DNA of 64,000 nucleotides. Source: Magnetococcales bacterium (GTDB lineage Bacteria > Pseudomonadota > Magnetococcia > Magnetococcales > UBA8363). The stretch lies in assembly GCA_015228815.1 (NCBI GenBank), contig JADGCV010000007.1:1583-65582 (forward strand). Reading direction: 5' to 3'. How positions within the stretch are numbered: position 1 is the first letter of the stretch; each line of letters opens with the position of its first letter. The notes beneath the pieces are model-generated. The model was not told the DNA's origin, did not search any database, and worked only from the letters and a program-made list of their open reading frames with translations. The position numbers were made by a program, and so were the translations under genes. Of the stretch, positions 1 to 64,000 are shown one piece after another.

Positions 1-513
1 GGGATCGTTGGAATGGACCGAAGCCCGAAGGGCGATGACGCTCGTGGGCAGAAGTGTGACCGAGGATGTGTTGATCGCCAGAAACAGGGCCATGGCGTTG
101 CTGGCGGTTCCCTTGTGGGGATTGAGGCGATCCAGTTCATTCATGGCGCGGATGCCGAAGGGGGTGGCGGCGTTGCCAAGTCCCAGGGCATTGGCCGACA
201 TGTTCATGATCATGGCCCCCATGGCGGGATGCTCGGGGGGAACGTCGGGGAAAAGGCGTACCATCAAGGGACGGATCAGCCGGGCCAGGAGGATCAACAC
301 CCCCCCTTTTTCCGCCACCTTCATCAGGCCAAGGAACAGCGCCATCACGCCGACAAGTCCCAACGCCAGCGTGACCGAAGAGGCGGCGGTATCGACCATG
401 GCACTCGTCAGGAGTTCCATGGGGGCCTTGCCGTTTCCTTCGACCCACTGCCATTGTCGCACGGCGGCGGTGGCAAAGGCGACGAAAACCAGAAGGGCAA
501 AAAGGGTATTCAT
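1..513 (-). CDS. Nucleoside-recognition (Gate) domain membrane protein, SpmA-like. Only the N-terminal 171 codons are present; the gene runs off the left edge.
   Basis: Absent from the ORF track because there is no stop in the window. Reverse-strand reading from ATG (513-511) gives MNTLFALLVFVAFATAAVRQW...GLMKVAEKGGVLILLARLIRPLM...MNMSANALGLGNAATPFGIRAM..., open to position 1 in frame. The protein is hydrophobic. The family call is from memory. Confidence 0.55.
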   Translation of the reverse strand, partial: MNTLFALLVFVAFATAAVRQWQWVEGNGKAPMELLTSAMVDTAASSVTLALGLVGVMALFLGLMKVAEKGGVLILLARLIRPLMVRLFPDVPPEHPAMGAMIMNMSANALGLGNAATPFGIRAMNELDRLNPHKGTASNAMALFLAINTSSVTLLPTSVIALRASVHSNDP

Positions 514-742
514 GAACCAGGGGCGCCGCTTCCAGTGACGTTACGGTTTCTCTTTATGGGGGCGGTGAAGACTTCGAAGGTGGTTTCTTCGCGGCATCCT
601 GATCGTCATCGGTGATATAAAAAACATCAAAAGAAAAAGGGATCTCAGGGCAATCCTCCGGCATTCCCGCGAAGGGGAGAACTCTTTTTTTTCAATAATT
701 TATCGGTTCGAGACATCAAGGAATACGAGCGCGACAGAAAAA

Positions 743-829
743 TGGTGCCGGGAGAGGGAATCGAACCCACACGGGGTTACCCCCGCCAGATTTTGAGTCT
801 GGTGCGTCTACCAGTTCCGCCATCTCGGC
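743..829 (-). tRNA. tRNA-Leu (anticodon CAA), 87 nt, long variable arm, encoded CCA
   Basis: The reverse complement reads GCCGAGATGGCGGAACTGGTAGACGCACCAGACTCAAAATCTGG(CGGGGGTAACCCCG)TGTGGGTTCGATTCCCTCTCCCGGCACCA. It has a Leu-type D-arm, the anticodon loop CTCAAAA and a TTCGATT T-loop. There is one A-C mismatch in the acceptor stem and one T-T mismatch in the T-stem. Confidence 0.85.
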
Positions 830-1001
830 ATTGGATGCAGACTAGCAAAATTGAATCCACGTGTCAATAAATTTTGGAAGCAGATGGAAAAAGGCAATCT
901 ACTGTTCAGAGGAAGGATGATTTCCGCCATGAAGGGGAGGTGATGGCCCACCATGAAACCGATTCAGCCATTATATGCGAAGATTGCCCCGGAAATCGAC
1001 C

Positions 1002-3155
1002 TTAATGAGACACCTTCTCCATGTAGTTTTTCCAGATGACCGCCGGCAGGCTGCCACCGGTGACATCGTCCATGGGGGTGCTGTCATCGTTGCCCAACCA
1101 GACCGCCGTGGTCCGTTCGCCGGTGAATCCGACAAACCAGGCATCCCGGAAATTTTGACTGGTGCCGGTTTTGCCATGAATCGAACCCTTGCCAAAGGCT
1201 GCTTTGCGTCCGGTTCCGGAACGGACCACCCTGGCCAGAAGGTCCCGGATCCGGGCCAAAGGTTCCGGATCGACGAGGCGTTTGGCCGGAGGGGCCTGAC
1301 GCCAGTACAGAAGTTCTCCCTGCATGTCCAAAATGCCATGAATGGCGTAGGGGGTGACCTTGTATCCATCATTGGCCAGGATTCCGTACAAGGTTGCCAG
1401 TTCGAGCATCGTCATTTCCCCCGTTCCCAGGGCCAGGGTATAATTGGCTGGCATCTGCCGTTCCAGTCCAAGTTGACGCAACCGGCCCATGTAGGTTTCA
1501 AGTCCCAATTGTTGCAGAACCTGGACCGCGACCGTGTTGCGCGACAGGATGAACGCCTGTTCCAGGGAAATCTCTCCCAGATATTCGTTGTCGATGTTGT
1601 TGGGCATCCATTCGTCGATCTCCACCGGGGAATCGTCCAGAACCGTCTCCCGCGTCATCCCTTTTTCCAGGGCAGTCAGGTAAAGAAACGTCTTCAGGGC
1701 CGATCCCGGCGACCGGACCGCCTGGGTGCAACGGTTCAACTGACTTTCCGAAAAATCGACCCCGCCCTGCATGGCCAATACCGCGCCGTCCCGTGCCAGG
1801 GTAAGGATGGCCCCCTCATGCACCTGCCTGGATCGTGCCTTGCGCAACTGCCCCATCAAGGCGGCGTGGGCCTCGTCCTGGAGGATGGGGTCGAGGGTCG
1901 TCATCACCCGGAAACGCCCCTCTTTGTGTCCCAGAATCCGGTCGAGTTCGGGGATGATCCAATCCCTGAGATACTGGTGTTGAATCGGTTGCCAGGTCAA
2001 ACCACCCTTCTTGACCCCTCCATCCCGCGCCGTTGCCAATGCCTTGTCGTCGATGTATCCGAGTTGTTTCATCTTTTCCAGGACCAGACGTCCCCGGGCG
2101 CGGCTTCTCTCGGGAAATCTTTGCGGATGATAATGATTGGGTCCCTTCACCGATCCTGCCAGAAGCGCCGCTTCCATCAGGTTCAGTTCGTAAGCGTGCT
2201 TGGAAAAATAATTTTGCGCCGCCGCCTCGATGCCGTAAACCGTGTCGCCAAAATAGGCATTATTGAGATACATCTGTAAAATTTCATTCTTTGAAAAATA
2301 ATGTTCCAACTTCAGGGACAATACCGATTCCCGAATCTTGCGGTAGAGGCTGCGCGACGGATTGAAAAACAAATTTTTGACCGTCTGCTGACTGATGGTG
2401 CTCCCGCCTCCCAGACGTCGTCCCTGAATGACCGAACGAAACAGGCTGGAAAATATACCCAGAGGATCCAATCCGCCGTGCGTGAAAAACCGCTGATCCT
2501 CGATGGCAACGAAGGCCTGCCAGACATGGGGCGGGAGACGGTCGAGAGGGATGGGCACCGTATTGACCACCGCGACCTCTTCGATGTTTCCCTGCTCCTT
2601 CTTCACGATCAACTGCAAGGAGCGACTGGTCACCTCGATCTGTTCCCGGTCGGGAAGACGTGCCCAGAGTTCCACAAAGGCCCGATGCCCCGACAGCGTC
2701 AGGAGGGTCAGCAAAATCAGCGTGAGCAGCGTCACCAGACATCCCAAAAGCCACGACCTCTTGGAAGATCTCTGAGTCGTCTGGGGCATCGCGAGGGAAT
2801 CGGAAGGGGGGAGTGGTCGTGAATCGCTGGTGGTTCGGAGAAGGGCCTCCTCCTTTTGCCATTGGGCAGGTCTGAGTTTCCACGCCGCGTCAATCCGATC
2901 GATGCGTGCGAGAAGCCCTTTGAGTTCATCGCGGATGAGGGCGATTTCATCATGATCCGCCTGCCGCCACTGCGACAACAGCTGTTCCATGGCCTCGATC
3001 CGTTCGCCGACGTCCCGAGCCATTGGGGCGGAAAGGGGACCATCCCCGGAAGGGGATGGTCCGTCGGTTTTTGGACCGATGTCGCGACACTCATCCATCG
3101 AAACGGGGGAAATCAGGAAAAACATTAAAAAAAAGAGCCTGCGGCCCAGCCGCAA
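1002..3155 (-). CDS. Class A penicillin-binding protein (bifunctional glycosyltransferase/transpeptidase, PBP1A family)
   Basis: GT51 motifs EDQRFFTHGG, GGSTISQQ and RKIRE. Transpeptidase motifs SPGSALK (SxxK), SRN and KTGTS. TM helix WLLGCLVTLLTLILLTLLTL. The start is uncertain: alternative ATGs at 3023 and 2789 (MPQTTQRSSKRSWLLG...) would remove a 122-aa N-terminal extension. Confidence 0.9.
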   Translation of the reverse strand: MRLGRRLFFLMFFLISPVSMDECRDIGPKTDGPSPSGDGPLSAPMARDVGERIEAMEQLLSQWRQADHDEIALIRDELKGLLARIDRIDAAWKLRPAQWQKEEALLRTTSDSRPLPPSDSLAMPQTTQRSSKRSWLLGCLVTLLTLILLTLLTLSGHRAFVELWARLPDREQIEVTSRSLQLIVKKEQGNIEEVAVVNTVPIPLDRLPPHVWQAFVAIEDQRFFTHGGLDPLGIFSSLFRSVIQGRRLGGGSTISQQTVKNLFFNPSRSLYRKIRESVLSLKLEHYFSKNEILQMYLNNAYFGDTVYGIEAAAQNYFSKHAYELNLMEAALLAGSVKGPNHYHPQRFPERSRARGRLVLEKMKQLGYIDDKALATARDGGVKKGGLTWQPIQHQYLRDWIIPELDRILGHKEGRFRVMTTLDPILQDEAHAALMGQLRKARSRQVHEGAILTLARDGAVLAMQGGVDFSESQLNRCTQAVRSPGSALKTFLYLTALEKGMTRETVLDDSPVEIDEWMPNNIDNEYLGEISLEQAFILSRNTVAVQVLQQLGLETYMGRLRQLGLERQMPANYTLALGTGEMTMLELATLYGILANDGYKVTPYAIHGILDMQGELLYWRQAPPAKRLVDPEPLARIRDLLARVVRSGTGRKAAFGKGSIHGKTGTSQNFRDAWFVGFTGERTTAVWLGNDDSTPMDDVTGGSLPAVIWKNYMEKVSH

Positions 3156-3200
3156 GCTCCATGGTACATCTCTTCATTTTTTGTCGTTCAAACCATCCAC

Positions 3201-3971
3201 TCAACGGATGGAATCGAACTCGCGGGCCGTGGGGCCTTCGTTGGCGTGAAGTTCACGGACCAGATGAATTTCGACACGACGATTCTTGCCTTGACCGGCG
3301 GCATACTGATTGTAGTGACGCGGACGTTGCTCGCCATGGCTGGTGACCACAATCTGTTTGGGATCCACCTTGAATTTCCCAACCAGGATTTTCTTGGCGG
3401 CGGCGGCCCTTCTGTCACCCAGCGACGCATTGTAGGAGCTGGTGGCACGGGAATCGGCGTGGCCTTGGATTTCAATGCGGGTGCCACGATTGGCTTTCAA
3501 TTCCTTGGCGACCTCTTCGAGTTTCTTGATGTCTTCCTTGGCAACGCTGGAGCTGTTGGTCTTGAAGAACAAAACCGCCTTGGCGGGCGAAGAGCAGCCG
3601 TCGCTGTTCACCCGGTCACCCCAGGGGGTTTCCGTGGGGCATTTGTCCATCGCATCGACCACCCCGTCGATGTCGGCATCGATGCGGCAGCCACGGGTAT
3701 CCACCTTGATTCCCGGAGGGGTGTACCGGCAATCGTCACGATGGTCGGCAATGCCGTCCATGTCGCCGTCGGTATCACAGCCCATGAAGTTGACCGTGGC
3801 CAAGGGTGAAGTCCCCGGACAATGATCGACGGCATCGCCGATCCGGTCACCATCGGCATCGTGACCCATGGCCATATGATGGCCCAGATGCCCGTCGATC
3901 ATGGCCATGTGTGCATATGCCGGGGCGCTGATGAAGATCGCAAGCGCTCCGCCTAACAGAGCTTTTTTCAT
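3201..3971 (-). CDS. OmpA-family protein with thrombospondin-type-3-like Asp-rich (Ca-binding) repeats and an OmpA C-terminal peptidoglycan-binding domain
   Basis: Start moved to MKKALLGGALAIFISAPAYA (signal peptide; GGAGAGG Shine-Dalgarno upstream). Repeats DADGDRIGDAVDHCP, DTDGDMDGIADHRDDC and DADIDGVVDAMDKCP. OmpA_C motif GHADSRATSSYNASLGDRRA. Confidence 0.85.
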   Translation of the reverse strand: MKKALLGGALAIFISAPAYAHMAMIDGHLGHHMAMGHDADGDRIGDAVDHCPGTSPLATVNFMGCDTDGDMDGIADHRDDCRYTPPGIKVDTRGCRIDADIDGVVDAMDKCPTETPWGDRVNSDGCSSPAKAVLFFKTNSSSVAKEDIKKLEEVAKELKANRGTRIEIQGHADSRATSSYNASLGDRRAAAAKKILVGKFKVDPKQIVVTSHGEQRPRHYNQYAAGQGKNRRVEIHLVRELHANEGPTAREFDSIR

Positions 3972-4173
3972 ATTTTTCAATTTACCTCTCCCTACTCTCC
4001 GAGATTCCCTTGGCCGGCCCCCATGGTGCCGGTTCGGGAATCTTATTAGACCGGGTTGTATCAATACAAGGAAATGTCTTTCCTCAACCTTCGATTCCTT
4101 TCCCGGATGCCGCCTGCCGGTCGAGATGCACGAACGGCAGGCGTTGCACCAGGTCAGGGACAAAAAGGCAAGA

Positions 4174-5739
4174 TCACTTCGCGCTTGCCGTCACGCAGGC
4201 GGTCCCGCCCAACTGGCCGGGAAAGGTTTTGCTCAAACGATCGCGCACGTTCGTCGCTTCCTCGATATTGGCGAAGGGTCCGACACGAACCTGGGTCGCG
4301 ACCTTTCCTTCGTTGAGGGAAACTTCGCGCATCAAAACGTTGAGGACATCCGCCTTTTCCAACTGCTCCTTGGCGATCAGGGTATTGGCCTCGTTGGCAT
4401 AGACGCCGACGTGAACGAAACAGGGACCGTTACCACTCTGGGATGCCTGGACCTCTTCCTTTACCGGGGTCTCGATGGCCGATTGAGCCGGAGCGGCAGC
4501 CGCCTTGGGGGCTTCGGGAGGCGTCACCTTGGCGCTTTTGCCACCCTTGGGTTCGGAAGTCACGGGACGCTGCTTTTGCATCGGTACCACGGGGCAGGAG
4601 CTCTTGTCGATGGCGCACATCATGTCGGCAAGATACACGTTGCCCTGGTGGTCGAACCCTTCAAGGAACCCGGGATTGAAAAATTTCTTCATGTCGTCGG
4701 GGGCTTCGATGGCCAGCGCCAGGTTGCGCAGATAATCCAGCCCGTCGTTGCGGCTCATCAGGCCGTGATAAAGCTTTTTGCCCAGGGTGAGGCCCGCCTC
4801 GTGGAGGGCGCGGCGATAGAACCGCATGTACAGTTCCTCGCCGGTGAACACGCGGAAGCCCAGGTCGTCGGCATCCTTGGCAAACAACGGATGGTTGGCG
4901 TAGATGAGACCGGGGATCTCCATGTCGCCCAATTCATCCTTGCGATTGTACACCAGCTCGACGCTTTCCATCGACGGGGTGCTGCAATTGACCTTGCTCG
5001 TCAGGCTGTCTTCCGGTTTGGTCGGCTTCTTGGAAACGCCCATTTCCTTGAGCTTGTTGAACACATCCACCATCGTGGTGTTGTAATGGCAGACAAATCC
5101 AACCTTGAAGGCCTGCCGGTCGGCGGGGGACCCCACGGTCAGGAGTTCATTGAAATATTCAAGCTGCAACAAGGCGTGATCATTGATCTCCTTGGCAAAA
5201 TTGACAAACCGGCCATTGTGCTCGGTCGATTTGGGAATGTTGGTCTTGAAGAATTCGAGGGGCCATTGAGCAAAATCTTCGCCCACTTCGGAGCCAATGT
5301 CGTGGGCCGCCTTGGCAATGTGTTGGCCAAGAACCTTCTCCGCATCCATCCGATCGAAGGAAGTCGTGAAGCAGGAGTTGAACTTCTGCTTCAGTTCGGG
5401 CGTCACGCCGAAATAAAACCGACCGATGGGAGAACGAAGATTGGCGCTCGGGGATTCGCCCGTCCGCAGAAAGGAGGCGAATTCCTGGTCGAACTGTTTC
5501 TCGCCATAAAGCGCTCCCTGCATGTCGCGCAGACGTCCGCCCCATACTTCACCGGCCTTGCAATAGGAGCCGGTGTCCTGTTTGATGAGAAAAGCCGTGT
5601 CCATCTTGGTGGCGACGATGGTGTCCACAACCGGATCGACCGTCCCTTGGACGTCATACGGAGGGGGTGCGCACGCTGCAAGAACAAACAATGGCAGCGC
5701 GGCCATTTTCTTGAGTACCGATTTCACTGGTCGTTTCAT
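4174..5739 (-). CDS. Lipoprotein with a C-terminal SPOR (septal peptidoglycan-binding) domain and a large unassigned central region
   Basis: Start at MKRPVKSVLKKMAALPLFVLAAC (lipobox LAAC; GGAGAG Shine-Dalgarno upstream). The C-terminus CFVHVGVYANEANTLIAKEQLEKADV...VRVGPFANIEEATNVRDRL is SPOR-like. A Pro/Ala/Lys linker precedes it. Confidence 0.7.
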   Translation of the reverse strand: MKRPVKSVLKKMAALPLFVLAACAPPPYDVQGTVDPVVDTIVATKMDTAFLIKQDTGSYCKAGEVWGGRLRDMQGALYGEKQFDQEFASFLRTGESPSANLRSPIGRFYFGVTPELKQKFNSCFTTSFDRMDAEKVLGQHIAKAAHDIGSEVGEDFAQWPLEFFKTNIPKSTEHNGRFVNFAKEINDHALLQLEYFNELLTVGSPADRQAFKVGFVCHYNTTMVDVFNKLKEMGVSKKPTKPEDSLTSKVNCSTPSMESVELVYNRKDELGDMEIPGLIYANHPLFAKDADDLGFRVFTGEELYMRFYRRALHEAGLTLGKKLYHGLMSRNDGLDYLRNLALAIEAPDDMKKFFNPGFLEGFDHQGNVYLADMMCAIDKSSCPVVPMQKQRPVTSEPKGGKSAKVTPPEAPKAAAAPAQSAIETPVKEEVQASQSGNGPCFVHVGVYANEANTLIAKEQLEKADVLNVLMREVSLNEGKVATQVRVGPFANIEEATNVRDRLSKTFPGQLGGTACVTASAK

Positions 5740-6755
5740 ACTTCTCTCCCGTTTGTAGAATGATCTACTGCCTGTGTGCGTTTGTAATCCCCCGAAGGGG
5801 CGGCCCTGCCATTGATTCGTTCCTCCGCCAATATTGATGCAGATCGAATCGTTTTCAATAAAATCAGTCCAAGAAACAACTCCAAAATCCTTCCAATAGC
5901 GGCCTCTACACTTAAGCTGCAGTGATGATCGCAATTATTGGAAGCGTTTGCAATTCCATCAGGTACGCGCTCATTGCATGGCGCGAAACATCCGTAAATA
6001 TTGAAAAGAAATACACACCCTAATGGCCAATGGCATCCCGTATCATTACGACCGCTTTGTCAAAACGACATCCCTCGTCCTGGTGAATAAATACTCAAAA
6101 AAGACGGGAGATGTAAATGAAAAATACTTGCTTCGGGTCAAATTTTTTTCTAATTTTCAATAACTAATTCACCTGCATCCACCCGATGCGCATACTCAAA
6201 CAGGTTCACGATTCCCTGTCAAGGAGGAAATGTTTCCTTTGTGATTCTCCGAATAGAAGGTGAACGTTTGTGGCTTGTTATTTTCAATAATCATCATCTG
6301 GATTTCAATAACTCCCGCTTCGGTTTTCATACGGATTGCAACCATTTTCTTTATCCATGAAAAATCAAGAAGAGCATCTTTGCCAGAATGCCCCACATGC
6401 TGTACCGGGATATTTTCGGTTTGAAATCCGTCAGGCATGACAAGATTTTTTTCTTTTGACAGCCTTTCATTAATGATGCGATGAAGATGTGACCACAATT
6501 TGCAAATGATGTGCAGCATTTGAAAAATCATTCATATGCGTTAAAAAAAAACACAAATAAAATGATAAGAAATAAAGCGTCGATGGTGCATGATCGCTGT
6601 TTCTTTCTTTTTAATGATACGATAAAATGCCCGTGGAGGCTTGTCCAAAAGTGGTGGACAACAGTGCATCCATGACTGTCATTCCAGAATTTTTTGGCCA
6701 AGAAATGAATATCGTCGTCCATGAACAAAATTTCATGGACATTGAGGAGAAAAAA

Positions 6756-8387
6756 ATGAATTTCTTTTTCAATGTTGGATTTTCAAAAAAAATAATAGGA
6801 TCTTTTGCCTTGGTCTACTTGGCCTCGGTGGCCATGATCGGCATCATCCTGTTCAATCGGATCGTCGAAGATTATCGTCACGAAAAACTGCTCGCTTCCC
6901 AGATCATTCTTTCCCAGGGGGATGCCATTCGCCGTTCCATGGGGGAGGCCTGGAACAAAAAACATTTCAAGGATGAGTTATGGACGAGCGCGGAAATCTG
7001 CCGCAAGGAGACCACCCCGCAAAGCCGTCTGGAGTGCGCGAGAAAAACCAACCTTCACGCCATGATCCCGGTGATCGCCATGTTGCGGTCGAGTGAAGTC
7101 GCCGCCAAATCGAGCGGATTCACCATTCGCGCCGCCAAACGGACCCGACCGCGGGATCCCGATGCCCAGGCGACTCCGGCGGAACTCCGCATCATGGACC
7201 AGATGAAGGAGACTGGCAAAAGTGAACTTTCCATGGAGGATCCAGGCGCCGGGTTGTTCATCGTCGCCAAGGAGATCAAGGCGGAACAGGGGTGTCTTGT
7301 CTGTCATGGCAATGCCGGCACCAATCCCAATGGCGATGACAAGGATGTATTCGGTTTCGATCTGGAAAACTGGAAGATCGGTGACCAGGTTGGGGTCCTG
7401 ACCTTGAGCGTTTCCCTGGATGAACTCGATCAGGCCAAGCGTGAGGCGATCATGAAGGTGTTGGGGTTGATTCTGGCCTCCCTGCTGGTCGGAGGCGGCA
7501 TCTTCGCCACCATCATCACCCGATATGTACAGACCCCTGTCGAACAGATTTCGCAGGGGCTCAAGCGGTTTTCCAGCGGTGATCTGACCGCGAGGGTCCA
7601 GGTTTTCGCCAGAGACGAGGTGGGGCAGGCGGGTGCGGCGTTGAACCAGGCCGCCGAGAATCTGTCGGGGATCATCGGCAGGGTGCTTGATTCTTCCACG
7701 AAGGTTGCCAGCGGCAGCGAGCAGCTTTCGGCAAGTTCGGGACAGATCGCCCAGGGGGCGACACGGCAGGCGGCGAGCATCGAACAAACCAGTTCCGCCA
7801 TGGAACAGATGACGTCCAACATTGCCCAGAATACCGAAAATGCCTCCCAGACCGAAGCCATCGCCAGCAAGGCGGCGAAAGATGCCAGGGAGAGCGGCGA
7901 GGCGGTTTCCCAGGCGGTAAAGGCGATGAAGGAGATCGCCGGAAAAATCAATATTATCGAAGAAATTGCGCGCCAGACCAATCTGTTGGCTCTGAATGCC
8001 GCCATCGAGGCGGCACGTGCCGGCGAGCACGGTAAAGGTTTTGCCGTCGTGGCGGCCGAGGTGCGCAAACTGGCGGAACGGAGCCAGGGGGCGGCGGGGG
8101 AAATCACCCAACTGTCCAACTCCAGTGTCCTCGTCGCCGAAACCGCGGGAGAACTTCTGAGCCGACTGGTTCCCGACATCGAGAAGACCGCCGAATTGGT
8201 CAATGAAATCTCGGCCAGTTCACGGGAACAGAATCAGGGGGCGGAACAGATCAACAAGGCAATTCAGGAACTCGATCAGGTCATCCAGCAGAACGCCGGG
8301 GCTTCCGAGGAGATGAGCGCCACAGCCAACGAACTTTCCGGACAATCCAACGAACTGATGGAATCGGTTTCCTTCTTCAAGGTTTGA
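6756..8387 (+). CDS. Methyl-accepting chemotaxis protein with a periplasmic haem-c (CxxCH) sensor domain, a HAMP domain and an MCP signalling domain
   Basis: Start at [12 protein letters not shown] with GAGGAGA 6 nt upstream. Two TM helices flank a ~250-aa periplasmic domain containing CLVCH (7293-7307). HAMP: [21 protein letters not shown]. Signalling hairpin: [41 protein letters not shown]. Confidence 0.9.
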
Positions 8388-8413
8388 TGTTCCAGGACGA
8401 TTGCATCTCCGGT

Positions 8414-8435
8414 CCAGGGGGATCATTCCCCCTGG
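8414..8435 (+). terminator. Candidate hairpin between convergent genes (CCAGGGGGA-tcat-TCCCCCTGG)
   Basis: 9-bp GC-rich stem 27 nt after the MCP stop. No T-tract follows, so it is only a candidate. Confidence 0.3.
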
Positions 8436-8514
8436 CGGGGGTTCGGGGCCAAGTCCCGGAAGACCGGCAGGCAGTCCACGATGTGTACCGGCGCGTCGCG
8501 AACGACCCTCCGCT

Positions 8515-9756
8515 TCAAACGCTTTCCCTGAGAAAAAAGTAGGCTTTGCGCAAAAATCCGGTTTTCTTTCGTTCTTCGGTTTGCCCCCCTTCGCGCAGGC
8601 GCCAATCATTGAAATTTTGCCGGGCATCCAGCAGACCGACGGCGGCGGCCAGCTCGGGACGGGTTGCCAGATCGACGACCGGAGACGGGTGGGAAAAGGA
8701 TCCCCTGCCGACGGGAGTGGCGAAAATGTCGGCGGCGCTTTCCTGGAACAGATGCATGCGTGCGCCGCCGCCGGTCAGAAGAATGCAATCCATCGGACCG
8801 TCCGTGAGTTGCGGATGGATCATTTTTTTCAATTCGAAGAAAATTTCCTCGATCCGGGCGCCGATGACCCGGGAGAGCCTGGGATCGTTCAAGATTTTCA
8901 ATACCGCTTGAATGTTGGGAGCGCCAGGTTCCAGGCCGATGCTGGCGTGATGGCCGGCATCCGGGCGACCAAAGGAGGTCTTGACCCGTTCCGCCAGTGA
9001 GGGAGCCAGATCGAAAACCTGGGAAATGTCGCTGGTGATATGACGTCCTCCCATCGGCAGGCGGGCGGAATGGATGACATGGGTCCCCTTGCGCAGAACG
9101 ACTCCGGTCGCGGCATGTCCGAGATCGATGAAACAGGTGATTGAATGTCCCGAGCCATCGGCAGTCGCGAGCGCCATGCTGGCGCTGACGTAGGAGGAGC
9201 GCAGATCCTCGACGTCCAAACCGGCATGGAGGACAGCGTCCAGCACATGATTGAAGGTCGATTGCTGACAGGTGACGACATGAAAATGTCCTTCGAGTCG
9301 ATGTCCCGACAAGCCCAGAGGATTTTTGATCTCTTTTTTGTCGAGGAAAAATTTTTTCGGTAATTGATGGAGAAGATGCCGTCCCACCTGACGACTGTTT
9401 CGCGTCGAGTCCATAAGTTGTTCCAGATCCGATTCCATGACTTCTCCTCCGGCGATGGGGATGATCCCCAGGGCGGAGAAGGATTCGATATCTTTCGAGG
9501 ACAGGCCGATCCGGATGGCGCCGATTTTTCCTCCAGCCATGTTTTCCGCCAGGGAAACCGCCTTGCGGATGCTTTGGCTCGTCAGGTCCAGATCGACGAT
9601 CATGCTGTTGTTGTCGATGCCCAGGGATGGGGTGACTCCGATTCCCACGATCATGCGATGATGCTGGTCTTCGGATACCCTGGCAACGACACATTTGATG
9701 GCGTGGGATCCACAATCCAATCCGGCAATGAGGTCGGAATCGTTGGTGTCATGCAT
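8515..9756 (-). CDS. FtsA-family actin-like ATPase (not in a dcw cluster context)
   Basis: Phosphate-1 motif LIAGLDCGSHAIKCVV. IDLGHAATGVVLRKG...LPMGGRHITSDIS. Adenosine motif LLTGGGARMHLFQESAADIF. C-terminal amphipathic tail GFLRKAYFFLRE resembles the FtsA membrane-targeting helix. Confidence 0.75.
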   Translation of the reverse strand: MHDTNDSDLIAGLDCGSHAIKCVVARVSEDQHHRMIVGIGVTPSLGIDNNSMIVDLDLTSQSIRKAVSLAENMAGGKIGAIRIGLSSKDIESFSALGIIPIAGGEVMESDLEQLMDSTRNSRQVGRHLLHQLPKKFFLDKKEIKNPLGLSGHRLEGHFHVVTCQQSTFNHVLDAVLHAGLDVEDLRSSYVSASMALATADGSGHSITCFIDLGHAATGVVLRKGTHVIHSARLPMGGRHITSDISQVFDLAPSLAERVKTSFGRPDAGHHASIGLEPGAPNIQAVLKILNDPRLSRVIGARIEEIFFELKKMIHPQLTDGPMDCILLTGGGARMHLFQESAADIFATPVGRGSFSHPSPVVDLATRPELAAAVGLLDARQNFNDWRLREGGQTEERKKTGFLRKAYFFLRESV

Positions 9757-10134
9757 GGCTGGCCCCCTGGACAGGTGAACTTGGGATCATCTTTGCGGCA
9801 TTTTCTTTCCTGACGGATGAGTGACTTTACATGGAAACGGGGTTTGAGGACAGGGGGCAGGGGGCGATGTCCGGATACCCGCTCGTTTTGCCGCGAAGCG
9901 AATTCCGGACGATCCCCGTTACGACCGCCTTGTCACGCCACCCAGGACTTCCGCGGCGATAACTTGAGCGAAAAATCACTGATTATTCAAACCTTGAAAA
10001 GAGACTGTCCGTTTGTCGCAACGTGGGTAAAGCTGTCGTGAAGGTTTGCCGATACAGTGCTCAAGATGCCGGAATAATGGTGTCCGCCATTATGGACGTC
10101 GTGCCAATCAGTTCTACAAAGAGAAGAAACGACC

Positions 10135-10812
10135 ATGACTACTTCAAAGAAAACCCGAACTTCCCTTTCCATATTGGCCTGTGCCTCAATGATGGCCGGG
10201 AGTTTGGTCATTCCCACGGAGGTTCGCGCCGATGCCGCGACCGCGACGGTACTCGGGGGGGTGGCGCTTCTCAACTCGTTGTTTCACGCATCGCAGCCGG
10301 TCGAACCCGCGGGGGTCGTGGCCGCTCCCGCCGTGGCGGCGGCTCCAGCAATGCCCATGATGGTCGAACAACCCGCCATGGTCGCTCCGCTTTCCTTTGC
10401 CGCCCCCGTTCCCGTTCCGGTGATGCAACCCTATTCGGTTCCAATGCCGGTGGCGCAACCGGTTCCGGTGCCGGTGGCGCAACCGTATTCAGTCCCGGTG
10501 CCGGTGGCGCAACCGGTTCCGGTTCCGGTGGCGCAACCCTATGCGGTTCCGGTGCCGGTGGCGCAACCGGTTCCGGTGCCGGTGGCGCAACCCTATGCGG
10601 TTCCCGTACCCGTGGCGCAACCGGTGCCGGTGCCGGTGGCGCAACCGTATTCAGTCCCGGTGCCGGTGGCGCAACCGGTTCCGGTACCCGTGGCCCAACC
10701 CTATTCGGTGCCCGTTCCCGTGGTTCAGCCGGTTTCGGTACAGGTGACCACCCGTGTGGTCCAGCCCGTCGTCTCGGCATGCATTCCGGCGGCGACGGTG
10801 GTCTGCCGATAA
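10135..10812 (+). CDS. Secreted Pro/Val/Ala/Gln-rich repeat protein
   Basis: Signal peptide MTTSKKTRTSLSILACASMMAGSLVIPTEVRA, followed by the conserved block DAATATVLGGVALL. About 6 copies of PVPVAQPVPVPVAQPY(S/A)V follow. It is a paralogue of the 11557 gene. Confidence 0.7.
   Translation: MTTSKKTRTSLSILACASMMAGSLVIPTEVRADAATATVLGGVALLNSLFHASQPVEPAGVVAAPAVAAAPAMPMMVEQPAMVAPLSFAAPVPVPVMQPYSVPMPVAQPVPVPVAQPYSVPVPVAQPVPVPVAQPYAVPVPVAQPVPVPVAQPYAVPVPVAQPVPVPVAQPYSVPVPVAQPVPVPVAQPYSVPVPVVQPVSVQVTTRVVQPVVSACIPAATVVCR
10405..10745 (+). repeat. In-frame 54-bp tandem repeat: about 5 good copies (10447-10716) plus degenerate flanking units
   Basis: Unit ccggtggcgcaaccggttccggtgccggtggcgcaacc(c/g)tat(g/t)c(g/a)gt(t/c)ccggtg recurs at 10447, 10501, 10555, 10609 and 10663. 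It encodes the PVPVAQPVPVPVAQPYxV units. Confidence 0.9.
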
Positions 10813-11556
10813 GTTGGCACTGGGTTTACCATGAGTCGCCGGTGTCCACGGATGGGCGCTTTGCGACAGTTCTTGGCAGGGATGGATCCACCGGGTCCGG
10901 AGTGTTCGGGAAAATCACCACGCTTCCCCAACCCGGACGGTACCACGATCGGGAGGAGACGACAGGCCATGACGTCGATCGTGTTCGACGACATAGCCAT
11001 GGATGATCGCCGGCAGCCAGGGAAAAGAAACGTTGCCGATCGTGATGTTGGCGTTTTGTGGGGATGGATCCCCACCATCCGACATGGATTCGTGATCGAA
11101 TGCGTGTGGCGGCGGCTCCCGGGTCGTCGCCTTCCCGGCGTTCACGAGTCCCGAAAGCCTCGTTGATTGACGTGCATCGTCCGCGGGCAGGGCAAGATCC
11201 AAGGTTTGATCGAGGGACAGGCAGGACGGTAAACCGTTCGCGGCACCGGTGCAGGGGGGCTCGACCGGACCGCCCCGAGCCGTCCACCATGGAATCAACA
11301 TCAGCCACGGGAGCAAGGAACAAATCAAGGGGAGAAGGCGATACCTTGAACAAGACATGATGAAATCCTTTATAAAACAGGCTTGATGCCGGAAATTTGC
11401 AGTGCCGAACGTGTCAATCGCCTCCACGGGTGTTTGACAGTGGGGACCCGGCACGATAACGTGTCAGGGGATTCCCGAGTGAATCAATCAACCCCGATGT
11501 CCGGTTCTTCTTCTATGGTGTGATCGGATATCCCATTTCATGACAAAGAGAAGGCA

Positions 11557-11847
11557 ATGAACACTCCATCAAAGACTCGTCGCACCGTCTGGTTGCCGGT
11601 GTGTGCCGCCTTGCTGGCCGCAACCTGGGCCATTCCTCGGAACGTACACGCCGACGCCGTTACCGCTACCGTTCTCGGAGGGGCTGCCCTTTTGGGGAAC
11701 ATCCTGCATTCATCGAGCCACCATCACGGCTATTACGCCCCGCCCCTGGCCCATCCGGTCGCCCCCGTGTACGCGGCTCCGGTGGTCCGGCCAATGGCGG
11801 TTCCCGTCTATCCGGTGGCGCCCTATTATGTCTACTATCCCTACTGA
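11557..11847 (+). CDS. Small secreted Pro/Val/Tyr-rich protein, paralogue of the 10135 gene
   Basis: Signal peptide, then DAVTATVLGGAALL (compare DAATATVLGGVALL in the 10135 gene). The leader ACAAAGAGAAG is similar before both ATGs. The tail is HHHGYYAPPLAHPVAPVYAAPVVRPMAVPVYPVAPYYVYYPY. Confidence 0.65.
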   Translation: MNTPSKTRRTVWLPVCAALLAATWAIPRNVHADAVTATVLGGAALLGNILHSSSHHHGYYAPPLAHPVAPVYAAPVVRPMAVPVYPVAPYYVYYPY

Positions 11848-12022
11848 GTCAACGTCGGGTCTCCTGGATCCAGGGGACTAAAAACGCCCTCTTTTTCTGC
11901 TCCGACTCAGGGTTGGACATCATGACCGGCGGACGGATGCCTTTTACGGGGAGGGAAACCTCCCCGTCCGGTTTTCCCCTGAGGAGGTCGGCCTTCGATG
12001 CGGGAAGGGAAGCCAACGATCC

Positions 12023-12511
12023 ATGCTGTTTCATTTGCATAAAAGCCAGATGACCATCGAGGAGTTCCTGGCCCATCCCACGGCGCCATTGTTGATTGAC
12101 GTTCGGGGGAGCCTGGAGTCCGATCCCACCATCCCCGGCTCGAAGCGGGTCTATCTTCTCGACATCGAGGAAAGAACCGAAGCCTTCGAAAATAAATGCG
12201 CTCCGCTTCTGGCGGGCCGGTCGCTGCTGCTGTATTGCAGCAAGGGCGAGGGAAGCCATTATCTGTTGAAAAAATTTTCCGGGAAATTTCGTGTTCAGAG
12301 TCTCAAGGGGGGGATGATTGGCTATCTGACGACGATTTCGCGGTTGCTTCATGAACATCCCTACCAGGACCCGGCAAACAAGGGCGACAACATGGTCAAG
12401 ATCCTGGCGGCGTTGACCAATTGCCGCACCAGTCCGGTCACCTTCGCGAAAATCATCGACAATCTGCTGCGTCATTCACCCGATCCCAGGCTCAGGGCGC
12501 TGGTCCGTTGA
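12023..12511 (+). CDS. Rhodanese-like domain protein
   Basis: LLIDVRG...IPGSKRV...LLLYCSKGEGSHYL...LKGGMIGY matches the rhodanese layout with an active-site Cys loop. The start could be the internal MTIEEFL (12050). An antisense ORF at 11849-12475 has no recognisable motifs. Confidence 0.55.
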   Translation: MLFHLHKSQMTIEEFLAHPTAPLLIDVRGSLESDPTIPGSKRVYLLDIEERTEAFENKCAPLLAGRSLLLYCSKGEGSHYLLKKFSGKFRVQSLKGGMIGYLTTISRLLHEHPYQDPANKGDNMVKILAALTNCRTSPVTFAKIIDNLLRHSPDPRLRALVR

Positions 12512-12538
12512 CGTTCATGTCCTGGAAGTTCTCTGGCC

Positions 12539-13441
12539 TCAAAAGGGAATTTCAAAAAGCGGGGGCCGTTTTTCGTCCGCCTCCATGTCCACCACCGCCG
12601 CAAGGCGGAATCCGATGTCGGGGCGTTTGGCGGTATGGCGTTCGAAGCCGCGATTGGCGCAGCGGAGCGCCTGCGTTCCATCCTTCCAGCCACCGCCGCG
12701 GATCACCCTGAAGGGGCCCTCCCCGGTGATGGCCGGGTTGTGTTCATCGTGGTTGGCATAGGCGTCGGGACGATAGGTGTCCAGGGTCCATTCCCAGACG
12801 TTGCCGTTCATGTCGCGCAAACCCAGGCGGTTGGCGCGAAGTCTTGCGACGGGATGGGTTGCGTGTGATCCCTTCTCGGCGCTCCAGGCGATCTGGCCAG
12901 GGTCGGCGCGGCCAGCGTAAACGATGTCGTCTCCCCGTTCACGACAGGCGAATTCCCATTCCGCCTCGGTCGGCAGACGGAAGCGGGCCTTTCCCTTGAA
13001 CCGTTCGTTGAGGCTTTCGCTGATCACCTCGGCATCGATCCATGAGACCTGTTCCAATGGATGGTCATCTCCCTTTTGGAACAATGATGGGTTGACCCGC
13101 ATGATCGCCTGCCATTGACCCTGGGTCACTTCGGTTTTTCCGAGCCAGAAGTCGGCGACGCAGGCCGAATGGAGCGGGCCTTCATCGTGTTCCCGCCCCT
13201 CTTTCCAGGGAGGGGAGCCCATCTGGAAACAGCCGCCGGGGACCCAGACAAATCCGATTCCGGTCACCGAATCGGTCCAGTTTTTTCCAGGAACCGGTTC
13301 TTCGTCGCCGCGACGGTCGGCTGTCGGGGGGACCAACCGTTCCCACTCGATGATCATGCTCCCTTCCGCCTCCCGGCATGACGGGAGGGCCAGGCTCCAG
13401 AGGAGGGCCAGAAACGACAGTCTCTGCAAAAAAAGGTTCAT
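12539..13441 (-). CDS. Secreted formylglycine-generating-enzyme-like (FGE-sulfatase/SUMF1 fold) protein
   Basis: Signal peptide MNLFLQRLSFLALLWSLALPSC. Motifs FVWVPGGCFQMGS, TEVTQGQW, RLPTEAEWEFACR, DMNGNVWEW and RVIRGGGW. ATGA start/stop overlap with the upstream gene. Confidence 0.85.
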   Translation of the reverse strand: MNLFLQRLSFLALLWSLALPSCREAEGSMIIEWERLVPPTADRRGDEEPVPGKNWTDSVTGIGFVWVPGGCFQMGSPPWKEGREHDEGPLHSACVADFWLGKTEVTQGQWQAIMRVNPSLFQKGDDHPLEQVSWIDAEVISESLNERFKGKARFRLPTEAEWEFACRERGDDIVYAGRADPGQIAWSAEKGSHATHPVARLRANRLGLRDMNGNVWEWTLDTYRPDAYANHDEHNPAITGEGPFRVIRGGGWKDGTQALRCANRGFERHTAKRPDIGFRLAAVVDMEADEKRPPLFEIPF

Positions 13442-15150
13442 GGATGTTCCCCGCGAAGACGGGTCAGACGGATGGAGGCGGGTTCGGTCAGGAGTCCGTT
13501 CAGGGAGGGACGCCCCGGTTTCAATCGGGAAAGGGCATAATGATACCCCTCATCCAGCGCAACCCAGCCATCCCGGGCGTTTCCCCGGCTGCCATCCGCT
13601 TCGCCCAGCAATCCCTTGATCAGTTCGTAGGTGAAGGCCCCCTGTCGTCCGTGGTCGTTGGCGCCGGGATCCCCATTGAGCGCGGCGACGGCCCAGCCTC
13701 GGGTATCGGCGAAGAATGCGCGGTCCGGCATTTTTTTCTGCCCCAGGAGCCGGGTGCCGCAGGTCCCCTGGCCATGAAAACAGGTATCCAGAATCACCAC
13801 GATTTCCCGGTCGGGCAGATCGCTCAGGAGGTTTTTGATCCGGCGCAGGGAAATCGCCGTTTGCGGGTTGATCGCCAACCCTTCGACCTGGGACGGGAGG
13901 AGCAGGCCATCGTCGAAGCGCGGCGGCTGACTTGCGACCCATGATGCCCCCAATCCCGAAAAATAAAAAAGCAACAGGGCGTTGGGATGGCTTTTACCTT
14001 TGTGCGCCAGCCAGTCCAGGTCGGCCTGGATTGTTTCCAGGGTCGCATCCTCGCCGATGCGCAGGCGGGCATGCTCCGGATCGGGGAAAAAGACTCCGCG
14101 TCGGGTCAGCAGGGTATGCATGTTGGTGGCATCCCGGTCGCCGAAATGGCGCGATTCGATATTCTGGTAACGACCGACGCCAACGAAGAGGGCAAAGGCA
14201 TCCTCGCGTTTGAGCCAGGGATCGAGGGCCGGTTGCGCGGCGATCAGCGAATCCAGTTCCCGGGTTCGGTCGCCAATGTTGCCGCTTTTGGGCCAGGCGC
14301 CGTCCGGGAGTTCCATCGGTGGTGGTATGGCTCCCTTGGGATCGATTTCGGCGACCAGCAGTTGTTCCTTGGCCTTGATGAACAGCAATTCTTCGGGATA
14401 TTCCTTGATCAGAAAATCGACCGCGTTCTTGATGGCGGACAGGTGCTTGCCGGAGCGAAATTCCTGCCATAGATTTTCCACCAGTGCCAGAGCGGCCTGA
14501 TGTTGCCATTCCTTGGGCAGGCTTCCCGGAAGGTGTTCCCGGGAGAGCCAGTCGTAGGCTTCCAGATAACGGGCCATGCGTGACAGCGCCATGTATTTGG
14601 TGTGGGCCAGGGCCATGTTGCCCGGGTACTTTTTGACTCCTTCGAAGGAAAGAAGATGGGCTTCTTCGTCATTGCCCATTTCGAAACGCAGCCAGGCCAG
14701 ATTGGCATGGACCTTCATCGCCAGACGGTCGGTGGGGGGGCGATCCCGTGTCGTCTTGTAAAGATTTTCCCATAGTTCCCGTGCCTTGGGCAGTTGTTTG
14801 TCAAGATACCACGCCAATCCGAGATTGAAATCGAGTTCGGGATCGGTGGGACAGAGATCATGGGCACGGCGGATCGCCGTCAGGGCGAGTTGCCGCTGCG
14901 TGTCGAAACGACCGATCCCTTTCAAGGCGATTTCCCGGGCGACGTTGCAGGAACCCGACAGTTCGGCCCCCCCCAATGAAGGATGGCTCAATGCCGTCAT
15001 GAAACAAACAGCGAAAAAGGCCGTCCTGCGTGTGTACCGGGAGCGACCGAGGGCGCTTCGGTGGGGGACGTTCGCATCCGTGGCAACGGGTTCGGCGGCG
15101 ATGGTTGACATGCGGTCCAGGGCATTCGTTGGCTGTTGGAACGGAATCAA
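13438..15150 (-). CDS. TPR-repeat protein with a C-terminal caspase-fold (peptidase C14/orthocaspase-like) domain; the canonical catalytic His position is Leu
   Basis: N-terminal RRTAFFAVCFMTALS resembles a Tat or Sec signal. A TPR-like region spans aa 70-260. C14 layout: FALFVGVGRYQN...ATNMHTLL...LLLFYFSGLGAS (expected SGHG)...VVILDTCFHGQG (Cys retained). Confidence 0.75.
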   Translation of the reverse strand: MIPFQQPTNALDRMSTIAAEPVATDANVPHRSALGRSRYTRRTAFFAVCFMTALSHPSLGGAELSGSCNVAREIALKGIGRFDTQRQLALTAIRRAHDLCPTDPELDFNLGLAWYLDKQLPKARELWENLYKTTRDRPPTDRLAMKVHANLAWLRFEMGNDEEAHLLSFEGVKKYPGNMALAHTKYMALSRMARYLEAYDWLSREHLPGSLPKEWQHQAALALVENLWQEFRSGKHLSAIKNAVDFLIKEYPEELLFIKAKEQLLVAEIDPKGAIPPPMELPDGAWPKSGNIGDRTRELDSLIAAQPALDPWLKREDAFALFVGVGRYQNIESRHFGDRDATNMHTLLTRRGVFFPDPEHARLRIGEDATLETIQADLDWLAHKGKSHPNALLLFYFSGLGASWVASQPPRFDDGLLLPSQVEGLAINPQTAISLRRIKNLLSDLPDREIVVILDTCFHGQGTCGTRLLGQKKMPDRAFFADTRGWAVAALNGDPGANDHGRQGAFTYELIKGLLGEADGSRGNARDGWVALDEGYHYALSRLKPGRPSLNGLLTEPASIRLTRLRGEHP

Positions 15151-15283
15151 TGGTGTTTCTTAATGCTTGATGATACTCAATGCGAAATTTCATGCAAGAT
15201 AACGGCCATATTATGGATATCCATGCGAGCCGGTCCGGGAGCAGGGGCGGATCGGGGAAAGATGTCGCTGCGAAATTTTTCTT

Positions 15284-16447
15284 TCAATGATCTTTTTCTG
15301 GGATCCGTGCTTCAAGATCGACAACAACGCTTTCGACGCGGTTGTCCCGAAGGAAAGTCAAGACAGGCCTGGGATTGCGATCCCTTGCCCGAAGGAGACG
15401 GACCAGGGAATGGGGGTGGGGCAAAGGGTGGTGGTCCAGGCGAAGGGGTTGATCGCCCGGTTTGAGCCCCCCCCTTTGCGCCGGCGAATCGGGGGTGACT
15501 GCGGTGATGACGATCCGCCCCGCCGTCGCCGATGAAGAAACCGCCTCCAGTTGAACTCCGAGAAGTTGCCGCGGTGTTTCCGTGGGAAGGGACGAAGTTC
15601 CCCAGACAAAATCGGCCCCCCGGTCCGGAAACGGCTGGTCTCGATCATTCCATGGAAGAACCGTCACCATCTCCGCCGCCAGCCCCATGGATGCCAGTTG
15701 ATGCGGGATGCCATGTTTCATCAGGAGATGTCCCGAACCCGCCAGGGCGATGACCTGTCCCCGAGGATGACGCCGTACCCAATCGGCGATGGCCCCGGCC
15801 ATGACCCCGTCCCACAACCGCTGGGCATCGATAAAATTTTCCAGGCTCCCCCCCCGGGCCATCATCGGATGGCTGTCGAACACCGCACGCAACCGTTCCC
15901 GATATTCAGGAAGCGCCGGGGCCAGGACAGGCAATCGATCCAGGAGCATCCGGTCCAGACTGTCAAATCCCCGGGTCCGCACCTGCGACACGACAGCGCG
16001 ATCAATGTTCATGGCCAGCAATGGAACCTTTCGTTCACGGGCCAGACGAAGGATCGGCAGGTAGAGTTCGGCATCAAATCCCCAGGTGAAATACCACGAA
16101 ACGGCATCAAGAAATTCATCCTCCGCCATTCCTCCCGCAACCCATCGGTCAAGTTGTGGCTGAAGATGGCCGGGAAACATTTCCATGGCCAGTGCCACAT
16201 CCCTACCCCGATCCAGCATTTCACCAAGAATCAACCTTTGTACCTCGTGATGCCCCGGATCATCATGGGTTTCCCCAACCAGAACGATTCGCCGCGCCGC
16301 AAGGCGATCCATCAGTTGAACCTGTTCGATCCGGCGACTCCCCTCGATTTCCAGGATTTCTCCCGTTTCGATAAACACGCCACCCATGCCACCCATCCCC
16401 ATGATCTGCAACCAGACCATCATCCCCATCAACGGAAGTATCGCCAT
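15284..16447 (-). CDS. ChaN-family (haem-binding/Tiki superfamily) protein fused to a C-terminal PDZ domain
   Basis: IVLVGETHDDPGHHEVQRLILGEMLDRG...ALAMEMF and VIALAGSGHL are ChaN-like. The C-terminus GRIVITAVTPDSPAQRGGLKPGDQPLRL is PDZ-like. Confidence 0.6.
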   Translation of the reverse strand: MAILPLMGMMVWLQIMGMGGMGGVFIETGEILEIEGSRRIEQVQLMDRLAARRIVLVGETHDDPGHHEVQRLILGEMLDRGRDVALAMEMFPGHLQPQLDRWVAGGMAEDEFLDAVSWYFTWGFDAELYLPILRLARERKVPLLAMNIDRAVVSQVRTRGFDSLDRMLLDRLPVLAPALPEYRERLRAVFDSHPMMARGGSLENFIDAQRLWDGVMAGAIADWVRRHPRGQVIALAGSGHLLMKHGIPHQLASMGLAAEMVTVLPWNDRDQPFPDRGADFVWGTSSLPTETPRQLLGVQLEAVSSSATAGRIVITAVTPDSPAQRGGLKPGDQPLRLDHHPLPHPHSLVRLLRARDRNPRPVLTFLRDNRVESVVVDLEARIPEKDH

Positions 16448-16453
16448 GACCGC

Positions 16454-18007
16454 TTATTCCATCCAGGGTGCAAGGCAAGTCCTTGCCAAGGCATGAACCC
16501 GGTCTACCACCCGTGGATCGACGAATACCCGGGCCTGACGGCGGCGACTCAAGCCGAGAAAATGGACCAGGGGACTTTCCCGTTCCGCCGGACACACTTT
16601 TCCTTCCTGGGTGATGACATGGATGGGATCCGTCCCTTGGGAATGATCCAGAGGATGGATATAAGGGGAACGGTGGATCCGATCGACCCGTACCAACAAA
16701 CGCAGCGGAATAGCCAAAATCGAGCCATCTTCCTGCGGCGTTGGAATCATTTCCTCCTCATGGTCCCTGAAAAAACGCTCGATCCGTTCCACCAGCGCCG
16801 CATCATGGATCAGATCGGTTGCCAATTCCGGCTCGCGACGCATCGGTTCCAGAGTCATCACCCCCGAGACATCCGCGGGGGGGAGAAAACCGAAGGACAA
16901 CTGTCCCCGCTCTTCAAGCACCGCGGGCATCTTCCATTTCAATCGCCGATAGATCGGTTTCCTGTGACAATACATCCGACAGCGCCGCCGTAACTCCTCC
17001 TGGACGGCACTCTGCGGCAGCAACATGGACCACCGTCCCAGGGCATAATCGATCACCGTGTCGTCCAGGGCAAGGAAAACCTCCAAATCCGGGACCCTTC
17101 CTTGACGGGCTGACTCCAGAAAAGCGGTCAAAGCGGGCGGGGTCTCGGGAGGCGGTTGACCTTCAATGGCCCAGATCCAGTCGATGAGACCGAAGATATG
17201 TATGAGCAGGGTTTCAAAGGCACGAACCGTCTTGTGATCATAGACCTGACGATACATATGATCGCGGGCAAAAATATAGCTTTCCAGGGCTGCCGGTCCC
17301 TTGCCCAGATCGACACACAAACACCCCCGACCGTCCAGTGTTCGCACCTTCAGCGAATGCAACAGCCACTCCAGATCGAAACGGCCATAGGAGACCCCGG
17401 TAAAATGGGCGTCCCGCAACAGATAATCCATCCGATCGGCATCGAGCTGGCTTGCGATGAATGGCCGGCCCCCCAAATGATCACGGGGCGGTCCGGGATG
17501 CCAAATCTCCCGCAAGTCGTCCCGGAACGCCTCCCGGTCGAGCCCCAACCGGTTCCCATGGCGTTCAAACAATTCCTGTACCGGTGCCGCTTCCGAAAGA
17601 ATACGCCAACCCCATGCCTCATGATCGGGCAGTCCCGGAAGTATCTGCTCGAAGACGTGCGAGTGCGGTCCATGGCCGACATCATGAAACAAGGCCGATA
17701 CCTTGATCGCCAGAATGTGCGCCGGAGTCAATACGGCACCACCTCCCGCGATCGCCTGCGCGATCATTCGTTTCACCAGATGCAGCGTTCCCAGGGAATG
17801 GGAAAAACGGGAGTGTTCCGCCGAAGGGTAGACCTTGGCCGCGGGACCCAACTGCCGGATCCGCCGCAACCGTTGCAGTTGCGGCGTGTCGATGAGGTCC
17901 AACAGCAGCCCATCTCCCCAATCCACCGGGGCGCAATCGGGTCCCCAGTCCATGCGATGCAGGATGATCATGTCATGCACCGCATCGCGAAAAACCTTGC
18001 GGCTCAT
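16454..18007 (-). CDS. HD-domain phosphohydrolase, SAMHD1/dNTP-triphosphohydrolase-like (COG1078 type)
   Basis: VFRDAVHDMI...IDTPQLQRLRRIRQLG...YPSAEHSRFSHSLG...ALFHDVGHGPHSH. The start was chosen at MSRKVFRD, which gives an ATGA overlap with the upstream HD gene stop (18004-18007). Confidence 0.75.
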   Translation of the reverse strand: MSRKVFRDAVHDMIILHRMDWGPDCAPVDWGDGLLLDLIDTPQLQRLRRIRQLGPAAKVYPSAEHSRFSHSLGTLHLVKRMIAQAIAGGGAVLTPAHILAIKVSALFHDVGHGPHSHVFEQILPGLPDHEAWGWRILSEAAPVQELFERHGNRLGLDREAFRDDLREIWHPGPPRDHLGGRPFIASQLDADRMDYLLRDAHFTGVSYGRFDLEWLLHSLKVRTLDGRGCLCVDLGKGPAALESYIFARDHMYRQVYDHKTVRAFETLLIHIFGLIDWIWAIEGQPPPETPPALTAFLESARQGRVPDLEVFLALDDTVIDYALGRWSMLLPQSAVQEELRRRCRMYCHRKPIYRRLKWKMPAVLEERGQLSFGFLPPADVSGVMTLEPMRREPELATDLIHDAALVERIERFFRDHEEEMIPTPQEDGSILAIPLRLLVRVDRIHRSPYIHPLDHSQGTDPIHVITQEGKVCPAERESPLVHFLGLSRRRQARVFVDPRVVDRVHALARTCLAPWME

Positions 18008-18438
18008 GCGGCGGGCAGATCGTTGAGGGTGGCCCAGGCCCTTTGATAACGTTTCATCCGCTCCCAATCCCGTTCCCCGGGAACATGATCGAGCCTGCGG
18101 ATGTCCATGTTGTCCACCAGGTCCAACAATTTGATCTTTCGTGCCACCGGATCGGGTTTCAAGCGCAGGATATAGGCTTCGTAACTTAATTCGGGCCGGT
18201 GGGTCAGAAGGTCCAACACCGAAAGAACCCCGGCGGAAAAACCTTCCCGTTTCAGATCTTCCAAGGTCAACGGAGTGTCTTCCACCACATCGTGCAACAA
18301 GGCGATCATGCGTTCTTCCATGTCCCGCACCTGCATCATCAATCGCAGGGGATGCAGGATGTAGGGCTGACCGGCCCGGTCCACCTGTCCCTCGTGGGAT
18401 TGGGCCGCCAGGGCCAGGGCCTTTTCCAGGGTTGACAT
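18004..18438 (-). CDS. Small HD-domain protein, (p)ppGpp-hydrolase-like (small alarmone hydrolase type)
   Basis: Start at MSTLEKALALAAQSHEGQVDRAGQPYILHPLRL...ALLHDVVEDT, which is a SpoT/RelA hydrolase-type HD motif set, with GAGAGGTGG upstream. The long upstream extension in the track ORF overlaps nadA in another frame and was rejected. Confidence 0.65.
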   Translation of the reverse strand: MSTLEKALALAAQSHEGQVDRAGQPYILHPLRLMMQVRDMEERMIALLHDVVEDTPLTLEDLKREGFSAGVLSVLDLLTHRPELSYEAYILRLKPDPVARKIKLLDLVDNMDIRRLDHVPGERDWERMKRYQRAWATLNDLPAA

Positions 18439-18449
18439 GTCCCCACCTC

Positions 18450-19556
18450 TCAACTGATGGCCAGCATTCGTTCCAGGGCCAGCCGTGCCAGCCGCGCCTC
18501 TCGATCGGGAACGGAAATACGATTGACGACCCGTCCCTGGACCAGATGTTCCAGGGCCCAGCATAAATGTTGCGTGTCGATGCGAAACATGGTCGAACAC
18601 ATGCAGATGGTCGGACACAAAAAATGAACTTCCCGATCGGGCAGCTCGTGCTTCAGGCGATTGACCAGATTCAACTCGGTTCCGATGGCAAAGTGGCTTC
18701 CAGGAGGGGCCCGGCGAACCACATCCTGAATCTGTTCGGTGGATCCCAGTTCGTCCGCCAGGTCGCAGACCTCCATCGAGCATTCAGGATGAACCACGAT
18801 GCGCACGTCGGGAATGCGTTTCCGGAACAGTGCGACATGGGCCGGTTGAAACATCTGATGGACCGAACAATAACCATTCCACAGGATCACCCGCGCCTGT
18901 CGCAACACCGCTTCCGAAAGCCCACCCAGAGGAAGGCCGGGCTGATAGAGAACGATCTCCTCCAGGGGAATGCCCATCCTCTTGGCGGTATTGCGTCCCA
19001 AATGCTGATCGGGAAAAAACAACACCTTGGAACGTTGCAAAAAAGCCCATTTCAATATGTTTGCCGCATTGGACGAGGTGCAGACGGTTCCGCCATGAGC
19101 GCCACAAAAGGCCTTGAGTTCGGCGGTTGAATTGACGTAGGTAACAGGCGTCACCTCCCGATTCATGTCGATGACCTGCCCCAATTCATTCCAGGCCGCT
19201 GTCACCTGGATCAGATCGGCCATGTCGGCCATGGAACATCCCGCCGCCAGATCGGGCAGAATGGTGACCTGGTTGGAACCGGAAAGAATATCGGCGACCT
19301 CCGCCATGAAATGGACGCCACAAAACACAATGGCCTCCGCCTGTGAACGCTGCGAGGCCAAACGTGACAGTTTCAGGGAGTCCCCGGTCAAATCGGCGAA
19401 GCGGTAGACCTCTTCCCTTTGATAATGATGGCACAAAATGACCAGCTTCTCTCCCATCCTTGCCCGCGCCGCCTGGATGCGTGTGTCCAGCTCCTGATCA
19501 CTGCACCGATACAATGATTCGAGCGTGGGTTCAATGGCCTCGGGAGATGAATTCAT
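18450..19556 (-). CDS. nadA: Quinolinate synthase
   Basis: LVILCHHYQREEVYRFADLTGDSLKLS...VFCGVHFMAEVADIL...CSMA...VTYVNSTAELKA...CTSSNA...FFPDQHLGRN...CSVH...VVHPEC. The start (MNSSPEA at 19556, or 19601) is uncertain. Confidence 0.9.
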   Translation of the reverse strand: MNSSPEAIEPTLESLYRCSDQELDTRIQAARARMGEKLVILCHHYQREEVYRFADLTGDSLKLSRLASQRSQAEAIVFCGVHFMAEVADILSGSNQVTILPDLAAGCSMADMADLIQVTAAWNELGQVIDMNREVTPVTYVNSTAELKAFCGAHGGTVCTSSNAANILKWAFLQRSKVLFFPDQHLGRNTAKRMGIPLEEIVLYQPGLPLGGLSEAVLRQARVILWNGYCSVHQMFQPAHVALFRKRIPDVRIVVHPECSMEVCDLADELGSTEQIQDVVRRAPPGSHFAIGTELNLVNRLKHELPDREVHFLCPTICMCSTMFRIDTQHLCWALEHLVQGRVVNRISVPDREARLARLALERMLAIS

Positions 19557-19593
19557 GTCGATGAACCCTCTTGAAGATCCAACGGAATCACAA

Positions 19594-20799
19594 ATGTCCA
19601 AAGAGAATCACGAAAAACATGGTAACAATCCCTGGAGCAAACTGAAAGAGTCCTTGCGCACCCAGGCGCTGTCCCTGGGGTTCGATGTCGTTGGTTTCGC
19701 CGCGCCAATCCCGCCACCGGGGACCGACCATCTGCGTCAGTGGATTGCCTCGGGACACCACGGTTCCATGACCTGGATGGAATCGAATCTGGAACGGCGT
19801 CTTGATCCGGGACAATTGGTACCAGGCACCGGAGTCGTGATGACCCTGGGAGTGAATTACCGTCCCGCCACCCCATCGACCGACCTTGAGACCGCACCCC
19901 ATCGCCCGCGGATTTCCGCCTCCTGCCGCATCGATGATTACCATCAGGTGCTCAAACAACGCCTGCGGGACCTGGAACAGTGGCTGGAACACACCTCGGG
20001 ACATCCCCTGTCGGGACGGGTGTTCGTCGATACCGCGCCGGTCATGGAAAAACCGTTGGCCATGGCATCGGGTCTGGGTTGGCAGGGGAAAAACACCCTG
20101 CTGGTCTCGCGACAATGGGGGTGCTGGCTGTTTCTCGGAGAATATTTCCTCCCCCTGGATCTTCCCCCCGACCCCCCCGCCACCGCGCATTGCGGGCGCT
20201 GTGACCGCTGTTGCACCGCCTGCCCGACCGGGGCCCTGGATGGTTTTTGGGGAATGGATGCCCGTCGGTGCATCGCCTACCTGACCATCGAATCGCGGGA
20301 CCCCATCCCCCGCGATTGCCGCCGCGCCATGGGCAACCGGATCGCCGGATGCGACGATTGTCTGAACGTCTGTCCGTGGAATCGCTTCGCCACCCCCGTT
20401 CGCGAACCCTGTTTCCGTCCCCGACCTGCCCTGACTGGATCTTCGTTATTGGAATGGGCACACCTGGACGAGGCCTCTTTTCGTCGCCTGTTTGCCGGTA
20501 CAAGTATCAGAAGAATCGGACGGACCCGCTTCATGCGCAATCTGGCGATTGCCCTGGGCAACTGGGGCACACATGCGGCGCTGACCGGCTTGTCGCCCCT
20601 TCTCAAAGAACCGGAGCCATTGATCCGCGGAGCCGCGGTCTGGGGTTTGTCCCGGATCGCCCAAGGATCCAAAGGAGACAGCCTATCCCCTTGCATTCTG
20701 GAATCCTTGAGCGCCATGGCACGGACGGAAAAGGACCCCCAGGTGTTGCAAGAAATCCAATGGGCCTTGTCTCCGGAAGAACATCAGGATCACGAATGA
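19594..20799 (+). CDS. queG: Epoxyqueuosine reductase
   Basis: LGFDVVGFA..., GLGWQGKNTLL, ferredoxin motifs CGRCDRCCTACPTGAL and CDDCLNVCPWN, and a HEAT-like C-terminus. Start chosen at MSKENHEK; the track ORF starts at 19525 and would overlap nadA head-to-head. Confidence 0.85.
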   Translation: MSKENHEKHGNNPWSKLKESLRTQALSLGFDVVGFAAPIPPPGTDHLRQWIASGHHGSMTWMESNLERRLDPGQLVPGTGVVMTLGVNYRPATPSTDLETAPHRPRISASCRIDDYHQVLKQRLRDLEQWLEHTSGHPLSGRVFVDTAPVMEKPLAMASGLGWQGKNTLLVSRQWGCWLFLGEYFLPLDLPPDPPATAHCGRCDRCCTACPTGALDGFWGMDARRCIAYLTIESRDPIPRDCRRAMGNRIAGCDDCLNVCPWNRFATPVREPCFRPRPALTGSSLLEWAHLDEASFRRLFAGTSIRRIGRTRFMRNLAIALGNWGTHAALTGLSPLLKEPEPLIRGAAVWGLSRIAQGSKGDSLSPCILESLSAMARTEKDPQVLQEIQWALSPEEHQDHE

Positions 20800-20844
20800 T
20801 CCGCCGCCCTGTTTATCGGTTACAAGGGCACAAGGGCGGCGGAT
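20799..20844. terminator. Candidate bidirectional hairpin between convergent genes (12-bp stem ATCCGCCGCCCT/AGGGCGGCGGAT, 22-nt loop)
   Basis: Perfect 12-bp inverted repeat starting at the last base of the queG stop codon. No T-tract follows. Confidence 0.35.
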
Positions 20845-20862
20845 TCTGCCTCGGCCCGAAGG

Positions 20863-20970
20863 TTATATCTTTTCAAACGCTTCCGGCCCTTCTCCGCAAA
20901 CCGGGCACCTCTTGGGCGGTGCATCACCTTCATGAATATGGTCGCACACACTGCATTTCCACTTTTTCAT
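20863..20970 (-). CDS. 35-aa rubredoxin-like/zinc-ribbon mini-protein
   Basis: MKKWKCSVCDHIHEGDAPPKRCPVCGEGPEAFEKI has two CxxC knuckles (CSVC, CPVC). GGAGA lies 6 nt upstream of this ATG. The longer 78-aa track ORF is possible but has no motif support. Confidence 0.5.
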   Translation of the reverse strand: MKKWKCSVCDHIHEGDAPPKRCPVCGEGPEAFEKI

Positions 20971-21154
20971 GCTCGTCTCCATCATCCAAGGATCGAGAAA
21001 ACAACAAATATCCGACCAATGTCCCGCGTCGGCATGACTGGACCGAAACGGCAGGAAGCCTGCCACGATTCCAACATAACCGTTTCCTTCCCCGATCACA
21101 ACATCCTTCGCACTCTTTTGCGGATCACCAATCGTATGCGGCAGGAGTCTTCCA

Positions 21155-22102
21155 TCAACTGAAAATATCCTCTATTTTGTCAGCATCGGGAATTTTCCTG
21201 CACCACCTTTTCAACGTCTCCAGATCCGCCCCGGTCAACCTGGAATAGACAAAATCCGGAACCGGTGCAAAACGTTCTTGCAGCAAATCAAGAAATATTT
21301 CCTTTCTTTCCAATAGCTTACCTCGTTCCTCGCCAATTTGAATTCCTTTCTTTTGTCCTTCCAGCTTGCCAGCCTCCCAGGTGGATTCCACCATACTGGC
21401 CTGGAAATGCAAATCATCCTGATAGCGTTCGTAGGCCAGGCGTTCCGCTTCCGGAAGGTTCAGAACATCCAGCAATTCCTTGGCCTTGGACAAACCACGC
21501 GCGGTAAAGTTTTCTCGAATATCACCGGTCTTGAGAAAGTAGATCCACTCATCCAACGTATTACGCGCCACCTCGTCGAAACGGTTGACCTTGATCAGAT
21601 AGAACTCGGGAAAAATCTCATGAACGCTTTGCCGGTGAAACAGATCTTTTTGCCCTTCGTTGAGTTGCAGTTCATCATGCGTATGCAGACCCATGAATGA
21701 TGTAGTGCCATGATAGATATAGTCATCACCCTGACCAAGATCAAAATACAAAATACTGATGGAAATCAGCTTCGGAACCTTGGAATAAGGATCTCCGGCG
21801 TTCACATGTTCCGTGATGCTCCTGGCCGCACCAAAAATAAGACGCTGAAGATAATCGTATTCCCGTTCGTATTGCAGTTCAATCAAGATCAACTCCCCCC
21901 GGTTGTCCTTGACCTTCATATCCACGCGGTTGTACTTATCGAGTGGGTCCTCCTTGTTGCTTTCGCTCTCCAGGATCTCGACGATCCGGACATCCGTCCT
22001 GAGCAATTCACTCAGGAATCCTTCCAGAATATCAAAATTGGCCTTGCTGCGTAACAATCGCTTCAAAGCCCAGTCAAAGCTGATCAGACGGCGCCGTTTC
22101 AT
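21155..22102 (-). CDS. Rpn-family recombination-promoting nuclease/putative transposase (PD-(D/E)XK)
   Basis: Start at MKRRRLISFDWALKRLLRSKANFDILEGFLSELL. Nuclease core ...RVDMKVKDNRGELILIELQYE.... The C-terminus is repeat-like. The gene looks visibly AT-richer than its neighbours. Confidence 0.7.
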   Translation of the reverse strand: MKRRRLISFDWALKRLLRSKANFDILEGFLSELLRTDVRIVEILESESNKEDPLDKYNRVDMKVKDNRGELILIELQYEREYDYLQRLIFGAARSITEHVNAGDPYSKVPKLISISILYFDLGQGDDYIYHGTTSFMGLHTHDELQLNEGQKDLFHRQSVHEIFPEFYLIKVNRFDEVARNTLDEWIYFLKTGDIRENFTARGLSKAKELLDVLNLPEAERLAYERYQDDLHFQASMVESTWEAGKLEGQKKGIQIGEERGKLLERKEIFLDLLQERFAPVPDFVYSRLTGADLETLKRWCRKIPDADKIEDIFS

Positions 22103-22278
22103 CCTGGTCTCTTCGTCCTTTCGCTTCGTTCGGCCATGACGTCCATGATTTCCCCCGATGGATGGCCAATTCAGGAGAAAAGGGAACGATCTGGTCAAGC
22201 GAAAAGTTTAATTCCATGCCCGGAATTGTCCCTCATTCCGGCAAAGTCGTCCACGGAAATCGGTACCGAATGCGGGAG

Positions 22279-24645
22279 CTATTGTTGCACGATGCCGACT
22301 GCCTCCAGATACAGGGTGTCCAGGAGTTCGAACAGGGCATTCTTGACCTGTGTGAACCGTTCCATCTCCGCCATCGCCTGCTTGAATTGCCCCTCGTTGG
22401 CGAATCGAACCGCCGCCCGCGCCACTTCATGCACCAACATGTGTTCTTCGCCCACCTTCTTGAATATTTCCATGGCGCCGAAACGCGCCGTTCCCTGGGT
22501 ATCGTACCACTTGCCAAAATCGCATTCATGACCGCTGGCCACCTGGTCGGCAGTCAGGGAGGACCGACCGCGAATGACCATTTCCATGCGGCCCAACCAT
22601 TTGAGATGGGCAGTTTTGATCAGTTTCACATCGAACGGTTCGGGAGTCAGCATGATATTCCGCGAAGATTCTTCAAGTTTTCTGCCGGGAATGGCCATGT
22701 CATCGATCAAGAGCGCCACATGATGAATGGTGCCGCCGATCAGGTCGAGGTTGCCAAGGGATTGTTGCAGTTTTTCATCGGATTCCTGAAGCGCCCGGCC
22801 AACGTCGAGGACCGATTCCGCCACCTGCCGCGACATGTTCTGTATTTCCAGATTGCGGCGCACGACATCCTCGGCGGAATGGGAGGCCTTGGCCGAACCA
22901 TCGGCGATGGCATTGGTGCTGTTGGCCGCCTCCGCCGAGGCGCGTGCCACCTCTTGCGCCGCCACTTCCATCTCCCGGGCGCTGCGGACCACCTCGGCAG
23001 TGGCATCGGCGACATTCTTCATGGACCGGGCAATGCTGTTCATGGTGGCGGTCTGTTCATGCACACTTTGGGTGATTTCTTCGTTGGCTCGATTGATGGC
23101 GCCAATGATGTCGCCATTGGTGATGGTGGCGGCGTTCGCCTCGCGAATCCGCATCTGGATGCCATCGATCTGCCTGGAAATCATCCGGGTGGCATCACCG
23201 GTCTTCCGGGCCAGGTCCTTGACCTCGTCCGCCACCACGGCAAAACCTTTGCCCACTTCACCGGCTCCGGCCGCCTCGATGGCGGCGTTTAGGGCCAACA
23301 TGCCGGTCTGGCGGGAAATGTTGTTGATGACGCCAATGACCTTGCCGATTTCCTGGGCAGCTACGGACAACGCCTCCATCACTCCCGCCACCTGATGCGA
23401 TTGCTGGATGGCCTCATTGGATTTTTCACTGGCGGTTTGACACCTTTCTCGGACCTCGTTCAGCGAGTGGTGCATCTGACCAATATCGGTCACTACTCGT
23501 TGCACTGAATCATCGACCGCCTGAAGGTTGCCGTTGACGCCACTGATGTTGGAACTCATCTGTTCGGCAGCGGAGGCCATGGTGGAAACATTGTGCGACG
23601 CCTGTTCCGCCCCGGCGGCAATGTTGACCATGTTGGACGAAAGTTCCTGAGTCGCCTGTCGGACCGCCTCGACATGGGTGGTGGTATCGGTGGAAAGATG
23701 TCGTATGTGAACGACGTTTTTCCCGACCTGAACATGTTCGCGGATAATATCCTCGGCCAGTCGGTAATTCGCTTGTGAGTCGAAGGTCAACCCGTCCTTG
23801 GCCGCGACCAGTTCACTCATGGCGGCCCCCATGGAATGCAACTGCAAAACCTGCATCCGGGCCAGTGTGGCGAGACGATGGGCCATCACTTTGATATCGC
23901 GTCTGATTCGCCCCACCTCATCCAGTGTCCCGGCGGGAACGTCTACCGTTTGGCTCATGTCCCCTTCGGCAATGACATGGATGACCTTGGATACCTCCGT
24001 CAAAGGATCGCCAACCCAGCGCTGCAAAATCCAGCCGATCAACAAAAGAAAGGCGCCGATAACCCCGACCATGCCGATGAGAATCGACCAATCCGCCATC
24101 GCCACCCGTCGATCCACCGGCGCCAGTGAAATGGTCAACTGGAAAATCCCCCGCACCGCATGATCGCTTCCATGACATTGATGGCATGCCTCACGGTTGA
24201 GCAACGGTGCCAGAAAGGTTTGCACACGCTGGCCGTCTTTCCCGGTTTCGATAAAGGAAACAGTTTCCTGACTCTGAATGACCCGAGGCAAATGTTGTCC
24301 GATCTGGGGATCCTGGCGTGCCTGTCCTTCACCTTCATGTCTGAAGGCCTCTTCGCCGGAAATCTTGAGAATGCGAAACCGTTCCAATCCTTCGACCTGT
24401 TTAAGATTGTCCGAATATCCTCGGGCAATCTCCGCCGATCCCGCCAACATGATCGCTTGCAGACCGCGACTGGCGGTCGTGGCCACCTGCCGCATATGAT
24501 CTTCGTTTTGGAGAATCAAGCTGTCTTTCAGATAGGCACGAAAAAAAACGCCAACTCCCAGCAGACTGACCATGCCGACAAGGCCCGCCATCAACATGAC
24601 TTTCAGTCCGACCGATTCGTTTATTTTTTCGTATATTTTCATCAT
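22279..24645 (-). CDS. Methyl-accepting chemotaxis protein with a periplasmic CxxCH haem-c domain, a HAMP domain, a long signalling domain and a C-terminal CZB (chemoreceptor zinc-binding) domain
   Basis: Start ATGATG with AGGAG 5 nt upstream. CHQCH at 24172-24186. HAMP: DPLTEVSKVIHVIAEGDMSQTV. Signalling hairpin: [43 protein letters not shown]: AHLKWL...SGHECDFGKWYD...EEHMLVHE. Confidence 0.9.
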   Translation of the reverse strand: MMKIYEKINESVGLKVMLMAGLVGMVSLLGVGVFFRAYLKDSLILQNEDHMRQVATTASRGLQAIMLAGSAEIARGYSDNLKQVEGLERFRILKISGEEAFRHEGEGQARQDPQIGQHLPRVIQSQETVSFIETGKDGQRVQTFLAPLLNREACHQCHGSDHAVRGIFQLTISLAPVDRRVAMADWSILIGMVGVIGAFLLLIGWILQRWVGDPLTEVSKVIHVIAEGDMSQTVDVPAGTLDEVGRIRRDIKVMAHRLATLARMQVLQLHSMGAAMSELVAAKDGLTFDSQANYRLAEDIIREHVQVGKNVVHIRHLSTDTTTHVEAVRQATQELSSNMVNIAAGAEQASHNVSTMASAAEQMSSNISGVNGNLQAVDDSVQRVVTDIGQMHHSLNEVRERCQTASEKSNEAIQQSHQVAGVMEALSVAAQEIGKVIGVINNISRQTGMLALNAAIEAAGAGEVGKGFAVVADEVKDLARKTGDATRMISRQIDGIQMRIREANAATITNGDIIGAINRANEEITQSVHEQTATMNSIARSMKNVADATAEVVRSAREMEVAAQEVARASAEAANSTNAIADGSAKASHSAEDVVRRNLEIQNMSRQVAESVLDVGRALQESDEKLQQSLGNLDLIGGTIHHVALLIDDMAIPGRKLEESSRNIMLTPEPFDVKLIKTAHLKWLGRMEMVIRGRSSLTADQVASGHECDFGKWYDTQGTARFGAMEIFKKVGEEHMLVHEVARAAVRFANEGQFKQAMAEMERFTQVKNALFELLDTLYLEAVGIVQQ

Positions 24646-24834
24646 ATTTGCTCCTGAAATACCCGAGACGGGCCGCATCCACGATCATGGCCCGGAGTCC
24701 CGAACATAAATACACGTTCATTCATAATTGTCCGAAGCACGTCAATCTACACTTGTTTGAATGAATGTCAATACGTCCCGAAATTCATGCCTGGGCTTCC
24801 GAAGGGGTGCCGTCACACGCCCAGCCGACCGGAA

Positions 24835-26217
24835 TTACCCCTTCACCGATTCGTTCTGGGTGATGAAGGTATGGTAGGGAAGATCGAGGATATGGCGAAA
24901 GGTGATGATGACCGCGACCATGAAGGTCAAGAGACAGGCGCCGAAATATCCAAATCCATAATAGGAAAATCCTTGATTCATGGAGATGGTTGTCAATACG
25001 GTATTGGAGATCAGGAACAGGAAGCTGACCTGCAACGCCTTGCGACGGCAGTCGAAGTAGGAAAGAAGAATGTTCAGAAATAGAATGGAAACGTGATAAA
25101 ATGCCCCCAACACTCCCAGGCGATACATTCCCATCTGTTTAAAGTTGATGTTGAACCATTCGAACATGTTTGGCGCGAGGAGGATGGCCAAAAGGCTGAC
25201 CCCACCCTGAAGAATCAAAAAATTGCGTCCGCTCACATGAACCGCCTGAATCAGCTCCCGATGATTTTTGCAAATAGTGGCGAAATCGACATGTTGTTGA
25301 ATATCGCGGTAGAATTTAAGATAGTGTTCGTAGAATCGGGTCTCCATGCTCAAAACGAAGGAGGCCATGGAGGGGACGATGGACAGATAGGCCAGAAACA
25401 TGGCGCTGTCATAATTGGGATAGGAATGGAATCCCCCCGCCACCGTTTCCCGCTCGGGGGAAAACCACATGATCCATTTATCGGCCCATGCGGCCAGATT
25501 AAACGTCAATCCGACCAGCGCCAGATCCCAATAACGCCTGAAATATCCCAGAAAACCGAAAAAATCCTTCGCCTCATAGGGATATTCGGCAAAAACCCGG
25601 GCAATGATGCCGAAGAAGATGATCGCCAGGCCGGCATTGAAACCGAAAAACATGCCCACCACCCCAAGATCCCTGGCCAGAAACGGGTTGGCCACTGCCC
25701 CCAGCATCATTCCCAGGAAAAAGACCCGGATGACCATCTTGTAATCTTTCAAGGCGGTCACAAAAATGGTCACCAGCCAAATGCCGTTGATCAGAAAATA
25801 GTTGATGAAGGCGCTGACGGCGGTCATGAACTCCAGTTCGACATGGAAAAAATAAAAATAAAACGCCAGGGGAAACTGAACCGCATAGATCAGCATCAAC
25901 CCTCCCAGAAGGGTACCGGGGGCCTTCCACACCTCCTTGAGGAAAATAAGATCCGAGACATAACGGGTGACTACCATGATGATGGGACCGGAAATCACCA
26001 GGGAAAAGGAAAAATTATAGATGACGGCGATACGAAAGGAAATCTGCTGTTCAAAAGTGGTAAAGTAGGAACCCAGGGAAAGTATTCCGGTCAAGGCGAG
26101 AATCGTGAACAACCAGGGACCGGTAGCCACCAGCGCCGAATAGCCGAATCCGCTCAGAAGGCCGATCAGGTTGTCCCTGGTCGTCAGATTGCGCAAGACA
26201 AAACCGATACCCGCCAT
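24835..26217 (-). CDS. pelG: Pel exopolysaccharide export protein PelG (polytopic PST/MATE-like membrane protein)
   Basis: MAGIGFVLRNLTTRDNLIGLLSGFGYSALVATGPWLFTI..., about 12 hydrophobic helices. It lies immediately downstream of pelF (4-nt gap). Confidence 0.8.
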   Translation of the reverse strand: MAGIGFVLRNLTTRDNLIGLLSGFGYSALVATGPWLFTILALTGILSLGSYFTTFEQQISFRIAVIYNFSFSLVISGPIIMVVTRYVSDLIFLKEVWKAPGTLLGGLMLIYAVQFPLAFYFYFFHVELEFMTAVSAFINYFLINGIWLVTIFVTALKDYKMVIRVFFLGMMLGAVANPFLARDLGVVGMFFGFNAGLAIIFFGIIARVFAEYPYEAKDFFGFLGYFRRYWDLALVGLTFNLAAWADKWIMWFSPERETVAGGFHSYPNYDSAMFLAYLSIVPSMASFVLSMETRFYEHYLKFYRDIQQHVDFATICKNHRELIQAVHVSGRNFLILQGGVSLLAILLAPNMFEWFNINFKQMGMYRLGVLGAFYHVSILFLNILLSYFDCRRKALQVSFLFLISNTVLTTISMNQGFSYYGFGYFGACLLTFMVAVIITFRHILDLPYHTFITQNESVKG

Positions 26218-26221
26218 GGTC

Positions 26222-27799
26222 CTACTCCCGCACCGGTTCGGAATCGGAGGGAAGGTGACACAACCGGGTGTAGAGTTCGCGGTAGGTCTGTGTCAACGTT
26301 CCCTGATCGTAATACTTTTTCACCCGCTGGCGGATGGCCTGGGAACACTGGCGCCACCAGGCGGGCTGGGTGAGGAGGCGCACCAGTTCGTGGGCGGTTT
26401 CCGAAGGACTCGATACCCGGGTCACCGCTCCGGCCGGTCCCAGGGGAGGATCCTCGTCGGGCATTCCAAGGATCATCTCCCGGCACGCCCCGACATCGGT
26501 GGCAACGGTTGGCACCCCGGCCGCTCCCGCCTCCAGAATCACCAGGGGTTGTCCCTCGCTGATGCTGGTCAGGACCAGGACATCGATTCGTCCCAGATAG
26601 TCCACCAGATTGACCCGTCCGGTAAATTCGATCATCTCCTGAAGATGAAAATGATGCACCAATCCCAGGCATTCCTCGTAATAGTCTTCATCCTCCTCGG
26701 TCGGTCCCATGATCATGGCGCGGGCGTTGGGCACCGACTGGCGCAAAATGGCGCATGCCTGGATGAACCCCTTGATGTCCTTGATGGGAACGACCCGACC
26801 GATCAGGGCGATCGTGGGTGGACGGGTCCCCTTGTCGGAAACCAGGTTTTCGAAACGGCGCCAGTCGATGCCGTTGGGAATCACCCGCATCCGGGAAGGA
26901 TCGGCGCCGTCGGCCTTCTGGAAATCCTGGTTGCCGCCGTAGATGGTGATGATTTCCTCGCAGGCCTGGTAACAGGCCAGGGAATAGGCCTGAAACGCAT
27001 GGATCCACAACTTGCGGCAATCGCTCTTGCCATGATCCAGTTGCAGGCCGGCGTTCGGATCCTCGTAAAGCCATTCGGCCATGGTGATTTCGATGCGGCG
27101 TTCGTTGGTGTAGATGCCATGTTCGCAGACGATGACCGGACGTCCGGTCTCCATGCGGGCCCGGGCAAGACACAGGCCGGCATAACCGGTCGATACCGCA
27201 TGATAGACCCGCGCCCGCGGAAGATCCCGCAGAAGGATCGTGAACAGATTTCCCGACAGATAACGCCACGTCCAGAAAAAATCGAGAAACGGCCCCCCCG
27301 GCAACAGCCGGTCGTACAACCGCAACAGCAAATCCCACCCCGGTCTTGAGTTGAGCAACCATCCCGGCGCCAACTCCCGGCGAAAGGGGGCCAGGGTGGC
27401 AACGATGCGCCGCAATGGTTCAATCCCGCCCTCCTCCTGAAAGCCTGCCAATCCAGGCTCCAGGTCGGCAAACAAGGAAGACACGGATTTTCCGCGTCCC
27501 AATCCACCACGGGGAGGGGCGAGGAAAAGATGCGTGATGCCCGAGACATTTTTCGGAAGGTCATACCGCGTTTGCAATTTTTGATTGGGAGCAAGAAGGG
27601 CCAAAAGATGAAAACTGAATTCGGGCAGACTTTTGATCAACTCGTGTACCCATCCGGAGACCCCGCCCGCCACATAGGGATAGGTCCCTTCGACGATCAG
27701 GCAGATGTCGGCGGATGGGGTGGTCGCCACCTTTTTCTTGCCGAGGCCCCCGAGTATTTTCCCGGTCCAGGGAAAAGATGTCCGTGGCAACCCGTTCAT
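26222..27799 (-). CDS. pelF: Pel glycosyltransferase PelF (GT4)
   Basis: ADICLIVEGTYPYVAGGVSGWVHELI is a PelF-type N-terminus. GT4 E-x7-E motif: SISEGQPLVILEAGAAGVPTVATDVG. The start overlaps the upstream gene's stop by 4 nt. Confidence 0.85.
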   Translation of the reverse strand: MNGLPRTSFPWTGKILGGLGKKKVATTPSADICLIVEGTYPYVAGGVSGWVHELIKSLPEFSFHLLALLAPNQKLQTRYDLPKNVSGITHLFLAPPRGGLGRGKSVSSLFADLEPGLAGFQEEGGIEPLRRIVATLAPFRRELAPGWLLNSRPGWDLLLRLYDRLLPGGPFLDFFWTWRYLSGNLFTILLRDLPRARVYHAVSTGYAGLCLARARMETGRPVIVCEHGIYTNERRIEITMAEWLYEDPNAGLQLDHGKSDCRKLWIHAFQAYSLACYQACEEIITIYGGNQDFQKADGADPSRMRVIPNGIDWRRFENLVSDKGTRPPTIALIGRVVPIKDIKGFIQACAILRQSVPNARAMIMGPTEEDEDYYEECLGLVHHFHLQEMIEFTGRVNLVDYLGRIDVLVLTSISEGQPLVILEAGAAGVPTVATDVGACREMILGMPDEDPPLGPAGAVTRVSSPSETAHELVRLLTQPAWWRQCSQAIRQRVKKYYDQGTLTQTYRELYTRLCHLPSDSEPVRE

Positions 27800-29418
27800 G
27801 GCGTCGCCAGATGGACATCGATCTGGTCACGGATCCGCGCAGCCCTTTGGTTCAGTGCCACGGGATCGACTTCGAAAAACAAGGTCTTCGCGGACGCTTC
27901 GAGCTTCAGTTGTCGGTTGGCGATGTCCCGGGCCAGGGCATCGAGGATGTCTTCCTTGCCACGAATGATCGGAACGATATGGTCACGCGACAGTTTCATG
28001 AGTCGGCATTTCCCGGTCAGCGCCAGGACGTTGGTGGCCCGCTTCGCCCCGGTCAGCAACGACATTTCCCCGAAATACTGTCCCTCGCCCAGACGGGCAA
28101 GTTCCACCGCCCCCTTCTCGGGATCATCGAGGACCACCACCACCATTCCGGACAGGATGACAAACATTGTATGATCGGTATCCCCTTGATGAACGATGTA
28201 TTCCCCTTCCGTGAATTCGATAATCCGCGCATTCCGGGCCAGGGCCGACCGCTCGGCGATGCTGATGAACTCGAAAATTTCAACCTTGTGCAAACCATCG
28301 CCCGTATATCGTCCCGACCACAGATCGACCGTTTCCCTGATTCTGTCCAGATGTTCCTCATTTCCGGAAAACAGAAGGTAATACCGTTCCGCCAGCCGGT
28401 TCAGTTCGTCGAAGCGGTTTAGTTTGTACAAGGTTTCCATCGCCCATGTGACCAACTGGTGGGAAACCTGACCCCGGTCCAGAACGGAGGCAAAAAAATC
28501 GGCGGCCTCGGGAAGGGCTCCGGAACGGACCAGCGTCCGCCCCAGGGCCGTGGCAATCCCCAGATCATCCGGGCGCAACGTCAGGCATTCACGATAACTG
28601 GCGATGGCCTTGCGGCGGTTTTCCCCCTCGCGAATCGCGTCCAGCAGTCCGGTAAAGGCAAAGTCGTCATAATGCCGCGCCACCTTCGACAGGACATTCC
28701 AGTCACGGGGATGTTTTTCGCGTTCGCGTTCCAGGTGCATGGCATCCTTCATGAACCTGTTTTCCACATGGGAAATGGCCGTGGCTGCCTGCACCCGAAC
28801 CGAATTGTCGGGATTGTTGACCGCCTCCCGCAGGACCGGGGCGAAGGCCGGTTTGAACTGGCGTGTCATTCGGGCGATCATGGTTTGTTTCTGCTCGCGG
28901 CTGCCGTAGGAAAGGATGTCCATGAACGGCGTCAAGGCGGCATTGGCCCCTTCCCCCTGGTGTTCAAGGCGGGACATGAGTTCCATCGCGGCATTGATGG
29001 AGTCGGCGGGAAAAAGGCTGGCATACCATTCCTCGAACGAGGTCGCCGTCTTGCGATATTCCAGAAACAATCCCAGCGCCAGCAATACCCCCAGTATGCC
29101 CACGAACCCCATCGTGCCGACAGCCACTGGAAGAAGATAGAAAAAACCATTGAGACAGGGAGTGTCGCTCTCGCGATCCCGCCGCCAAGCCCAAAGAACA
29201 AGCAACGAGACCAAAAGGGCATGCAATCCCATCAGATGTACCGGAATCTTCAAGGGATCCAGGCCAAACTCCCAGAACATTCCCCAAAGAAGGGCCATCT
29301 CCAGCAAAAACACCAGCAAGGACAAAAACAAAAAACCCATGGCGCAGGAAAGATCACGCTTCTGGCCGGGATCTTCCTCCAGAGACTCCGCATCCATGGA
29401 AAGGTCCGTCGCGGTCAT
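27796..29418 (-). CDS. pelE: PelE-like membrane/TPR protein fused to a C-terminal cyclic-nucleotide-binding (CAP_ED) domain
   Basis: It sits in the pelE position between pelD and pelF. N-terminal TM helices are followed by HEAT/TPR-like helices (NNPDNSVRVQAATAISH, AIASYRECLTLRPDD). The C-terminus has IIEFTEGEYIVHQGDTDHTMFVILSG...LGEGQYFGEMSLLTGAKRATNVLA (FGE...R[ST]A phosphate-binding cassette). Confidence 0.7.
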   Translation of the reverse strand: MTATDLSMDAESLEEDPGQKRDLSCAMGFLFLSLLVFLLEMALLWGMFWEFGLDPLKIPVHLMGLHALLVSLLVLWAWRRDRESDTPCLNGFFYLLPVAVGTMGFVGILGVLLALGLFLEYRKTATSFEEWYASLFPADSINAAMELMSRLEHQGEGANAALTPFMDILSYGSREQKQTMIARMTRQFKPAFAPVLREAVNNPDNSVRVQAATAISHVENRFMKDAMHLEREREKHPRDWNVLSKVARHYDDFAFTGLLDAIREGENRRKAIASYRECLTLRPDDLGIATALGRTLVRSGALPEAADFFASVLDRGQVSHQLVTWAMETLYKLNRFDELNRLAERYYLLFSGNEEHLDRIRETVDLWSGRYTGDGLHKVEIFEFISIAERSALARNARIIEFTEGEYIVHQGDTDHTMFVILSGMVVVVLDDPEKGAVELARLGEGQYFGEMSLLTGAKRATNVLALTGKCRLMKLSRDHIVPIIRGKEDILDALARDIANRQLKLEASAKTLFFEVDPVALNQRAARIRDQIDVHLATP

Positions 29419-30902
29419 GCCCCTCCATCCTGTCCCTGTTTTTTTGCCTTGTGCAAGGTCTGGGTCGCAATGGTGAACCGTGCCCGGGGTACCGTCGCAA
29501 GGACATGTTCCGCCAGGGCCTGATCGAATTTTTTCAGGACGAATTTCATGTTTTCCGCCGGGGTCGCCGGCAGAAGCAGGGCAAATTCGAACCCTGGCGT
29601 TTCGTAGTCGAAGGCCATGTCGGTATTGCGCATGACGACGCTCGTCGCCTTGCCGATCAGACCGGGAATCATCCGTTGCTCATCCTGTTTCAAATCATCC
29701 GGATTTTCCAGGCGGACAATCATCAGGCTGACCTCGAAGTCGAGTCTCCGCCCCAGATTTGTCATCAAAGCCACCTGACGGGGAAAAAATCCGTAGGAAA
29801 ACAGGCTGCTGTCCTGATTGATCACGCTGTCCGCCCGCGCCGCCCGCAAACGCAGCGCCAGACCATAGGAAGCCCCGGCCCATTCGCACAAGGCCTTGAA
29901 GTTTTCGATGGAAGTGACATTGAACTCCATGAACCCCAGATGTTCAATCTTGATCATCCCGCCGATGTCTCCGGTTTCCCGATGCAACAGGGGACCCGCC
30001 AGCACCCCCTGGTCATCGAGGATCTCCCGCTCCTTGGAGTTGTTGACCATGAGAAAACGTTTCTCCGCCACGATCGCCTGAAACAACGGATCCCGTGAAG
30101 AAAAGGATTCCTTGAAAGGATCATCCTCCTTCCATCCCGATTTGACCATGGCCACCAGATTCCGGTCTTCAAGGGTGTAGATGGAAAACTTCTCGGGACT
30201 GATCACGGAACGGATCATGTCGCGGGCGCCGGAAAGGACCATCGCCGGATCTTCGTTTTCCAACTCCTTGGCTGCCTTGAAGGAGGAGATGACGGTCTTG
30301 AGTTGTCCGGCGACCTGAATTTCCAGGCGTTCCTTGGCCTTGCTGACCTGTTGGTAGGCCTTGGTGATTGCCTGGCCCCGTTTTTCGGCGGCGGCCATCG
30401 CCTTCCACAAGGTGCTGCGCTCACTGCGGTGCCGATCCTGCAACAACCCCAGAAGCACCGCGCCAACCGCCCAGGACAGGGGTTGAATCGACAGTTCATA
30501 CAATTGTTCAAAAGCATCCTGGCCATACCGTGCCTCGGGCAGACCGCCGGAGAGCACGAGGATGCTGGAGAAAAATACCGCGAGCAGCCCATGACTGGTG
30601 CCATACTGCACACTCATGAGCACCACCGCGATCCAGAACGGATGGGGACAGACCTCCGAAAAACGATCTCCCCCACCCATCGTCAGATCGAACGCCATGA
30701 ACCCGCCGAAAAACAAGAGCAACTCCGCCCAGGCCGAGGCACGGATTCCAAGCAAAAACAAGGTCTTGCGTCCGGCAAGGTGGGGAAGTACCGGTTCGTC
30801 GTCTCCGCCCTTTTTCCCGGGGGGATCGGCAATGGCGGGATTTTTCCTGGATTGTCCCTGTTTGTGCTTCAATAGGTTTTTCAACGATCGTTCGCTCGTC
30901 AT
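29415..30902 (-). CDS. pelD: PelD-like inner-membrane c-di-GMP receptor (TM region, GAF-like domain, degenerate GGDEF-like domain)
   Basis: Four predicted TM helices, a coiled linker and a GAF-like block (FSIYTLEDRNLVAMV...GMIKIEHL). The C-terminal domain lacks GG[DE]EF but has RRLD (RxxD-like). Position and 4-nt overlaps fit the pel operon. Confidence 0.7.
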   Translation of the reverse strand: MTSERSLKNLLKHKQGQSRKNPAIADPPGKKGGDDEPVLPHLAGRKTLFLLGIRASAWAELLLFFGGFMAFDLTMGGGDRFSEVCPHPFWIAVVLMSVQYGTSHGLLAVFFSSILVLSGGLPEARYGQDAFEQLYELSIQPLSWAVGAVLLGLLQDRHRSERSTLWKAMAAAEKRGQAITKAYQQVSKAKERLEIQVAGQLKTVISSFKAAKELENEDPAMVLSGARDMIRSVISPEKFSIYTLEDRNLVAMVKSGWKEDDPFKESFSSRDPLFQAIVAEKRFLMVNNSKEREILDDQGVLAGPLLHRETGDIGGMIKIEHLGFMEFNVTSIENFKALCEWAGASYGLALRLRAARADSVINQDSSLFSYGFFPRQVALMTNLGRRLDFEVSLMIVRLENPDDLKQDEQRMIPGLIGKATSVVMRNTDMAFDYETPGFEFALLLPATPAENMKFVLKKFDQALAEHVLATVPRARFTIATQTLHKAKKQGQDGGA

Positions 30903-31868
30903 TTATTTGGGCGGCAGTTGCATTTCCAGAAGGTCATCCTCGACCCGTTTGCCATCGACCTTGTTTCCCGCATCCTTCTGCCGTGCCGCCATTTTTTCCG
31001 CCTCCTCCCGCGCCTTGGCCTCCCGTTCCCGGGCTTTGTTGACCTCATCCGCCTTTTTCATCGCCAGGGCGCGTTTCTTGAACAGGGTGGCGCACTGTCG
31101 CGATTGCTGGTTCATCCACAGTTCCTCCGGATCGGGAGGTCCCTCGGGAAAGACAAATTCTTGACGTACCCGATCGGCATACGTTTTGACTTCCCCACCC
31201 GGTCGTGCAACCGCCACCGAACCGGGTTCGGTCGGCAAATCGCTCTGGGTGATACCGAACATCGCCAGCCGGTCCAGATCGGTCCAGAGTTCCGATGCCT
31301 GGGACACGGTATCGTGAACAGCCTTCTGCGCGGTATAATAGATGCTCTCCCGACTCAGGAATCCCGAGCCCATCAAGGATTGGCTCGCCCGCCACAGCAC
31401 CACCCCATCCTCGATGCGCACCAGTTGCATGTTGAACCCGACCGCCGGTTCCTCGCGCAACCCGTGTTGGTAGGAAAACTCGGAAACGCTCCCTCCAAGG
31501 ACGGCATCCACGAACAATCCCCGCCCCACGTCACGGGCGATGGTGATGTCCGCCAGACGGTCCATATCCACCTTCAGGCCGATCAGTTGCCGCCGCATTT
31601 CGCTCTCTTCAAGGACGCAAAATCCCTGGTTCGCCATCAATTCCGTCGCAAACAACTGTGACACCGACAATCCGGCGGTCGGGCTGTTGCTCAAATTTTC
31701 GAACGGCAGCACCGCCACGATCAGCGGATCACCCTCCCTGAGGTCCTGATGGACGTAGGTCCGGTTGACCCCCATGGCACAGCCGAAAAGAACCAATCCA
31801 GCCAACGCAGCCCCTGTTTTCATCCAGAATTGGGACGATCCAGAAAACAAACGCAAATGTTTATTCAT
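30903..31868 (-). CDS. pelC: PelC-like outer-membrane lipoprotein with a long Lys/Glu/Ala-rich C-terminal extension
   Basis: Lipobox LVLFGCA. The PelC/LpoB-like core includes LIVAVLPFENLSNSPTAGLSVSQLFATEL...VDAVLGGSV. Start chosen at MNKHLRLF (31868), 14 nt after the upstream stop. The track ORF start at 31931 would overlap the upstream gene by 49 nt. Confidence 0.6.
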   Translation of the reverse strand: MNKHLRLFSGSSQFWMKTGAALAGLVLFGCAMGVNRTYVHQDLREGDPLIVAVLPFENLSNSPTAGLSVSQLFATELMANQGFCVLEESEMRRQLIGLKVDMDRLADITIARDVGRGLFVDAVLGGSVSEFSYQHGLREEPAVGFNMQLVRIEDGVVLWRASQSLMGSGFLSRESIYYTAQKAVHDTVSQASELWTDLDRLAMFGITQSDLPTEPGSVAVARPGGEVKTYADRVRQEFVFPEGPPDPEELWMNQQSRQCATLFKKRALAMKKADEVNKAREREAKAREEAEKMAARQKDAGNKVDGKRVEDDLLEMQLPPK

Positions 31869-31882
31869 AGAGATGTCGGAAC

Positions 31883-33526
31883 TCAGAACAGAAATTTGAG
31901 TGAATAGTCCAGTTGATCGGTCGTAACCCAATCCCCCAGTTGTCTTGAATAGGCTCTTTGCAAACTCAGTGCCGTTTTCAGGTCGGCCAGAGGCTCATAG
32001 ATCATCGAAAACGCCATGGAGGGGCCATATTGATCGGTTTCTCGGTCATAAGAATATCCCGCGATCGAACTGTAGGTCAGGTAATCGCTCCACATGTCGA
32101 ACCATGCGGCGCTGAGAAGATGATTTTCCTTTTCAGTGATGGGAAACAAGGCATATTCGGCGCCCAGGGCATTGATGCGATATTCCTGATGCTGCACCAT
32201 TTCCTTGTCGAGACTATAGGATAATTCAAGATTGTTGCGGCTGAGAAAAGCATGACGCACACTGCCCAGAATGTGTATGCTTTCCGCCGCCCGATCTTCC
32301 CGACTCAGGCCATAGCGGTTGAGCGCCCCGGTCAACGAGGTGCGCAGCCGGTTTCCATGCCAGGTATCCTCCCGTTCCACTTCGATGCGGTCACGCCAAC
32401 CATTGTCCACCAGGCCATTGGTGGTCCCCCCGAAGGGGCGGTGCCAGTCGCCCTTCACGGTCGTCAAGGCGGTCGGGTGATAAAATTCATGGGCCAGGGT
32501 CAATCCTGCCTGATCCTCTCCCGCCAGCACTCCGATACGGGTCACATCGGCGTTGGGCCAATTCAGGGACAGTTCCGCCTCTCCCGCCAACCATTCGACT
32601 ACCTGATCGGCGGTCAAGCCGTCGGCATCGGTGACATTGTCGATTTCCAGATCGACCCGTCGCATCTTGATGTCCAGTTCCATGGCGTTGCTGGCGACCA
32701 GAAGGAGTTCAAGATCCATACTGTCCTGGCGTTCGTCGTCCTTGCTGGAACGTTTGTGGGCGGCACTTGTCAGAAGATAGGGCCCATGATTGTGATGCAA
32801 CAACGCTTTGGCAAAGATAATGTTTGGTTCGCCGATGGCCTGGGACAATCCCCGGTCATACAGGGCCACGGCCTGACGCCACCGTCCGAGCTGGTCTTCC
32901 AGGGTTCCCAACTCTCCGAGAAATTCGACATTTTTCGGTTCCTCCGCGACCAGATCGCGCAGGCGCATGCGGGCGCCATACATCGTCCGGTTGGCAACCA
33001 TGGTCTTGGCCTTGAGAAACCGCAGGCGGGCATCCTCGATCCGCCGCTGTTCGAGAAGTTCCGGAGTCGGCGGCGGCAGAGTCATGACAATGACGACCTC
33101 GGCGCCATTCGCGGTCACATGAAATCCCGTTCCTGCCTGACTGGCCCGCAACAACAGCGCGTCATAACCGTAACGGACGTCCCCCAGCCAGGCAAACAGA
33201 CCCTGGATGGCCTCATCCAATCCCTGGGGGAGAAAGGGGCGTTCGAACACCATCACCAGTTCCCGCCCTTTGAGACGTTTGGTAAAATTGACCGTTTCCG
33301 TCCAGGAAAGAATGAGACGCGCCTCCTGGTCGTTGTGTTCGGAGCGGACGTGAACGGTCGCAACGGGTGGTTGTTGCGGTGGCGCGGTCTCGGGATCGGG
33401 AAGAACGGGTTCCATCATCGGAAGGACCATCCCTTCCGCCAATGCCGAATCAACGGTCGTGGCGCCGATCGTCCATGGAATGAACCAAAACAAACTTATG
33501 AAAACCATCAGATTGCGCATATCCAA
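31883..33526 (-). CDS. Outer-membrane beta-barrel protein with a few TPR-like helices, in the pelB position (compact PelB-like porin)
   Basis: Signal peptide MDMRNLMVFISLFWFIPWTIGA. TPR-like AKTMVANRTMYGARMRLRDLVAEEPKNVEFLGELGTLEDQLGRWRQAVALYDRGL. The C-terminal half has alternating beta-strand patterns and ends ...DYSLKFLF (terminal Phe). Confidence 0.55.
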   Translation of the reverse strand: MDMRNLMVFISLFWFIPWTIGATTVDSALAEGMVLPMMEPVLPDPETAPPQQPPVATVHVRSEHNDQEARLILSWTETVNFTKRLKGRELVMVFERPFLPQGLDEAIQGLFAWLGDVRYGYDALLLRASQAGTGFHVTANGAEVVIVMTLPPPTPELLEQRRIEDARLRFLKAKTMVANRTMYGARMRLRDLVAEEPKNVEFLGELGTLEDQLGRWRQAVALYDRGLSQAIGEPNIIFAKALLHHNHGPYLLTSAAHKRSSKDDERQDSMDLELLLVASNAMELDIKMRRVDLEIDNVTDADGLTADQVVEWLAGEAELSLNWPNADVTRIGVLAGEDQAGLTLAHEFYHPTALTTVKGDWHRPFGGTTNGLVDNGWRDRIEVEREDTWHGNRLRTSLTGALNRYGLSREDRAAESIHILGSVRHAFLSRNNLELSYSLDKEMVQHQEYRINALGAEYALFPITEKENHLLSAAWFDMWSDYLTYSSIAGYSYDRETDQYGPSMAFSMIYEPLADLKTALSLQRAYSRQLGDWVTTDQLDYSLKFLF

Positions 33527-33654
33527 CCTTCACGCGGTGGCTCCCCCCGGATGTCGCCAACGCAATAATCGAGCCATGACATCTTGTCCTTCTTTTTTTT
33601 CCGGACGCCGCTGCGCTGCGCCACCTGGCCGGTCCGCATGAGAATGGGTACGCG

Positions 33655-33921
33655 ATGATCGACTATGATCAATTGACAAAATCCCTCAAACACCTGGAAC
33701 TACAGTTCGCCAACCATGCCGCGGCGCGGAATCGTCCCGAACTTTCCACTTTGGATCGGGAAGCCCTCGCCGAATCGGTCATCCAGAGGTTCGAGACCTG
33801 TTACGATACCTTGTGGAAAGACCTTAAGCGTTATTTGGTTGAAGTTCTGGGGTTGCCAAAAGTGCCCAACAGCCCGAAACCCATCATTCGCCTGGCGAGT
33901 CGGGAACAACCCGTCCCATGA
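33655..33921 (+). pseudogene. Truncated HI0074-family nucleotidyltransferase substrate-binding (HEPN-like) protein remnant
   Basis: MIDYDQLTKSLKHLELQF...ALAESVIQRFETCYDTLWKDLKRYL matches the N-terminal two helices of the family. The ORF stops at 88 aa, where full-length members continue for another ~40-50 aa (from memory). No cognate nucleotidyltransferase gene is adjacent. Confidence 0.4.
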
Positions 33922-34054
33922 AAGCAATCGCCCCGGGCCGATCCAGATCATCCATTGAAAAAACGATCAATCAGGTTATTCTGGCATTTTGTGGCATTCA
34001 TCCCCCGCCATTCAACCGGGCCGACACGCCCTTCACGGCAAAGGTTAAAATCCC

Positions 34055-34693
34055 ATGTCCGATCATGCAACAGGGAGACAATCCCTTCCCGGCATCCGCA
34101 TCGTTGAACAACCGGTCCCGCCTCCCGCCGAAGAGAACGCCACGGTCCGATCGCGTCATGGCGGTCCGGACTGGGATGGCGAAGTGGCACGGGTACGGCG
34201 TTGGGCCGAGGAAGGCAACTGGGAGGAGGTTTTCAAACAACTCAAGACCATGTCCCAACGTTTCAAGAACACCGAAATCTACAAGGCCCTGGCCCAGCGA
34301 ATTTGGGTCGCCCTCAAGACCGAAACCCCCGCCTCCGAATGCGTCCTGGCGTTGTTCCATCTGCTCAACACCCTGGGTCCGCGGCACGAGGTTGCGGGTC
34401 CGATTGCGGCGTTGGCCCACTTCATGGCCAAGCATCGCACCCCCGAACATCCCGATCGCGATCTGGCATTGGGACAGGCGCAGCAGATGTTTCATCGTGT
34501 TTGCGAGGAAAAAGGGATCGTCGGCGAAGAGGCGTTCAAGATATGGGTCACCAACACCCGCCTGGACGACCCCACCCATTACGTCCCCATCGTCATGCAC
34601 TGCCTGGAAGTGATGGTCGGGGAGGACTGGTGGTTCGATCGCGAGCTGTTGCAACGCGAACTGGAACAGACGACCCACGCTGGAACCTGTTGA
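34055..34693 (+). CDS. Hypothetical protein (212 aa, helical, no recognisable family)
   Basis: Long ORF with non-repetitive, globular-looking sequence (…WAEEGNWEEVFKQLKTMSQRFKNTEIYKALAQRIWVALK…). The antisense ORF at 33998-34732 has a biased composition. Confidence 0.5.
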   Translation: MSDHATGRQSLPGIRIVEQPVPPPAEENATVRSRHGGPDWDGEVARVRRWAEEGNWEEVFKQLKTMSQRFKNTEIYKALAQRIWVALKTETPASECVLALFHLLNTLGPRHEVAGPIAALAHFMAKHRTPEHPDRDLALGQAQQMFHRVCEEKGIVGEEAFKIWVTNTRLDDPTHYVPIVMHCLEVMVGEDWWFDRELLQRELEQTTHAGTC

Positions 34694-34715
34694 ACAATCA
34701 TCTCCAGACGGCCCT

Positions 34716-35891
34716 TCAGATGCCGACGGCAAGGTCGATCACGCGGTCACACTGGCGGCTCCAGGGAAAATCGTTCATGAACCGGTGTCCCGCCCCACCC
34801 CGACGGGCCGCCCCCTCGGTATCGTCAAAGACCCGTTCCAGTGCCGCGACCGCCTCCTCGACCGACGATTCACCCCAGTCCTCCATGAATTCTCCGGTAA
34901 CGGGAGAGACCACCGGGGACTGTTGCCGCAGAATCAGGCAACGGTCCTCGTCGGCCAGATCCAGATGCCCCGTATTGGCCGACAGGATGACCGGGATGGC
35001 CATCGCCATGCATTCCATGGCCACCAGGTTGGTCCCCCCTTCGCAGCGATTGGGAAACAACGCGACATCGACCTCGCGCAACACCTCGGGCATCCGGGGA
35101 TTGGCGACGAGTCCGACATCGAGAAAGGAACCGACCGGCAGATTTTGTCCCATCCACCGTTCCAACCCCGTCGTCCCTTCCTCGGGAAAACCCTCGATCC
35201 AACGTTCCGGGAACCGGCTGGATGGATCGACCCAACGGTTGCTCCACGCCGTCAGGAGAAAGGCCTCGGGATGCCTGGCATGAAAACGGCGAAAGGTCTC
35301 CACCACCAGATCCTGTCCCTTGCGAAACTCCAGTTTGCCGCCGGAAAAGATGACGAAACGGTCCTTGAGCAGGCCACGTCGTCCGGAAGGGTGAAACTGC
35401 GTGGTTTCCACCCCCTGCATGACGTAATGGACATTGTCGAGGCCGTATTTTTCCCGCAATACCCGTTCGTTCCAACGCGAGCCGACGATGATGCGGCGAC
35501 AGTGCCGTGCCTGTTCGATGTTCCCCGGTTCGATACGGGCCGTTTCGAAGAAGGTGATTCCGACGGGAGGCAATCCTTCGAACCGGACGTCATCAAAAGT
35601 CAGGCGACCATCGGAATGAATCAGGGGAAGGGTATCGGCGGACCGGATGATGCGCTGGGGATGGAGGTGGCGCACCCGAAGAAGATCGGTCGAATCCTCC
35701 AGTACCGGAATCAACAACCGTGCCTGAAGGGGATCCAGATCCATGGCGCCCGGTTTTTGCAGGAGTCGCGGACGGAGTCCCTGCCTGAGCAACGCCAGGA
35801 CCAGATTCAAGCCATAGACCCCCCAGCCGTGGTAATGCCCCACCGACCAGGACAGTGCCACCCCCCGGACGCCATTGGACATATCCGTCAT
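34716..35891 (-). CDS. Glycosyltransferase, GT4/GT1-type (GT-B fold)
   Basis: E-x7-E region FPNRCEGGTNLVAMECMAMAIPVILSANTGHLDL. The start overlaps the rlmN stop by 4 nt. Confidence 0.75.
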   Translation of the reverse strand: MTDMSNGVRGVALSWSVGHYHGWGVYGLNLVLALLRQGLRPRLLQKPGAMDLDPLQARLLIPVLEDSTDLLRVRHLHPQRIIRSADTLPLIHSDGRLTFDDVRFEGLPPVGITFFETARIEPGNIEQARHCRRIIVGSRWNERVLREKYGLDNVHYVMQGVETTQFHPSGRRGLLKDRFVIFSGGKLEFRKGQDLVVETFRRFHARHPEAFLLTAWSNRWVDPSSRFPERWIEGFPEEGTTGLERWMGQNLPVGSFLDVGLVANPRMPEVLREVDVALFPNRCEGGTNLVAMECMAMAIPVILSANTGHLDLADEDRCLILRQQSPVVSPVTGEFMEDWGESSVEEAVAALERVFDDTEGAARRGGAGHRFMNDFPWSRQCDRVIDLAVGI

Positions 35892-36931
35892 TGTCCCCCC
35901 TCCCGAATGCCGACGAGTTGCCCGCAGGCGGCTTCGATATCCGCGCCGCGCCGGTCACGAATCACCGTCACCAACCCCGAACCGCCGACGATGTCCTGAA
36001 ATTCGCGGATCCTTTCGGCGGACGAGGGGACGAACGAGGTTCCCGGCCAGGGATTGAAGGCGATCAGGTTGACCTTGGAGGGAATTCCTTTGAGAAATCG
36101 CACCAATCCCCGGGCATCCTCATCGCCATCGTTGACCCCGGCAAGCATCACGTATTCCCAGGTGATCCGCCGCCCCGTCTTCAGGGGATACTCCAGGACT
36201 GCCTGGCGCAAGGAGGCCAGATTGTATTTTTTATTGATGGGGACCAGACGGTTTCGCAGCTCGTCCTGAATCGCGTGCAATGAAATCGCCAGATTGACCC
36301 CAAGCTCCCGCCCCACCGTCGCCAATCGCGACACCACCCCGGCGGTGGACAGGGTGATCTTTCTGGAACCGATGGCCAGGCCGTTGGGATCCATCATGAT
36401 CCGCACCGCCTTGAAGACAGCCTCGTGATTGTACAACGGTTCACCCATCCCCATGAGGACCACGTTGGTCACCCGCCCCCCCGAAACCGCAAGTTCCGAG
36501 CGCGCCAGAATGACCTGATCGACGATCTCCGCCACCCCAAGGTTGCGTTGCAAGGGCCTGGTCCCGGTGTGACAGAAAGGACAGGAAAGAGAACAACCCA
36601 CCTGAGAGGAAACACACAAGGTTCCACGGTCGGACTCCGGAATGTAGACCATTTCCACGAAGGCGCCATCCGCCAATTCCAACAACCACTTGATCGTCCC
36701 GTCCCGTGACAGGCGCCGCGACCGGACCCGGGGACGGCACAGCGAAAATCGCTCGCCCAGCCGCCTGCGAAAATCGATGGACAGATCGGTCATCCCATCG
36801 ATGCCGGAAACCCATTTGACATGGATCCACGACCAGATCTGTTTCGTCCGATAGGGTTTTTCGCCCCATTCGCCAAGAATGTCCAATAATTCTCCACGAA
36901 GGAGTCCTGTCAGACACGGGGTGGAATTCAT
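35888..36931 (-). CDS. rlmN: 23S rRNA/tRNA adenine-C2 methyltransferase (radical SAM)
   Basis: YRTKQIWSWIH..., radical-SAM CSLSCPFCHTG, MGMGEPLYN, and the C-terminal ...RGADIEAACGQL catalytic Cys. Confidence 0.9.
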   Translation of the reverse strand: MNSTPCLTGLLRGELLDILGEWGEKPYRTKQIWSWIHVKWVSGIDGMTDLSIDFRRRLGERFSLCRPRVRSRRLSRDGTIKWLLELADGAFVEMVYIPESDRGTLCVSSQVGCSLSCPFCHTGTRPLQRNLGVAEIVDQVILARSELAVSGGRVTNVVLMGMGEPLYNHEAVFKAVRIMMDPNGLAIGSRKITLSTAGVVSRLATVGRELGVNLAISLHAIQDELRNRLVPINKKYNLASLRQAVLEYPLKTGRRITWEYVMLAGVNDGDEDARGLVRFLKGIPSKVNLIAFNPWPGTSFVPSSAERIREFQDIVGGSGLVTVIRDRRGADIEAACGQLVGIREGGQ

Positions 36932-37239
36932 TCATTCTGCTCCTTGGTTTTGCCGTCTTTTCGCCGTCGCCGCGCTTGTGGATCATTGCTGTGGAAAAAA
37001 TTTGGACACCATACATGTTCCGCCATCGGTCCCATGGGAAGCCTTCCTGCTTTCGGGCCGCGGTTGTGAATAACTTGCCTGAACCCGCCTCTTTTGGATA
37101 CACTCGGTCCACCATGGATCATGGGATGGGCGGTTGGGAAACGGCAAGCGTCTCCTGGCCAAGTTCCGTCGAACTTCCAGGCCCCTTTCGGGACGTGCCA
37201 CGACAGACAGACTTTCTTTACCAGTGAAGGACCCGAACG

Positions 37240-38067
37240 ATGTATTTTTCAACCCGAGCCATTGCCCTTTTTGCCTTTCTTGCCCTCGTTCTGGGATCGG
37301 TTCCCGCCACGATCCAGGCTGCGGGCTATCCCAAGGAATTTTCCGCCACCATCCAATGGACCATACCCACCGACCCGAATGTCCCTGGAGCCGCCGCGGG
37401 CAGTGAAAAAATCGTGGGCAAGGTGTATTCCGGCAAGGATCGCCTGCGCATCGAATCGACCACGGATGATCGGACCCGGGCGCTGATTCTGCTGACGGCG
37501 GAAAAGAAAGCCTGGACCCTGGACCTCAAGGATAAATCCTATCATGAAGGGGCCGGCAAGGTCGCCGTTCTTCCCAAACCCGACATCGATATTCTCCCTT
37601 CCGACCCCGACAGCCCCTGCGCCAGGAAAGAAAAAGTCACCTGCACCCGCGCCGGGAGCGATACCCTTGACGGAGTCGCGGTCGAAAAATGGACCATCTC
37701 CATCCACCAGAACAATCAGAAAGGGGAAATCCTCCTGTGGATCGATCCGGAACGCCGCCTTGTCCTCAAGCAACAACCCGGCCAGGGACCGCTCCATGCC
37801 CGGACGCTCCTTGGCGAGGTCGATCACGGCGGTCGTCCCACGGAAAAATGGACCATCACCGAAACATTCCAGGGACAATCCCATGTCATGGAACAGTGGG
37901 TTGACAAGGAACTTCGCCTGATTGTCCGCCAATCGGGACCGGCTGGGGATTTTCTGGTTGTGCAAGACATTGCCATTGCCCCGCAATCCCCCGCCCTTTT
38001 TCAGGTTCCGGAAGGATTCAAGCTGGTGAACCCCCCCACGCAACCGCCCCTCCCCGGAAAACGATAG
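37240..38067 (+). CDS. Secreted hypothetical protein (LolA/DUF4412-like beta-rich fold is only a guess)
   Basis: Signal peptide MYFSTRAIALFAFLALVLGSVPATIQA. The mature sequence is non-repetitive. The antisense ORF at 37249-38043 has biased Gly/Arg composition. Confidence 0.55.
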   Translation: MYFSTRAIALFAFLALVLGSVPATIQAAGYPKEFSATIQWTIPTDPNVPGAAAGSEKIVGKVYSGKDRLRIESTTDDRTRALILLTAEKKAWTLDLKDKSYHEGAGKVAVLPKPDIDILPSDPDSPCARKEKVTCTRAGSDTLDGVAVEKWTISIHQNNQKGEILLWIDPERRLVLKQQPGQGPLHARTLLGEVDHGGRPTEKWTITETFQGQSHVMEQWVDKELRLIVRQSGPAGDFLVVQDIAIAPQSPALFQVPEGFKLVNPPTQPPLPGKR

Positions 38068-38153
38068 CCCTTGGATTGGATGATTCGTGACGGATCCGGG
38101 CCGGGGATTTTGTTTCCCGTGGGGTTTCCGCTCCGGGGCATTGTTTTTGGAAA

Positions 38154-41100
38154 ATGGTCATGACGCCCCCTCCTTCTTTCGTCCACCTGCACATCCATTC
38201 CGGTTATTCCCTTCTCTCTTCCACCATCCGCCTGGAAAGCCTCATCCAGCGCGCCATCGAGGAAGGGATGCCGGCCCTGGCCCTGACCGATCAGGGCAAC
38301 CTGTTTGCCGCCATCCAGTTCTACTCTGCCTGCATCAAGGGGGGGATCAAGCCGGTCATGGGGGCCCAGGTGTATCTTGTCGCCGACCGCCGGGACACCT
38401 TGGTTCGGCCCGATCTTGAAGTTCGCCACCAGCTGATCCTTTTGTGCAAGAATGCCCGGGGATGGAAAAATCTGCTCTCCCTGATTTCGATCGGGCATCT
38501 GGAAGGAAGTCACGAAAAGCCGCGCATCGATCTGGAAACCCTCCGGCGCCACACGGGCGGATTGCTGGCATTGTCGGCGTGGCGCAAGGGGGAAGTGGGT
38601 CACCACCTGGAGGCGGGTCGGAATGTCGAAGCCCAGGAAGCGGCCATCCGTTACCGTGATCTGTTCGCCTCCGAAGATGAAGAAGCCCCCGGATTTTACC
38701 TCGAATTGCAACGTCATGGCCTTGCCGACGAGGAATACCTGATTGGGGAAACCATGGCGTTGGCGATGGAATTGAACCTGCCTGTCGTTGCCACCAACGA
38801 TTGCCATTTCCTCGATCCTTCCGGTCAGCGGGCCCATGATGCCCTGACCTGCGTTGGCCTTGGCTTGACCTTGTATCAGGAAAATCGCGCCATCATCAAC
38901 AACCGCCACCACTTTGCCGCGATGGCGGAGATGCGTCGTCTGTTTGCCGATATTCCCGAGGCCTGCGACAATACCCTTCAGATTGCTCGGCGCTGCAATG
39001 TCCGCCTGGAACTGGGACATACTGTCCTCCCCGATTATCGACCGCCCGAGGGCGAGGACCTTGCCTCATGGCTGCGACAATTGGCCGGAAAGGGGTTGGA
39101 GCGCAGGTTGGATCAGGAAACGTTGCCACGGACCCCGGAGGGGCAACGGGAAGAGGTGACGCTTCAGTATCGGCAACGATTGGAATTTGAACTGGATGTC
39201 ATCATCCAGATGGGTTTTCCCGGCTATTTTTTGATCGTTTCCGATTTTATCCGCTGGGCCAAGAACAACGACATACCGGTCGGCCCCGGAAGGGGATCGG
39301 GGGCGGGTTCCCTGGTGGCCTGGAGCCTGGACATCACCGATCTGGATCCCATCCGCTATCAACTGCTCTTCGAACGTTTTCTCAATCCCGAACGGGTCTC
39401 CATGCCCGATTTCGATGTCGATTTCTGCATGGATAAACGGGAGCGGGTCATCGGTTATGTCCAGGAACGCTATGGTCACGACCGGATGGCGCAGATCATC
39501 ACCTTTGGCACGCTCCAGGCACGGGCGGTCATTCGCGATGTCGGGCGGGTCCTGGAATTTTCCTACGGCCAGGTGGACAAGATCGCCAAATTGATCCCCA
39601 ACACCCTGGGCATCACCCTCAAGGAGGCCATCGCGCAGGAAGAACGTCTGGCGGCGATGATGGCGGAGGATGCCGCGGTCCGGGAACTCATCGAACTGGC
39701 GATGCAATTGGAAGGATTGCCCCGCTCCGCCGGTACCCATGCCGCCGGGGTGGTGATGGCCAACGGTCCGCTCACCGACATGGTGCCGCTCTATCGCGAT
39801 CCCCGCTCCAATATTCCCGTCACCCAGTTCAACATGGCCGATGTCGAAAAGGCGGGGTTGGTCAAATTTGATTTTCTCGGTCTCAAAACCCTGACGGTGA
39901 TCGATACGGCGTTGAAAATGATCAACGCTCCCCTTCTGGCCTCGGGACGACCTCCCGTGGACATCCGCCACATCGATCTTGAAGATTCAAAAACCTTTCA
40001 ACTGCTCAAGGAGGGCAAGACCCGGGGAATCTTCCAGCTGGAATCCTCGGGCATGCGGGAAATTCTCAAGAAACTGGCCCCCGACACCTTCGAGGACATC
40101 GTCGCCCTGGTCGCCCTCTACCGGCCCGGCCCCCTGGGCTCGGGGATGGTCGATGATTTCATCAATCGCAAGCACAAGCGAACCGAGGTCGTCTATCCCT
40201 GGCCGACCCTGGAACCGATCCTCAAGGAAACCTATGGTGTCATTCTGTACCAGGAACAGGTGATGAAGATTGCCCAGGTCCTGGCGGGCTACTCCCTGGG
40301 GAGCGCCGACCTGTTGCGTCGCGCCATGGGAAAAAAGAAAAGAGAAGAAATGTTGTCGCAAAGGGAAATCTTTCTCAAGGGAATCGAGGCCAACGCCATA
40401 CCGCTCAAGACCGGGGATCACATTTTCGATCTGATGGAAAAATTCGCGGGCTACGGTTTCAACAAATCCCATTCCGCCGCCTATGCCCTGATCTCCTATC
40501 AGACTGCCTGGCTCAAGGCGCACCATCCGGTTGAATTTCTGGCGGCAACCCTCACCTGCGACATACTTGTCACCGAGAAGGTCACCCAGTTCATCCGTGA
40601 ATGTCAGGCCATGCAGGTCCCCGTGCTGCCCCCGGACATCAATCGTTCGCACACCACCTTCACCGTCGAGGAGCAAAGAATCCGTTACGGACTCCTTGCC
40701 ATCAAGAACGTCGGTGCCGGGGCCCTGGAAAAGATCATCGAGCGCCGCGACAAGGAAGGGGCTTTCCGCGGTCTGTACCATCTGTGTGAACATGCTGCCG
40801 ATGCCGGCGTCAACCGACGCATGATGGAACACCTGATCAAGTCGGGGGCCTGCGATTGCCTGTCCGACAATCGGGCGGCCCTCCTCGAAGCGCTGCCCGA
40901 CGCCCTGGCACGGGGCATGAAAAAACGGGAAAACCGTGACCTGGGTTTTTTGAGCCTTTTCGCGGCGGAAGAACAGGATCCACCCTTGCCACCAACCCCC
41001 CCTCTGGACAATACCCTTTCCCTTCAATTTGAAAAGGAATCCCTGGGATTTCACATGAGCGGCCATCCCATGGATCAATACCTGCCGGAACTCAAGGATT

Positions 41101-41684
41101 ATGGCATCCGCGGCATCCAGTATCTGCACGAGCGGTTTGAATCGGGGAACGACATTCCCGGAACAATCCGCATTGCCGGTCTGGTCGGCGACCGCAAACT
41201 CCACCGCACCCGCAAGGGCGACCGGATGGCCTTCGTCACCCTGGAAGATCCCGAAGGACACCAGGAGGTCATCATTTTTTCCGAGGTCTATCAAACCTGC
41301 CGCGACCTCATCGAGGGCGATTCCATCCTTGTCGTCGCCGGCACCCTTGGCGCCGACGAGGAAGAACCCAAACTCATGGCCGAAGAGGTGACCGATCTTG
41401 ACCATTACCGGCAACACCATGCCCGGGAGCTGCGTCTCGACCTGTCCCATTCCTGGCTTGAGGCGGCCAATCTGGATCATTTGTCACGGATTCTCAAGAA
41501 TCATGCGGGGGGACGGTGCCGCGTCGTGGCCACCCTGAACCTGCCATCGGCCCGCGTCACCACCCGTCTTGGCCCCGAATTCAACGTCGTCCCGTCGCAA
41601 CGCCTCCTGGATGACCTTGCCCGCATGTGGCCCGGGGAGGGGGCCTCTTTTTCAGGCCAGGTCACCGCCTCCCCGTCCCACTGA
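38154..41684 (+). CDS. dnaE: DNA polymerase III alpha subunit
   Basis: PHP domain FVHLHIHSGYSLLSS...ALALTDQGNLF. Palm GPGRGSGAGSLVAWSLDITDLDP and PDFDVDFC. HhH and OB-fold regions are present. 1176 aa. Confidence 0.95.
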   Translation: MVMTPPPSFVHLHIHSGYSLLSSTIRLESLIQRAIEEGMPALALTDQGNLFAAIQFYSACIKGGIKPVMGAQVYLVADRRDTLVRPDLEVRHQLILLCKNARGWKNLLSLISIGHLEGSHEKPRIDLETLRRHTGGLLALSAWRKGEVGHHLEAGRNVEAQEAAIRYRDLFASEDEEAPGFYLELQRHGLADEEYLIGETMALAMELNLPVVATNDCHFLDPSGQRAHDALTCVGLGLTLYQENRAIINNRHHFAAMAEMRRLFADIPEACDNTLQIARRCNVRLELGHTVLPDYRPPEGEDLASWLRQLAGKGLERRLDQETLPRTPEGQREEVTLQYRQRLEFELDVIIQMGFPGYFLIVSDFIRWAKNNDIPVGPGRGSGAGSLVAWSLDITDLDPIRYQLLFERFLNPERVSMPDFDVDFCMDKRERVIGYVQERYGHDRMAQIITFGTLQARAVIRDVGRVLEFSYGQVDKIAKLIPNTLGITLKEAIAQEERLAAMMAEDAAVRELIELAMQLEGLPRSAGTHAAGVVMANGPLTDMVPLYRDPRSNIPVTQFNMADVEKAGLVKFDFLGLKTLTVIDTALKMINAPLLASGRPPVDIRHIDLEDSKTFQLLKEGKTRGIFQLESSGMREILKKLAPDTFEDIVALVALYRPGPLGSGMVDDFINRKHKRTEVVYPWPTLEPILKETYGVILYQEQVMKIAQVLAGYSLGSADLLRRAMGKKKREEMLSQREIFLKGIEANAIPLKTGDHIFDLMEKFAGYGFNKSHSAAYALISYQTAWLKAHHPVEFLAATLTCDILVTEKVTQFIRECQAMQVPVLPPDINRSHTTFTVEEQRIRYGLLAIKNVGAGALEKIIERRDKEGAFRGLYHLCEHAADAGVNRRMMEHLIKSGACDCLSDNRAALLEALPDALARGMKKRENRDLGFLSLFAAEEQDPPLPPTPPLDNTLSLQFEKESLGFHMSGHPMDQYLPELKDYGIRGIQYLHERFESGNDIPGTIRIAGLVGDRKLHRTRKGDRMAFVTLEDPEGHQEVIIFSEVYQTCRDLIEGDSILVVAGTLGADEEEPKLMAEEVTDLDHYRQHHARELRLDLSHSWLEAANLDHLSRILKNHAGGRCRVVATLNLPSARVTTRLGPEFNVVPSQRLLDDLARMWPGEGASFSGQVTASPSH

Positions 41685-41703
41685 ACACCAAGGCAGATAC
41701 CGA

Positions 41704-42543
41704 TCAGACGATCTCTTTGTAAAACAGTCCAGCCACTTTCGAATAAGCCGCGGGAGTAAGGTGAATTTCATTCAACCAATCCGTGCGGTTTGGCATCATC
41801 TCACGGATATCGAGCACCCTGACACGATCCGAGCGTAGCTTGATGAGTTCGTCAGCAAAAGCGTCGATCATCCATTTTATGATCGCATATTGGTCTTTCT
41901 TATATTTGATTCCTTTTTCCTCCATATAGGGCTTGATCCACGACTTTGTTTTGAACAAACCACCCAGGAAGGCTCCACCAATATTGCTCGGAAGGGGATA
42001 GCAATAGGTGTGCGTGATGAGGATACATCTACTGTTGCAATCCATAACATGATCGATCAGTCTCTTGTAAGCCTGGATAATTTTTTCAAGAGTTTTATTG
42101 AATTCCTCTTGATTGATCCACCCCAGGGGATTTCCTGGCGTGGTATTCTGATCATGAAGGAATCGATCCATATCGCCCTCGCCGACGATATCATTCCCAC
42201 CGCCGGAGAAGAGAAAGAAATCAAGCTGTTCATAGTATTTCTCCAGTAGTCGTTTAATTTCACGGAAGCTGGAGCCAGAAAGCATCTTGACCGCTTCATC
42301 TCCAGGACTGGATAGTTGCAGCAAATTAAAATAGGACATCGACGACAGACAATCGACGACATTTGATGGTTGCCCAAAAAACACGGCCCTTCTCGGATAG
42401 GAGAACCAAGAGTCCCCCTCTGCGATGATTGTTTTACAGTGTGACCGGTATTCCAACAAGCAATCAAATTCTCCCTCTGAAACTGTAAAACGATTGGTTG
42501 CAACCAAATGAGTCCGGTTGACTGGATCGATTTCGCATGTCAT
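41704..42543 (-). CDS. SGNH/GDSL-type hydrolase (lipase/esterase fold)
   Basis: Block I IIAEGDSWFSYP, block III FLFSGGGNDIVG, block V-like DWLNEIHLT. Clearly AT-richer than dnaE, which lies 19 nt away in convergent orientation. Confidence 0.65.
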   Translation of the reverse strand: MTCEIDPVNRTHLVATNRFTVSEGEFDCLLEYRSHCKTIIAEGDSWFSYPRRAVFFGQPSNVVDCLSSMSYFNLLQLSSPGDEAVKMLSGSSFREIKRLLEKYYEQLDFFLFSGGGNDIVGEGDMDRFLHDQNTTPGNPLGWINQEEFNKTLEKIIQAYKRLIDHVMDCNSRCILITHTYCYPLPSNIGGAFLGGLFKTKSWIKPYMEEKGIKYKKDQYAIIKWMIDAFADELIKLRSDRVRVLDIREMMPNRTDWLNEIHLTPAAYSKVAGLFYKEIV

Positions 42544-42612
42544 GGTACCCTCCTCTGAATGTCAATTGTATATTACTTAACTGAAAACCATGGAACAACT
42601 ACAACTCAAAAC

Positions 42613-43008
42613 TCACACCCCCCCAGAATTCACGGAACTTTTTGTTTTTGCCTTTTTGGTCCTGGGTTTGCGCCAGCGCAGGGTCACCTTCAACTGCGCT
42701 TCGGCACCCCCTTCGGAGATGAAGGCAACCCCCACCTTGCCATGAAGTTTCAGGCCAAAGGAGACCCGGCACTCCGAGGGATCGCTGGCGCGAAAACGAT
42801 CCACCACCCGTTGCACCACCGGTTGCACCGTCTCCAAGGCTTCCATCACGGTGGTGGAAACCTTGTTGCTGAGGGTCTTTTCTCCCCGAAAGACTGGCCC
42901 GCTTTCTCCCTGCCCGGAAGGGTCATCCAGCAACACCACCTCATCGTCCGCGACTTCCGCGAAAAAAGTTGAGTTTTCATCCAGCTTTATCTCTACGATT
43001 CTGCCCAT
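42613..43008 (-). CDS. Trypco2-like (trypsin-co-occurring domain 2/CU044_2847-type) small protein
   Basis: Start at MGRIVEIKLDENSTFFAEV...GESGPVFRG...MEALETVQPVVQRVVDRF...CRVSFGLKLHGKVGVAFISEGGAEAQLKVTLRWRKP. The C-terminal EFGLKL...A...FKVTLxW pattern matches this family as I remember it. The longer track ORF start at 43227 is unsupported. Confidence 0.55.
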   Translation of the reverse strand: MGRIVEIKLDENSTFFAEVADDEVVLLDDPSGQGESGPVFRGEKTLSNKVSTTVMEALETVQPVVQRVVDRFRASDPSECRVSFGLKLHGKVGVAFISEGGAEAQLKVTLRWRKPRTKKAKTKSSVNSGGV

Positions 43009-43153
43009 CAACAGTCCCTTTCGACAAACCAGCATCTGAAAAACGATCATCATCCGCAAAATGAGGCGTTCTGTCCAGGGTTGTTTCCAAATCGAGGCAG
43101 AGATATGATTCGCATGAAAATGGGAAGGTTTCATCGTACTGGGAGGGGTTCGG

Positions 43154-45097
43154 ATGCCGGTTTCATCAACGTTGCTTTTGGCCGTTACCATGCGCATAAC
43201 GGATGGCCAACCCGTCATCACCTTCAATTCCGGGGATCGCTCCCCCTGGTCCAGGAGACCAGAAGAACCACCGCCGGATCACCGCCGCACGGAACCCCTG
43301 TGGCAATCATTGAGGGGCGACTGGACGAATCGGCGCAACATTCTGCTTCGGGTGGGCAAGGAACTGGCCGACTGGCTGCTGGATGAGGAGGCCCGCAAGA
43401 TCCTGCTTGAGGGGCAACACCCGAATGAGGATGCCCCCCGATGGCGCATCGAATGGTATTTGGACGAAAAATTTTCCCAATGGCCCTGGGAAATCGTGGC
43501 CCTGGACGGTCCGGGTCACCTGGGGGTCCATCCATCCTTCACCTGCGTTCGCAGTCACGAAGGCGAACCTGAGCATCCCCCACTTCCCACGTCGCTGGTG
43601 GTACAACTCCAAGGGGTGCAACTGAAGAAGGAACGGGCCGGATCATGGGCCGTTCTCGATACCGGCAAGGAGTTGGATCGGATTTATAACCAGATCAAAA
43701 ACTCCAGACACGACGGTCGCTTTCGGGTGGAGATGGATGCCCTGGGTCAATGGGGAACCGTATGTAACAAAATGGAAAGAGATGGCCCACCCCATATTTT
43801 TCATTTTGCCGGTCATGGTGTTGAACAGGGTGATGGACTGCTTTTCCTGGACGACCGGGACGGTCCCGACCCCATCGAAACCACCCGCATTGCACAACTT
43901 CTGGCCAACCCCCGCCGTGGCCGTCGTCTCCATCTGGTTTTTCTCAACGCCTGCCGCAGCGCCGGAACCGGCACCCCGACATTGCAACCTTTTGGCGGTC
44001 TCACCCGGCAGTTGCTCAACAAGGGCATTCCCATGGTCGTGGGATTGCTCGCTCCGGTGGAAGACAACGAAGCCGCCGCCCTGGCCACCGAGTTCTACGG
44101 TGCCATAGGAGAAGGCGATTCCGTGGATGTTGCCCTGCAAAAGGCCCGTGAACAGGTTTACATGACCGGCAGTCAGGCAGGATGGGCCTTTTTGACCCTC
44201 TCCCTCCTGGGCCCCCCCCTGCCCCTGATGGCCACACCCCCTCGATCAACCTCCACGCCGGGGGCCACGATTCTGGACTTTGGCTTCGATCAACAGGCCA
44301 AGGCGCTGAAATATTTTCTATTATTGGAGAAACCCCTCGTCATCGTAGTGCGTGGCCAAGAGGGGACGGGACATGAGCATTTCCTGAAGCAGGTTCCCCA
44401 TCTGCTCGAAAGCAAGCGGACATTGTGGAAACCTCTGGTCGGTTTTGAATTTCGCATGGCAGGAGATGCGTCACTCCACCGCCACGAACTTGCAGGTACA
44501 CTGGCCCAGGCCCTGGAAATAGCCGATGACGGCGAACAGAATGTTCTGGAGGCGCGTCTGGCCCGAGGAATTGCCGAACGCTGTGAAACCGGCAAGGTAT
44601 TGGTGTTCCAAATCAATGCAACCATCCTCCTGGAACAGGACCGCCAAGCTGAAGCGCTTCTGGTTCTGGTGCAACACCTATGGATCGCCATCATGACGCA
44701 GGCCATGCGGTTACGTACCCGTCTCCCGGTTTATCTGATCGTGCCCATCGCCACTCCCAAACAGGAAGTGCCGATTTTTGACTGGAAAAAATTGTTGACG
44801 TGGCGCAAGAAGAATGAGCAATTGCGCCTTCATTTCCAGGCCAGTGAAAAACGAATGAACAATCTTATCCAGCGACTCAATACACAGACCTCCCCCGAAC
44901 ATGACGTTCGGGTAGAAATTCTGCCCGCCCTGGAACCTTTTACGCACGACGAGGTGGCGCAATTTCTGGACAAGGCCTTGGCCATGGCCGGGAGCGAACA
45001 CGATGAAGCCCTGGAAAATATCATGGGCATCAACCATGACAACACACGCATTCTTTCCCTTCTGAAGCAAAAAATCGACAACAGGAACGCACGATGA
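43154..45097 (+). CDS. CHAT-domain (caspase-fold) protease with a C-terminal degenerate P-loop-like module
   Basis: GGGAGGGG Shine-Dalgarno upstream. CHAT dyad context PHIFHFAGHG (His221, 43814-43816) and LHLVFLNACRSAG (Cys267, 43952-43954). The C-terminal region has PLVIVVRGQEGTGHEHF, a Walker-A-like motif with His in the Lys position. Confidence 0.8.
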   Translation: MPVSSTLLLAVTMRITDGQPVITFNSGDRSPWSRRPEEPPPDHRRTEPLWQSLRGDWTNRRNILLRVGKELADWLLDEEARKILLEGQHPNEDAPRWRIEWYLDEKFSQWPWEIVALDGPGHLGVHPSFTCVRSHEGEPEHPPLPTSLVVQLQGVQLKKERAGSWAVLDTGKELDRIYNQIKNSRHDGRFRVEMDALGQWGTVCNKMERDGPPHIFHFAGHGVEQGDGLLFLDDRDGPDPIETTRIAQLLANPRRGRRLHLVFLNACRSAGTGTPTLQPFGGLTRQLLNKGIPMVVGLLAPVEDNEAAALATEFYGAIGEGDSVDVALQKAREQVYMTGSQAGWAFLTLSLLGPPLPLMATPPRSTSTPGATILDFGFDQQAKALKYFLLLEKPLVIVVRGQEGTGHEHFLKQVPHLLESKRTLWKPLVGFEFRMAGDASLHRHELAGTLAQALEIADDGEQNVLEARLARGIAERCETGKVLVFQINATILLEQDRQAEALLVLVQHLWIAIMTQAMRLRTRLPVYLIVPIATPKQEVPIFDWKKLLTWRKKNEQLRLHFQASEKRMNNLIQRLNTQTSPEHDVRVEILPALEPFTHDEVAQFLDKALAMAGSEHDEALENIMGINHDNTRILSLLKQKIDNRNAR

Positions 45098-46017
45098 CCT
45101 CCGCGAAACTGCCTCCATTCGACATCTACCGGGGCGACGGCACTCCGCGACCGGAACTGGCGAAACAGATGCCCGAAAGTGGCTTTCTGTTTGCCGAACA
45201 GGGGGCCTACCTGGCCGATGCCGACCTGGTGGAGGCGGTCAACGTCTCCCTGGCGGTGGGACAACCCCTATTGTTGACCGGGGAACCCGGTTGCGGCAAA
45301 ACCCGCCTGGCCGACAGTCTGGCCCTGGAGTTGGGACTTGGGGAGCCGTTGATCTTCCAGACCCGTTCCACCTCCCAGGCCCAGGAGCTGCTTTACACCT
45401 TCGATGCCGTGGGCCGGTTCCACCACATTCAGGTTGGAGACAAACGGGCGGCGGATCCGGTGAACTATGTCCGTTACGGCCCCCTGGGCCAGGCCATTGT
45501 CGAAGGGCGGCGGCGGGTGGTCCTCATCGATGAAATCGACAAGGCCCCCAGGGATTTTCCCAACGATTTGCTCAGCGAGTTGGACCGCATGGTGTTCACG
45601 GTCCATGAACTGGAGGAGCCTACGTGCCGCAAGGCCGGTTCCCACCGTCCTGTGGTGGTGATCACCAGCAACAGCGAACGCCAGTTGCCCCTGGCCTTTC
45701 TCAGGCGCTGCGTCTTTCATCACATTCGTTTTCCCAGCCGGGAACGGCTCGTGGCCATCATTGGCGAACGTTTGCGCGACATGAACCTGGATGGCGGGTT
45801 GGTGGAGGCGGCCGTGGACCGTTTTCAGGAGGTGCGTGGACTCTCCGGCCTGGTGAAAAAACCGGCCACCGGCGAACTTCTGGCCTGGCTCACCGCCCTC
45901 GCCATCCAGGGCAAAACGGTCGATCATGTACGCAGCCCCGCCCTTGCCCGTCTGCCCCTGTGGCAGGCGCTGCTGAAGGATCGCGATGATTTCCGCCGCC
46001 TCCAGGAAGCCGTTTGA
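45094..46017 (+). CDS. MoxR-like AAA+ ATPase
   Basis: Walker A LLLTGEPGCGKTRLA (45280-45303), Walker B VVLIDEIDKA, sensor region VVITSNS, FLRRC. ATGA overlap with the CHAT gene stop. Confidence 0.85.
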   Translation: MTSAKLPPFDIYRGDGTPRPELAKQMPESGFLFAEQGAYLADADLVEAVNVSLAVGQPLLLTGEPGCGKTRLADSLALELGLGEPLIFQTRSTSQAQELLYTFDAVGRFHHIQVGDKRAADPVNYVRYGPLGQAIVEGRRRVVLIDEIDKAPRDFPNDLLSELDRMVFTVHELEEPTCRKAGSHRPVVVITSNSERQLPLAFLRRCVFHHIRFPSRERLVAIIGERLRDMNLDGGLVEAAVDRFQEVRGLSGLVKKPATGELLAWLTALAIQGKTVDHVRSPALARLPLWQALLKDRDDFRRLQEAV

Positions 46018-49000
46018 CGCGCCACTGACCGATCTGCTTCAGGGATTGCGTCATCGTGGACTGGCCATCGGTGTCGATGACGCCCGGCGGGTGGCTCTCG
46101 CCTTCCGCCATTCCGGATCATGGTCGCGGCAGCGGCGGCTGCGAGTACTCAAGAGCCTGTTGGCCAGAAACGACCAGGAGCGCCTGATCATCGATCAACT
46201 GGCGCCGTTCCTGTTCCAGGATGCCCCCCCCGAGGAAACCTTTGTTCCCATCGACCTGCCGAAGGCCCCGGACGCCAAACCCGTCCCGGAACCTAAAACG
46301 CAACCCAGAACGCAACCCAAACCCCACGTCGGTCAACGCAACAAACGACCCCGCCTGGTGCGTTGGTTGGTATTTTTTGCTCTGCTCGCGACGGCCATTG
46401 CCTGGGTAGATTCACAGATCCAACGCCCGGCCCCAGAACCACTGCCTTCCGCCCCGGTTCAACCCGGCCCCAATCAGAAAATGCAGACGAAACTTCCAGA
46501 AGCGCCGACACCCACGGATCTGGAAATGGATACCGACCCTTATCATCCGCCTCGGGAGCCGTTTTTCCTGGGGCTGGCGGTGTCCCTGCTGTTACTGCTT
46601 GCGCCGCTTCCGGGGCTGTTGCGTCGCAAACGGGTTCGACTTCAGAAAAGAAACCTGGAGTCCCTGGAAAAATCCACGGGACACCGCGTTTATCTTCCGG
46701 GAGCGTCCGTTTGTGACCACCTGCGGCCACTTCCCATCGGCCCCTTGCGCGAGGCCGCCTTTCATCTTAACGCCCCCTCGGAACCCATACGCGCGCCCCA
46801 ACTGGACATTCCGAGAAGCATTCTGGCCACGGTGCGCCGGGCGGGCCATCTCACCCTCATCCATGACCAATGGCTGACCCGAAAGCCGGTGTTGTTCATC
46901 GAGGATGTCGCCCCCGGCATGGCCCTTTGGCCCGGATATGGCCGCCAGATTGCCCAGGCCCTGGAGCGGCAGGGCAACCGACTGCTGCACCGATTCATGG
47001 TGGAAGAACCGGGAACGCTCCATGAAGGGGCCAACCTGGAGGGTGGCATGGCCCTGGAACAGGTTCTGGCGAATCTGGGGGGCCCCACGGTGGTCATTCT
47101 TGGCCATGGCGCCTTTTTGGAACATCGACCGGAATACCGACTGGCGAACGCCCCCTGGCTGGGGCTTCTGAACAACGCCGTCTGGCTCCACCCCCAGCCC
47201 CCGGAATTATGGACGGAGGGGATCCGCCTGCTTGCCGGGCGGCTGCGCCTGGTGCCTCTGACCATGGACGGGCTGTCGCGGCTTTCCGGGGTCGCCGCCG
47301 ACAGCATCACCCCCTGGAGGCCACCACCTCCCGCCCTGGATCGTTCCACCCGCCTGGCCAACATGCGCGCCGTGGTCGGGACGGCAGGCTGGCGGTTTTT
47401 GCAGGCAGGGGCGGTGCTGGATCGTGCCGGGGTGCTGACCATGGCCCTATGGCGATCGTTGCCTCTTGAAGGCATTGTTTCGTTGGATGCAACCACCCTG
47501 GAAAAATGCCTGATTCTGGCCGAGCCCGTGCTGGGACCGGGTGGAAAAGTCCGTTTGCCCCCATGGTTTCGAGAAGCCCTTGTCGCGGAGGTGACACGGG
47601 AAGATCCGGCACTCCTGTCCCAGGTGATCCTGTGGGGAGAAAACATTCTTTCTCGCGATCTGCAAACCATCACCGCCAGGGGAACCGCCTGGGTGCAGGC
47701 GCGTCTGGCCCGTATGCGTCTCCTGGTCCTGGATCCGGAACACCGCCCGGAAGCGCGGGAGGCGATGCGCCTTTTTTCCAGGGAAGGATTCGGAGGCTGG
47801 GCCGAAGCGTCCATGGTCGCCGGGGAGCGCGTTCTTTGGCACAAAATTCCTTTGCAACGGGCCAGGCCCCCTGGACGATGGGCCTACGGGTCCGCGTTGA
47901 TCGGTGTGATCGGTATGCTCGTCATGGGAACCGGGTTGGCCAAACCGGATCTGGTGGCCCGCTTGTTTCCCCCGGAGCCTGAATTTCGTTTCCTGACCGA
48001 TACCCCCCCGTGGGCATTACTGACACCGGAAGAACCGTTGCGTTTTTATGATCGCCGGCAACGGAATGGCCCGGTCAGGATTTCCGTGAACGATTGGCCG
48101 GAAACCATCTTGCTCGCGCAACGGGATGTCCAGGGCCGGTGGTACTATGAATTGACTCCCGATGAGCGTCTGTTTTCTGACAATTCACCCTCTTATCTGC
48201 GTCTGGGGTACGGGGACCTTCGTCATGGCCCGTTCGTCTTCTACAGCCTGTCGGGTTTTCCAGTCAAATTGACCGGTATCCGGAATGACAATCAACAAGG
48301 GGTGCAATTTTCCTGGTCCCTGTCGTCCGAAATCACGGATGCCAGCATTCTTTCGTTTCACCTGTACCACTTGGGACGGGAAATTGAAAAACCACCGCCG
48401 AGAACACGGACGTTCCAGACTGCGATCTCCGCGCCAAAAGGGGGTTCCTTCAGGCTTCTCGTCAAAGTTCAAGGTCCGGGAACCGCAACCATGATCTTTC
48501 CCAGCAACCGGTTTGTCATGGATGAATCGCCAGACATGGAATTTGTCCAGATCCCTCCGGGCTGTTTCCAGATGGGTTCACCAAAGACCGATAAAGACCG
48601 GGATGACGATGAAGGTCCGGTGCATAAGGTATGTGTAGACGCTTTCTGGATGGGAAGGTATGAAGTGACGCAAAAGCAGTGGAAAGCCGTGATGGGAACG
48701 AACCCATCCTATTTTGCTTCGTGTGGCGATGAATGTCCCGTGGAGCAGGTTTCCTGGGAAGATGCGCAGGATTTCATTCGCAAGCTCGATAAACAACAGG
48801 ATGGATGTACCTATCGATTGCCGACGGAGGCGGAATGGGAATATGCGTGCCGGTCCGGGGGAAAAAATGAAACCTATTGCGGAGGAAATGATGTAAATCG
48901 GGTGGCCTGGGACAGGACCAACTCTGAAAATACGACTTATAGAGTGGGCGGTAAGGCGCCCAATGGCCTGGGCTTATATGACATGAGCGGAAATGTGTGG

Positions 49001-49210
49001 GAGTGGGTATCGGATTGGTATGACGGAAAGTTCTATGCCAATTCCCCGAGGGACAATCCGAAAGGGCCATCTTCGGGCTCCGCCCGGGTCGGGCGGGGCG
49101 GCGGCTGGGACAGCAACCCAGCCAACGTCCGCTCCGCGTATCGCAACTACGACGGCCCGGGCAGCCGCTACAGCGGCCTGGGCTTCCGCCTTTCGAGGAC
49201 TTGCCCTTAG
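45986..49210 (+). CDS. 1074-aa three-TM protein: N-terminal helical domain, CoxE-like vWA domain with degenerate MIDAS, and extracytoplasmic C-terminal FGE-sulfatase-like domain
   Basis: Overlaps the moxR-like gene by 32 nt. TM helices lie at about aa 124-141, 192-212 and 634-652. LDIPRSILATVRRAGHLTLIHDQW..KPVLFIEDVAPGM follows the CoxE-type vWA pattern, with DVSGSM replaced by DVAPGM. The C-terminus has FVQIPPGCFQMGS, RLPTEAEWEYACR, DMSGNVWEW and RVGRGGGW. Confidence 0.75.
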   Translation: MISAASRKPFDAPLTDLLQGLRHRGLAIGVDDARRVALAFRHSGSWSRQRRLRVLKSLLARNDQERLIIDQLAPFLFQDAPPEETFVPIDLPKAPDAKPVPEPKTQPRTQPKPHVGQRNKRPRLVRWLVFFALLATAIAWVDSQIQRPAPEPLPSAPVQPGPNQKMQTKLPEAPTPTDLEMDTDPYHPPREPFFLGLAVSLLLLLAPLPGLLRRKRVRLQKRNLESLEKSTGHRVYLPGASVCDHLRPLPIGPLREAAFHLNAPSEPIRAPQLDIPRSILATVRRAGHLTLIHDQWLTRKPVLFIEDVAPGMALWPGYGRQIAQALERQGNRLLHRFMVEEPGTLHEGANLEGGMALEQVLANLGGPTVVILGHGAFLEHRPEYRLANAPWLGLLNNAVWLHPQPPELWTEGIRLLAGRLRLVPLTMDGLSRLSGVAADSITPWRPPPPALDRSTRLANMRAVVGTAGWRFLQAGAVLDRAGVLTMALWRSLPLEGIVSLDATTLEKCLILAEPVLGPGGKVRLPPWFREALVAEVTREDPALLSQVILWGENILSRDLQTITARGTAWVQARLARMRLLVLDPEHRPEAREAMRLFSREGFGGWAEASMVAGERVLWHKIPLQRARPPGRWAYGSALIGVIGMLVMGTGLAKPDLVARLFPPEPEFRFLTDTPPWALLTPEEPLRFYDRRQRNGPVRISVNDWPETILLAQRDVQGRWYYELTPDERLFSDNSPSYLRLGYGDLRHGPFVFYSLSGFPVKLTGIRNDNQQGVQFSWSLSSEITDASILSFHLYHLGREIEKPPPRTRTFQTAISAPKGGSFRLLVKVQGPGTATMIFPSNRFVMDESPDMEFVQIPPGCFQMGSPKTDKDRDDDEGPVHKVCVDAFWMGRYEVTQKQWKAVMGTNPSYFASCGDECPVEQVSWEDAQDFIRKLDKQQDGCTYRLPTEAEWEYACRSGGKNETYCGGNDVNRVAWDRTNSENTTYRVGGKAPNGLGLYDMSGNVWEWVSDWYDGKFYANSPRDNPKGPSSGSARVGRGGGWDSNPANVRSAYRNYDGPGSRYSGLGFRLSRTCP

Positions 49211-49258
49211 CCCTTTTACGCTTTTGCCCTTGGTGGTTTTGGGGTTGCTGTTGGTTTT

Positions 49259-49326
49259 GCCCTCTTTCCTTGCGACCAGCAAGCGGGCGTTTCTCAGCCC
49301 GAGGGCTGGTCGCAAGGAAAGAGGGC
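49259..49326. repeat. Perfect 22-bp inverted repeat (GCCCTCTTTCCTTGCGACCAGC ... GCTGGTCGCAAGGAAAGAGGGC) with a 24-nt spacer
   Basis: Read directly from the sequence. The spacer can itself pair (CGGGC/GCCCG). It lies 49 nt after the stop of the 1074-aa gene, in the convergent gap before the moeB-like gene. Confidence 0.85.
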
Positions 49327-49333
49327 GGGGAGT

Positions 49334-49395
49334 CCAGAGGGGCCGTGGCCCCTCTGGTGGGTCCAGGGCGAAGCCCTGGTCGCGACATTTTTTTT
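49334..49395 (+). terminator. Two further GC-rich hairpins (CCAGAGGGG-ccgtgg-CCCCTCTGG; CCAGGGC-gaa-GCCCTGG) followed by T8
   Basis: Stems read from the sequence. The T8 run is at 49388-49395, 8 nt after the last stem, so the geometry is imperfect for an intrinsic terminator. Confidence 0.4.
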
Positions 49396-49513
49396 GACAG
49401 ACTGGTTCGTGATCGGTTGGCCGTTATCTTGCAACAAGTAGTTGATACGCCTGGCTTTTTTGGTTCGGTTACCCAGGATTTTTCTATGTCGGGGGTCGAA
49501 TTGCGAAAGATGG

Positions 49514-50272
49514 TTAATGGCAGCCGCAGGTGCGGCAGGCGCGGTTTTTTGGCACCCGGATGCGCTGGAAGACAAGATCAAGGGTGTTGACGAGCAGCAC
49601 TTCCCCGGCGCATGTCGTGCCGATGCCAAGATACTCCTTGATTGTTTCTACCGCCTGCATGGCCCCGATGATTCCGGCCACCCCTCCCAACACGCCCGCC
49701 GTGGCGCAGGAGGCGTGACAATTTCTGGATGGTTCCGGGTACAGGCAACGATAACAGGGCGCCTGGGCATCGACGCCATGACGAAAAACCGCCACCTGCC
49801 CCTCGAATCCAAGGACTGCCCCGGAGACCAACGGTTTGTGGTGACGCAGGCAGGCCTCGTTCAACGCATAGCGGGTGTCGAAGTTGTCGCTGGCATCCAG
49901 TGCCAGATCGCATCGGGGGAGGATTTCATCAAAAGTTTCGGCGGTTGCGCGTCCGGTGACGACATCGATCTGAACGTCGGGGTTCAACCGTCGCAGGGCC
50001 CGGGCCGCCGTTTCCCCCTTGGGCTGACCGATGTCGGGGGTGCCATAGAGGATCTGCCGCTGGAGATTGGAAAGTTCCACCCGGTCCGAATCGGCGATGA
50101 TCAGACGACCGATCCCCGCGGCGGCAAGATACAATCCCGCCGGAGCGCCCAACCCTCCCGCTCCAAGGAGGAACACCCGGGCGTCAAGCAGACGTTCCTG
50201 TCCCGCGCCACCCCATTGCGTCAGAAGAATGTTGCGCGAATAGCGTTCGATCTGTCGCTCATCCAGAGTCAT
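49514..50272 (-). CDS. HesA/MoeB/ThiF-family adenylyltransferase (E1-like)
   Basis: IERYSRNILL...RVFLLGAGGLGAPAGLYLAAAGIGRLIIADSDRVELSNLQRQ. Cys pairs CYRC and CRTC. Confidence 0.85.
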   Translation of the reverse strand: MTLDERQIERYSRNILLTQWGGAGQERLLDARVFLLGAGGLGAPAGLYLAAAGIGRLIIADSDRVELSNLQRQILYGTPDIGQPKGETAARALRRLNPDVQIDVVTGRATAETFDEILPRCDLALDASDNFDTRYALNEACLRHHKPLVSGAVLGFEGQVAVFRHGVDAQAPCYRCLYPEPSRNCHASCATAGVLGGVAGIIGAMQAVETIKEYLGIGTTCAGEVLLVNTLDLVFQRIRVPKNRACRTCGCH

Positions 50273-50768
50273 GGATCAAGGACTTTCAGTCGGGCATCGG
50301 TGTTTTGAGTGCGAGGGCCATTCCAGACGGACGCGGTCGTTGACGCCTGATCGTGCCAGTGGCGCGGGACGGATCATCAAGACACTCCAGAAGCTCGACC
50401 CGGGTGGGAAAAAAGAAGGTCCGAGTCCCTTTTTCAGCAGTATTCTTGTCGAAAGCGTCGGAATGTTTCATTTTGGCCCCCGGGGGAGTTGAGATGTAGA
50501 AACAGAGTGATCATGCAACACTCCTAAATGAAGCAAGATTTGTGCCGTTTTTTGCAATTTCTCTTCTTCGGGATGTGTCCGTCATGGCGCCATACCGGGA
50601 GGAAATTTTTTTTTCGTGATGGGAAGTCCCTTGACCGGCGATTAGCGAAAATCTAAGATTGCCGTTCTGAAAAGGGACTGTCTTGAAGGTGGTTTTTTCG
50701 GTCCTGCAGGTCGCTCTTGTCCATTTCCGCGACTTGGATTCCAACGGGCCTGTCCTTTTTCAGTCCAT

Positions 50769-50844
<76 letters not shown>

Positions 50845-50852
50845 ATGATGAT

Positions 50853-50888
50853 AACGGCCCGAATGATTTTTTCATTCGGGCCGTTTTT
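50853..50888 (+). terminator. Rho-independent terminator after tRNA-Asn
   Basis: 14-bp stem AACGGCCCGAATGA / TCATTCGGGCCGTT with a 5-nt T loop, followed by TTT. Confidence 0.75.
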
Positions 50889-51015
50889 CGTTACAGTCAT
50901 TTCACCTTCGGGCCAGGATGAAAAAGAAACGCCCCGGATCATGAGTCCATGACGGGGCGTTTCCAAGGATCAAATCAGGTCCATCATTGAGCGGCGTAAA
51001 AGCCCCGGATGGACG

Positions 51016-51279
51016 TTATTTCCAGCCGGATTCCTTCTCGCAGGCCGCCATTTCCGCGGGGTGTTTCTGTTCCCAGGCGGTGATGGAGAGGGTTTCGTTT
51101 TCGTCCATCTTGGCGTTCATACAGGTGCAATACTTGCTCATTACTTCGGGGGCAACGTTTTCCTTGGCATTGTCCATCATGCACTTGGCGATCCAGCTGG
51201 CATCATCGGCTCCGGCGAAGGCGACCGAACTGGTCATGAAAACACCGGCAAATAGAACGAGGGCAGACTTCAGTTTCAT
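51016..51279 (-). CDS. Small secreted four-Cys protein (87 aa), function unknown
   Basis: GGAGG 7 nt upstream of the ATG. Signal peptide MKLKSALVLFAGVFMTSSVAFA. The mature part has 4 Cys (KCMMD, YCTCMN, AACEKE). Confidence 0.6.
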   Translation of the reverse strand: MKLKSALVLFAGVFMTSSVAFAGADDASWIAKCMMDNAKENVAPEVMSKYCTCMNAKMDENETLSITAWEQKHPAEMAACEKESGWK

Positions 51280-51438
51280 GGAAGACCTCCAATAAGGGGT
51301 TTGATTACTCCAAGTGCATCATGCTATACGGTAACCTCCGTAATTTTCAATCAGGAAAATATTTAATGATCATTTAACGGAAAAAATCTTGACGTGCATC
51401 TGTTCTTTGTGGTGCGACATGATGCTTTGACGGTGGCA

Positions 51439-52638
51439 TCAGAGATGATCAAGTGCCTGATGAATATCGGCCAGGATGTCCTCGACGTTTTCCAGGCCGA
51501 TGGACATGCGCACGAGTCCTTCGGTGACTCCAGCTTGGATCCGGTCGGCTGGGGAGAGTTTGCCATGGGTGGTGGTGGCGGGATGGGTGACGAGGGTGCG
51601 GGTGTCGCCCAGGTTGGCGGTGATGGTGGCCAGTTGCAGGCTGTCGATGAAGCGGTGGGCCTGTTGACGCGAATCGAGTTCAAGGCACAGGATTCCTCCG
51701 GGTCGGCGCATTTGTCTTTCGGCGAGCGCCCGTTGGGGAAAGTCGGGGAGTCCGGGATAGCGGATGCGACCTTGGAGGCGGGGATGGGTGGCAAGGTCCT
51801 GGGCGATCCGTTCGGCATTGTCGCAATGTTTTTCCATCCGTAGCGGCAAGGTTTCCAATCCCTTGGACAGCACCCAGGCATTGAAAGGGGACAGGGCGGG
51901 TCCGGCATTGCGCAGAAAAGGGTAGACGTGTTTCATCAACAAGTCATGGTCGCCGACGATGGCGCCTCCAAGGACCCGCCCCTGGCCATCGAGGTATTTG
52001 GTGGCGGAATGAACCGTGACATGGGCGCCGAGGGCCAGAGGGGTTTGCAGGCAGGGGGTGCAGAAAACGTTGTCGAGGACCAGGAGGATGCCGTGTTGGC
52101 GCGCCAGTTGGGCGAGGGCTGCGATATCGACCAGTTCGAGTGTGGGATTGGATGGGGTTTCGGCGAAGAACATCCGGGTTTCCTTGCGGATGGCCTTCTT
52201 CCATGAGTCAAAATCGGACAGTTCGACCCGGGTGACGCCGATTCCCAGGCGGGAAAGGAGGGTATTGGCCATGTTGGTGGTCGAACCGAATACCGAGCGG
52301 CTGAGAACCAGGTGGTCTCCCGAAGAAAGAAGGGAGAGAAAAACGGTGGCGATCGCGGCCATCCCCGACGCGGTGGCGATGGCTTTTTCGCCCCCTTCGA
52401 GAAGGGCCATTTTTTCCTCGAAGGCGGCGACGGTGGGGTTGGTGAAGCGGCTGTAGATGTTGCCTTCCTCCTCGTCGGCGAACACGGCCCGGGCCTGTTC
52501 GGCGCTGCCGAAGACATAGCTCGATGTGAGAAACATCGCCAGACTGTTTTCCCGCTCATTGGTGCGGTGGGTTCCGGAGTGGAGGGCGCGTGTGGCGCTG
52601 CCCAGGCGGTTCCAATCGGGATTGGTGTTTTTCTTCAT
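51439..52638 (-). CDS. metZ: Cys/Met-metabolism PLP-dependent enzyme, O-succinylhomoserine sulfhydrylase-like
   Basis: Start at MKKNTNPDWNRLGSATRALHSG, just after the hspQ stop. PLP-Lys motif HSATKYLDGQGRVLGG. IYSRFTNPTV. 399 aa. Confidence 0.8.
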   Translation of the reverse strand: MKKNTNPDWNRLGSATRALHSGTHRTNERENSLAMFLTSSYVFGSAEQARAVFADEEEGNIYSRFTNPTVAAFEEKMALLEGGEKAIATASGMAAIATVFLSLLSSGDHLVLSRSVFGSTTNMANTLLSRLGIGVTRVELSDFDSWKKAIRKETRMFFAETPSNPTLELVDIAALAQLARQHGILLVLDNVFCTPCLQTPLALGAHVTVHSATKYLDGQGRVLGGAIVGDHDLLMKHVYPFLRNAGPALSPFNAWVLSKGLETLPLRMEKHCDNAERIAQDLATHPRLQGRIRYPGLPDFPQRALAERQMRRPGGILCLELDSRQQAHRFIDSLQLATITANLGDTRTLVTHPATTTHGKLSPADRIQAGVTEGLVRMSIGLENVEDILADIHQALDHL

Positions 52639-52666
52639 CTTCGGGAATCCATGGCCATGGGACGGT

Positions 52667-52984
52667 TCAGTGCAGGCTGCTTCGGGAACGATACTGGCCA
52701 TCCAGAAATGAATGAAAGTAGACATTGAGCCGGGGATGGGTCACGGGTTCCGACGTGTCGTCGGGTTTCAGGTTGCGTTCCGCCACATAGGCCTCGCTGT
52801 CGCTTTCGTGGACCAGGACCTGATACCACGGTCGATCCTTCGGGGGGCGGGTCCGGGCCATTCGGGCATAACAGGCCTCATCCCCCTGATATTCCGGGTC
52901 AATATCGACGATCACCCCACGATACGCATAAAGATTGTGGCGAATGACCTGTCCGATGGAAAACCGGGCGCTTCGTTGATTCAT
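52667..52984 (-). CDS. hspQ: Heat-shock protein HspQ (YccV/hemimethylated-DNA-binding domain)
   Basis: MNQRSARFSIGQVIRHNLYAYRGVIVDIDPEY...RPWYQVLVHESDSEAYVAERNL. 105 aa. Confidence 0.85.
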   Translation of the reverse strand: MNQRSARFSIGQVIRHNLYAYRGVIVDIDPEYQGDEACYARMARTRPPKDRPWYQVLVHESDSEAYVAERNLKPDDTSEPVTHPRLNVYFHSFLDGQYRSRSSLH

Positions 52985-53028
52985 GGAACCGATTCATCTC
53001 CCTGGTGCCCTTGTACGACCTCGGTCAA

Positions 53029-53484
53029 TCAATAAATGAAAGGTCCGACCGCCGCAAGGGTTGACACGATCATTCCCAGAACCATGTTGATCGATACCAG
53101 GCGTCGGATGCGCATCATGTACATGCCTGCTTCCGGGATCAGTTCCTCCCGGGCCATTTTCTTCATGCGCCGAAACGGAAACAGATAAATCCAAAGAAAC
53201 AGGCCGATCATGATCCAACCCAGGGTGTGCATCAGGTACACATGCAGGCCAGCCTGTCGGAAGCCACCGATCTCTCCGAAGACCATCCAGTATCCCGTGG
53301 CGGGCAGCAGCAGGACGATCACCCGGATCCAGGAGAAAAACCGTTCGAGAACTCCGATCCAAAGGGTTACCGTGTCCGGCGGCGACAAATGTTCCAGGGA
53401 CGGCCTGAGCATCCTTAGGGCGAAAAACATGCCACCGACCCAGATGATGGCCGAGATCATGTGAATGGAGAGTGGGGTGACCAT
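53029..53484 (-). CDS. Four-TM membrane protein, CopD/HemJ-like family (function not assigned)
   Basis: Start at MVTPLSIHMISAIIWVGGMFFALRML, with a conserved-looking His in TM1. 151 aa. The N-terminal 33 codons of the track ORF are Pro/Arg-rich and were rejected. Confidence 0.5.
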   Translation of the reverse strand: MVTPLSIHMISAIIWVGGMFFALRMLRPSLEHLSPPDTVTLWIGVLERFFSWIRVIVLLLPATGYWMVFGEIGGFRQAGLHVYLMHTLGWIMIGLFLWIYLFPFRRMKKMAREELIPEAGMYMMRIRRLVSINMVLGMIVSTLAAVGPFIY

Positions 53485-53753
53485 GGCGTTTCCATCCTTA
53501 TTGTGCTTTGTGGGCCGGAATGGAACTGGTTTTGTTGCCGATTGTCCAGGTGTACCCGGACGGATGGGGCGTGTCCGGGACAAGTCGCGACGATGCCAAT
53601 GATAACAGATTTTTCGGGGGGGAAGGAATGGGGATGAACTTTTCAGGGGAATTGGTGTATTTTATTTCTTGGACATGATCCTGCCGCGCATGGTTTGGCG
53701 GATTGACAAGGATCTTTGTACCCAGTGGTTCACGACTTTCAGGGGATTTCTAC

Positions 53754-54638
53754 GTGACGACATTGGAAAACTGCGTGGGCAACACGCCCATGGTGGAACT
53801 GACGCGCCTGACCCCTTCCAGGGGGATCCGGATCCTTGCCAAACTGGAGGGCAACAATCCGGGAGGTTCGGTCAAGGACCGTGCGGCCTTGGGGATGTTC
53901 ATGGGGGCCGAACAGCGGGGGGAGATCCGGCCCGGAATGCGCATCATCGAGCCGACGAGCGGCAACACCGGCATTGCCCTGGCGATGATCGCTGCGACCC
54001 GTGGCTATCCGATCACCCTGGTGATGCCGGAGAACATGACCATCGAACGGCGGGCGGTGATGGCGGCCTTCGGGGCGCATCTGGAATTGACACCCGAATC
54101 CAAGGGGATGGAGGGGACCATCGATCGGGCGCGGGAGATGGTGGCCCAGGGGGAGGGGAAAATGTTCGATCAGTTTTCCAACCCTGACAACTGGCGGGCC
54201 CATCAAAGAACGACCGGGCCGGAAATCTGGCGCGATACCGCGGGGCAGGTGAGCCATTTTGTCTCTTCCATGGGGACCACCGGGACCATCATGGGGGTTT
54301 CGGCGGCCTTGAAGGAACGCAATCCCGCCGTCCAGATCATCGGAGTTCATCCCGACGAACAGTCGCGGATCCCCGGAATCAGGCGTTGGCCCGCGGCCTA
54401 TCTGCCCGGGATCTACGATCCGTCGCGGGTGGATCGGGTCTTGGAGGTCAGTGCCCAGGCGGCGCGGGAAATGACCCTGTGGCTGGCGCGCCGGGAAGGG
54501 CTGTTCGTGGGACACTCCGCAGGCGGGGCGGTTGCGGCGGCGCTCGATCTGGCCAAAACCCTGGAACCTCCGGCAACCATGGTGGTCATCCTTCCCGATC
54601 GCGGCGATCGGTATCTGTCGTCGCATCTTTTTGGATGA
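53754..54638 (+). CDS. Cysteine synthase (CysK/CysM family, PLP-dependent)
   Basis: GNTPMVEL, PLP-Lys KLEGNNPGGSVKDR, EPTSGNTGIALA, GTTGTIMG. GTG start at 53754 with AGGGGA upstream is preferred over the ATG at 53703. Confidence 0.85.
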   Translation: MTTLENCVGNTPMVELTRLTPSRGIRILAKLEGNNPGGSVKDRAALGMFMGAEQRGEIRPGMRIIEPTSGNTGIALAMIAATRGYPITLVMPENMTIERRAVMAAFGAHLELTPESKGMEGTIDRAREMVAQGEGKMFDQFSNPDNWRAHQRTTGPEIWRDTAGQVSHFVSSMGTTGTIMGVSAALKERNPAVQIIGVHPDEQSRIPGIRRWPAAYLPGIYDPSRVDRVLEVSAQAAREMTLWLARREGLFVGHSAGGAVAAALDLAKTLEPPATMVVILPDRGDRYLSSHLFG

Positions 54639-54799
54639 GGAAGCCGAACGGGAGTGGCCGATATGGGGTGATGTTGGGATATTGAACATTGTGTCCGGTG
54701 GGACTATCCTGCCACATGTGGTCGGAACCATGGAGCGGTCGGAGCCGTTCCATGGTGACGTCCTGGTGTTCCGGTCCGATTTCAGGGGAGAAAAACTTG

Positions 54800-55210
54800 A
54801 TGAAAATCGCCGTTGCCTACGCTGAGGCCCAGAGACAGATGGTCCTGGATGTGGAGGTTCAAGAAGGGGTGACTGCCCGGGAAGCGGTTGAACGGTCGGG
54901 AATCCTTTCCCGGTTTCCCCAGATCGATGTGTCACGCTGCAAGATTGGAATCTTTGGGAAGATCATCGAACCCGACCATGTCGTGGCCCTGGGGGATCGG
55001 TTGGAAATTTATCGTCCTGCCCTGGGAAAACCACCCAGAAAGGAGCGTCCGGCCAAGGGCGGTGACGCAGCGGGAGATGATGCGACAGAATCCAGGGAAG
55101 CGGATGCCGAAGGTTCCGTTTCGAAGGTTGACAAGGTTGCCGCCGCAAAACAACGGACCGCTGCCGCCAAGGCCAGAATGGCGGATAAAAATTCCGGAGG
55201 CGAATCCTAA
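54800..55210 (+). CDS. RnfH-family ubiquitin-like (beta-grasp) protein with a charged C-terminal tail
   Basis: MKIAVAYAEAQRQMVLDVEVQEGVTAREAVERSGIL...IGIFGKIIEPDHVVALGDRLEIYRP, followed by a ~60-aa Lys/Ala/Asp-rich tail. Confidence 0.75.
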   Translation: MKIAVAYAEAQRQMVLDVEVQEGVTAREAVERSGILSRFPQIDVSRCKIGIFGKIIEPDHVVALGDRLEIYRPALGKPPRKERPAKGGDAAGDDATESREADAEGSVSKVDKVAAAKQRTAAAKARMADKNSGGES

Positions 55211-55293
55211 CGGTATCGAAGTCGTCCGTCAGGAAATCGAAGATGGGAATGGCACTTCTTCTTCTTGTTGAGAAATGCCACGATCGGGAGCCC

Positions 55294-55506
55294 ATGGCAA
55301 TGAACTACACCATTGAATATGAGCAGGAAACGAACGGTCGCTGGCTGGCCGAGGTGATGGAATTGCCCGGAGTGGTGGCTTATGGTCGGACCGATGAGGA
55401 TGCCATTTCCCGCGTCGAAGCTCTGGCTCTGCGGGTCTTGGCGGAACGCCTTGAGAACGGTGAAACCCAGGGACGGTCGTTCACGATTTCGTTCGCCGCC
55501 GTATGA
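55294..55506 (+). CDS. hicB: HicB-family antitoxin
   Basis: MNYTIEYEQETNGRWLAEVMELPGVVAYGRTDEDAISRVEALALRVLAERLENGE. ATGA overlap with the following hicA start. Confidence 0.7.
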   Translation: MAMNYTIEYEQETNGRWLAEVMELPGVVAYGRTDEDAISRVEALALRVLAERLENGETQGRSFTISFAAV

Positions 55507-55714
55507 CCATGTGGCCCGCCAGCAAGGCGCGTCTTGTATTGGCCGCATGCTTCGCATCGGCTGGCGGATCAAGCGTCAGAGCGGATCCCATCGCACCTTG
55601 GAAAGGGATGGGTGGGCGGACGTTGTGTTTGCTTTTCACGATCAGGAGGAAATTGGTCCTCGCATGTTGTCACGCCTTTCACGCCATACTGGTTTGCAGC
55701 CTCATGATCTGTAG
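55503..55714 (+). pseudogene. hicA: HicA-family toxin gene interrupted by an apparent 1-nt frameshift near 55545
   Basis: Frame 0 from ATG 55503 reads MTMWPASKARLVLAA, then nonsense. The -1 frame from about 55547 reads MLRIGWRIKRQSGSHRTLERDGWADVVFAFHDQEEIGPRMLSRLSRHTGLQPHDL. Joined, they give a canonical HicA. Confidence 0.65.
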
Positions 55715-55800
55715 CTATAAAATATCCAAGGGCATTCCCGTGCCGATGTCAGCACGCCCAGGGGCGCGGTTCGCAACGGCAAACCGTCGGGACGCTTACA

Positions 55801-56565
55801 GTGCCGCGCTACAGGCTCCTTCTGGAATATGATGGCGGTCGGTTCTTCGGCTGGCAATGGCAACCCCGTCTGGAAACGGTTCAGGGGGTGCTGGAGGAGC
55901 GGTTGGCGGTATTATGCGGTCATGCGGTGCGCGTGATCGGGGCGGGACGTACCGATACGGGGGTCCACGCCCTGGGCCAGGTCTGCCATTTCGATACCTC
56001 GTGCGGGCGTTCCGCAGAGGTTTTCTCCCGCGCCTTGAATGCCGCCTTGCGTGAGCGCATCGCGGTCCTGGAATGTCGTGAGGTGGGGCCGGAGTTCCAT
56101 GCCCGTTATTCGGCCCGGCTGCGGGAGTACCTGTATCGCATCCATCTGCGCGCTGCTCCCTCCTGCCTGGAGCAGGGGCGGATGTGGCATTTGGGACGGA
56201 GGCTGGATCAGGACGCCATGATACGGGCCGGGGGTATTTTGTTGGGCAGTCACGATTTTTCCGCCTTCAGGGCGGCCTCCTGTCAGTCGAGAAGCCCGAT
56301 CCGGGAGATGCGGCGGATTGAAATCATTGAAAAAGATCAGGAATTGCGTATTATTTTTGCCGCCAATGGATTTCTGCATCACCAGGTGCGCAACATGGTG
56401 GGAAGCCTTGTCTTTGTCGGTCTCGGACGCTGGTCGGTGTCCCGGTTCGAGGATGTTTTTCGGTCGAGGGATCGCACCCGGGCGGCGCCGACGGCCCCGC
56501 CATGGGGGTTGTATCTGACACGGGTGGACTACGAAACGACCGTCATCGAGGGCGATCGCCTGTGA
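55801..56565 (+). CDS. truA: tRNA pseudouridine(38-40) synthase
   Basis: GTG start. YRLLLEYDGGRFFGWQWQ...GAGRTDTGVHALGQV (catalytic Asp)...HDFSAF...FLHHQVRNMVG. Confidence 0.9.
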   Translation: MPRYRLLLEYDGGRFFGWQWQPRLETVQGVLEERLAVLCGHAVRVIGAGRTDTGVHALGQVCHFDTSCGRSAEVFSRALNAALRERIAVLECREVGPEFHARYSARLREYLYRIHLRAAPSCLEQGRMWHLGRRLDQDAMIRAGGILLGSHDFSAFRAASCQSRSPIREMRRIEIIEKDQELRIIFAANGFLHHQVRNMVGSLVFVGLGRWSVSRFEDVFRSRDRTRAAPTAPPWGLYLTRVDYETTVIEGDRL

Positions 56566-56585
56566 GGTTCGGCGTCCGTTTCCCT

Positions 56586-57557
56586 TCAATCCGGCCATTT
56601 TCGATCGGCAAGCGATTGAAAAAAACGCAATCTGGCCATGAAACTTTCCGGATTGCGCCGGGTGACGGTCGTCCCCTGGCGCGGGAAGCAACGGTCATGG
56701 AAACGGCTGAGGCTGAAACGGAAGGCTGCGGCGCGGCAGGCGCAAACAAGCCCATCGTGTTCCTCCCGGTTTCGCGGGCGCACCTGGTCGTAGCCCTGGA
56801 GCAGGGCATCGATGTGTTCGGGGTGGGGACATCCCTGATCGTCGAGGCACCACGAACACAGGCAGACGGCCAGATCGTACAGCCAGGGGCCGGCGCAGGC
56901 GCTGTAAAAATCGATCATTCCGGTCAACCGGTCGCCGGAAAACAGGGTGTTGTCGGGAAAAAGATCGCCATGACACAATCCCTGGGGGAGGTCCCGGTTG
57001 AACCAATGATCGCCCAGCCAGGAGAGTTCCTCCTTGAACCAGGAGACGATGTCCTGATCGATCATGTCGTTGGCGGTGGCCAGGCGATGGACCATCGGCG
57101 CCCAGGACTCGGGCCGGAGGCGTCCGGGAGGAGGGGCGGGGAATTCTTGTCCGTGGCGGTGGATCCGGCCCAGCCAGATTCCCACCTGGTGGCATTGTTC
57201 CGGGTTGGGGGGATCGGGCGCGTATCCCGGAAGGAGGGAGACCAGAAGGGCGGGACGCCCGGAAAGGGTGAAGCGGGCCTTCCCTTGATGATCCAGGATC
57301 GGGCGTGGTACCGGAAGGTTGCGGTTGGCGAGTTGTTCCAGAAGATCGACGACAAAAGGTAGGGCGGAGGCCTCTTCGTGATTTTCCACAAGGGTGAGGA
57401 TGAAGGTGCCCCTGGGGGTGGTAAGACGGAAATTGCTGTTGATGATCCCTTGCGCAATCGCTTCCAGACGTATGGGGGGTCCGAGGGACCGGGCCAGGGT
57501 GAACGATTCGAGATCCTGGATTTGGACGGGCGTGTAAACCGACAAGGGGGTCTCCAT
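56586..57557 (-). CDS. thrB: Homoserine kinase, type II (protein-kinase fold)
   Basis: METPLSVYTPVQIQDLESF...IAQGIINSNFRLTT...GLCHGDLFPDNTLF...IDFYSA. The start could be 57593. With either start, the 5' end abuts or overlaps the divergent ubiX. Confidence 0.8.
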   Translation of the reverse strand: METPLSVYTPVQIQDLESFTLARSLGPPIRLEAIAQGIINSNFRLTTPRGTFILTLVENHEEASALPFVVDLLEQLANRNLPVPRPILDHQGKARFTLSGRPALLVSLLPGYAPDPPNPEQCHQVGIWLGRIHRHGQEFPAPPPGRLRPESWAPMVHRLATANDMIDQDIVSWFKEELSWLGDHWFNRDLPQGLCHGDLFPDNTLFSGDRLTGMIDFYSACAGPWLYDLAVCLCSWCLDDQGCPHPEHIDALLQGYDQVRPRNREEHDGLVCACRAAAFRFSLSRFHDRCFPRQGTTVTRRNPESFMARLRFFQSLADRKWPD

Positions 57558-58209
57558 GGGGATGGAACAGGCGTTGACGGGGGCATCGACCATTCTGGCC
57601 TTGACGGGGGCATCGGGGGCGGTTTATGGCCTCCGTCTGGCGGAAGCCCTGCTGATGGCGGGGCAGGAGGTCGAGGTCTTGCTTTCGACGGCTGCCCGTA
57701 CTGTACTGGCTCGCGAATGCGGACTCAATGTCCAGGGTGACGGAGAGGAGGTTCGCGCCGCATTCCTGAAATGGATGGGAAATTCCGCGGCGGGGATCGA
57801 GTATCGGCGTTTCAGGCATCATGGCCTCATGGACTGGAGTTCGCCATTGGCCTCCGGGTCGGCGGGAGGACGGCGCATGGTGATCTGTCCCTGTTCCATG
57901 GGGACCCTGGCGGCGGTGGCCATGGGCCTTTCGGACAACTTGATCGAACGTGCCGCCGATGTGGTGATCAAGGAACGGGGACAACTGATTCTTGTGACCA
58001 GGGAGACGCCTCTGTCGGCCATTCATCTGGAAAACATGTTGCGATTGGCCCGCCTGGGGGTCATTCTTCTTCCGGCATCTCCGGGTTTCTACCATCGACC
58101 TCAGGCAATCGGCGACCTGGTGGATTTTGTCGTCGCCCGCGTCATGGACCAGTTGGGGGTGGCGCATGGGCTGATCTCTCCATGGGGGGGTGACATGGGG
58201 GGGCGTTGA
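57556..58209 (+). CDS. ubiX: Flavin prenyltransferase UbiX
   Basis: ILALTGASGAVYGLRLAEALL...VICPCSMGTLAAVAMGLSDNLIERAADVVIKERGQLILVTRETPL. An alternative ATG lies at 57562. Confidence 0.85.
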   Translation: MGMEQALTGASTILALTGASGAVYGLRLAEALLMAGQEVEVLLSTAARTVLARECGLNVQGDGEEVRAAFLKWMGNSAAGIEYRRFRHHGLMDWSSPLASGSAGGRRMVICPCSMGTLAAVAMGLSDNLIERAADVVIKERGQLILVTRETPLSAIHLENMLRLARLGVILLPASPGFYHRPQAIGDLVDFVVARVMDQLGVAHGLISPWGGDMGGR

Positions 58210-58320
58210 ATGGTGGATGAAAACAAAAACCGTTTTTGCCTATTGAGGCCAAGTGGGATAGACTGCACCCCGACATGATTGGCCTGGGGGAGGGTTTCGT
58301 CTGGAACGGGAGCGACACGG

Positions 58321-59328
58321 ATGAAGAAAAAAGTTGAAGTATTGGCCCCCGCGGGAAATCTCCCTTCCCTGCGCGCGGCGGTGGATCATGGCGCGGACGC
58401 CGTCTATTTCGGCTTTCGCAATGCCACCAACGCCCGGAATTTCGAAGGGTTGAACTTCAGCGTGGACGAGGCCGCGGAGGGAATCGCCCATGCCCATCGT
58501 CACGGCGTCAAGGCCAATGTGGTCTTGAATACCTTTCCGCGGGCAGGTGACCCGGATCTCTGGTATCGTTCGGTCGATCAGGCCGCGGCACTCGGGGCCG
58601 ATGCCATCATCATGGCCAATCTGGCCCTCCTGGAGTATTGTCACACACGCCACCCTTCCCTGCCGATCCATCTTTCGGTACAGGCCTCCGCCAGCAATGC
58701 CCCGGCCATCGATTTCTACCAAAAACACTTCGGAATCGAGCGGGTGATCCTTCCCAGGGTGCTGACCGTTGCCGAAATCCGTTCCCTGGGGAGTCGGACC
58801 AGGGTCGATCTGGAGGTGTTTGCGTTCGGCGGTCTGTGTGTCATGGCCGAGGGGCGCTGTTACCTTTCTTCTTTTGCAACGGGGGTTTCTCCCAATATCG
58901 AGGGGGTCTGTTCGCCGGCGCGCGCGGTCCGTTTCGAAAACACGGGTTCAAACCTCAAGACACGGCTGGGCGGGTTGTTGATCGCCGAATACGGTTCCGA
59001 TGAGGAGGCGGCCTATCCGACCGTCTGCAAGGGACGATTCGAGGCCAATGGACGGGTCTATCATGCGATGGAGGAGCCGGGATCACTCAACATCCTCGAA
59101 ATGCTCCCCGAGGTGATCGAGGCGGGAGTCATTTCGCTCAAGATCGAGGGGCGGCAACGGACAAAATCCTATGTGGCCACGGTGACCCGGATTCTCCGCC
59201 AGGCGGTCGATTCCTACTATGACGATCCCGGCTCCTTCCGTCCCAGGGGCAAGTGGATCAAGGAATTGAATGCAATTTCCGAGGGGACGACCCATACCCT
59301 GGGGACCTATGAACAACGGTGGCAGTGA
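58321..59328 (+). CDS. ubiU: U32-family protein UbiU (O2-independent ubiquinone hydroxylation)
   Basis: MKKKVEVLAPAGNLPSLRAAVDHGADAVYFGFRNATNARNFEGLNFS closely resembles the E. coli YhbU N-terminus as I remember it. Cys cluster GGLCVMAEGRCYLSS...GVCSP...TVCKG. GGGAG Shine-Dalgarno upstream. Confidence 0.8.
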   Translation: MKKKVEVLAPAGNLPSLRAAVDHGADAVYFGFRNATNARNFEGLNFSVDEAAEGIAHAHRHGVKANVVLNTFPRAGDPDLWYRSVDQAAALGADAIIMANLALLEYCHTRHPSLPIHLSVQASASNAPAIDFYQKHFGIERVILPRVLTVAEIRSLGSRTRVDLEVFAFGGLCVMAEGRCYLSSFATGVSPNIEGVCSPARAVRFENTGSNLKTRLGGLLIAEYGSDEEAAYPTVCKGRFEANGRVYHAMEEPGSLNILEMLPEVIEAGVISLKIEGRQRTKSYVATVTRILRQAVDSYYDDPGSFRPRGKWIKELNAISEGTTHTLGTYEQRWQ

Positions 59329-60266
59329 TGCGGATCAGTCTCGGGCCGTCTCCATTCGACTGGGGAAAAAACGGTTTTAAAAACTATTACCGGAAAATGG
59401 CCTTCGAAACGCCGGTGGACCTTTTGTATCTTGGCGAGGTGGTCTGTTCCAAAAGGCAATCGCTTTCGGCCCGGGAGATGGTGGAACTGGCCCGGGAACT
59501 GGCCCCTTCGGGAAAGGAGATCGTCTTTTCGACGTTGGGCCTGGTGATGAACGCGGCGGAGGAGGAACTGTTGCATCAGGTGGCGGCAGCGGCAGCCTCG
59601 GGGGGGTGGTGGCTGGAGGCCAACGACATGGGGGGGATCGCGGTCGGAGAAGGGACCCCGATGGTGGCGGGACCGCACATCACCACCTACAATCCCGAAA
59701 CGGTGGACTTTCTCAAGAAGGTCGGGGTCCGTCGTGTCGTCTATCCCGTCGAGTTGTCGGCCCAGGCGATCGGGGAATTGATCGCCCGCCAGGGAGATGA
59801 TGTGGAGGGGGAGGTCTTCTGCTATGGCAAACTGCCGCTGACTTTTTCCGCCCGTTGTTATACGGCCCGGGCCTTTCAGTTGTCGAAGAGCAACTGTCAG
59901 TACCGGTGTGGTGATTTTCCCGATGGCCTGGCCATGCGGACGCAGGAAGGGGTCCCCTTTCTGTCGATCAATGGCACCCAAACCCTGTCGCATCGTATCT
60001 ACAATCTTGTGAACGAGGTCGATCGACTGGAACGGATGGGGGTCGGAGTGATCCGTCTTTCCCCTCAGAGCGAGCGAATGGAGGAGATCGTCACGGTATG
60101 GCATGAACGGCTGCAACGGCGCATTGGCGATGAAGAGGCCTGGCGCCGGTTGTTGGAAATCAATGGCGGGGTCCCCTTTTGCAATGGCTATTTCCATGGG
60201 CGGTCCGGTCTGGAGTATGTGGAACCGGGGGTGTCTCCTCCGGCAATCGATGCACCGGTCGGTTGA
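59328..60266 (+). CDS. ubiV: U32-family protein UbiV
   Basis: MRISLGPSPFDWGKNGFKNYYRKMA...LLYLGEVVCSKR resembles the YhbV N-terminus. The ATG overlaps the ubiU TGA (TGATG). Confidence 0.8.
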   Translation: MRISLGPSPFDWGKNGFKNYYRKMAFETPVDLLYLGEVVCSKRQSLSAREMVELARELAPSGKEIVFSTLGLVMNAAEEELLHQVAAAAASGGWWLEANDMGGIAVGEGTPMVAGPHITTYNPETVDFLKKVGVRRVVYPVELSAQAIGELIARQGDDVEGEVFCYGKLPLTFSARCYTARAFQLSKSNCQYRCGDFPDGLAMRTQEGVPFLSINGTQTLSHRIYNLVNEVDRLERMGVGVIRLSPQSERMEEIVTVWHERLQRRIGDEEAWRRLLEINGGVPFCNGYFHGRSGLEYVEPGVSPPAIDAPVG

Positions 60267-60315
60267 AGGATCGTCCATTCAATCGGGGCATTCATCCATT
60301 CAAGGAAAAAAGACG

Positions 60316-60555
60316 ATGCAAATTGACAATGCGATCCTGGATCAGATCACGCAGAATGTCCTGGGGGTGTTCAACATGGTGGGCCAGACGCGGGAGGAGA
60401 TGACCCGCAAGATTCGTGACCTGGTGCAGGAAGGGGTCGAGCATTTCGACCTGGTGGGACGCGAGGAGTTCGATGCCGCCCGTGAACTGTTGAGCCGGAC
60501 ACGGATGCGGCTGGAGCAATTGGAACGCCAGGTTGCCGAGATGGAAGGACGTTGA
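60316..60555 (+). CDS. ubiK: UbiK/YqiC-family ubiquinone biosynthesis accessory factor (coiled coil)
   Basis: MQIDNAILDQITQNVLGVF...DLVGREEFDAARELLSRTRMRLEQLERQVAEME. 79 aa. Confidence 0.7.
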   Translation: MQIDNAILDQITQNVLGVFNMVGQTREEMTRKIRDLVQEGVEHFDLVGREEFDAARELLSRTRMRLEQLERQVAEMEGR

Positions 60556-60634
60556 GGTTGGCGCAACGGATGCGGTTGGATCCGGCGCTGGTTTCCCCAC
60601 GCTGGAGGGCTGATCCGTTGGAAGGATTGAAATC

Positions 60635-62176
60635 ATGCTGACCCGGGTGCAGACGGTGGCGTTGGATGGTATTGAGGCCGTTTCCGTCGAGGTTGAGGTC
60701 GATTTCAGCCCCGGATTGCCGACGTTGGGGATCGTGGGTTTGCCGGAGGGGGCGGTGCGGGAGGCCAAGGATCGGGTGCGGGCCGCCCTGGGCAATTCGG
60801 GATTTCACCTGCCGGCGAAGCGGATCACCATCAATCTGGCCCCTGCCCATCTTCCCAAGGGGGGATCTTCCTATGACTTGCCCATGGCCCTCGGATTGCT
60901 GGGGGCCATGGATAAACTCTCCGCCGATTGCCTGGCGGGTACCCTGTTCTATGGTGAGTTGTCCCTGGATGGACGTTTGCGCGGGGTTCCGGGGGTGTTG
61001 CCCGTCGCGCTTTTTGCCCGGAGAAACGGTTTTGGCCGGTTGGTGGTCGCCCGGGAAAACGGCAGCGAGGCGGCTTTGACGCCGGATCTGGCGGTCCATG
61101 CCCCGGAAACGTTGATGGATCTGGTGCGGCATTTGCTGGGGGAGTCGTTGCTGGCGCCGTTGCCGGCGACCGATTGGCGTGGCTGGCGGGATAAGGACCG
61201 AAGTGAGATTCCCGATCTTGCCGAAATCAAGGGACAGGAATACGCCAAGCGGGCCTTGGAAATTGCCGCGGCGGGGGGGCACAACCTGCTGATGACCGGC
61301 CCTCCGGGGTCGGGGAAGACGTTTCTGGCCCGGGCCTTTCCGGGGATCCTGCCCGAAATGACGCTGGATGAGGCGTTGGAGGTGACGGCGGTTCACTCTG
61401 TGGCGGGACGGTTGTCCGCGGCACGACCGTTCGTGGCGACCCGTCCCTTTCGTTCACCGCACCACACCGCTTCGAAACAGTCATTGGTGGGGGGAGGTGG
61501 CCAGCCGCATCCGGGCGAGGTGAGTCTGGCGCACAAGGGGGTGTTGTTTCTTGATGAAATCCCGGAATTCAGCCGAACGGTTCTGGAGGTATTGCGCGAA
61601 CCGTTGGAATCGGGTAGGGCCCACATTTCCCGGACAAGTTACCGCGCCCGCTTTCCCGCCGATTTTCAGTTGCTGGCCGCCTGCAACCCGTGTCCCTGCG
61701 GTCATTTGGGCCATGGGGGACGTCCGTGCCGCTGTTCTCCGGCCCAGGTGATCGGTTATCAATCACGGTTGTCGGGACCTTTGTTGGACCGCATCGATCT
61801 TCATGTGGAGGTTCCGCCGGTACCCACCGAGGTGTTGGTGGCGCTCCCTTCGGGCGAGACTTCGGAAAAGGTTCGCCTCCGGGTGGAGGAGGCGCGGATG
61901 GCGCAATATGCGCGCAATGGCGCCGGGATACGCAATTCCGCCTTGAACGGACGGGCCCTGGAAAACCATGCCGTTCTGGCGGGACCGGCGCAACGTATTC
62001 TTCTGGATGCGGGGCAACGGCTCGGTTTTTCGGCACGCGCCCACGGTCGATTGTTGCGGGTCGCGCGGACGATTGCCGATCTGGCCGGTGCGCGTGATAT
62101 TGCGGTCGAACACATGGCCGAGGCGATTCAGTTTCGAATGGGCATGGGCCATTGGGGTGGGGCAAGGATGGGATAG
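60635..62176 (+). CDS. comM: YifB/ComM-family Mg-chelatase-like AAA+ ATPase
   Basis: MLTRVQTVALDGIEAVSVEVEVD..., Walker A LLMTGPPGSGKT, Walker B GVLFLDEIPEF, zinc-ribbon-like CNPCPCGHLGHGGRPCRC. Confidence 0.9.
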   Translation: MLTRVQTVALDGIEAVSVEVEVDFSPGLPTLGIVGLPEGAVREAKDRVRAALGNSGFHLPAKRITINLAPAHLPKGGSSYDLPMALGLLGAMDKLSADCLAGTLFYGELSLDGRLRGVPGVLPVALFARRNGFGRLVVARENGSEAALTPDLAVHAPETLMDLVRHLLGESLLAPLPATDWRGWRDKDRSEIPDLAEIKGQEYAKRALEIAAAGGHNLLMTGPPGSGKTFLARAFPGILPEMTLDEALEVTAVHSVAGRLSAARPFVATRPFRSPHHTASKQSLVGGGGQPHPGEVSLAHKGVLFLDEIPEFSRTVLEVLREPLESGRAHISRTSYRARFPADFQLLAACNPCPCGHLGHGGRPCRCSPAQVIGYQSRLSGPLLDRIDLHVEVPPVPTEVLVALPSGETSEKVRLRVEEARMAQYARNGAGIRNSALNGRALENHAVLAGPAQRILLDAGQRLGFSARAHGRLLRVARTIADLAGARDIAVEHMAEAIQFRMGMGHWGGARMG

Positions 62177-62275
62177 CGCGGATGGGTCCGGGAAGGGGTT
62201 TCCCCTTCCCGGTGGGGTTTGGCGCGAAGCCCCAAGGTTTCTTCTGAAACCCTGGGGGCAATTTCCCTCGTGGTG

Positions 62276-62665
62276 TCAGGCGACGGTGACGGCGACCGGA
62301 GCGCATTCCCAAATGCCATGCTTGGTGCAGTAGGACATGGCGGTCAGGCTCAGGGTGCCGGCGGCGGCGACGATGTTGAAGGTGACTTCGGCATTGCCCT
62401 TGGCCCCGGCCCCGCCCATCATGCCGGAGGTGAAATTGGCTTCGCCGAGAAGGGTGGCGCCGTTATATAGTTGGATCGATTTGATGAAATGATCCGGATC
62501 ATCCGGGTGGGCATATTCCTTACCCATGCGGACGGTGACCGGAAACTTTTCACCCGCCTTGGCGGACGCGGCACAGTGGATGAATGGGGAATGCCGGTCG
62601 ATGTAGTCTTTCTTGGCTTCCTTGTCCACGGTGGAAATATCGACGTAGCGATTGACGGTTGGCAT
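62276..62665 (-). CDS. Superoxide reductase (neelaredoxin/desulfoferrodoxin ferrous-iron domain family)
   Basis: Candidate His/Cys ligand pattern: ...RHSPFIH..., YAHPDDPDHFI, and CTKHGIWE (CxxH). 129 aa, immediately downstream of the peroxiredoxin gene. Confidence 0.7.
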   Translation of the reverse strand: MPTVNRYVDISTVDKEAKKDYIDRHSPFIHCAASAKAGEKFPVTVRMGKEYAHPDDPDHFIKSIQLYNGATLLGEANFTSGMMGGAGAKGNAEVTFNIVAAAGTLSLTAMSYCTKHGIWECAPVAVTVA

Positions 62666-62696
62666 GGATGTCTCCTTGTTGGGGCCGGGTTGGGGC

Positions 62697-63296
62697 TCAG
62701 AGTGATTTGGCGTGGGAGGCGAGGTATTCGGCCACCCCCTGGATGGAGGCTTTCATTCCCGGTTTTTTCTTGTCCCATCCGGCGGGGCACACTTCGCCGT
62801 GGGTTTCGGTGAACTGAAGGGCATCGACCATGCGCAGCATTTCGTCGATATTGCGTCCAAGCGGAAGGTCGTTGACCACCTGGTGGCGGACGATTCCTCC
62901 CTTGTCGATGAGGAAGGAGCCGCGCAGCGCGATCCCGGGACCGAAGTAGAGATCGTAGTTTTTGGTGATGTCCTTGGAAATGTCGGCAACCAGGGGATAC
63001 TGGACATTGCCGATGCCGCCGTCCTTGACGGGGGTGTTTTTCCAGGCCAGATGGGTGAAGTGGGAGTCGATGGAAACACCGATGACTTCGACGCCGCGAT
63101 CCTTGAATTCCTTCAGGCGGTGATCGAAGGCGATGATCTCGGACGGACAGACGAAGGTGAAGTCGAGGGGATAGAAAAACAGGACGACATATTTTCCCTT
63201 GTAGCTGGCGAGGGAAAAGTCATCCTTGAAGGAATTGTCGGGCATGACGGCGGTGGCGGTAAACTCGGGGGCCGGCTTGGTGACGAGTACACTCAT
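62697..63296 (-). CDS. Typical 2-Cys peroxiredoxin (AhpC/Prx1 family)
   Basis: Start at MSVLVTKPAPEF. Peroxidatic Cys in FYPLDFTFVCPSE and resolving Cys in HGEVCPAGW. The 132-codon upstream extension in the track ORF has no support. Confidence 0.9.
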   Translation of the reverse strand: MSVLVTKPAPEFTATAVMPDNSFKDDFSLASYKGKYVVLFFYPLDFTFVCPSEIIAFDHRLKEFKDRGVEVIGVSIDSHFTHLAWKNTPVKDGGIGNVQYPLVADISKDITKNYDLYFGPGIALRGSFLIDKGGIVRHQVVNDLPLGRNIDEMLRMVDALQFTETHGEVCPAGWDKKKPGMKASIQGVAEYLASHAKSL

Positions 63297-63433
63297 GAGG
63301 GGTCTCCATGGAATCGGTCGCTGATGAAGAATGAAATCGGGTTTGGAGCCGGGAATGAACCGACTGGGCCGGGGCTGCTGGACGGCACGTTCCGGCACTT
63401 CGGCCTTGACGGCATTAAACCGGTTATTGGGGG

Positions 63434-63461
63434 TTGCGTCAAGAGGAAAAAATGATATATC
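63434..63461 (+). promoter_or_regulatory. Candidate sigma-70-type promoter for the XRE/cupin regulator (TTGCGT, 16 nt spacer, TGaTATATC extended -10)
   Basis: Motif match only: -35 TTGCGT at 63434-63439 and TG-n-TATATC at 63453-63461, about 68 nt upstream of the TTG start. Confidence 0.25.
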
Positions 63462-63528
63462 GTCAAAATTGTTGGTCAAGCAACTAAGAAGGCGGTCGCC
63501 CGATAAAGGGGCTTCAGGAGAGGATGGA

Positions 63529-64000
63529 TTGATCAGCAACCTGGTTGGGATAAGGATTCGATCGTTGAGGTCGCAAAGAAAGCTGACGCAAAAGCAGTTG
63601 GCGGATCTTTCGGGAATACCGCGCGCGACCTTGGCGACGGTGGAGCGGGACGATGCCAATCCGAGTCTGGCGGTGGTGTTCAAGATTGCCAATGCGTTGG
63701 GGATGACGGTGGATCAATTGATCGAGTCGGCGCAGCGCAAGATTCAGCACTGGCCATCGCGGACGATGGGGGTTGTGGAATCGGGGGATCGGGCCTATCG
63801 GGCGGTGACGATTTCGCCGCCCCACGCCTTTCACATTACGCAGTTGATTTTCACTCTGGTGCCGGGGGGGAGTTACGAGGGAAAGCCGCATCCGCCGGGA
63901 AGCGAGGAATATTTGCATGTTCTGGAAGGAAACATGGTGTTGGAGGTGGCGGGTGAATCCCTGGCGATGGGGGTGATGGACACGGCGTGTTTCCAGGGGA
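63529..64000 (+). CDS. XRE-family HTH transcriptional regulator with a C-terminal cupin domain (3' end beyond the window)
   Basis: Not in the ORF track because there is no stop. TTG start with AGGAG 8 nt upstream. LISNLVGIRIRSLRSQRKLTQKQLADLSGIPRATLATVERDDANPSLAVVFKIANALGMTVDQL is the HTH_3 part. GKPHPPGSEEYLHVLEGNMVLEVAGE is the cupin part. Divergent from the Prx-SOR pair. Confidence 0.75.
   Translation, partial: MISNLVGIRIRSLRSQRKLTQKQLADLSGIPRATLATVERDDANPSLAVVFKIANALGMTVDQLIESAQRKIQHWPSRTMGVVESGDRAYRAVTISPPHAFHITQLIFTLVPGGSYEGKPHPPGSEEYLHVLEGNMVLEVAGESLAMGVMDTACFQG

What the first reader, a model, noticed from the sequence alone, without database searches (positions are those of the whole stretch)
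12539..15150. Second caspase-fold plus FGE-like gene pair, apparently exported: a recurring module
The TPR-orthocaspase-like gene and the secreted FGE-like gene are translationally coupled by an ATGA overlap at 13438-13441. Both have N-terminal export signals. The first contains TRRTAFF, which is reminiscent of a twin-arginine motif. The same caspase-fold/FGE-fold pairing recurs at 43-49 kb with a different architecture. Two independent instances within 64 kb argue for a functional partnership rather than chance adjacency.
Basis: partly seen in the sequence, partly recalled or inferred. Interest (0 to 1): 0.65.

Follow-up and report, generated by a model that had tools for sequence, protein, structure and literature searches.

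The report
Split periplasmic caspase-like/FGE-like gene pair
Two tightly coupled genes encode an exported caspase-family protein that has lost its catalytic histidine and an exported, non-catalytic FGE-fold partner; every sampled Magnetococcales genome keeps them together, and they are the two-gene form of a known fusion protein of unknown function.

Summary
On the minus strand, gene A (13438-15150) encodes a signal peptide, a TPR-like helical domain and a Peptidase_C14 domain. Gene B (12539-13441) encodes a signal peptide and an FGE-sulfatase-fold domain. They overlap by ATGA.

The window is from a Magnetococcales genome. B lies directly downstream of A in 36 of 36 informative related loci, with stop and start abutting or overlapping in 33. 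The partnership is therefore not chance.

It is also not new as a domain pairing. Ten of the 80 metagenome loci most similar to B carry a C14 domain, fused in eight and adjacent in two. C14-FGE-sulfatase fusions were reported in 2012. The window pair is a split, TPR-bearing variant.

- B lacks the two catalytic cysteines of true FGEs. It resembles PvdO and TvpA, so it is most likely a binding module.
- A has Leu at the catalytic His position, as do most orthologs, while the catalytic Cys and an S1-pocket Asp are invariant. It is most likely not a conventional protease.

The twin-arginine resemblance is not conserved. The 43-49 kb locus is a different, already described kind of system: a MoxR/vWA-type conflict system with a CHAT protein and a membrane-anchored FGE-like domain. 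Biochemical function remains inferred.

The parts
13438..15150 (-). Gene A: exported protein with a TPR-like helical domain and a Peptidase_C14 (caspase-family) domain. The longest ORF starts at TTG 15150; the likely start is the ATG at 15111 (557-aa database gene call).
   Evidence: P0001 is 100% identical, 557 aa; PF00656, 1.6e-12; AF2 model plus Foldseek: MALT1, GSU0716, caspase-1, metacaspase 9, TPR proteins.
14965..15111 (-). Signal peptide of A (M14 to about A62). It contains TRRTAFF (15013-15033) and the hydrophobic core FFAVCFMTAL.
   Evidence: A hydrophobic core 9-19 residues before the invariant Cys is present in 37 of 37 orthologs. RR is not conserved (6 of 37).
14251..14949 (-). 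TPR-like all-helical domain of A. It holds the most conserved motifs of the protein (LAHTK, RYLEAYDW) and two invariant Cys (C55 and C87 in P0001 numbering).
   Evidence: helices 49-256 of the model; these motifs were the scan patterns.
13441..14211 (-). Peptidase_C14 domain of A, comprising the p20 part and what by motif looks like a p10-like part (GRQGAFTY; motif reading from my own knowledge).
   Evidence: (NF047832 caspase, 1.4e-12).
13951..13953 (-). Leu codon (L400 of the 570-aa ORF) at the position of the catalytic His (FSG-L-G instead of SGHG).
   Evidence: In one search the family consensus 'lfYfsGlg' aligns with 'FFHYSGHG' of T. brucei MCA2, and the Leu column falls on its active-site-motif His (H158 by my numbering of the construct).
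13759..13782 (-). The segment C-F-H-G-Q-G-T-C: the invariant catalytic-position Cys (C457; the preceding D455 of the D-x-C motif lies just upstream at 13786-13788) and a second, near-invariant Cys 7 residues later (C464).
   Evidence: Secreted C14-FGE fusions lack the second Cys.
13438..13452 (-). Coupling junction: a Shine-Dalgarno-like GGGGAA (13447-13452) inside the last codons of A, followed by ATGA (13438-13441), which is the start of B overlapping the stop of A.
   Evidence: Orthologous junctions are 0 nt in 21 loci, -4 in 12, and -1, +2 and +9 in one each. A GGAG(G) formed by the conserved C-terminal G-G-E codons is visible in most of the printed junctions.
12539..13441 (-). Gene B: exported FGE-sulfatase-fold (C-type-lectin-like) protein without the FGE catalytic cysteines.
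   Evidence: (PF03781, 6.8e-48), (AF2 pLDDT 88.4; best matches PvdO at 1.5e-20 and TvpA).
13358..13441 (-). Signal peptide of B (about residues 1-28), followed by the conserved mature N-terminal motif h-h-x-E-W-E (MIIEWER here).
   Evidence: an AxA-type signal peptide is followed directly by [FLM][LI][IV]xEW[ED] in the listed orthologs, and W33 is at least 95% conserved. The window's Cys22 ('LALPSC') is not conserved, so this is not a lipoprotein family.
12599..13252 (-). FGE-sulfatase-fold domain of B (residues 64-281) with four invariant Cys (C71, C94, C166, C261).
43154..45097 (+). Separate system, component 1: a CHAT (caspase-fold) protein with an uncharacterised C-terminal half of about 300 aa. 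No signal peptide or TM segment was found.
   Evidence: (PF12770, 4.5e-20), (no Pfam hit for the C-terminal half).
45094..46017 (+). Separate system, component 2: a MoxR-like AAA+ ATPase that overlaps both neighbouring genes.
   Evidence: AAA_5, 1e-10; MadB-type AAA, 4e-22, below cutoff.
45986..49210 (+). Separate system, component 3: a 1074-aa membrane protein with three predicted TM segments and a C-terminal FGE-like domain (residues 852-1069) predicted to face the periplasm. Its N-terminal 850 aa belong to a family in which some members score as CoxE-type vWA.
   Evidence: 46% identical to B; 7 of 37 homologs hit VWA_CoxE; 11 of 37 carry FGE-sulfatase; others carry OmpA, TIG, FHA and so on.
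41704..43227 (-). Separate system, divergent neighbours: a GDSL/SGNH-type hydrolase (41704-42543) and a Trypco1-domain protein (42613-43227).
   Evidence: Lipase_GDSL, 6.6e-05; Trypco1, 3.3e-20.

Best explanation
Genes A and B form a self-contained, translationally coupled operon for a two-subunit periplasmic module. It is the split (two-gene) form of the widespread secreted 'signal peptide - Peptidase_C14 - FGE-sulfatase-fold' proteins.

B is not a formylglycine-generating enzyme. It is a C-type-lectin-like binding subunit in the manner of PvdO, TvpA and the 'FGS' domains, and it recognises a conserved ligand, most likely endogenous.

A contributes a TPR protein-interaction platform and a caspase-fold domain. 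The substrate-binding S1 pocket and the Cys of that domain are intact, but in this genome and in most Magnetococcales the catalytic His has been replaced. A therefore most likely acts as a peptide-binding pseudo-protease, or through His-independent Cys or disulfide chemistry, rather than as a conventional endopeptidase. In the few lineages that keep His, such as M. marinus MC-1, it may still cleave after Arg or Lys.

Shown: gene structure, export signals, folds, missing catalytic residues, order-wide synteny and coupling, and the existence of fusions. Inferred: physical complex, ligand binding, lack of proteolysis, and a housekeeping envelope role.
For: - B lies directly downstream of A, on the same strand, in 36 of 36 loci where the contig continues (35 species-level loci; computed).
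- The stop/start junction is 0 nt in 21 loci, -4 nt in 12, and -1, +2 and +9 in one each. A GGAG(G) Shine-Dalgarno-like element lies inside A's conserved C-terminal G-G-E codons.
- Only A-B is constant. fba sits directly upstream in 27 loci but not in the window's clade, and the window's own flanking genes are not found in any relative.
- Fusion evidence: 10 of the 80 metagenome loci most similar to B carry C14, fused N-terminal to the FGE-like domain in 8 and adjacent in 2. Eight of the ten fused ORFs show a signal-peptide-like N-terminus and all have an intact His and Cys. About 560 kb of control DNA held no additional C14 hit unlinked to an FGE-like gene. The literature reports 33 of 671 metacaspases fused to FGE-sulfatase (PMC3501461).
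- B lacks the FGE Cys pair. The same is true of 79 of 80 B-like domains and all nine C14-fused domains listed. Its structural neighbours are PvdO and TvpA. Its C-terminal region is conserved rather than hypervariable.
- In A, Leu aligns with the active-site His of TbMCA2. The His-site residue is L in 27 of 37 sequences, H in 4, W in 3, and R and Q in one each. The Cys is invariant in the 37-sequence set and in A2, and the Asp aligned to TbMCA2 D95 is invariant in A1 and A2 but Asn in one ortholog, L020.
- Both proteins have export signals in 37 of 37 orthologs, and both have invariant Cys pairs of the kind typical of oxidised periplasmic proteins.
Against: - No direct evidence of a physical A-B complex; no multimer prediction or experiment could be run.
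- No ligand or substrate has been identified.
- The nearest non-Magnetococcales C14 relatives of A (3 of 3 examined) have no FGE neighbour, so this particular A subfamily is paired only within one order.
- The invariant Cys could mean residual or alternative catalysis, so 'pseudo-protease' is not proven. Some C14 proteins act independently of their catalytic residues, and the reverse cannot be excluded.
- The enrichment estimate rests on a similarity-selected sample of 80 loci and a small control.
Confidence: 0.6

Rival explanations
1. The pair is an extracytoplasmic arm of an anti-invader conflict system in the sense of Kaur and Aravind. B is a lectin-fold sensor of phage or foreign molecules, and A is the caspase effector that it triggers. 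The pair might work in trans with the MoxR/vWA/CHAT system at 43-49 kb.
For: FGS (FGE-like) domains are proposed invader sensors and caspases are common effectors in such systems (PMC7159879, PMC8195603). B and the FGE-like domain of the 43-49 kb system belong to the same non-catalytic subfamily (46% identity). Secreted C14-FGE fusions can occur in tandem arrays (three in L087), which looks like diversification.
Against: A-B is single-copy and present in every sampled Magnetococcales species. It is mostly fixed next to fba, accA and dnaE. No NTPase, EAD or DGR component is adjacent. B has a conserved C-terminal region and no variable region. The effector's catalytic His is lost in most lineages. 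PADLOC gives only a generic caspase hit for A and nothing for B. The 43-49 kb system is absent from the equivalent position in other genomes.
Confidence: 0.12
2. B is a genuine formylglycine-generating, or otherwise oxidising, enzyme. It post-translationally modifies a Cys, either of a sulfatase or of A's invariant active-site Cys.
For: B matches PF03781 strongly. Asplund-Samuelsson et al. speculated that proteolysis and formylglycine modification act together. A keeps an invariant Cys even where His is lost. PvdO, B's closest structural match, is named an oxidising enzyme ('dihydropyoverdine dehydrogenase') by NCBIfam although, to my knowledge, it too lacks the FGE cysteines.
Against: The two Cu-binding catalytic cysteines (C-x4-C) of true FGEs are replaced by K..DG.T in B, and they are absent in all B orthologs and in the C14-fused relatives listed. 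No CxPxR motif surrounds A's Cys (DTCFHGQGTC). No sulfatase gene was found among the neighbours scanned.
Confidence: 0.07
3. A is still an active protease that uses another general base, for example the near-invariant H347 or the invariant H170 of the LAHTK motif (P0001 numbering). B acts as its substrate-recruiting or inhibitory subunit.
For: The Cys, an S1-pocket Asp and most of the C14 core are under strong purifying selection after the loss of His. Other conserved His residues exist. His-bearing and His-less forms are clear orthologs with the same partner.
Against: To my knowledge, replacing the dyad His abolishes activity in characterised caspases and metacaspases. The replacement residues are chemically diverse (L, W, R, Q), which indicates relaxed constraint at that site rather than a new catalytic arrangement. 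H347 and H170 are equally conserved in His-bearing orthologs, so there is no compensatory pattern.
Confidence: 0.15
4. The adjacency is incidental: two unrelated exported proteins that happen to be neighbours, with a trivial 4-nt overlap.
For: Four-nucleotide overlaps are common in compact bacterial genomes. The nearest non-Magnetococcales relatives of A lack an FGE neighbour.
Against: The adjacency is conserved in 36 of 36 loci down to about 40% protein identity, while the flanks change. Gene fusions of the same two domains in the same order are frequent (PMC3501461).
Confidence: 0.02

Closest known systems
Secreted Peptidase_C14-FGE-sulfatase fusion proteins (a 'metacaspase-FGE-sulfatase' architecture; Asplund-Samuelsson et al. 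2012, PMC3501461; also noted in archaea, PMC6426788)
   Same: The same two domains occur in the same N-to-C order. An N-terminal export signal is present. The FGE-like domain lacks the catalytic Cys pair. B's closest metagenome relatives include such fusions (L045 at 46% identity, L046 at 41%).
   Different: Here the module is split into two genes, each with its own signal peptide. A carries an extra TPR-like domain of about 250 aa. The catalytic His is lost, whereas all the fusions examined keep YAGHG. A has a family-specific second Cys 7 residues after the active-site Cys. The function of the fusions themselves is unknown.
Pseudo-orthocaspases (Klemencic et al. 2019, PMC6426788)
   Same: A C14 p20 domain with a broken His-Cys dyad, conserved across a lineage and presumed proteolytically inactive, possibly with a housekeeping role.
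   Different: The described pseudo-variants mostly replace both residues (Tyr-Ser, Phe-Ser). They are concentrated in Rhizobiales and Cyanobacteria. Here only His is replaced (by Leu, Trp, Arg or Gln) and Cys is invariant. The protein is exported and has an obligate FGE-fold partner.
PvdO (periplasmic pyoverdine maturation protein; PDB 5hha) and TvpA (T. denticola DGR variable protein; PDB 2y3c)
   Same: They are the best structural and sequence matches of B. Both have the FGE fold. To my knowledge, both also lack the FGE catalytic cysteines and PvdO is periplasmic.
   Different: B scores far below the PvdO equivalog cutoff (82.7 against 500 bits). No pyoverdine genes are nearby. B has no DGR and no variable region.
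MoxR-vWA ternary conflict systems with FGS effectors and caspase-type peptidases (iSTAND-type; Kaur et al. 2020, PMC7159879; related DGR-linked loci in bioRxiv 10.1101/2023.09.22.558884)
   Same: This is the best description of the 43-49 kb locus: a MoxR-like AAA gene, a membrane-anchored protein from a CoxE-type-vWA-related family with a C-terminal FGE-like domain, a CHAT protein, and Trypco1 and hydrolase neighbours.
   Different: The 12.5-15.2 kb pair has no NTPase, vWA or EAD component and is a conserved core-genome unit. For the 43-49 kb locus, the iSTAND domain and the window protein's own vWA domain could not be shown directly, and no DGR lies within the window.
Formylglycine-generating enzyme (SUMF1 / bacterial FGE)
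   Same: Fold and Pfam family.
   Different: The Cys pair that binds Cu(I) and performs catalysis is absent, and no sulfatase substrate is nearby.

Membership tests
Peptidase C14 (caspase/metacaspase/orthocaspase) as an active protease | Caspase-haemoglobinase fold and a Pfam PF00656 match above the gathering score | tested here: met
   (48.1 bits against a cutoff of 21.4, on the isolated domain). (Foldseek: MALT1 at 1.4e-06, GSU0716, procaspase-1, metacaspase 9).
Peptidase C14 (caspase/metacaspase/orthocaspase) as an active protease | Catalytic His of the His-Cys dyad (SGHG motif) | tested here: not met
   Leu in the window (FSGLG). Across 37 orthologs the residue is L in 27, H in 4, W in 3, and R and Q in one each. 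The position is fixed by alignment to the active-site His of TbMCA2 (H158 by my numbering).
Peptidase C14 (caspase/metacaspase/orthocaspase) as an active protease | Catalytic Cys (D-x-C motif) and the S1-pocket Asp residues for basic P1 | tested here: met
   The Cys and the preceding Asp are invariant. The Asp of R-D-A aligns with TbMCA2 D95 and is invariant in A1 and A2, though Asn in one ortholog, L020. The role of D95 and D211 in the S1 pocket is from my own knowledge of the TbMCA2 structure.
Pseudo-orthocaspase (Klemencic 2019 definition: p20 domain lacking the conserved HC dyad) | At least one dyad residue is substituted while the fold is retained | tested here: met
   The definition is in PMC6426788. 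The substitution type (Leu-Cys) differs from the common Tyr-Ser.
Formylglycine-generating enzyme (FGE/SUMF1) | FGE-sulfatase fold / PF03781 | tested here: met
   (6.8e-48).
Formylglycine-generating enzyme (FGE/SUMF1) | The two catalytic, Cu(I)-binding cysteines (C-x4-C after the RGGS motif) | tested here: not met
   In one search, the 'LCHDSYC' segment of S. coelicolor FGE aligns with 'K..DG.T' of B. The pair is absent in all 37 B orthologs (only four conserved Cys, none at these positions) and in 79 of 80 B-like metagenome domains.
Formylglycine-generating enzyme (FGE/SUMF1) | A sulfatase (CxPxR) substrate gene nearby | tested here: not met
   The neighbours scanned are ChaN-PDZ, an HD protein, an unassigned 162-aa ORF, and NadA. 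In other genomes the neighbours are fba and accA. The whole genome was not searched.
Twin-arginine (Tat) exported protein | A Z-R-R-x-hydrophobic-hydrophobic motif before a hydrophobic core, recognised by Tat-signal models and conserved in orthologs | tested here: inconclusive
   T-R-R-T-A-F fits the relaxed motif, and the n-region is long (30 aa from M14). However, RR is adjacent to the core in only 6 of 37 orthologs and a Tat-like motif occurs in 2 of 37. Pfam and NCBIfam scans gave no Tat-signal match. TatP and SignalP were not available.
Secreted C14-FGE-sulfatase fusion architecture | Signal peptide, then C14, then a non-catalytic FGE-like domain in that order | tested here: met
   Gene order A then B, with a signal peptide on each. 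The fusions have the same order.
Secreted C14-FGE-sulfatase fusion architecture | Both domains in one polypeptide | tested here: not met
   There is a stop codon between A and B in the window and in all 36 orthologous loci. This is a split variant.
MoxR-vWA ternary conflict system, iSTAND type (applies to 41.7-49.2 kb) | A MoxR-type AAA+ ATPase gene in the operon | tested here: met
   (AAA_5 at 1e-10). The gene overlaps both neighbours (45094-46017).
MoxR-vWA ternary conflict system, iSTAND type (applies to 41.7-49.2 kb) | A vWA (CoxE-type) component with a variable C-terminal effector, often FGS, sometimes with TM segments | tested here: inconclusive
   The FGS domain and three TM segments are present. 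The window protein itself gives no vWA hit. Its N-terminal 850 aa do have 85 homologs, and of the 37 aligned members scanned (the window protein included) 7 hit VWA_CoxE while the C-termini vary (FGE in 11, plus OmpA, TIG, FHA, Calx-beta and others).
MoxR-vWA ternary conflict system, iSTAND type (applies to 41.7-49.2 kb) | A third component: an inactive STAND NTPase with an N-terminal peptidase or EAD | tested here: inconclusive
   The N-terminal CHAT domain is present. The C-terminal 297 aa have no Pfam match. A degenerate Walker-A-like 'GQEGTGHEHF' is visible by eye only.
NTP-dependent conflict system (applies to the 12.5-15.2 kb pair) | An adjacent NTPase, EAD or DGR component, and patchy, variable distribution | tested here: not met
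   None was found among the neighbours scanned. No TR/VR repeat was found. The pair is present in all 36 informative loci. PADLOC gave only a generic caspase hit.

The most novel reading that the evidence does not exclude
The A-B pair is an order-wide, housekeeping periplasmic complex in which a caspase-fold domain has been repurposed for non-proteolytic work. It would keep its Arg/Lys-binding pocket and use an invariant Cys-x6-Cys pair, Cys444 and Cys451 in P0001 numbering, as a redox switch, a disulfide latch or a covalent-capture site. The lectin-fold partner would deliver a conserved envelope ligand. That would be a new biochemical role for caspase homologues, in bacteria that live at the oxic-anoxic interface.
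Probability: 0.2. Interest if true: 0.65.

Novelty: new variant of a known kind. Interest (0 to 1): 0.4.

Why it matters
Caspase homologues fused to FGE-sulfatase-fold domains are one of the commonest bacterial metacaspase architectures, yet no function is known for them. The name invites the wrong idea that formylglycine formation is involved.

This locus offers a natural dissection of that architecture. The two domains are separate polypeptides made in coupled fashion. The FGE-fold part is demonstrably non-catalytic. The caspase part comes in orthologous His-bearing and His-less versions with the same partner, some of them in cultured strains (M. marinus MC-1 and MO-1).

That makes a concrete question testable: does the module need proteolysis at all, or is the caspase fold used for binding? 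The analysis also separates this conserved envelope module from the superficially similar caspase-plus-lectin conflict system that sits 28 kb away in the same window.

Tried and rejected
- **Full-length Pfam scan of A.** It returned no Peptidase_C14 hit. Scanning the C-terminal domain alone recovered it, so the earlier absence was an artefact of the filters.
- **Lipoprotein reading of B.** 'LALPSC' looks like a lipobox, but the Cys is not conserved in any ortholog. Rejected.
- **Tat export.** Pfam and NCBIfam scans gave no Tat-signal match, even on isolated N-termini, and RR is not conserved. Tat export may hold for the window's subclade but is not a family feature.
- **Recent duplication between the two FGE-like domains in the window.** Rejected. 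The 43-49 kb domain is closer (52-58% identity) to non-Magnetococcales proteins than to B orthologs.
- **DGR diversification.** No template-like repeat of either FGE-like 3' region exists in the window.
- **Direct detection of vWA and iSTAND domains in the 43-49 kb proteins.** Pfam found nothing at E up to 10. A profile search against the PDB matched only the FGE part. The only support is indirect, through homologs.
- **Looking for FGE neighbours of the nearest non-Magnetococcales relatives of A.** None in 3 of 3.
- **Regex search for B's N-terminal 'EWE' motif in the fusion linkers.** The pattern was too restrictive and the result was uninformative.
- **Promoter and terminator scan of 12.2-15.5 kb.** Nothing above the shuffled background.
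- **Cluster look-ups for organism names of locus-2 homologs.** No names were returned.
- **Exact look-up of the CHAT protein.** Not on record with my chosen start codon.

Full report
**What is in the sequence**

On the minus strand, an ORF at 13438-15150 (570 aa from TTG) is followed by an ORF at 12539-13441 (300 aa). The start of the second overlaps the stop of the first as ATGA at 13438-13441. A GGGGAA element lies five bases upstream of that start. The public gene call for the first protein starts at the ATG at 15111 and gives 557 aa (P0001). No other in-frame start precedes the hydrophobic core.

Gene B scores PF03781 FGE-sulfatase at 6.8e-48. Gene A gave only sub-threshold TPR hits when scanned whole. 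Its C-terminal 255 residues scanned alone match Peptidase_C14 at 1.6e-12, 48 bits against a cutoff of 21.4. NCBIfam and PADLOC caspase models also hit.

AlphaFold2 models built on ortholog alignments are confident: 85.6 pLDDT for A and 88.4 for B. Foldseek places A's C-terminal half with MALT1 paracaspase, the bacterial caspase-like GSU0716, procaspase-1 and metacaspase 9, and its N-terminal half with TPR proteins. It places B closest to PvdO (1.5e-20) and TvpA, then true FGEs and PorK. The observation of a TPR plus caspase-fold gene coupled to an FGE-fold gene is therefore correct.

**Whose genome, and is the pairing more than chance**

All 41 homologs of A are from Magnetococcales, including M. 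marinus MC-1 and MO-1. A scan of one genome per GTDB species found 35 loci, all Magnetococcales. The FGE-like gene lies immediately downstream on the same strand in every one of the 36 loci where the contig continues; two loci are truncated.

The distance between A's stop and B's start is 0 nt in 21 loci, -4 nt (ATGA or GTGA) in 12, and -1, +2 and +9 in one each. The conserved C-terminal G-G-E codons of A form a GGAG(G) element upstream of B's start in most of the printed junctions. The coupling signal is thus written into A's coding sequence.

Only A-B is constant. fba lies directly upstream in 27 loci, often preceded by accA and dnaE. This is not so in the window's own clade, and none of the window's flanking genes (ChaN-PDZ, an HD protein, a 162-aa ORF) is found next to the pair in any relative. 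The pair moves as a unit.

**Relation to fusion proteins**

I scanned metagenome contigs with the B alignment and kept the 80 most similar loci. I then searched their ORFs with a C14 profile built here.
- Eight loci encode the C14 and FGE-like domains in one ORF, with C14 first. One contig (L087) carries three such genes in tandem.
- Two more loci have a C14 gene just upstream.
- Eight of the ten fused ORFs begin with a signal-peptide-like N-terminus, and all keep YAGHG and D-x-C.
- L042, the locus of one of B's nearest stand-alone relatives, has a frameshifted secreted C14 gene 0.5 kb upstream.
- About 560 kb of control DNA (Magnetococcales flanks, the rest of the window and loci L040-L044) contained no further C14 hit unlinked to an FGE-like gene.

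This agrees with the literature. FGE-sulfatase is the fifth commonest partner domain of prokaryotic metacaspases, found in 33 of 671 (PMC3501461). It is also seen in archaeal orthocaspases (PMC6426788).

The window pair is therefore best read as a split, two-gene version of a known secreted fusion. By Rosetta-stone logic, this supports a direct functional and probably physical partnership. The nearest non-Magnetococcales relatives of A's own C14 subfamily have no FGE neighbour, so this particular split form is confined to one order.

**Two corrections to the labels**

First, B is not a formylglycine-generating enzyme. The S. coelicolor FGE segment 'RGGSYLCHDSYC', which contains the two catalytic Cu-binding cysteines, aligns with 'RGGGWK..DG.T' in B. 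B orthologs share only four invariant cysteines, at other positions. The Cys pair is also absent from all nine C14-fused domains listed and from 79 of 80 B-like domains overall. B's C-terminal region is conserved rather than hypervariable, and the window holds no DGR template repeat.

Second, A lacks the catalytic histidine. The family consensus 'lfYfsGlg' aligns with 'FFHYSGHG' of T. brucei metacaspase MCA2, which puts Leu on the active-site His, H158 by my numbering of the construct. Across 37 orthologs this site is Leu in 27, His in 4 (including MC-1), Trp in 3, and Arg and Gln in one each. The Cys of D-x-C is invariant and a second Cys seven to eight residues later is nearly invariant. The Asp that aligns with MCA2 D95, which is part of the S1 pocket to my knowledge, is invariant in the two main alignments and is Asn in a single ortholog, L020. 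A neighbour-joining tree groups the His-bearing forms. Leu occupies the large clades, and Trp is nested within a Leu clade.

By the published definition, A is a pseudo-orthocaspase (PMC6426788). It is an unusual one, however, because only His is replaced and the Cys is strictly kept.

**Export**

Both proteins have N-terminal hydrophobic signal sequences in 37 of 37 orthologs. Those of B end in AxA-type sites followed by a conserved mature N-terminus of the form h-h-x-E-W-E. Invariant cysteine pairs in both proteins fit an oxidising periplasmic location; this is an inference.

TRRTAFF is present and fits a relaxed twin-arginine pattern, and the n-region is long. Against Tat export, RR next to the hydrophobic core occurs in only 6 of 37 orthologs and a Tat-like motif in 2 of 37. 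Pfam and NCBIfam scans gave no Tat-signal match. Tat export cannot be excluded for the window's subclade, but it is not a property of the family. The lipobox-like LALPSC in B is not conserved.

**The second locus (41.7-49.2 kb)**

This locus comprises:
- a GDSL-type hydrolase and a Trypco1 protein on the minus strand;
- a CHAT protein (43154-45097);
- a MoxR-like AAA+ ATPase (45094-46017);
- a 1074-aa protein with a C-terminal FGE-like domain (45986-49210).

The large protein has three predicted TM segments, with a basic stretch after the second. This topology places the FGE-like domain in the periplasm, whereas the CHAT protein has no export signal.

The N-terminal 850 residues have 85 homologs. 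Of 37 aligned sequences (36 homologs plus the window protein), seven match VWA_CoxE. The C-termini vary: FGE-sulfatase in 11, and OmpA, TIG, Calx-beta, FHA and cytochrome c in others. This matches the iSTAND-type MoxR-vWA ternary conflict systems of Kaur et al. 2020, in which FGS is the commonest effector on a CoxE-type, sometimes membrane-anchored vWA component and caspase-like domains sit on the third component (PMC7159879). It also matches the related loci with Trypco1 and peptidase neighbours in bioRxiv 10.1101/2023.09.22.558884.

I could not show the vWA domain in the window protein itself, nor the iSTAND domain in the CHAT protein. Membership is therefore probable but not proven.

The two FGE-like domains in the window are 46% identical. 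The one in the large protein is closer to non-Magnetococcales proteins (52-58%) than to B orthologs. C14 and CHAT share no detectable sequence similarity. The two loci are thus independent uses of the same two folds, not one recurring module. In locus 2 the two folds are not expected to touch.

**Most likely mechanism**

My best reading has confidence of about 0.6 for the architecture and less for the biochemistry. A and B are made in coupled, near-stoichiometric fashion, exported separately, and assemble in the periplasm. B acts as a lectin-fold binding subunit for a conserved ligand. A provides a TPR platform and a caspase-fold domain that still binds a basic peptide segment. In most lineages A no longer hydrolyses that segment. 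The retained Cys, together with the family-specific second Cys, may serve a disulfide or redox role or a capture role.

The strict conservation, single copy, core-genome neighbourhood and absence of any NTPase, EAD or DGR component argue for a housekeeping envelope function rather than a defence function. The rivals are:
- a periplasmic immune sensor-effector pair (0.12);
- an alternative-base active protease (0.15);
- a genuine Cys-modifying enzyme (0.07);
- chance adjacency (0.02).

**Novelty and score**

The domain pairing, the non-catalytic 'FGS' interpretation and the pseudo-orthocaspase concept are all published. Four things are new here:
- the order-wide split operon with conserved translational coupling;
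- the TPR extension;
- the His-only loss with an invariant Cys;
- the natural His-bearing versus His-less ortholog series with the same partner.

This is a new variant of a known kind, and function remains inferred. Interest is 0.4.

Noticed in passing
window 38154-49210, compared with L003 and L004: In other Magnetococcales, dnaE is followed by accA, fba and then the A-B pair. In this window, dnaE (38154-41684) is followed instead by the GDSL / Trypco1 / CHAT / MoxR / FGE-like conflict locus. accA and fba are absent from the whole 64 kb, and A-B sits about 25 kb away. The conflict island occupies the ancestral site of the pair.
   Followed up: partly
window 13447-13452, and the orthologous junctions in L008-L035: The Shine-Dalgarno-like element for gene B is formed by the conserved C-terminal Gly-Gly-Glu codons of gene A. 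This is a dual coding and translation-signal constraint. It may explain why A's last residues (R-L-T-R-x-G-G-E) are so conserved.
   Followed up: partly
window 10135-10812 and 11557-11847 (+ strand): Two small exported proteins have related N-termini (49% identity). The first carries a Pro/Val-rich tandem repeat (AQPVPVPVAQPYSVPVPV), with a 54-nt period repeated 6.3 times at 10408-10746. No family match was found.
   Followed up: partly
window 15284-16447 (- strand): This gene encodes a ChaN/Tiki-type haem-binding domain fused to a C-terminal PDZ domain, with weak similarity to the MamE/DegP PDZ. It lies directly upstream of gene A, but this neighbourhood is not conserved in any relative.
   Followed up: partly
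window 24835-33526 (- strand): A Pel-type exopolysaccharide cluster: PelG (1.4e-124), a PelF-like GT4 glycosyltransferase with DUF3492, a TPR plus cNMP-binding protein, a GAF-domain protein, and two ORFs with no Pfam match.
   Followed up: no
window 21155-22198 (- strand): A PD-(D/E)XK family transposase gene (PF12784, 3.9e-27) lies between queG-like and chemoreceptor genes. It is a possible marker of local rearrangement.
   Followed up: no
L087 1439-6660 and 9246-10268 (metagenome contig Ga0114922_10000544): Three tandem genes each encode signal peptide, C14 and an FGE-like domain. A fourth, stand-alone C14 gene lies 2.6 kb further on. This is a paralogous array of the fused form of the module.
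   Followed up: partly
L042 2028-4870 (ENA contig ctg35781): Outside Magnetococcales, a secreted C14 gene with an intact His and Cys, split by an apparent frameshift (2028-2510 and 2495-3556), lies 0.5 kb upstream of a stand-alone FGE-like gene. The mature N-terminus of that gene (IDLEWRP) resembles the conserved EWE motif of B.
   Followed up: partly
window 13441-15150 (protein A): Technical note. hmmscan of the full-length protein against Pfam reported no Peptidase_C14 match at E up to 0.01, although the isolated domain scores 48 bits. Two orthologs in the database likewise carry no precomputed PF00656 hit (P0002, P0034). Domain-based surveys may under-count this family.
   Followed up: yes

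Follow-up and report, generated by a model that had tools for sequence, protein, structure and literature searches.

An iSTAND-class MoxR-vWA ternary conflict system very probably encoded by an uncultured magnetotactic Magnetococcales bacterium

Introduction

A block of genes between dnaE and a tRNA-Asn gene of an uncultured magnetotactic Magnetococcales bacterium raises three questions: whether it encodes a conflict system, which of its genes belong to that system, and how the system might work. An initial annotation, made from the sequence of the window (the whole stretch of 64,000 nucleotides that was analysed), had proposed a five-gene system of unrecognised composition, related to the MoxR-vWA "ternary" conflict systems predicted by Kaur, Burroughs, Iyer and Aravind (2020). 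Here, the genes, their homologues and predicted structures were analysed, and several possible functions were compared.

Results

Organization of the gene cluster

The block is a real four-gene cluster with intact open reading frames (ORFs). The features of the region are as follows:

41704-42543, minus strand: SGNH hydrolase ORF; adjoins the cluster, excluded from it
42613-43008, minus strand: Trypco1-family small protein, 131 aa, cytoplasmic (Pfam PF19493, NCBIfam)
43009-43153, no strand: divergent intergenic region between the Trypco1 and CHAT-iSTAND genes, 145 bp, candidate promoters in both directions
43154-45097, plus strand: CHAT-iSTAND protein, 647 aa, the "third component" of the ternary system (homologues, AF2/Foldseek)
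43349-44173, plus strand: CHAT (caspase-fold) peptidase domain, residues 66-340 (Pfam PF12770, Foldseek)
44276-45094, plus strand: predicted inactive iSTAND NTPase-like module, residues ~375-647 (Pfam matches of homologues, Foldseek)
45094-46017, plus strand: MoxR-clade AAA+ ATPase, 307 aa (Pfam AAA_5, PDB matches)
45986-49210, plus strand: three-TM protein with vWA-like, vWA-L and FGE domains (vWA-X), 1074 aa
45986-46240, plus strand: N-terminal helical domain of vWA-X, residues 1-85, predicted cytoplasmic (alignment)
46358-46621, plus strand: TM1 (~125-143), Pro-rich acidic loop (144-192, predicted periplasmic) and TM2 (~193-212) (hydropathy)
46886-47293, plus strand: alpha/beta vWA-like domain, predicted cytoplasmic, residues ~301-436 (AF2, sub-threshold Pfam matches in relatives)
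47342-47821, plus strand: all-helical, vWA-L-like linker domain, residues ~453-612 (AF2)
47885-47944, plus strand: TM3, residues ~634-653 (hydropathy)
47945-48538, plus strand: beta-rich spacer, predicted extracytoplasmic, residues 654-851 (alignment)
48539-49192, plus strand: FGE/"FGS" (C-type-lectin-fold) domain, residues 852-1069, predicted periplasmic and non-catalytic (Pfam PF03781)
49256-49397, plus strand: three consecutive hairpins ending in T8 (RNA fold)
49514-50272, minus strand: MoeB-like gene
50769-50844: tRNA-Asn

The SGNH, CHAT, MoxR and vWA ORFs of the initial annotation were all recovered with their coordinates, as were the ATGA shared by the CHAT and MoxR ORFs (45094-45097) and the 32-nt overlap between the MoxR and vWA-X ORFs. 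The flanks had also been described correctly: dnaE terminates at 41684, which leaves 19 nt to the SGNH stop codon, and the MoeB-like gene and tRNA-Asn lie on the opposite side. The intergenic region contains sigma-70-like matches on both strands (43021-43050, plus; 43077-43049, minus), each with just 9/12 consensus positions, which is not evidence of function. The hairpin element 3' of the operon, which includes a 30-nt inverted repeat (49259-49326), has a folding energy of -115.5 kcal/mol (z = -7.5), occurs once in the window, and probably serves to terminate the operon or to insulate it from the convergent moeB-like gene.

The cytoplasmic proteins

The CHAT domain matches Pfam PF12770 (4.5e-20), and the dyad residues His221 (FHFAGHG) and Cys267 (FLNAC) are invariant in an alignment of five homologues. 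The predicted CHAT protease is thus present with an intact dyad, but its C-terminal iSTAND half had been overlooked. Full-length homologues are encoded in seven other loci (31-37% identity). The full-length homologues P0002 (36% identity) and P0005 (34%) match the iSTAND family PF19995 above the cutoff (1.3e-6 and 2.5e-5); the window protein itself does not match PF19995. Its P-loop is degenerate (GQEGTGHEH), in line with a family consensus, G....GH.H, that has neither Lys nor Ser/Thr, and G401, G406, H407 and H409 are invariant in the alignment. A Foldseek search with the AF2 model matched both CHAT proteases and CED-4: the CHAT domain retrieved SAVED-CHAT (8tl0, 1e-9), followed by Csx29, DdvA, separase, CED-3 and caspase-8, and the iSTAND module retrieved CED-4 (2a5y, 5.4e-4, probability 1.0) as well as Orc1/Cdc6. 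Because of the transitive Pfam matches, the family-wide degenerate P-loop and the structural matches to CED-4, the C-terminal ~270 aa are predicted to be an inactive STAND module. A nucleic-acid-binding domain was not detectable in this module, and the protein contains neither a TM segment nor a signal peptide (maximum 19-residue hydropathy 1.45).

The second gene encodes a MoxR-type AAA+ protein, as had been proposed. It matches Pfam AAA_5 (1e-10) and the structures of midasin AAA (5e-12) and NorQ (1e-4), its Walker A (GEPGCGKT, with K69) and Walker B (LIDEID) motifs are intact, it is devoid of TM segments, and the MoxR proteins of four orthologous loci (L001-L004) share 57-65% identity with it.

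The small divergent gene had been assigned to the Trypco2 family; it turned out to encode a Trypco1 protein (PF19493, 9.7e-21; NCBIfam CU044_2847 family, 4.6e-18) without TM segments. The gene begins at the ATG at 43008, which yields 131 aa, and not at the TTG of a 204-aa ORF. Trypco1 accompanies the other three genes in 4/8 loci. In the window it points away from the CHAT gene, while it lies on the same strand and directly upstream in L001, L002 and L082, overlapping the CHAT-iSTAND gene by 4 nt in the latter two.

The membrane protein

The N-terminal ~620 aa of vWA-X are conserved among its homologues, whereas the C-termini vary and consist of FGE, Calx-beta, PEGA/TPR or CarboxypepD_reg domains. 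The best-conserved alignment block, residues 1-85, is presumably equivalent to the 4-helix N-domain that Kaur et al. (2020; PMC7159879) describe for CoxE-type vWA proteins. The proposed CoxE-like vWA domain was retained in part. The AF2 model contains a beta-alpha-beta domain in this region (pLDDT ~80-89), and sub-threshold VWA_CoxE matches occur in the same region of 3/9 close and 9/44 distant relatives. However, the window protein has no VWA Pfam match at E<=1, sequence profiles retrieved no PDB match, and Foldseek gave no significant match, with NorD, MDN1-MIDAS and CMG2 vWA at ranks 25-32. The all-helical linker that follows (helices at 232-391 of the modelled vWA-X sub-sequence) appears to be the counterpart of the vWA-L linker of VMAP and iSTAND systems (PMC8195603).

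At the MIDAS, Asp307 is retained, and both serines and the second conserved Asp are missing: DVAPG stands in place of DxSxS, and "GH" in place of the strand-4 "SD". This makes the window protein the most degenerate of ten family members (DVAPG versus DVSPS, GH versus SD), and one or both serines or the Asp are also missing in P0014-P0019. Domains without the aspartates occur in other ternary classes (Kaur et al., 2020). As a consequence of these losses, canonical metal-dependent peptide binding may be inoperative, or this may be a decaying copy.

TM1 and TM2 have hydropathy peaks of 1.82 and 2.31, with seven K+R before TM1, nine after TM2, and four basic versus seven acidic residues in the loop between them. 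TM3 is weak (1.65), with five K/R and no D/E before it and one versus five after it. The positive-inside rule, applied to hydropathy and charge only, predicts that the N-domain, the vWA-like domain and vWA-L are cytoplasmic and that the FGE domain is outside. The earlier idea of an extracytoplasmic sensor fits this topology, and the same has been proposed independently for related systems by Dore et al., in whose model vWA-CLec is the sensor and the signal passes via MoxR to the peptidase component. The hydrophobic segment at the TM3 position is kept in most homologues and missing in the soluble homologue P0018; therefore, given also the weakness of TM3, an outside location of the FGE domain is not universal for the family. 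The spacer between TM3 and the FGE domain has no Pfam match.

The FGE-like domain was recovered (PF03781, 7.4e-50). Its best PDB match is TvpA, the variable protein of a diversity-generating retroelement (DGR) (2y3c, 1.2e-31), followed by true FGEs (1.8e-26). The two catalytic Cys positions of FGEs align to a Ser and a gap, Cys is lacking between residues 966 and 1072, and the domain is predicted to be non-catalytic and lectin-like. The FGE domain of the Binatia orthologue L002 is a bona fide target of a DGR: the variable region occupies the final ~119 nt of the vWA-FGE gene, the template repeat (TR), bAvd and RT lie downstream, and all mismatches are at template adenines. L082 also carries bAvd. 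A DGR RT, Avd or TR is absent from the window, and L003, L004, L083 and L084 are also devoid of a DGR.

Conservation and composition of the locus

The gene order CHAT-iSTAND, MoxR, vWA-X is kept in 8/8 loci (the window, L001-L004, L082, L083 and L084/85), whose hosts include Binatia, Haliangium, a deltaproteobacterial MAG and a planctomycete-like contig. A MoxR/vWA overlap of 32-38 nt is conserved in L001, L082, L083 and L084, and the genes flanking the trio are unrelated between loci. PIN genes adjoin the trio in L001 and L002, with a weak Pfam match in L083, and integrases do so in L084. The subfamily is rare: at E<=1e-30, 1.84 billion proteins yielded 41 cluster representatives. Close relatives of the window were not found.

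The SGNH hydrolase had been identified correctly as an SGNH enzyme: it matches Pfam GDSL exactly at the cutoff (6.6e-5), GDSW, GGND and EIH blocks are visible, and its homologues are named SGNH/GDSL. It was rejected as a member of the system, since none of the seven other loci contains it and its homologues stand alone in unrelated housekeeping contexts. The postulated five-gene system is thereby reduced to a three-gene core plus Trypco1. Both divergent genes had been described as AT-rich, which is true for this unrelated neighbour (GC 0.45; GC3 0.51 versus a window median of 0.67), but not for Trypco1, which has an ordinary composition (GC 0.57, GC3 0.67). The GC/GC3 profile of the core genes gave no compositional sign of recent acquisition.

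Discussion

In the published definition, the iSTAND ternary system has an extension-free MoxR, a vWA protein of CoxE type with TM segments, a caspase-like peptidase fused to iSTAND and, most often among the C-terminal domains, FGS (Kaur et al., 2020; PMC7159879, Section 20). The locus agrees with it point by point, and it is very likely that Trypco1, CHAT-iSTAND, MoxR and the membrane vWA-like-FGE protein form a system of this class. The relation to the ternary systems had thus been recognised correctly, with caspase fold and FGS both present; the composition, however, had already been described in 2020 nearly feature for feature, and the locus is not a new kind of system. PADLOC, which has no model for the iSTAND system, gave no matches. 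An experimental study of the class was not found in the literature examined, in agreement with the initial annotation. The class is enriched in multicellular taxa, and the Magnetococcales host lies outside these.

The best overall model, to which we assign a probability of about 0.55, is that a periplasmic lectin-like sensor acts via a vWA/MoxR switch on a cytoplasmic apoptosome-like caspase module. In its favour are the agreement with the class definition, the co-conservation of the trio and of Trypco1, the predicted topology, and the models of Dore et al. and the Esr pathway as precedents; for a sensor role of the FGE domain in particular, the DGR in L002, bAvd in L082, the match to TvpA and the missing Cys pair. 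Counted against it are the weakly supported vWA fold, the degenerate MIDAS, the lack of a DGR in the window, a topology predicted from hydropathy and charge with a weak TM3 and a soluble homologue, the absence of a PADLOC model and of experiments on the class, the host outside the enriched taxa, and the preference of the class authors for iSTAND as the sensor.

According to these authors, the cytoplasmic iSTAND senses the invader, probably foreign nucleic acid, MoxR-vWA sets a threshold, CHAT processes vWA or other proteins, and the FGE domain is not the input but an effector that binds and sequesters invader molecules. This possibility is less probable. In its favour, it was put forward for an identical architecture, diversification of the orthologous FGE domain by a DGR fits an antibody-like binder equally well as a receptor, and the FGE domain of soluble P0018 is cytoplasmic. 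However, CHAT-iSTAND, MoxR and Trypco1 have no TM segment and the window FGE domain is predicted to be across the membrane, so that its release by the protease would be topologically awkward. Furthermore, a periplasmic binder tethered to the membrane would not obviously kill or contain anything by itself, and the iSTAND module lacks a detectable nucleic-acid-binding domain.

The best-known role of MoxR-vWA pairs is that of maturation chaperones. A housekeeping role as a chaperone or signalling module in envelope or metabolism instead of an anti-invader role, like that of NorQ/NorD, CoxD/CoxE or RavA/ViaA, with a lectin-like domain that senses a periplasmic self-component and a protease for regulatory processing, would be in line with this, with NorQ among the PDB matches, the CHAT-domain anti-sigma factor DdvA among the structural matches, the lack of PADLOC matches, and core genes of host-like composition amid dnaE, moeB and tRNA-Asn. 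We regard it as improbable, because neither a client enzyme nor a sulfatase is encoded nearby, the catalytic Cys pair is missing, and the rare trio moves as a unit across unrelated contexts in distant lineages. This mobility, the swapped C-terminal domains, the PIN and integrase neighbours and the DGR hypermutation in L002 are hallmarks of conflict systems.

Least probable is a decaying or disabled iSTAND copy with intact ORFs, in which signalling would have been lost because the MIDAS is lost, the DGR, present in the FGE-type orthologues L002 and L082 (bAvd), is gone, and an inversion has separated Trypco1 from the operon. Against this, none of the four ORFs is truncated and their sizes are similar to those of the orthologues, the dyad, Walker motifs and translational-coupling overlaps are preserved, and degenerate MIDAS motifs and DGR-less loci are found elsewhere in the family.

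In the periplasmic sensor model, the TvpA-like FGE domain outside the cytoplasmic membrane would be the ligand-binding input, with a surface component of a phage, an epibiont or a foreign cell as candidate ligand. The signal would reach the cytoplasmic vWA-like domain by way of TM3 and the helical vWA-L, and the MoxR hexamer would use ATP to remodel the vWA/iSTAND complex and serve as threshold switch. The NTPase-dead, CED-4-like iSTAND might then oligomerise or be released and activate the fused CHAT protease by proximity, as in the apoptosome or the SAVED-CHAT filament. A precedent for the model as a whole is the Esr pathway, in which a MoxR-vWA pair is combined with surface beta-propeller sensors, and which has its own experimental support as a threat-sensing pathway. 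The activated CHAT protease would cleave cytoplasmic targets, with Trypco1 as a candidate substrate, inhibitor or cofactor, and the cell would as a result stop growing, die or pass on a downstream signal.

Gene organization and conservation of the locus

The system is compact, comprising four genes within about 6.6 kb. It has a divergent Trypco1 gene and three overlapping genes on the forward strand, and it is neighbored by an SGNH hydrolase gene.

Genes of the locus and its SGNH neighbor (window positions)
41704-42543, minus strand: SGNH hydrolase gene, open reading frame as placed in the initial annotation
42613-43008, minus strand: Trypco1, start ATG at 43008, 131 aa
43154-45097, plus strand: CHAT-iSTAND, 647 aa
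45094-46017, plus strand: MoxR AAA+ ATPase, 307 aa
45986-49210, plus strand: vWA-like/FGE protein, 1074 aa

The positions initially annotated for the SGNH, CHAT, AAA+, and 1074-aa genes were confirmed, and the two reported overlaps, ATGA between the CHAT and MoxR genes and 32 nt between the MoxR and vWA genes, are both real. The block was also correctly placed between core genes, with the end of dnaE at 41684 and a MoeB-type gene and tRNA-Asn on the opposite side. A search for direct or att-like repeats on either side of the block found none. A metagenome scan with the C-terminus of dnaE recovered relatives with identities of 38-47% only, and neither moeB nor genes of the system were near any of them.

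The succession of genes for CHAT-iSTAND, MoxR, and vWA-X is kept in order and strand in eight of eight loci, all with unrelated flanks, namely, the window, L001 (a planctomycete-like contig), L002 (a Binatia MAG), L003 (a Haliangium MAG), L004 (a deltaproteobacterial MAG), L082, L083, and L084/85 (TARA). [quoted passage not shown] The MoxR protein is 57-65% identical to its counterparts in L001-L004, compared to 30-39% for the other two proteins. Full-length relatives of CHAT-iSTAND are few, with 11 matches in an index of 5.8 billion proteins and at least three loci in a GTDB scan; for the vWA core, 41 cluster representatives were retrieved among 1.84 billion proteins (E<=1e-30). PIN genes are neighbors in L001 and L002, with a weak Pfam match in L083. 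On the TARA scaffold L084 (951-3675), three tandem genes for tyrosine recombinases (phage integrases) are located directly 5' of a CHAT-iSTAND/MoxR/vWA-Calx-beta operon, which points to mobility of the module.

The fifth gene that had been proposed as a member encodes a genuine SGNH hydrolase (GDSW, GGND, and EIH blocks; exactly at the GDSL cutoff), but it does not belong to the system. None of L001-L004 and L082-L084 contains the SGNH gene, and for this lack of co-conservation the five-gene composition was rejected. The SGNH family is large, with more than 1600 proteins, some of which are named SGNH/GDSL. Its homologues include three stand-alone genes among housekeeping genes in unrelated contexts, two of them from other Magnetococcales. 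The gene is 19 nt away from the dnaE stop; other Magnetococcales encode its nearest homologues, which are 59% and 44% identical and occupy unrelated positions. Both divergent genes had been described as AT-rich, which is true for the SGNH gene (GC 0.45, GC3 0.51), but not for Trypco1 (GC3 0.67). With a median GC3 of 0.67 in the window (sd 0.05) and values of 0.61-0.75 for the core genes, the SGNH gene is the sole outlier. The core operon does not show a compositional trace of having been acquired recently; among the genes of the block, the SGNH gene alone deviates. Its deviating composition and the unrelated positions of its homologues suggest that it is a separately mobile or relocated gene. 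Elsewhere in the window, two long open reading frames have a low GC content, 21155-22102 (minus strand, 0.47) and 24835-26217 (minus strand, 0.50), compared to the window mean of 0.575. A tandem repeat array at 10351-10782 (54-nt period, alternating offsets of 24 and 30 nt, 11 registers) sits inside overlapping open reading frames without a Pfam match.

The small divergent gene had been assigned to the Trypco2 family. It encodes Trypco1 instead (PF19493, 3.3e-20 and 9.7e-21), the sole Trypco profile that was matched, and Trypco2 (PF19631) was rejected as it gave no profile match. In L001, L002, and L082 the Trypco1 gene is located directly upstream of the CHAT-iSTAND gene on the same strand, in two of the three with a 4-nt overlap, and it is inverted in the window; in L003, L004, L083, and L084 it is absent or undetected. 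Kaur et al. (2020, PMC7159879) associate Trypco1/2 with trypsin-like peptidases and the caspases of VMAP systems with an alpha/beta-hydrolase. The occurrence of Trypco1/2 near trypsin- or caspase-like genes has been described by Dore et al. (2023/2024). Here, Trypco1 accompanies a caspase-type peptidase and is not linked to trypsin alone.

A caspase-like protease fused to an inactive STAND module

The identification of a CHAT protease with a His/Cys dyad was borne out (Pfam 4.5e-20, residues 66-340), and H221 (within FHFAGHG) and C267 (within FLNAC) are invariant in five homologues. The initial annotation had overlooked that residues of about 375-647 of the same protein form an inactive STAND module. 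The Pfam iSTAND profile (PF19995) did not directly match the window protein, which aligns end to end with the homologues P0002 (36% identity) and P0005 (34%), and both of these match PF19995 above threshold. Across the family the P-loop has the form G....GH.H without the lysine, and the window copy reads GQEGTGHEH.

Foldseek searches with an AF2 model of CHAT-iSTAND (pLDDT 67) retrieved SAVED-CHAT (1e-9), followed by Csx29, DdvA, separase, CED-3, and caspase-8, and the same model also matched the STAND ATPase CED-4 (5.4e-4, probability 1.0) and Orc1/Cdc6. The best structural matches to the two halves of the 647-aa protein are thus SAVED-CHAT (8tl0), Csx29 of Craspase (8eey), and the CED-4/CED-3 apoptosome. 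What is common to the CRISPR-associated CHAT proteases and the apoptosome is a caspase-fold protease that is activated by regulated oligomerization, which is also predicted here. Their activators differ, i.e., cyclic oligoadenylate for SAVED, target RNA for Cas7-11, and nucleotide-bound CED-4. In contrast to all of them, the STAND module of the window protein is without a functional P-loop, and the upstream switch consists of a separate MoxR ATPase and its vWA-like partner.

The MoxR ATPase and the vWA-like domain

The second gene of the operon encodes a MoxR-type AAA+ protein, as proposed (Pfam AAA_5 1e-10; PDB matches to the midasin AAA, 5e-12, and to NorQ, 1e-4), and its Walker A motif, GEPGCGK(69)T, and Walker B motif are intact. 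A match to the NCBIfam profile "MadB family AAA-type ATPase" was partial and far below threshold (4e-22, 79 bits versus a cutoff of 475).

The 1074-aa protein had been described as a CoxE-like vWA protein with a C-terminal FGE-like domain. The FGE domain was clearly recovered (Pfam 7.4e-50), but for the vWA domain no Pfam match was obtained in the N-terminal 851 residues (E<=1). Sub-threshold matches to VWA_CoxE were found in relatives, namely, in L001 (1.4e-4), in three of nine close relatives (best 6.6e-6), and in nine of the 44 distant relatives that were recovered with the family profile (best 1.4e-7), always within the region that this profile matches. An AF2 model of residues 222-640 (pLDDT 68) contains a beta-alpha-beta domain at about 301-436 (pLDDT about 80-89), which is followed by an all-helical domain. 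A Foldseek search of the PDB with this model yielded nothing significant, with NorD, MDN1-MIDAS, and CMG2-vWA at ranks 25-32 only, amid generic Rossmann folds, and HMM profiles built from nine and from 40 family sequences did not match any PDB sequence. The vWA domain has been defined as a six-stranded alpha/beta fold with aspartates at the ends of strands 1 and 4, which belong to the MIDAS (Kaur et al., 2020, PMC7159879). Both defining aspartates are retained in the family consensus. In the window protein the first aspartate (D307) is kept, while the second as well as both serines are replaced, though present in the family consensus; with DVAPG for DxSxS and GH for SD it is the most degenerate of ten members. 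The vWA assignment is the weakest element of the identification.

Topology of the membrane protein and the FGE domain

Three hydrophobic segments are present in the 1074-aa protein, at residues of about 125-143, 193-212, and 634-653. Seven lysines and arginines precede the first segment, nine follow the second, and five, without any acidic residue, precede the third, while the loop between the first two segments and the stretch after the third are acidic. From these segments and their flanking charges, the N-terminal domain, the vWA-like domain, and the helical linker are predicted to be cytoplasmic, and a beta-rich spacer and the FGE domain to be outside. CHAT-iSTAND, MoxR, and Trypco1 do not contain a transmembrane segment. 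The homologue P0018, encoded in L083, is without any transmembrane segment and thus represents a soluble variant of the vWA-FGE protein; in the same locus (672-2574) CHAT and iSTAND are two adjacent genes.

The best solved relative of the FGE domain is the variable protein TvpA of a Treponema denticola diversity-generating retroelement (DGR; 2y3c, 1.2e-31), ahead of the true FGEs, all of which have the FGE/C-type-lectin fold in common with the window domain. The catalytic cysteine pair of FGE/SUMF1 is located in the C-terminal sub-domain (Cys336/Cys341 in human numbering). In an alignment with SUMF1, the window domain has a serine and a gap at these two positions, and residues 966-1072 do not contain any cysteine. 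A catalytic formylglycine-generating enzyme was rejected because the pair is absent, and together with the similarity to TvpA this argues for a binding fold rather than an enzyme. A second, stand-alone protein with an FGE/C-type-lectin fold is encoded in the window at 12539-13441 (minus strand, 300 aa, Pfam 6.8e-48). Its gene is translationally coupled to 13438-15150 (minus strand), which encodes a protein of 570 aa with only a weak, sub-threshold match to TPR_2, and its DNA matches the N-terminal part of the FGE domain encoded by the 1074-aa gene with 61% identity. A related Magnetococcales contig (L086) has a gene for a 298-aa FGE-domain protein, with an unannotated gene for 542 aa just before it.

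TvpA is tied to a DGR, whereas a DGR link of the window FGE domain was not found within the window. A blastn comparison of the 3' end of the FGE gene (48400-49260) with the whole window did not reveal a repeat resembling a template repeat (TR), and a tblastn search with the reverse transcriptase (RT) and bAvd of L002, together with a repeat search, detected neither RT nor Avd nor TR. The only similarity to the FGE 3' query, within the paralogous FGE gene at 12.5-13.4 kb, has 61% identity, concerns the N-terminal part of the domain, and was rejected as TR. The situation is different in L002 (JBFWXH010000014.1), where the vWA-FGE gene is the genuine target of a DGR. The element spans 9605-11801 and comprises the variable region (VR, 9605-9723) and the TR (10175-10293), which repeats 119 nt of the 3' end of the gene with 90% identity. 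All mismatches between VR and TR are at template adenines, and the downstream genes encode bAvd (7e-14) and an RT (RVT_1, 5e-23). A bAvd closely related to that of L002 is found in L082. That the FGE domain of this family is hypermutated by a DGR in a Binatia MAG argues that it is a recognition module. An unusually stable triple hairpin is present in the window at 49256-49397, between the convergent vWA-FGE and moeB-like genes (a 30-nt inverted repeat included, T8 at the end; -115.5 kcal/mol, z = -7.5 for the RNA fold), and it occurs only once in the window. A DGR target-site cruciform was considered and rejected, as no such hairpin follows the VR of L002, and the element was taken to be a terminator.

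Relation to described systems

The initial annotation was right to place the locus among the MoxR-vWA ternary systems predicted in 2020, but its composition is not an unrecognized one. It is that of the iSTAND ternary system (MoxR-vWA subsystem 2) of Kaur, Burroughs, Iyer and Aravind (2020, eLife 9:e52696, PMC7159879). That system has a MoxR protein without additional extensions, and the window MoxR of 307 aa is without the N- and C-terminal extensions of VMAP-type MoxR proteins. A third component with an inactive STAND module, a caspase-like peptidase fused N-terminally to it as the signaling domain, and the gene adjacency are also the same in both; in the class, the signaling domain can also be a trypsin-like peptidase, a TIR, or an EAD. 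The vWA component of the class has an N-terminal helical domain, transmembrane segments, a helical linker, and a variable C-terminus after the transmembrane segments, as does the window protein. FGE, termed "FGS," is the domain found here and the commonest C-terminal domain of the vWA component in the class (about 22%; Kaur et al., 2020, PMC7159879), and the helical linker was added as vWA-L by the same authors in 2021 (PMC8195603). It is therefore well supported that the locus belongs to the iSTAND ternary class, the vWA fold being the one defining feature without a clear match. A VMAP ternary system was rejected, as the third component is CHAT-iSTAND and a Pfam scan did not detect any VMAP family. 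The locus is real and well formed and is a member of a described, computationally predicted class, and specialists familiar with the 2020 paper would immediately recognize the system. In comparison with the described class, the peptidase accompanied by Trypco1 is caspase-like and not trypsin-like, the MIDAS is degenerate, and the host is a unicellular magnetotactic bacterium of the Magnetococcales, an order of Pseudomonadota, whereas the class is enriched in multicellular taxa. These differences, together with the missing DGR, are minor variant features.

A search of PADLOC-DB v2 did not reveal a matching system model; among weak, sub-threshold domain matches, the best was SAVED_CHAT (6.5e-4, 16.7 bits), IetA and mad8 matched only at the P-loop, and the vWA-FGE, Trypco1, and SGNH proteins did not match at all. 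The initial annotation knew of no experimental characterization of a system with this composition, and a literature search found none for an iSTAND-type system, the class being a computational prediction and the term "iSTAND" being confined to papers of the Aravind laboratory. To our knowledge, no iSTAND-type system has been tested so far.

Related systems have been described from two other directions. For the MoxR-vWA-CLec systems ([quoted passage not shown]; Dore et al., 2023/2024) a flow from the vWA-CLec sensor via MoxR to a peptidase has been proposed. As in the window, the CLec/FGE fold is C-terminal, MoxR is encoded directly upstream, and a peptidase gene and Trypco1 are nearby, and the orthologue in L002 is likewise a DGR target. 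In contrast to these systems, the window does not contain an RT, Avd, or TR, and the third component is iSTAND and not VMAP. The Esr pathway of oral Actinobacteria has given experimental support to outside-in threat sensing by a MoxR-vWA pair and a surface beta-propeller (Wang et al., 2026, preprint, PMC13622651). Here too a MoxR-vWA pair is coupled to a domain for sensing at the cell surface. However, Esr senses with a beta-propeller on a filamentous protein and responds through a kinase/phosphatase that acts on an FHA protein to drive Esx transcription, and it does not contain a caspase-like peptidase, iSTAND, or FGE domain.

Direction of signaling and biological meaning

An outside-in model with the FGE domain as the sensor is favored, because this domain has a noncatalytic recognition fold like that of TvpA and is subject to hypermutation in an orthologue, because it is predicted to be across the membrane from the cytoplasmic protease, which would therefore be unable to release it, and because a CED-4-like scaffold, to which the protease is fused, would suit activation by proximity. 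How ligand binding would lead to protease firing, what the protease would cleave, and what Trypco1 would do are all inferred. With a rough probability of 0.3, the locus may encode a receptor-coupled transmembrane "bacterial apoptosome," in which an external threat would act via a MoxR/vWA-like switch and a CED-4-like scaffold on a caspase-like protease, with Trypco1 as a dedicated partner. The lectin-like domain outside the cytoplasm would recognize a threat such as a phage particle, an epibiont, or the surface of a foreign cell, and the signal would cross the membrane via an ATP-gated MoxR/vWA-like switch that may no longer need the MIDAS metal site. The nucleotide-independent, CED-4-like scaffold would then oligomerize and fire the fused caspase-like protease, and Trypco1 would partner caspase- as well as trypsin-type peptidases, as a substrate, an inhibitor, or an adaptor.

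The original model of a sensor inside the cell is doubtful, yet it has the prediction of the class authors on its side that iSTAND is the sensor of the invader (PMC8195603); this direction is opposite to that of Dore et al., and the recognition fold predicted outside the membrane speaks for the outside-in direction. A non-defense signaling or chaperone role is unlikely. It would be in line with the housekeeping pairs NorQ/NorD, CoxD/CoxE, RavA/ViaA, and CbbQ/CbbO, in which a MoxR-clade AAA+ protein is also found beside a CoxE-type vWA partner, NorQ being a PDB match of the window MoxR and NorD a weak structural match of the vWA-like domain. Unlike these pairs, the locus does not have a client enzyme. 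Its MoxR-vWA pair is instead fused or linked to a lectin-like domain, a caspase-like peptidase, and an inactive STAND module, and the module as a whole is mobile with variable C-termini. A disabled remnant, for which the degenerate MIDAS might be taken as a sign, is very improbable, the caspase dyad and the ATPase being intact.

In the predicted topology of the outside-in model, the input is on the outer side of the membrane and the protease on the inner side, and the direction of the signal is thus testable. The window copy also illustrates that a vWA-like domain can lose MIDAS residues while the remaining system is intact. MoxR-vWA ternary systems form a large, computationally predicted class that may serve in bacterial immunity or programmed cell death and that resembles the apoptosomes of animals in concept. 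If the outside-in reading is true, a caspase-like protease would be activated from the outside in a unicellular bacterium, before an invader enters the cell.

Follow-up and report, generated by a model that had tools for sequence, protein, structure and literature searches.

What is the 1074-residue protein encoded by the last gene of an overlapping operon in this 64,000-nucleotide stretch of Magnetococcales DNA (hereafter the window), and in which direction would a signal pass between its C-terminal domain and the MoxR/CHAT machinery encoded beside it? The reading that we favor, with a probability of roughly 0.55, makes the protein a transmembrane receptor that supplies the vWA-type component of a MoxR–vWA ternary conflict system of the iSTAND class. 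The gene (45986..49210, plus strand) is a single open reading frame without an internal stop. Homologues match it at 2e-120 to 1e-71, and an exhaustive profile search with its core recovered 835 cluster representatives at E<=1e-3, and we therefore consider it a real gene. The open reading frame, three hydrophobic helices, DVAPGM motif and C-terminal FGE domain listed in a preliminary description of this DNA were all recovered in place.

The operon runs from a CHAT–iSTAND protease gene through a MoxR-like AAA+ ATPase gene to the target. The first gene (43154..45097, plus strand) encodes a caspase-like protease of the CHAT type joined to an inactive STAND (iSTAND) module. Its CHAT domain (aa 66-340; Pfam, 4.5e-20) retains an intact dyad, with the His in HFAGHG and the Cys in FLNACRS. 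Pfam gives no direct iSTAND match in the window protein; full-length BLASTP aligns that protein at 36% identity (1e-134) with its counterpart from the homologous locus L001, whose C-terminal half matches iSTAND at 5.5e-09, and the P-loop of the window protein is degenerate (GQEGTGHEH, no Lys). The ATPase gene (45094..46017, plus strand; Pfam AAA_5 1e-10, AAA 2.6e-08) encodes Walker A (GEPGCGKT) and Walker B (VVLIDEID) motifs, overlaps the CHAT gene at an ATGA and extends 32 nt into the target gene. Gene order is kept in 5/5 homologous loci, and the target start overlaps the ATPase gene end by 32-35 nt in four of them (L001, L003, L004 and L038) as well as in the window; in L039 the two genes do not overlap. 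The link to MoxR/CHAT machinery proposed in the preliminary description is, on this conservation, real.

Divergent from the CHAT gene, on the minus strand at 42613..43005, lies a gene for a 130-aa Trypco1 adaptor (Pfam, 9.5e-21, 74.7 bits against a cutoff of 24.6), read from an internal Met of ORF 42613..43227. In L001 and L003 the Trypco1 gene is upstream of the CHAT gene and co-directional with it, so that the window copy is inverted by comparison. The preliminary description had missed Trypco1, the iSTAND module and the DGR connection presented below. The surrounding genes are housekeeping ones (dnaE, tRNA-Asn, Cys/Met metabolism) with no obvious defence island, a setting that we counted against a conflict-system reading.

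Kyte-Doolittle hydropathy averaged over 19 residues peaks at aa 124-142, 194-212 and 634-652 (means of 1.82, 2.31 and 1.65), matching the helices earlier claimed at aa 124-141, 192-212 and 634-652, and the Pro-rich linkers said to lie between them are present. The K+R counts before and after each helix (5-6 vs 1 for TM1, 1 vs 7 for TM2 and 4 vs 2 for TM3) agree with the topology previously predicted, in which the N terminus is inside, a Pro-rich loop of ~50 aa is outside, aa 213-633 are inside and the last ~420 aa are outside. All features of the protein lie on the plus strand. It would thus begin with a predicted cytoplasmic helical domain (aa 1-80; 45986..46225) that has no Pfam match and in which many residues, including G29, D31, D32, W46, R51, K56 and E65, are invariant across 9 homologues. 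TM1, the Pro-rich outside loop (aa 143-193) and TM2 follow at 46355..46621. Next come a putatively cytoplasmic alpha/beta domain (aa 255-433; 46748..47284) and a helical domain (aa ~453-611; 47342..47818), whose helices occupy residues 232-390 of the AF2 core model in a block with pLDDT mostly 63-94; by its position, the helical domain may be equivalent to the vWA-L linker described by Kaur et al. 2021 (PMC8195603). TM3 (47885..47941) leads into a beta-rich, predicted extracytoplasmic spacer (aa 653-851; 47942..48538) that lacks a Pfam match and is alignable among five relatives (P0001-P0004 and P0008).

Three TM segments recur in most family members, and the domains found after TM3 in paralogues are of periplasmic type: cytochrome c, OmpA, PKD, Calx-beta, TIG, Big_9 and Peptidase_M74. 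In P0039, for example, a TM segment at 608 precedes a cytochrome c domain at 668-765. Taken with the hydropathy and the positive-inside charges, these domains support an outside C terminus for the target, insofar as sequence can speak to topology. Against this stand three FGE-bearing paralogues (P0007, P0012 and P0016) that are TM-less, TM3 included. The family is therefore not obligatorily extracytoplasmic, and these paralogues show that function in the cytoplasm is open to the lectin domain too, which counts against the outer placement.

That last domain (48539..49192) carries the strongest annotation in the protein, with FGE-sulfatase (PF03781) covering aa 852-1069 at 7.4e-50. The preliminary description had placed an FGE-like domain at 48536-49201; the profile match stands there, whereas the FGE-like character does not. 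The catalytic Cys loop of FGE is shortened and both catalytic Cys are missing, and the best PDB sequence match is TvpA (2Y3C, 1.3e-31), followed by human FGE (2AFT) at 1.6e-26. By these sequence criteria, the domain is a non-catalytic, TvpA-type DGR variable lectin (binding) domain of the FGE-sulfatase/C-type-lectin fold (FGS).

The DGR assignment comes from orthologous loci. In L001 and L003, an Avd–TR(–RT) cassette lies directly downstream (75-370 nt) of the target gene; bAvd is present in both and RVT_1 in L001 as well. The TR/VR mismatches fall on TR adenines in 12/12 cases in L001 and 18/18 in L003, and rewriting of the last domain by the adjacent DGR may be taken as shown for these orthologues. 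A VR-like segment of the target, from G1038 to the stop (49097..49210), aligns with both verified VRs and is a putative DGR variable region. Set against a real TR, that of L026, the segment has NNY at 11 codons that are AAY in the template, the third bases agreeing, and its third-position identity with the kinase-FGE gene of L014 is 0.79, against 0.40 upstream. Downstream, at 49334..49379 on the plus strand, are two conserved GC hairpins, CCAGAGGGGCC-GT-GGCCCCTCTGG and CCAGGGC-GAA-GCCCTGG, each with 1 occurrence in the window vs an expected 0.03 and 0.00, respectively. A near match to the first follows the VR of L014. The second is found unchanged in L001, where it follows the verified VR, recurs in L028 and L035, and has its CCAGGGC/GCCCTGG stem in L003 with a GGA loop. 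No TR, Avd or RT was found within the 64 kb of the window, nor a cognate TR for the VR-like segment, so that any ongoing diversification at this locus would be conjectural.

The identity of the alpha/beta domain is less secure. The preliminary description called it a CoxE-type vWA domain, and the claim held only by way of relatives: searches of the target with Pfam, NCBIfam and PADLOC models yielded no vWA domain, whereas three distant family members (P0081, P0071 and P0065) pass the Pfam VWA_CoxE threshold at the homologous region and 17/80 scanned family members give vWA matches at E<=1e-3. An HH-suite hhalign comparison with ViaA was not significant (Prob <1%), and within this non-significant alignment the beta1–MIDAS segments fall at the right place (VLFIEDVAPGM vs FIVCVDTSGSM). 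The AF2 model from 50 sequences reached a pLDDT of 94.8 with the element order b1-a-b2-b3-a-b4-a-b5-a-b6; Foldseek, for which the top match was a TIR-like structure, did not separate vWA, TIR and CheY-like folds. We accordingly treat the vWA label as a weakly supported interpretation and the domain as a divergent CoxE-type vWA candidate.

Both MIDAS serines are lost, as previously noted, from DVAPGM (aa 307-312; 46904-46921), leaving the remnant D307-V-A-P-G311 (46904-46918) in a column where three homologues have the intact DVSPSM. A further loss, overlooked in the earlier description, is that of the second MIDAS aspartate, where strand 4 ends: the target reads GH (aa 373-374; 47102-47107) where most of the 60 closest relatives listed have SD. 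Together these losses could mean an impaired co-chaperone. MIDAS degeneracy is nonetheless the rule in the family, DxSxS being kept in only 22/144 members.

Under the receptor reading, the lectin domain would bind a variable foreign ligand in the periplasm, for instance a molecule on the surface of a phage or a competitor, and TM3 and the helical linker would carry the signal inward to the alpha/beta domain in the cytoplasm. Remodelling of the complex by the MoxR ATPase might then activate the CHAT protease on the iSTAND protein, and the resulting proteolysis would arrest the growth of the infected cell or kill it. A signal running from lectin to MoxR to CHAT is what the model of Doré et al. 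2024 (PMC10907252) proposes. Of the MIDAS residues, the alpha/beta domain retains just the first aspartate, so peptide capture, if there is any, would probably not depend on metal. Specificity in the source genome would be supplied by a DGR beyond the 64-kb window or would be fixed.

We consider the opposite direction of signalling somewhat unlikely. In that model, proposed for this class of system in Kaur et al. 2020 (PMC7159879) and in PMC8195603, the cytoplasmic iSTAND, the predicted invader-sensing component, would sense invader nucleic acid, MoxR–vWA would remodel the complex, and CHAT would cleave or release the C-terminal module; the lectin domain would be an effector that binds or traps invaders or cell wall in the periplasm, not a sensor. 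The core is constant and its C-terminal module is swapped (FGE, Calx-beta, cytochrome c, OmpA, PKD, TPR), a pattern that effector positions typically show. For a domain that binds ligands and is hypermutable, however, the role of receptor is more natural than that of effector, a protease in the cytoplasm could reach a periplasmic domain only by cutting the cytoplasmic linker, and no cleavage site was identified. Distinctly unlikely, in our judgment, is that the locus is a decaying or frozen copy that has lost its DGR cassette and MIDAS, a relic or a fixed-specificity receptor uncoupled from the ancestral MoxR mode. The missing cassette, the DxAxG motif and strand-4 SD-to-GH change, the inverted Trypco1 gene and the inserted extra palindromes that separate the stop codon from the conserved hairpin all fit such a copy, but the 1074-codon frame, CHAT dyad and Walker motifs are intact, the hairpins and the translational overlap with the ATPase gene (as in 4/5 homologous loci) are kept, MIDAS degeneracy is usual in the family, and remote targets are known for DGRs (PMC7159879). 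Scarcely credible is an active formylglycine-generating or PvdO/EgtB-like envelope enzyme with MoxR–vWA as its assembly or metal-insertion chaperone (cf. CoxD–CoxE): such pairs are known to serve as chaperones in maturation (PMC7159879) and the Pfam match is strong, but the partial NCBIfam matches (PvdO, GldK, EgtB) are all far under their cutoffs (90 bits vs 500, similar), the orthologues are DGR targets, CHAT, iSTAND and Trypco1 have no role in such a scheme, and we rejected an enzymatic role on the loss of the Cys loop and the closeness to TvpA.

The receptor reading places the protein among systems already on record, contrary to the preliminary view that its domain fusion was undescribed. 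The iSTAND ternary conflict system is that of Kaur, Burroughs, Iyer & Aravind 2020, eLife 9:e52696 (PMC7159879). Its vWA components are reported there to include ones that carry TM segments, N-terminal in ~28% of systems, and ones that end in FGS, the commonest choice (~22%) for the variable C-terminal module; the vWA proteins are also said to have a CoxE-like 4-helix N-domain. Those systems share with the window a MoxR-like AAA+ ATPase beside a vWA-type protein, a third protein with a caspase-like peptidase N-terminal to an inactive STAND, and a Trypco adaptor in the neighbourhood. They differ in having TM segments, in the text consulted, before peptidoglycan-binding C-terminal domains, not explicitly FGS, in pairing Trypco with trypsin-like peptidases and caspases with alpha/beta hydrolases where the window pairs Trypco1 with CHAT, and in keeping both aspartates in most vWA domains where the window protein keeps one; the Trypco1 gene is divergently transcribed in the window. 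We found no functional test of any iSTAND-class MoxR–vWA system in the literature searched.

Doré et al. 2024, PNAS 121:e2316469121 (PMC10907252), likewise describe DGR-diversified CLec "antigen sensors" adjoining MoxR ATPases, hypervariable and in some cases periplasmic, and propose that a sensor acts through MoxR on a peptidase. The nearest cases are PB-PSB1 DGR 9 target 1 and the RT clade 5A loci. In both those loci and the window, MoxR directly precedes a target whose C-terminal domain is CLec/FGE and whose long N-terminal extension goes unannotated by standard profiles, with genes for Trypco (Trypco1/2 in Doré) and for caspase- or trypsin-like peptidases next to them; some of their targets have multiple TM segments and a periplasmic CLec domain, as predicted here. 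Their loci carry RT, Avd and TR in cis with natural diversification demonstrated, whereas the window has none within 64 kb; for the window protein, a weak link to CoxE-type vWA can be drawn from the unannotated extension.

RavA–ViaA and CoxD–CoxE share the pairing of a MoxR-class AAA+ gene with a CoxE-type vWA gene. ViaA, unlike the window protein, matches VWA_CoxE and VWA_2 directly; it has an intact DxSxS, no C-terminal lectin module and no known protease/iSTAND partner. FGE (human SUMF1 and bacterial) has PF03781 and the fold in common with the window domain, which lacks the two catalytic Cys and their loop and in orthologues is the site of DGR mutagenesis. TvpA is a stand-alone lipoprotein exposed outside the cytoplasm. 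This Treponema denticola protein (PDB 2Y3C) has the same FGE-type C-type-lectin fold, with variable residues where FGE has its catalytic loop; the window domain, unlike TvpA, appears TM-tethered to a ~630-residue, mostly cytoplasmic N-terminal portion and coupled to MoxR/CHAT.

The gene at 45986..49210 (+) is one uninterrupted open reading frame of 1074 aa and the last of three overlapping genes on the + strand. Together these genes are an "iSTAND ternary system" in the sense of Kaur et al. 2020, composed, according to that paper (PMC7159879), of a MoxR ATPase, a vWA-domain partner, and a third protein in which an inactive STAND module is joined to a caspase-like or trypsin-like peptidase. The first gene (43154..45097, +) encodes a CHAT protease (Pfam CHAT, 4.5e-20 at aa 66-340; His/Cys dyad present), which we read as the peptidase domain at the N-terminus of an iSTAND protein. 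Pfam returned no direct iSTAND match in this protein, the C-terminal half of which is unannotated. It aligns end to end, at 36% identity (1e-134), with the CHAT protein of L001, one of five homologous loci that we examined, and the C-terminal half of the L001 protein matches Pfam PF19995 iSTAND at 5.5e-09, above the cutoff. By way of this full-length alignment, an inactive STAND module is predicted in the window protein, whose P-loop has no Lys. The second gene (45094..46017, +) encodes a MoxR-like AAA+ ATPase (Pfam AAA_5, 1e-10) with intact Walker A and B motifs and overlaps the target gene by 32 nt. All five homologous loci have the same gene order (CHAT protein, AAA ATPase, target), in four of them with an overlap of 32 to 35 nt between the AAA gene and the start of the target; iSTAND is recorded for three of the five and Trypco1 for two. 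In the window, the Trypco1 gene (42613..43005, -; Pfam 9.5e-21) is divergent from the CHAT gene.

Homologues match target residues 1-850 at 2e-120 to 1e-71, and the conserved core of the target, used as the query of an exhaustive profile search, gathered 835 cluster representatives at E<=1e-3, of which 41 reach E<=1e-30. The paralogues share this common core and end in FGE, Calx-beta, CarboxypepD_reg, cytochrome c, OmpA, PKD, TIG, TPR, or CHAT domains; the highly variable C-terminal module expected of the vWA component in an iSTAND system is thus present in the target family. Residues 1-80, a candidate for the CoxE-like four-helix domain with which vWA components of iSTAND systems begin, are strongly conserved and have no Pfam match. 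Hydropathy peaks at aa 124-142, 194-212, and 634-652, the motif DVAPGM at aa 307-312 (46904-46921), and a Pfam FGE-sulfatase match at aa 852-1069 (7.4e-50) bear out the coordinates that the preliminary description gave for the open reading frame, the motif, the helices, and the FGE domain. Its observations are thereby confirmed, and its interpretation is supported in part. The description knew of no earlier account of such a fusion. In the survey of Kaur et al. 2020 (PMC7159879), however, N-terminal transmembrane (TM) segments are given for the vWA component in ~28% of cases, and its variable C-terminal module is most often FGS (~22%), so the fusion had already been published.

Several features of the neighborhood deserve mention in their own right. 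G+C content is 0.527 at 42000-44000, a stretch that takes in the Trypco1 gene and the beginning of the CHAT gene, versus 0.630 at 46000-48000, inside the target, with a window average of ~0.57. An open reading frame at 42559..42972 (+) was rejected as a Trypco1 candidate, the real gene being on the opposite strand. On the same strand as Trypco1, 70 nt downstream, is a GDSL/SGNH-like hydrolase gene (41704-42543, -), whose Pfam match of 6.6e-05 is exactly at the cutoff and which was not found in the five homologous loci; according to Kaur et al. (PMC7159879), a hydrolase is the usual neighbor of ternary systems that bear a caspase. The AAA ATPase has a partial match to the NCBIfam "MadB family AAA-type ATPase" (79 bits against a cutoff of 475) and weak PADLOC matches to mad8 and IetA. 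The window system has housekeeping surroundings, lying between dnaE and tRNA-Asn. Among the homologous systems, that of L038 adjoins three tandem tyrosine-recombinase genes (951-3675), and that of L001 has beside it an Eco29kI-type restriction enzyme with methyltransferase and a PIN/PhdYeFM toxin-antitoxin pair (1-1962 and 4109-4722); PIN genes also adjoin those of L039 (129-548) and L004 (6134-6529).

We read the membrane topology from hydropathy and from the counts of Lys plus Arg flanking each helix. These counts are 5 to 6 before and 1 after the first helix, 1 before and 7 after the second, and 4 before and 2 after the third, and they predict a cytoplasmic N-terminus, an outer loop, a cytoplasmic segment at aa 213-633, and a C-terminus outside. 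All three helices recur in most members of the family. In paralogues, the third helix is followed by a cytochrome c, OmpA, PKD, Calx-beta, TIG, Big_9, or murein endopeptidase domain, all of which act outside the cytoplasm. Both the charge distribution and these domains fit the earlier proposal that the vWA and middle region lie inside and the last part outside. The paralogues P0007, P0012, and P0016 have no TM helix and join FGE directly to the core, and cytoplasmic versions therefore exist too. In two further family members, P0002 and P0003 (L038 6953-10972), a second vWA-like segment, VVFDATRSM, occurs far downstream of the third helix; it would lie outside the membrane, besides the cytoplasmic one.

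The identity of the cytoplasmic alpha/beta domain is harder to establish. Searches of Pfam, NCBIfam, and PADLOC with the full-length target and its sub-regions, at E up to 5, gave no direct vWA match. Among the homologues scanned, 17 of 80 match VWA_CoxE at E<=1e-3, the matches in most individually inspected cases being partial (roughly model positions 9-103 of 222), and three distant members exceed the Pfam VWA_CoxE cutoff of 26.4 bits (31.6, 28.4, and 28.0) in a region homologous to the window core. A 50-sequence alignment yielded a model of pLDDT 95 with the element order b1-a-b2-b3-a-b4-a-b5-a-b6 (strands E48-53, E79-85/E87-92, E114-118, E145-148, and E167-170), an order that fits a six-stranded Rossmannoid alpha/beta fold with an antiparallel beta2-beta3 hairpin. 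For this model, Foldseek ranks a TIR-like domain first (7e-4); vWA folds (NorD, CMG2, Rpn10, integrin beta, and MDN1) follow at E 0.06-0.25 and stand among TIR, CheY, and dehydroquinase folds, with a TM score of ~0.4 for vWA and non-vWA alike. Foldseek gave no discriminating vWA match with either the shallow-alignment model (pLDDT 67) or the deep-alignment model (pLDDT 95), and core profiles A2 and A5, searched against PDB sequences, returned chance matches only. With a single sequence and with a 20-sequence profile alike, alignment by hhalign to Escherichia coli ViaA placed the beta1 and MIDAS segments correctly, at a nonsignificant probability of <1%. We put the probability that the domain is a divergent vWA, as the preliminary description called it, at about 0.75, mainly on the basis of its context and the published classification.

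The loss of the metal site had been read correctly and goes further than first described. Both serines of the MIDAS motif are gone (D-V-A-P-G in place of DxSxS), and the strand-4 Asp is lost besides (GH in place of SD), so that the MIDAS of CoxE- and ViaA-type vWA domains is degenerate in the target. Across the family, the first MIDAS Asp is nearly invariant, and DxSxS is kept in 22 of 144 members; MIDAS loss is common in the target's branch. That the window holds a decayed copy of the system, a reading to which a lost metal site might seem to lend itself, is less likely in our view: the frame is uninterrupted, and the dyad and Walker motifs of its partners are in place.

A second rival reading takes the C-terminal domain for an enzymatic FGE, as its Pfam assignment would have it, and this too we consider less likely. 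Among PDB sequences, the domain matches TvpA best, a DGR variable protein of Treponema (1.3e-31), and true FGEs less strongly (1.6e-26). Aligned to human FGE, the target has a loop that is 3 residues shorter and contains no Cys (GGGWDSNPA---NVRSAYRN); by this alignment, it lacks both catalytic cysteines of the formylglycine-generating enzyme. The annotation name "formylglycine-generating enzyme family protein" is misleading for such genes. The window holds a second FGE-sulfatase gene (12539-13441, -; Pfam 6.7e-48), whose 299-aa product carries a lipoprotein-type signal (LALPSC) and which lies downstream of same-strand genes for TPR, ChaN+PDZ, and HD-domain proteins; given that signal and a C-terminus without an NNY codon footprint, we rejected it as another DGR target.

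Evidence that links the outer domain to a diversity-generating retroelement (DGR) comes from the homologous loci. A bAvd gene lies directly downstream of the target's orthologue in L001 and L003, followed in L001 by a reverse transcriptase (RT), and in both loci a repeat of 118-119 nt joins the 3' end of the orthologue to a template copy. All mismatches between template repeat (TR) and variable region (VR) fall on template adenines (12/12 in L001 and 18/18 in L003), and these orthologues are therefore bona fide DGR targets. The target has a C-terminal C-type-lectin/FGE fold with a putative VR and a GC-rich hairpin downstream, both DGR-type features. Its last segment, 49097-49210, aligns codon for codon with the verified VRs, and 11 codons that read AAY in a real TR (that of L026, in the same frame) read NNY in the window with an identical third base, including AAT versus TAT; the window codons are GAC, AGC, AAC, TAT, AAC, TAC, GAC, AGC, TAC, AGC, and GGC. 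The hairpin CCAGGGC-GAA-GCCCTGG (49363-49379) occurs once in the window, is identical after the verified VR of L001, has the same stem with a GGA loop in L003, and recurs in L028 and L035 at a similar spacing from the VR motif. Between the target stop and the two DGR-type hairpins of the window lies a near-perfect palindrome (49259-49326; 30-nt arms, 90% complementary, 8-nt spacer), which may be an element that was inserted there or else a bidirectional terminator that serves the convergent ThiF/MoeB-like gene.

The 64 kb of the window yielded no cognate TR by repeat finder, blastn at word size 7, or degenerate pattern, and no RT or Avd by tblastn with the L001 proteins; these searches cover that span, and RT and Avd could lie elsewhere in the genome. 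A scan of a genome collection with the VR pattern returned 32 loci, all from other organisms (the source MAG is not in the collection), with TR-like sequences 70-74% identical to the window VR and no cognate TR. We infer a DGR that would act from elsewhere in the genome or a VR that may have been recently frozen. One of the further loci, L014, comes from another Magnetococcales MAG and has on its reverse strand, at 741-2537, a gene that joins a Ser/Thr kinase to an FGE domain. The last ~110 nt of this gene and its downstream hairpin nearly match the window, where the counterpart is the other of the two hairpins; elsewhere the two proteins are unrelated. Third-position identity between the two genes is 0.79 in the 49097-49210 segment and 0.40 upstream, and the differences within the segment fall mostly at positions 1 and 2 of NNC codons. 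This near match suggests that a shared or similar template may serve different receptor types. That one DGR elsewhere in the genome would serve several of them in trans (the TM-vWA type and a kinase-lectin type like that of L014) we regard as doubtful, the evidence for it being indirect. If true, a single template would feed different signaling outputs, and the target would act as a hypermutable antigen receptor that signals from outside to inside, its cytoplasmic alpha/beta domain functioning with no metal site.

Two published models differ on which end of such a system senses. In Kaur et al. (PMC7159879), the iSTAND protein is the sensor and the C-terminal module is an effector released by the peptidase; in Doré et al. 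2024 (PMC10907252), sensing falls to the DGR-diversified lectin, from which the signal passes by way of MoxR to the peptidase, and targets with several TM segments and a periplasmic lectin domain are described. Our literature search found no experimental test of either model or of any member of these systems. For the target, our analysis favors the lectin as the probable sensor because the hypermutable binding domain would be held outside the membrane, and the relay of an envelope signal proposed in the preliminary description amounts to this Doré-type model. MoxR-vWA ternary systems and DGR-diversified lectin sensors are predicted to be the bacterial equivalent of antigen receptors linked to caspase-like death proteases. 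With four genes, the window locus is compact, and its predicted topology is clean (lectin outside; alpha/beta domain, MoxR, and CHAT inside), so that it would be a handy construct with which to find out which end senses and which acts.

Set beside known systems, the window shares with the iSTAND ternary systems the adjacent MoxR-type AAA+ ATPase, the inactive-STAND third component (by way of its L001 relative), and the N-terminal peptidase of the iSTAND protein, here a CHAT domain. The closest solved relative of its C-terminal domain is TvpA, a DGR variable protein of the lectin/FGE fold, and from human FGE, with two catalytic cysteines in its C-terminal loop, the domain differs in the lack of both. 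The target is a further member of an already published kind of system.
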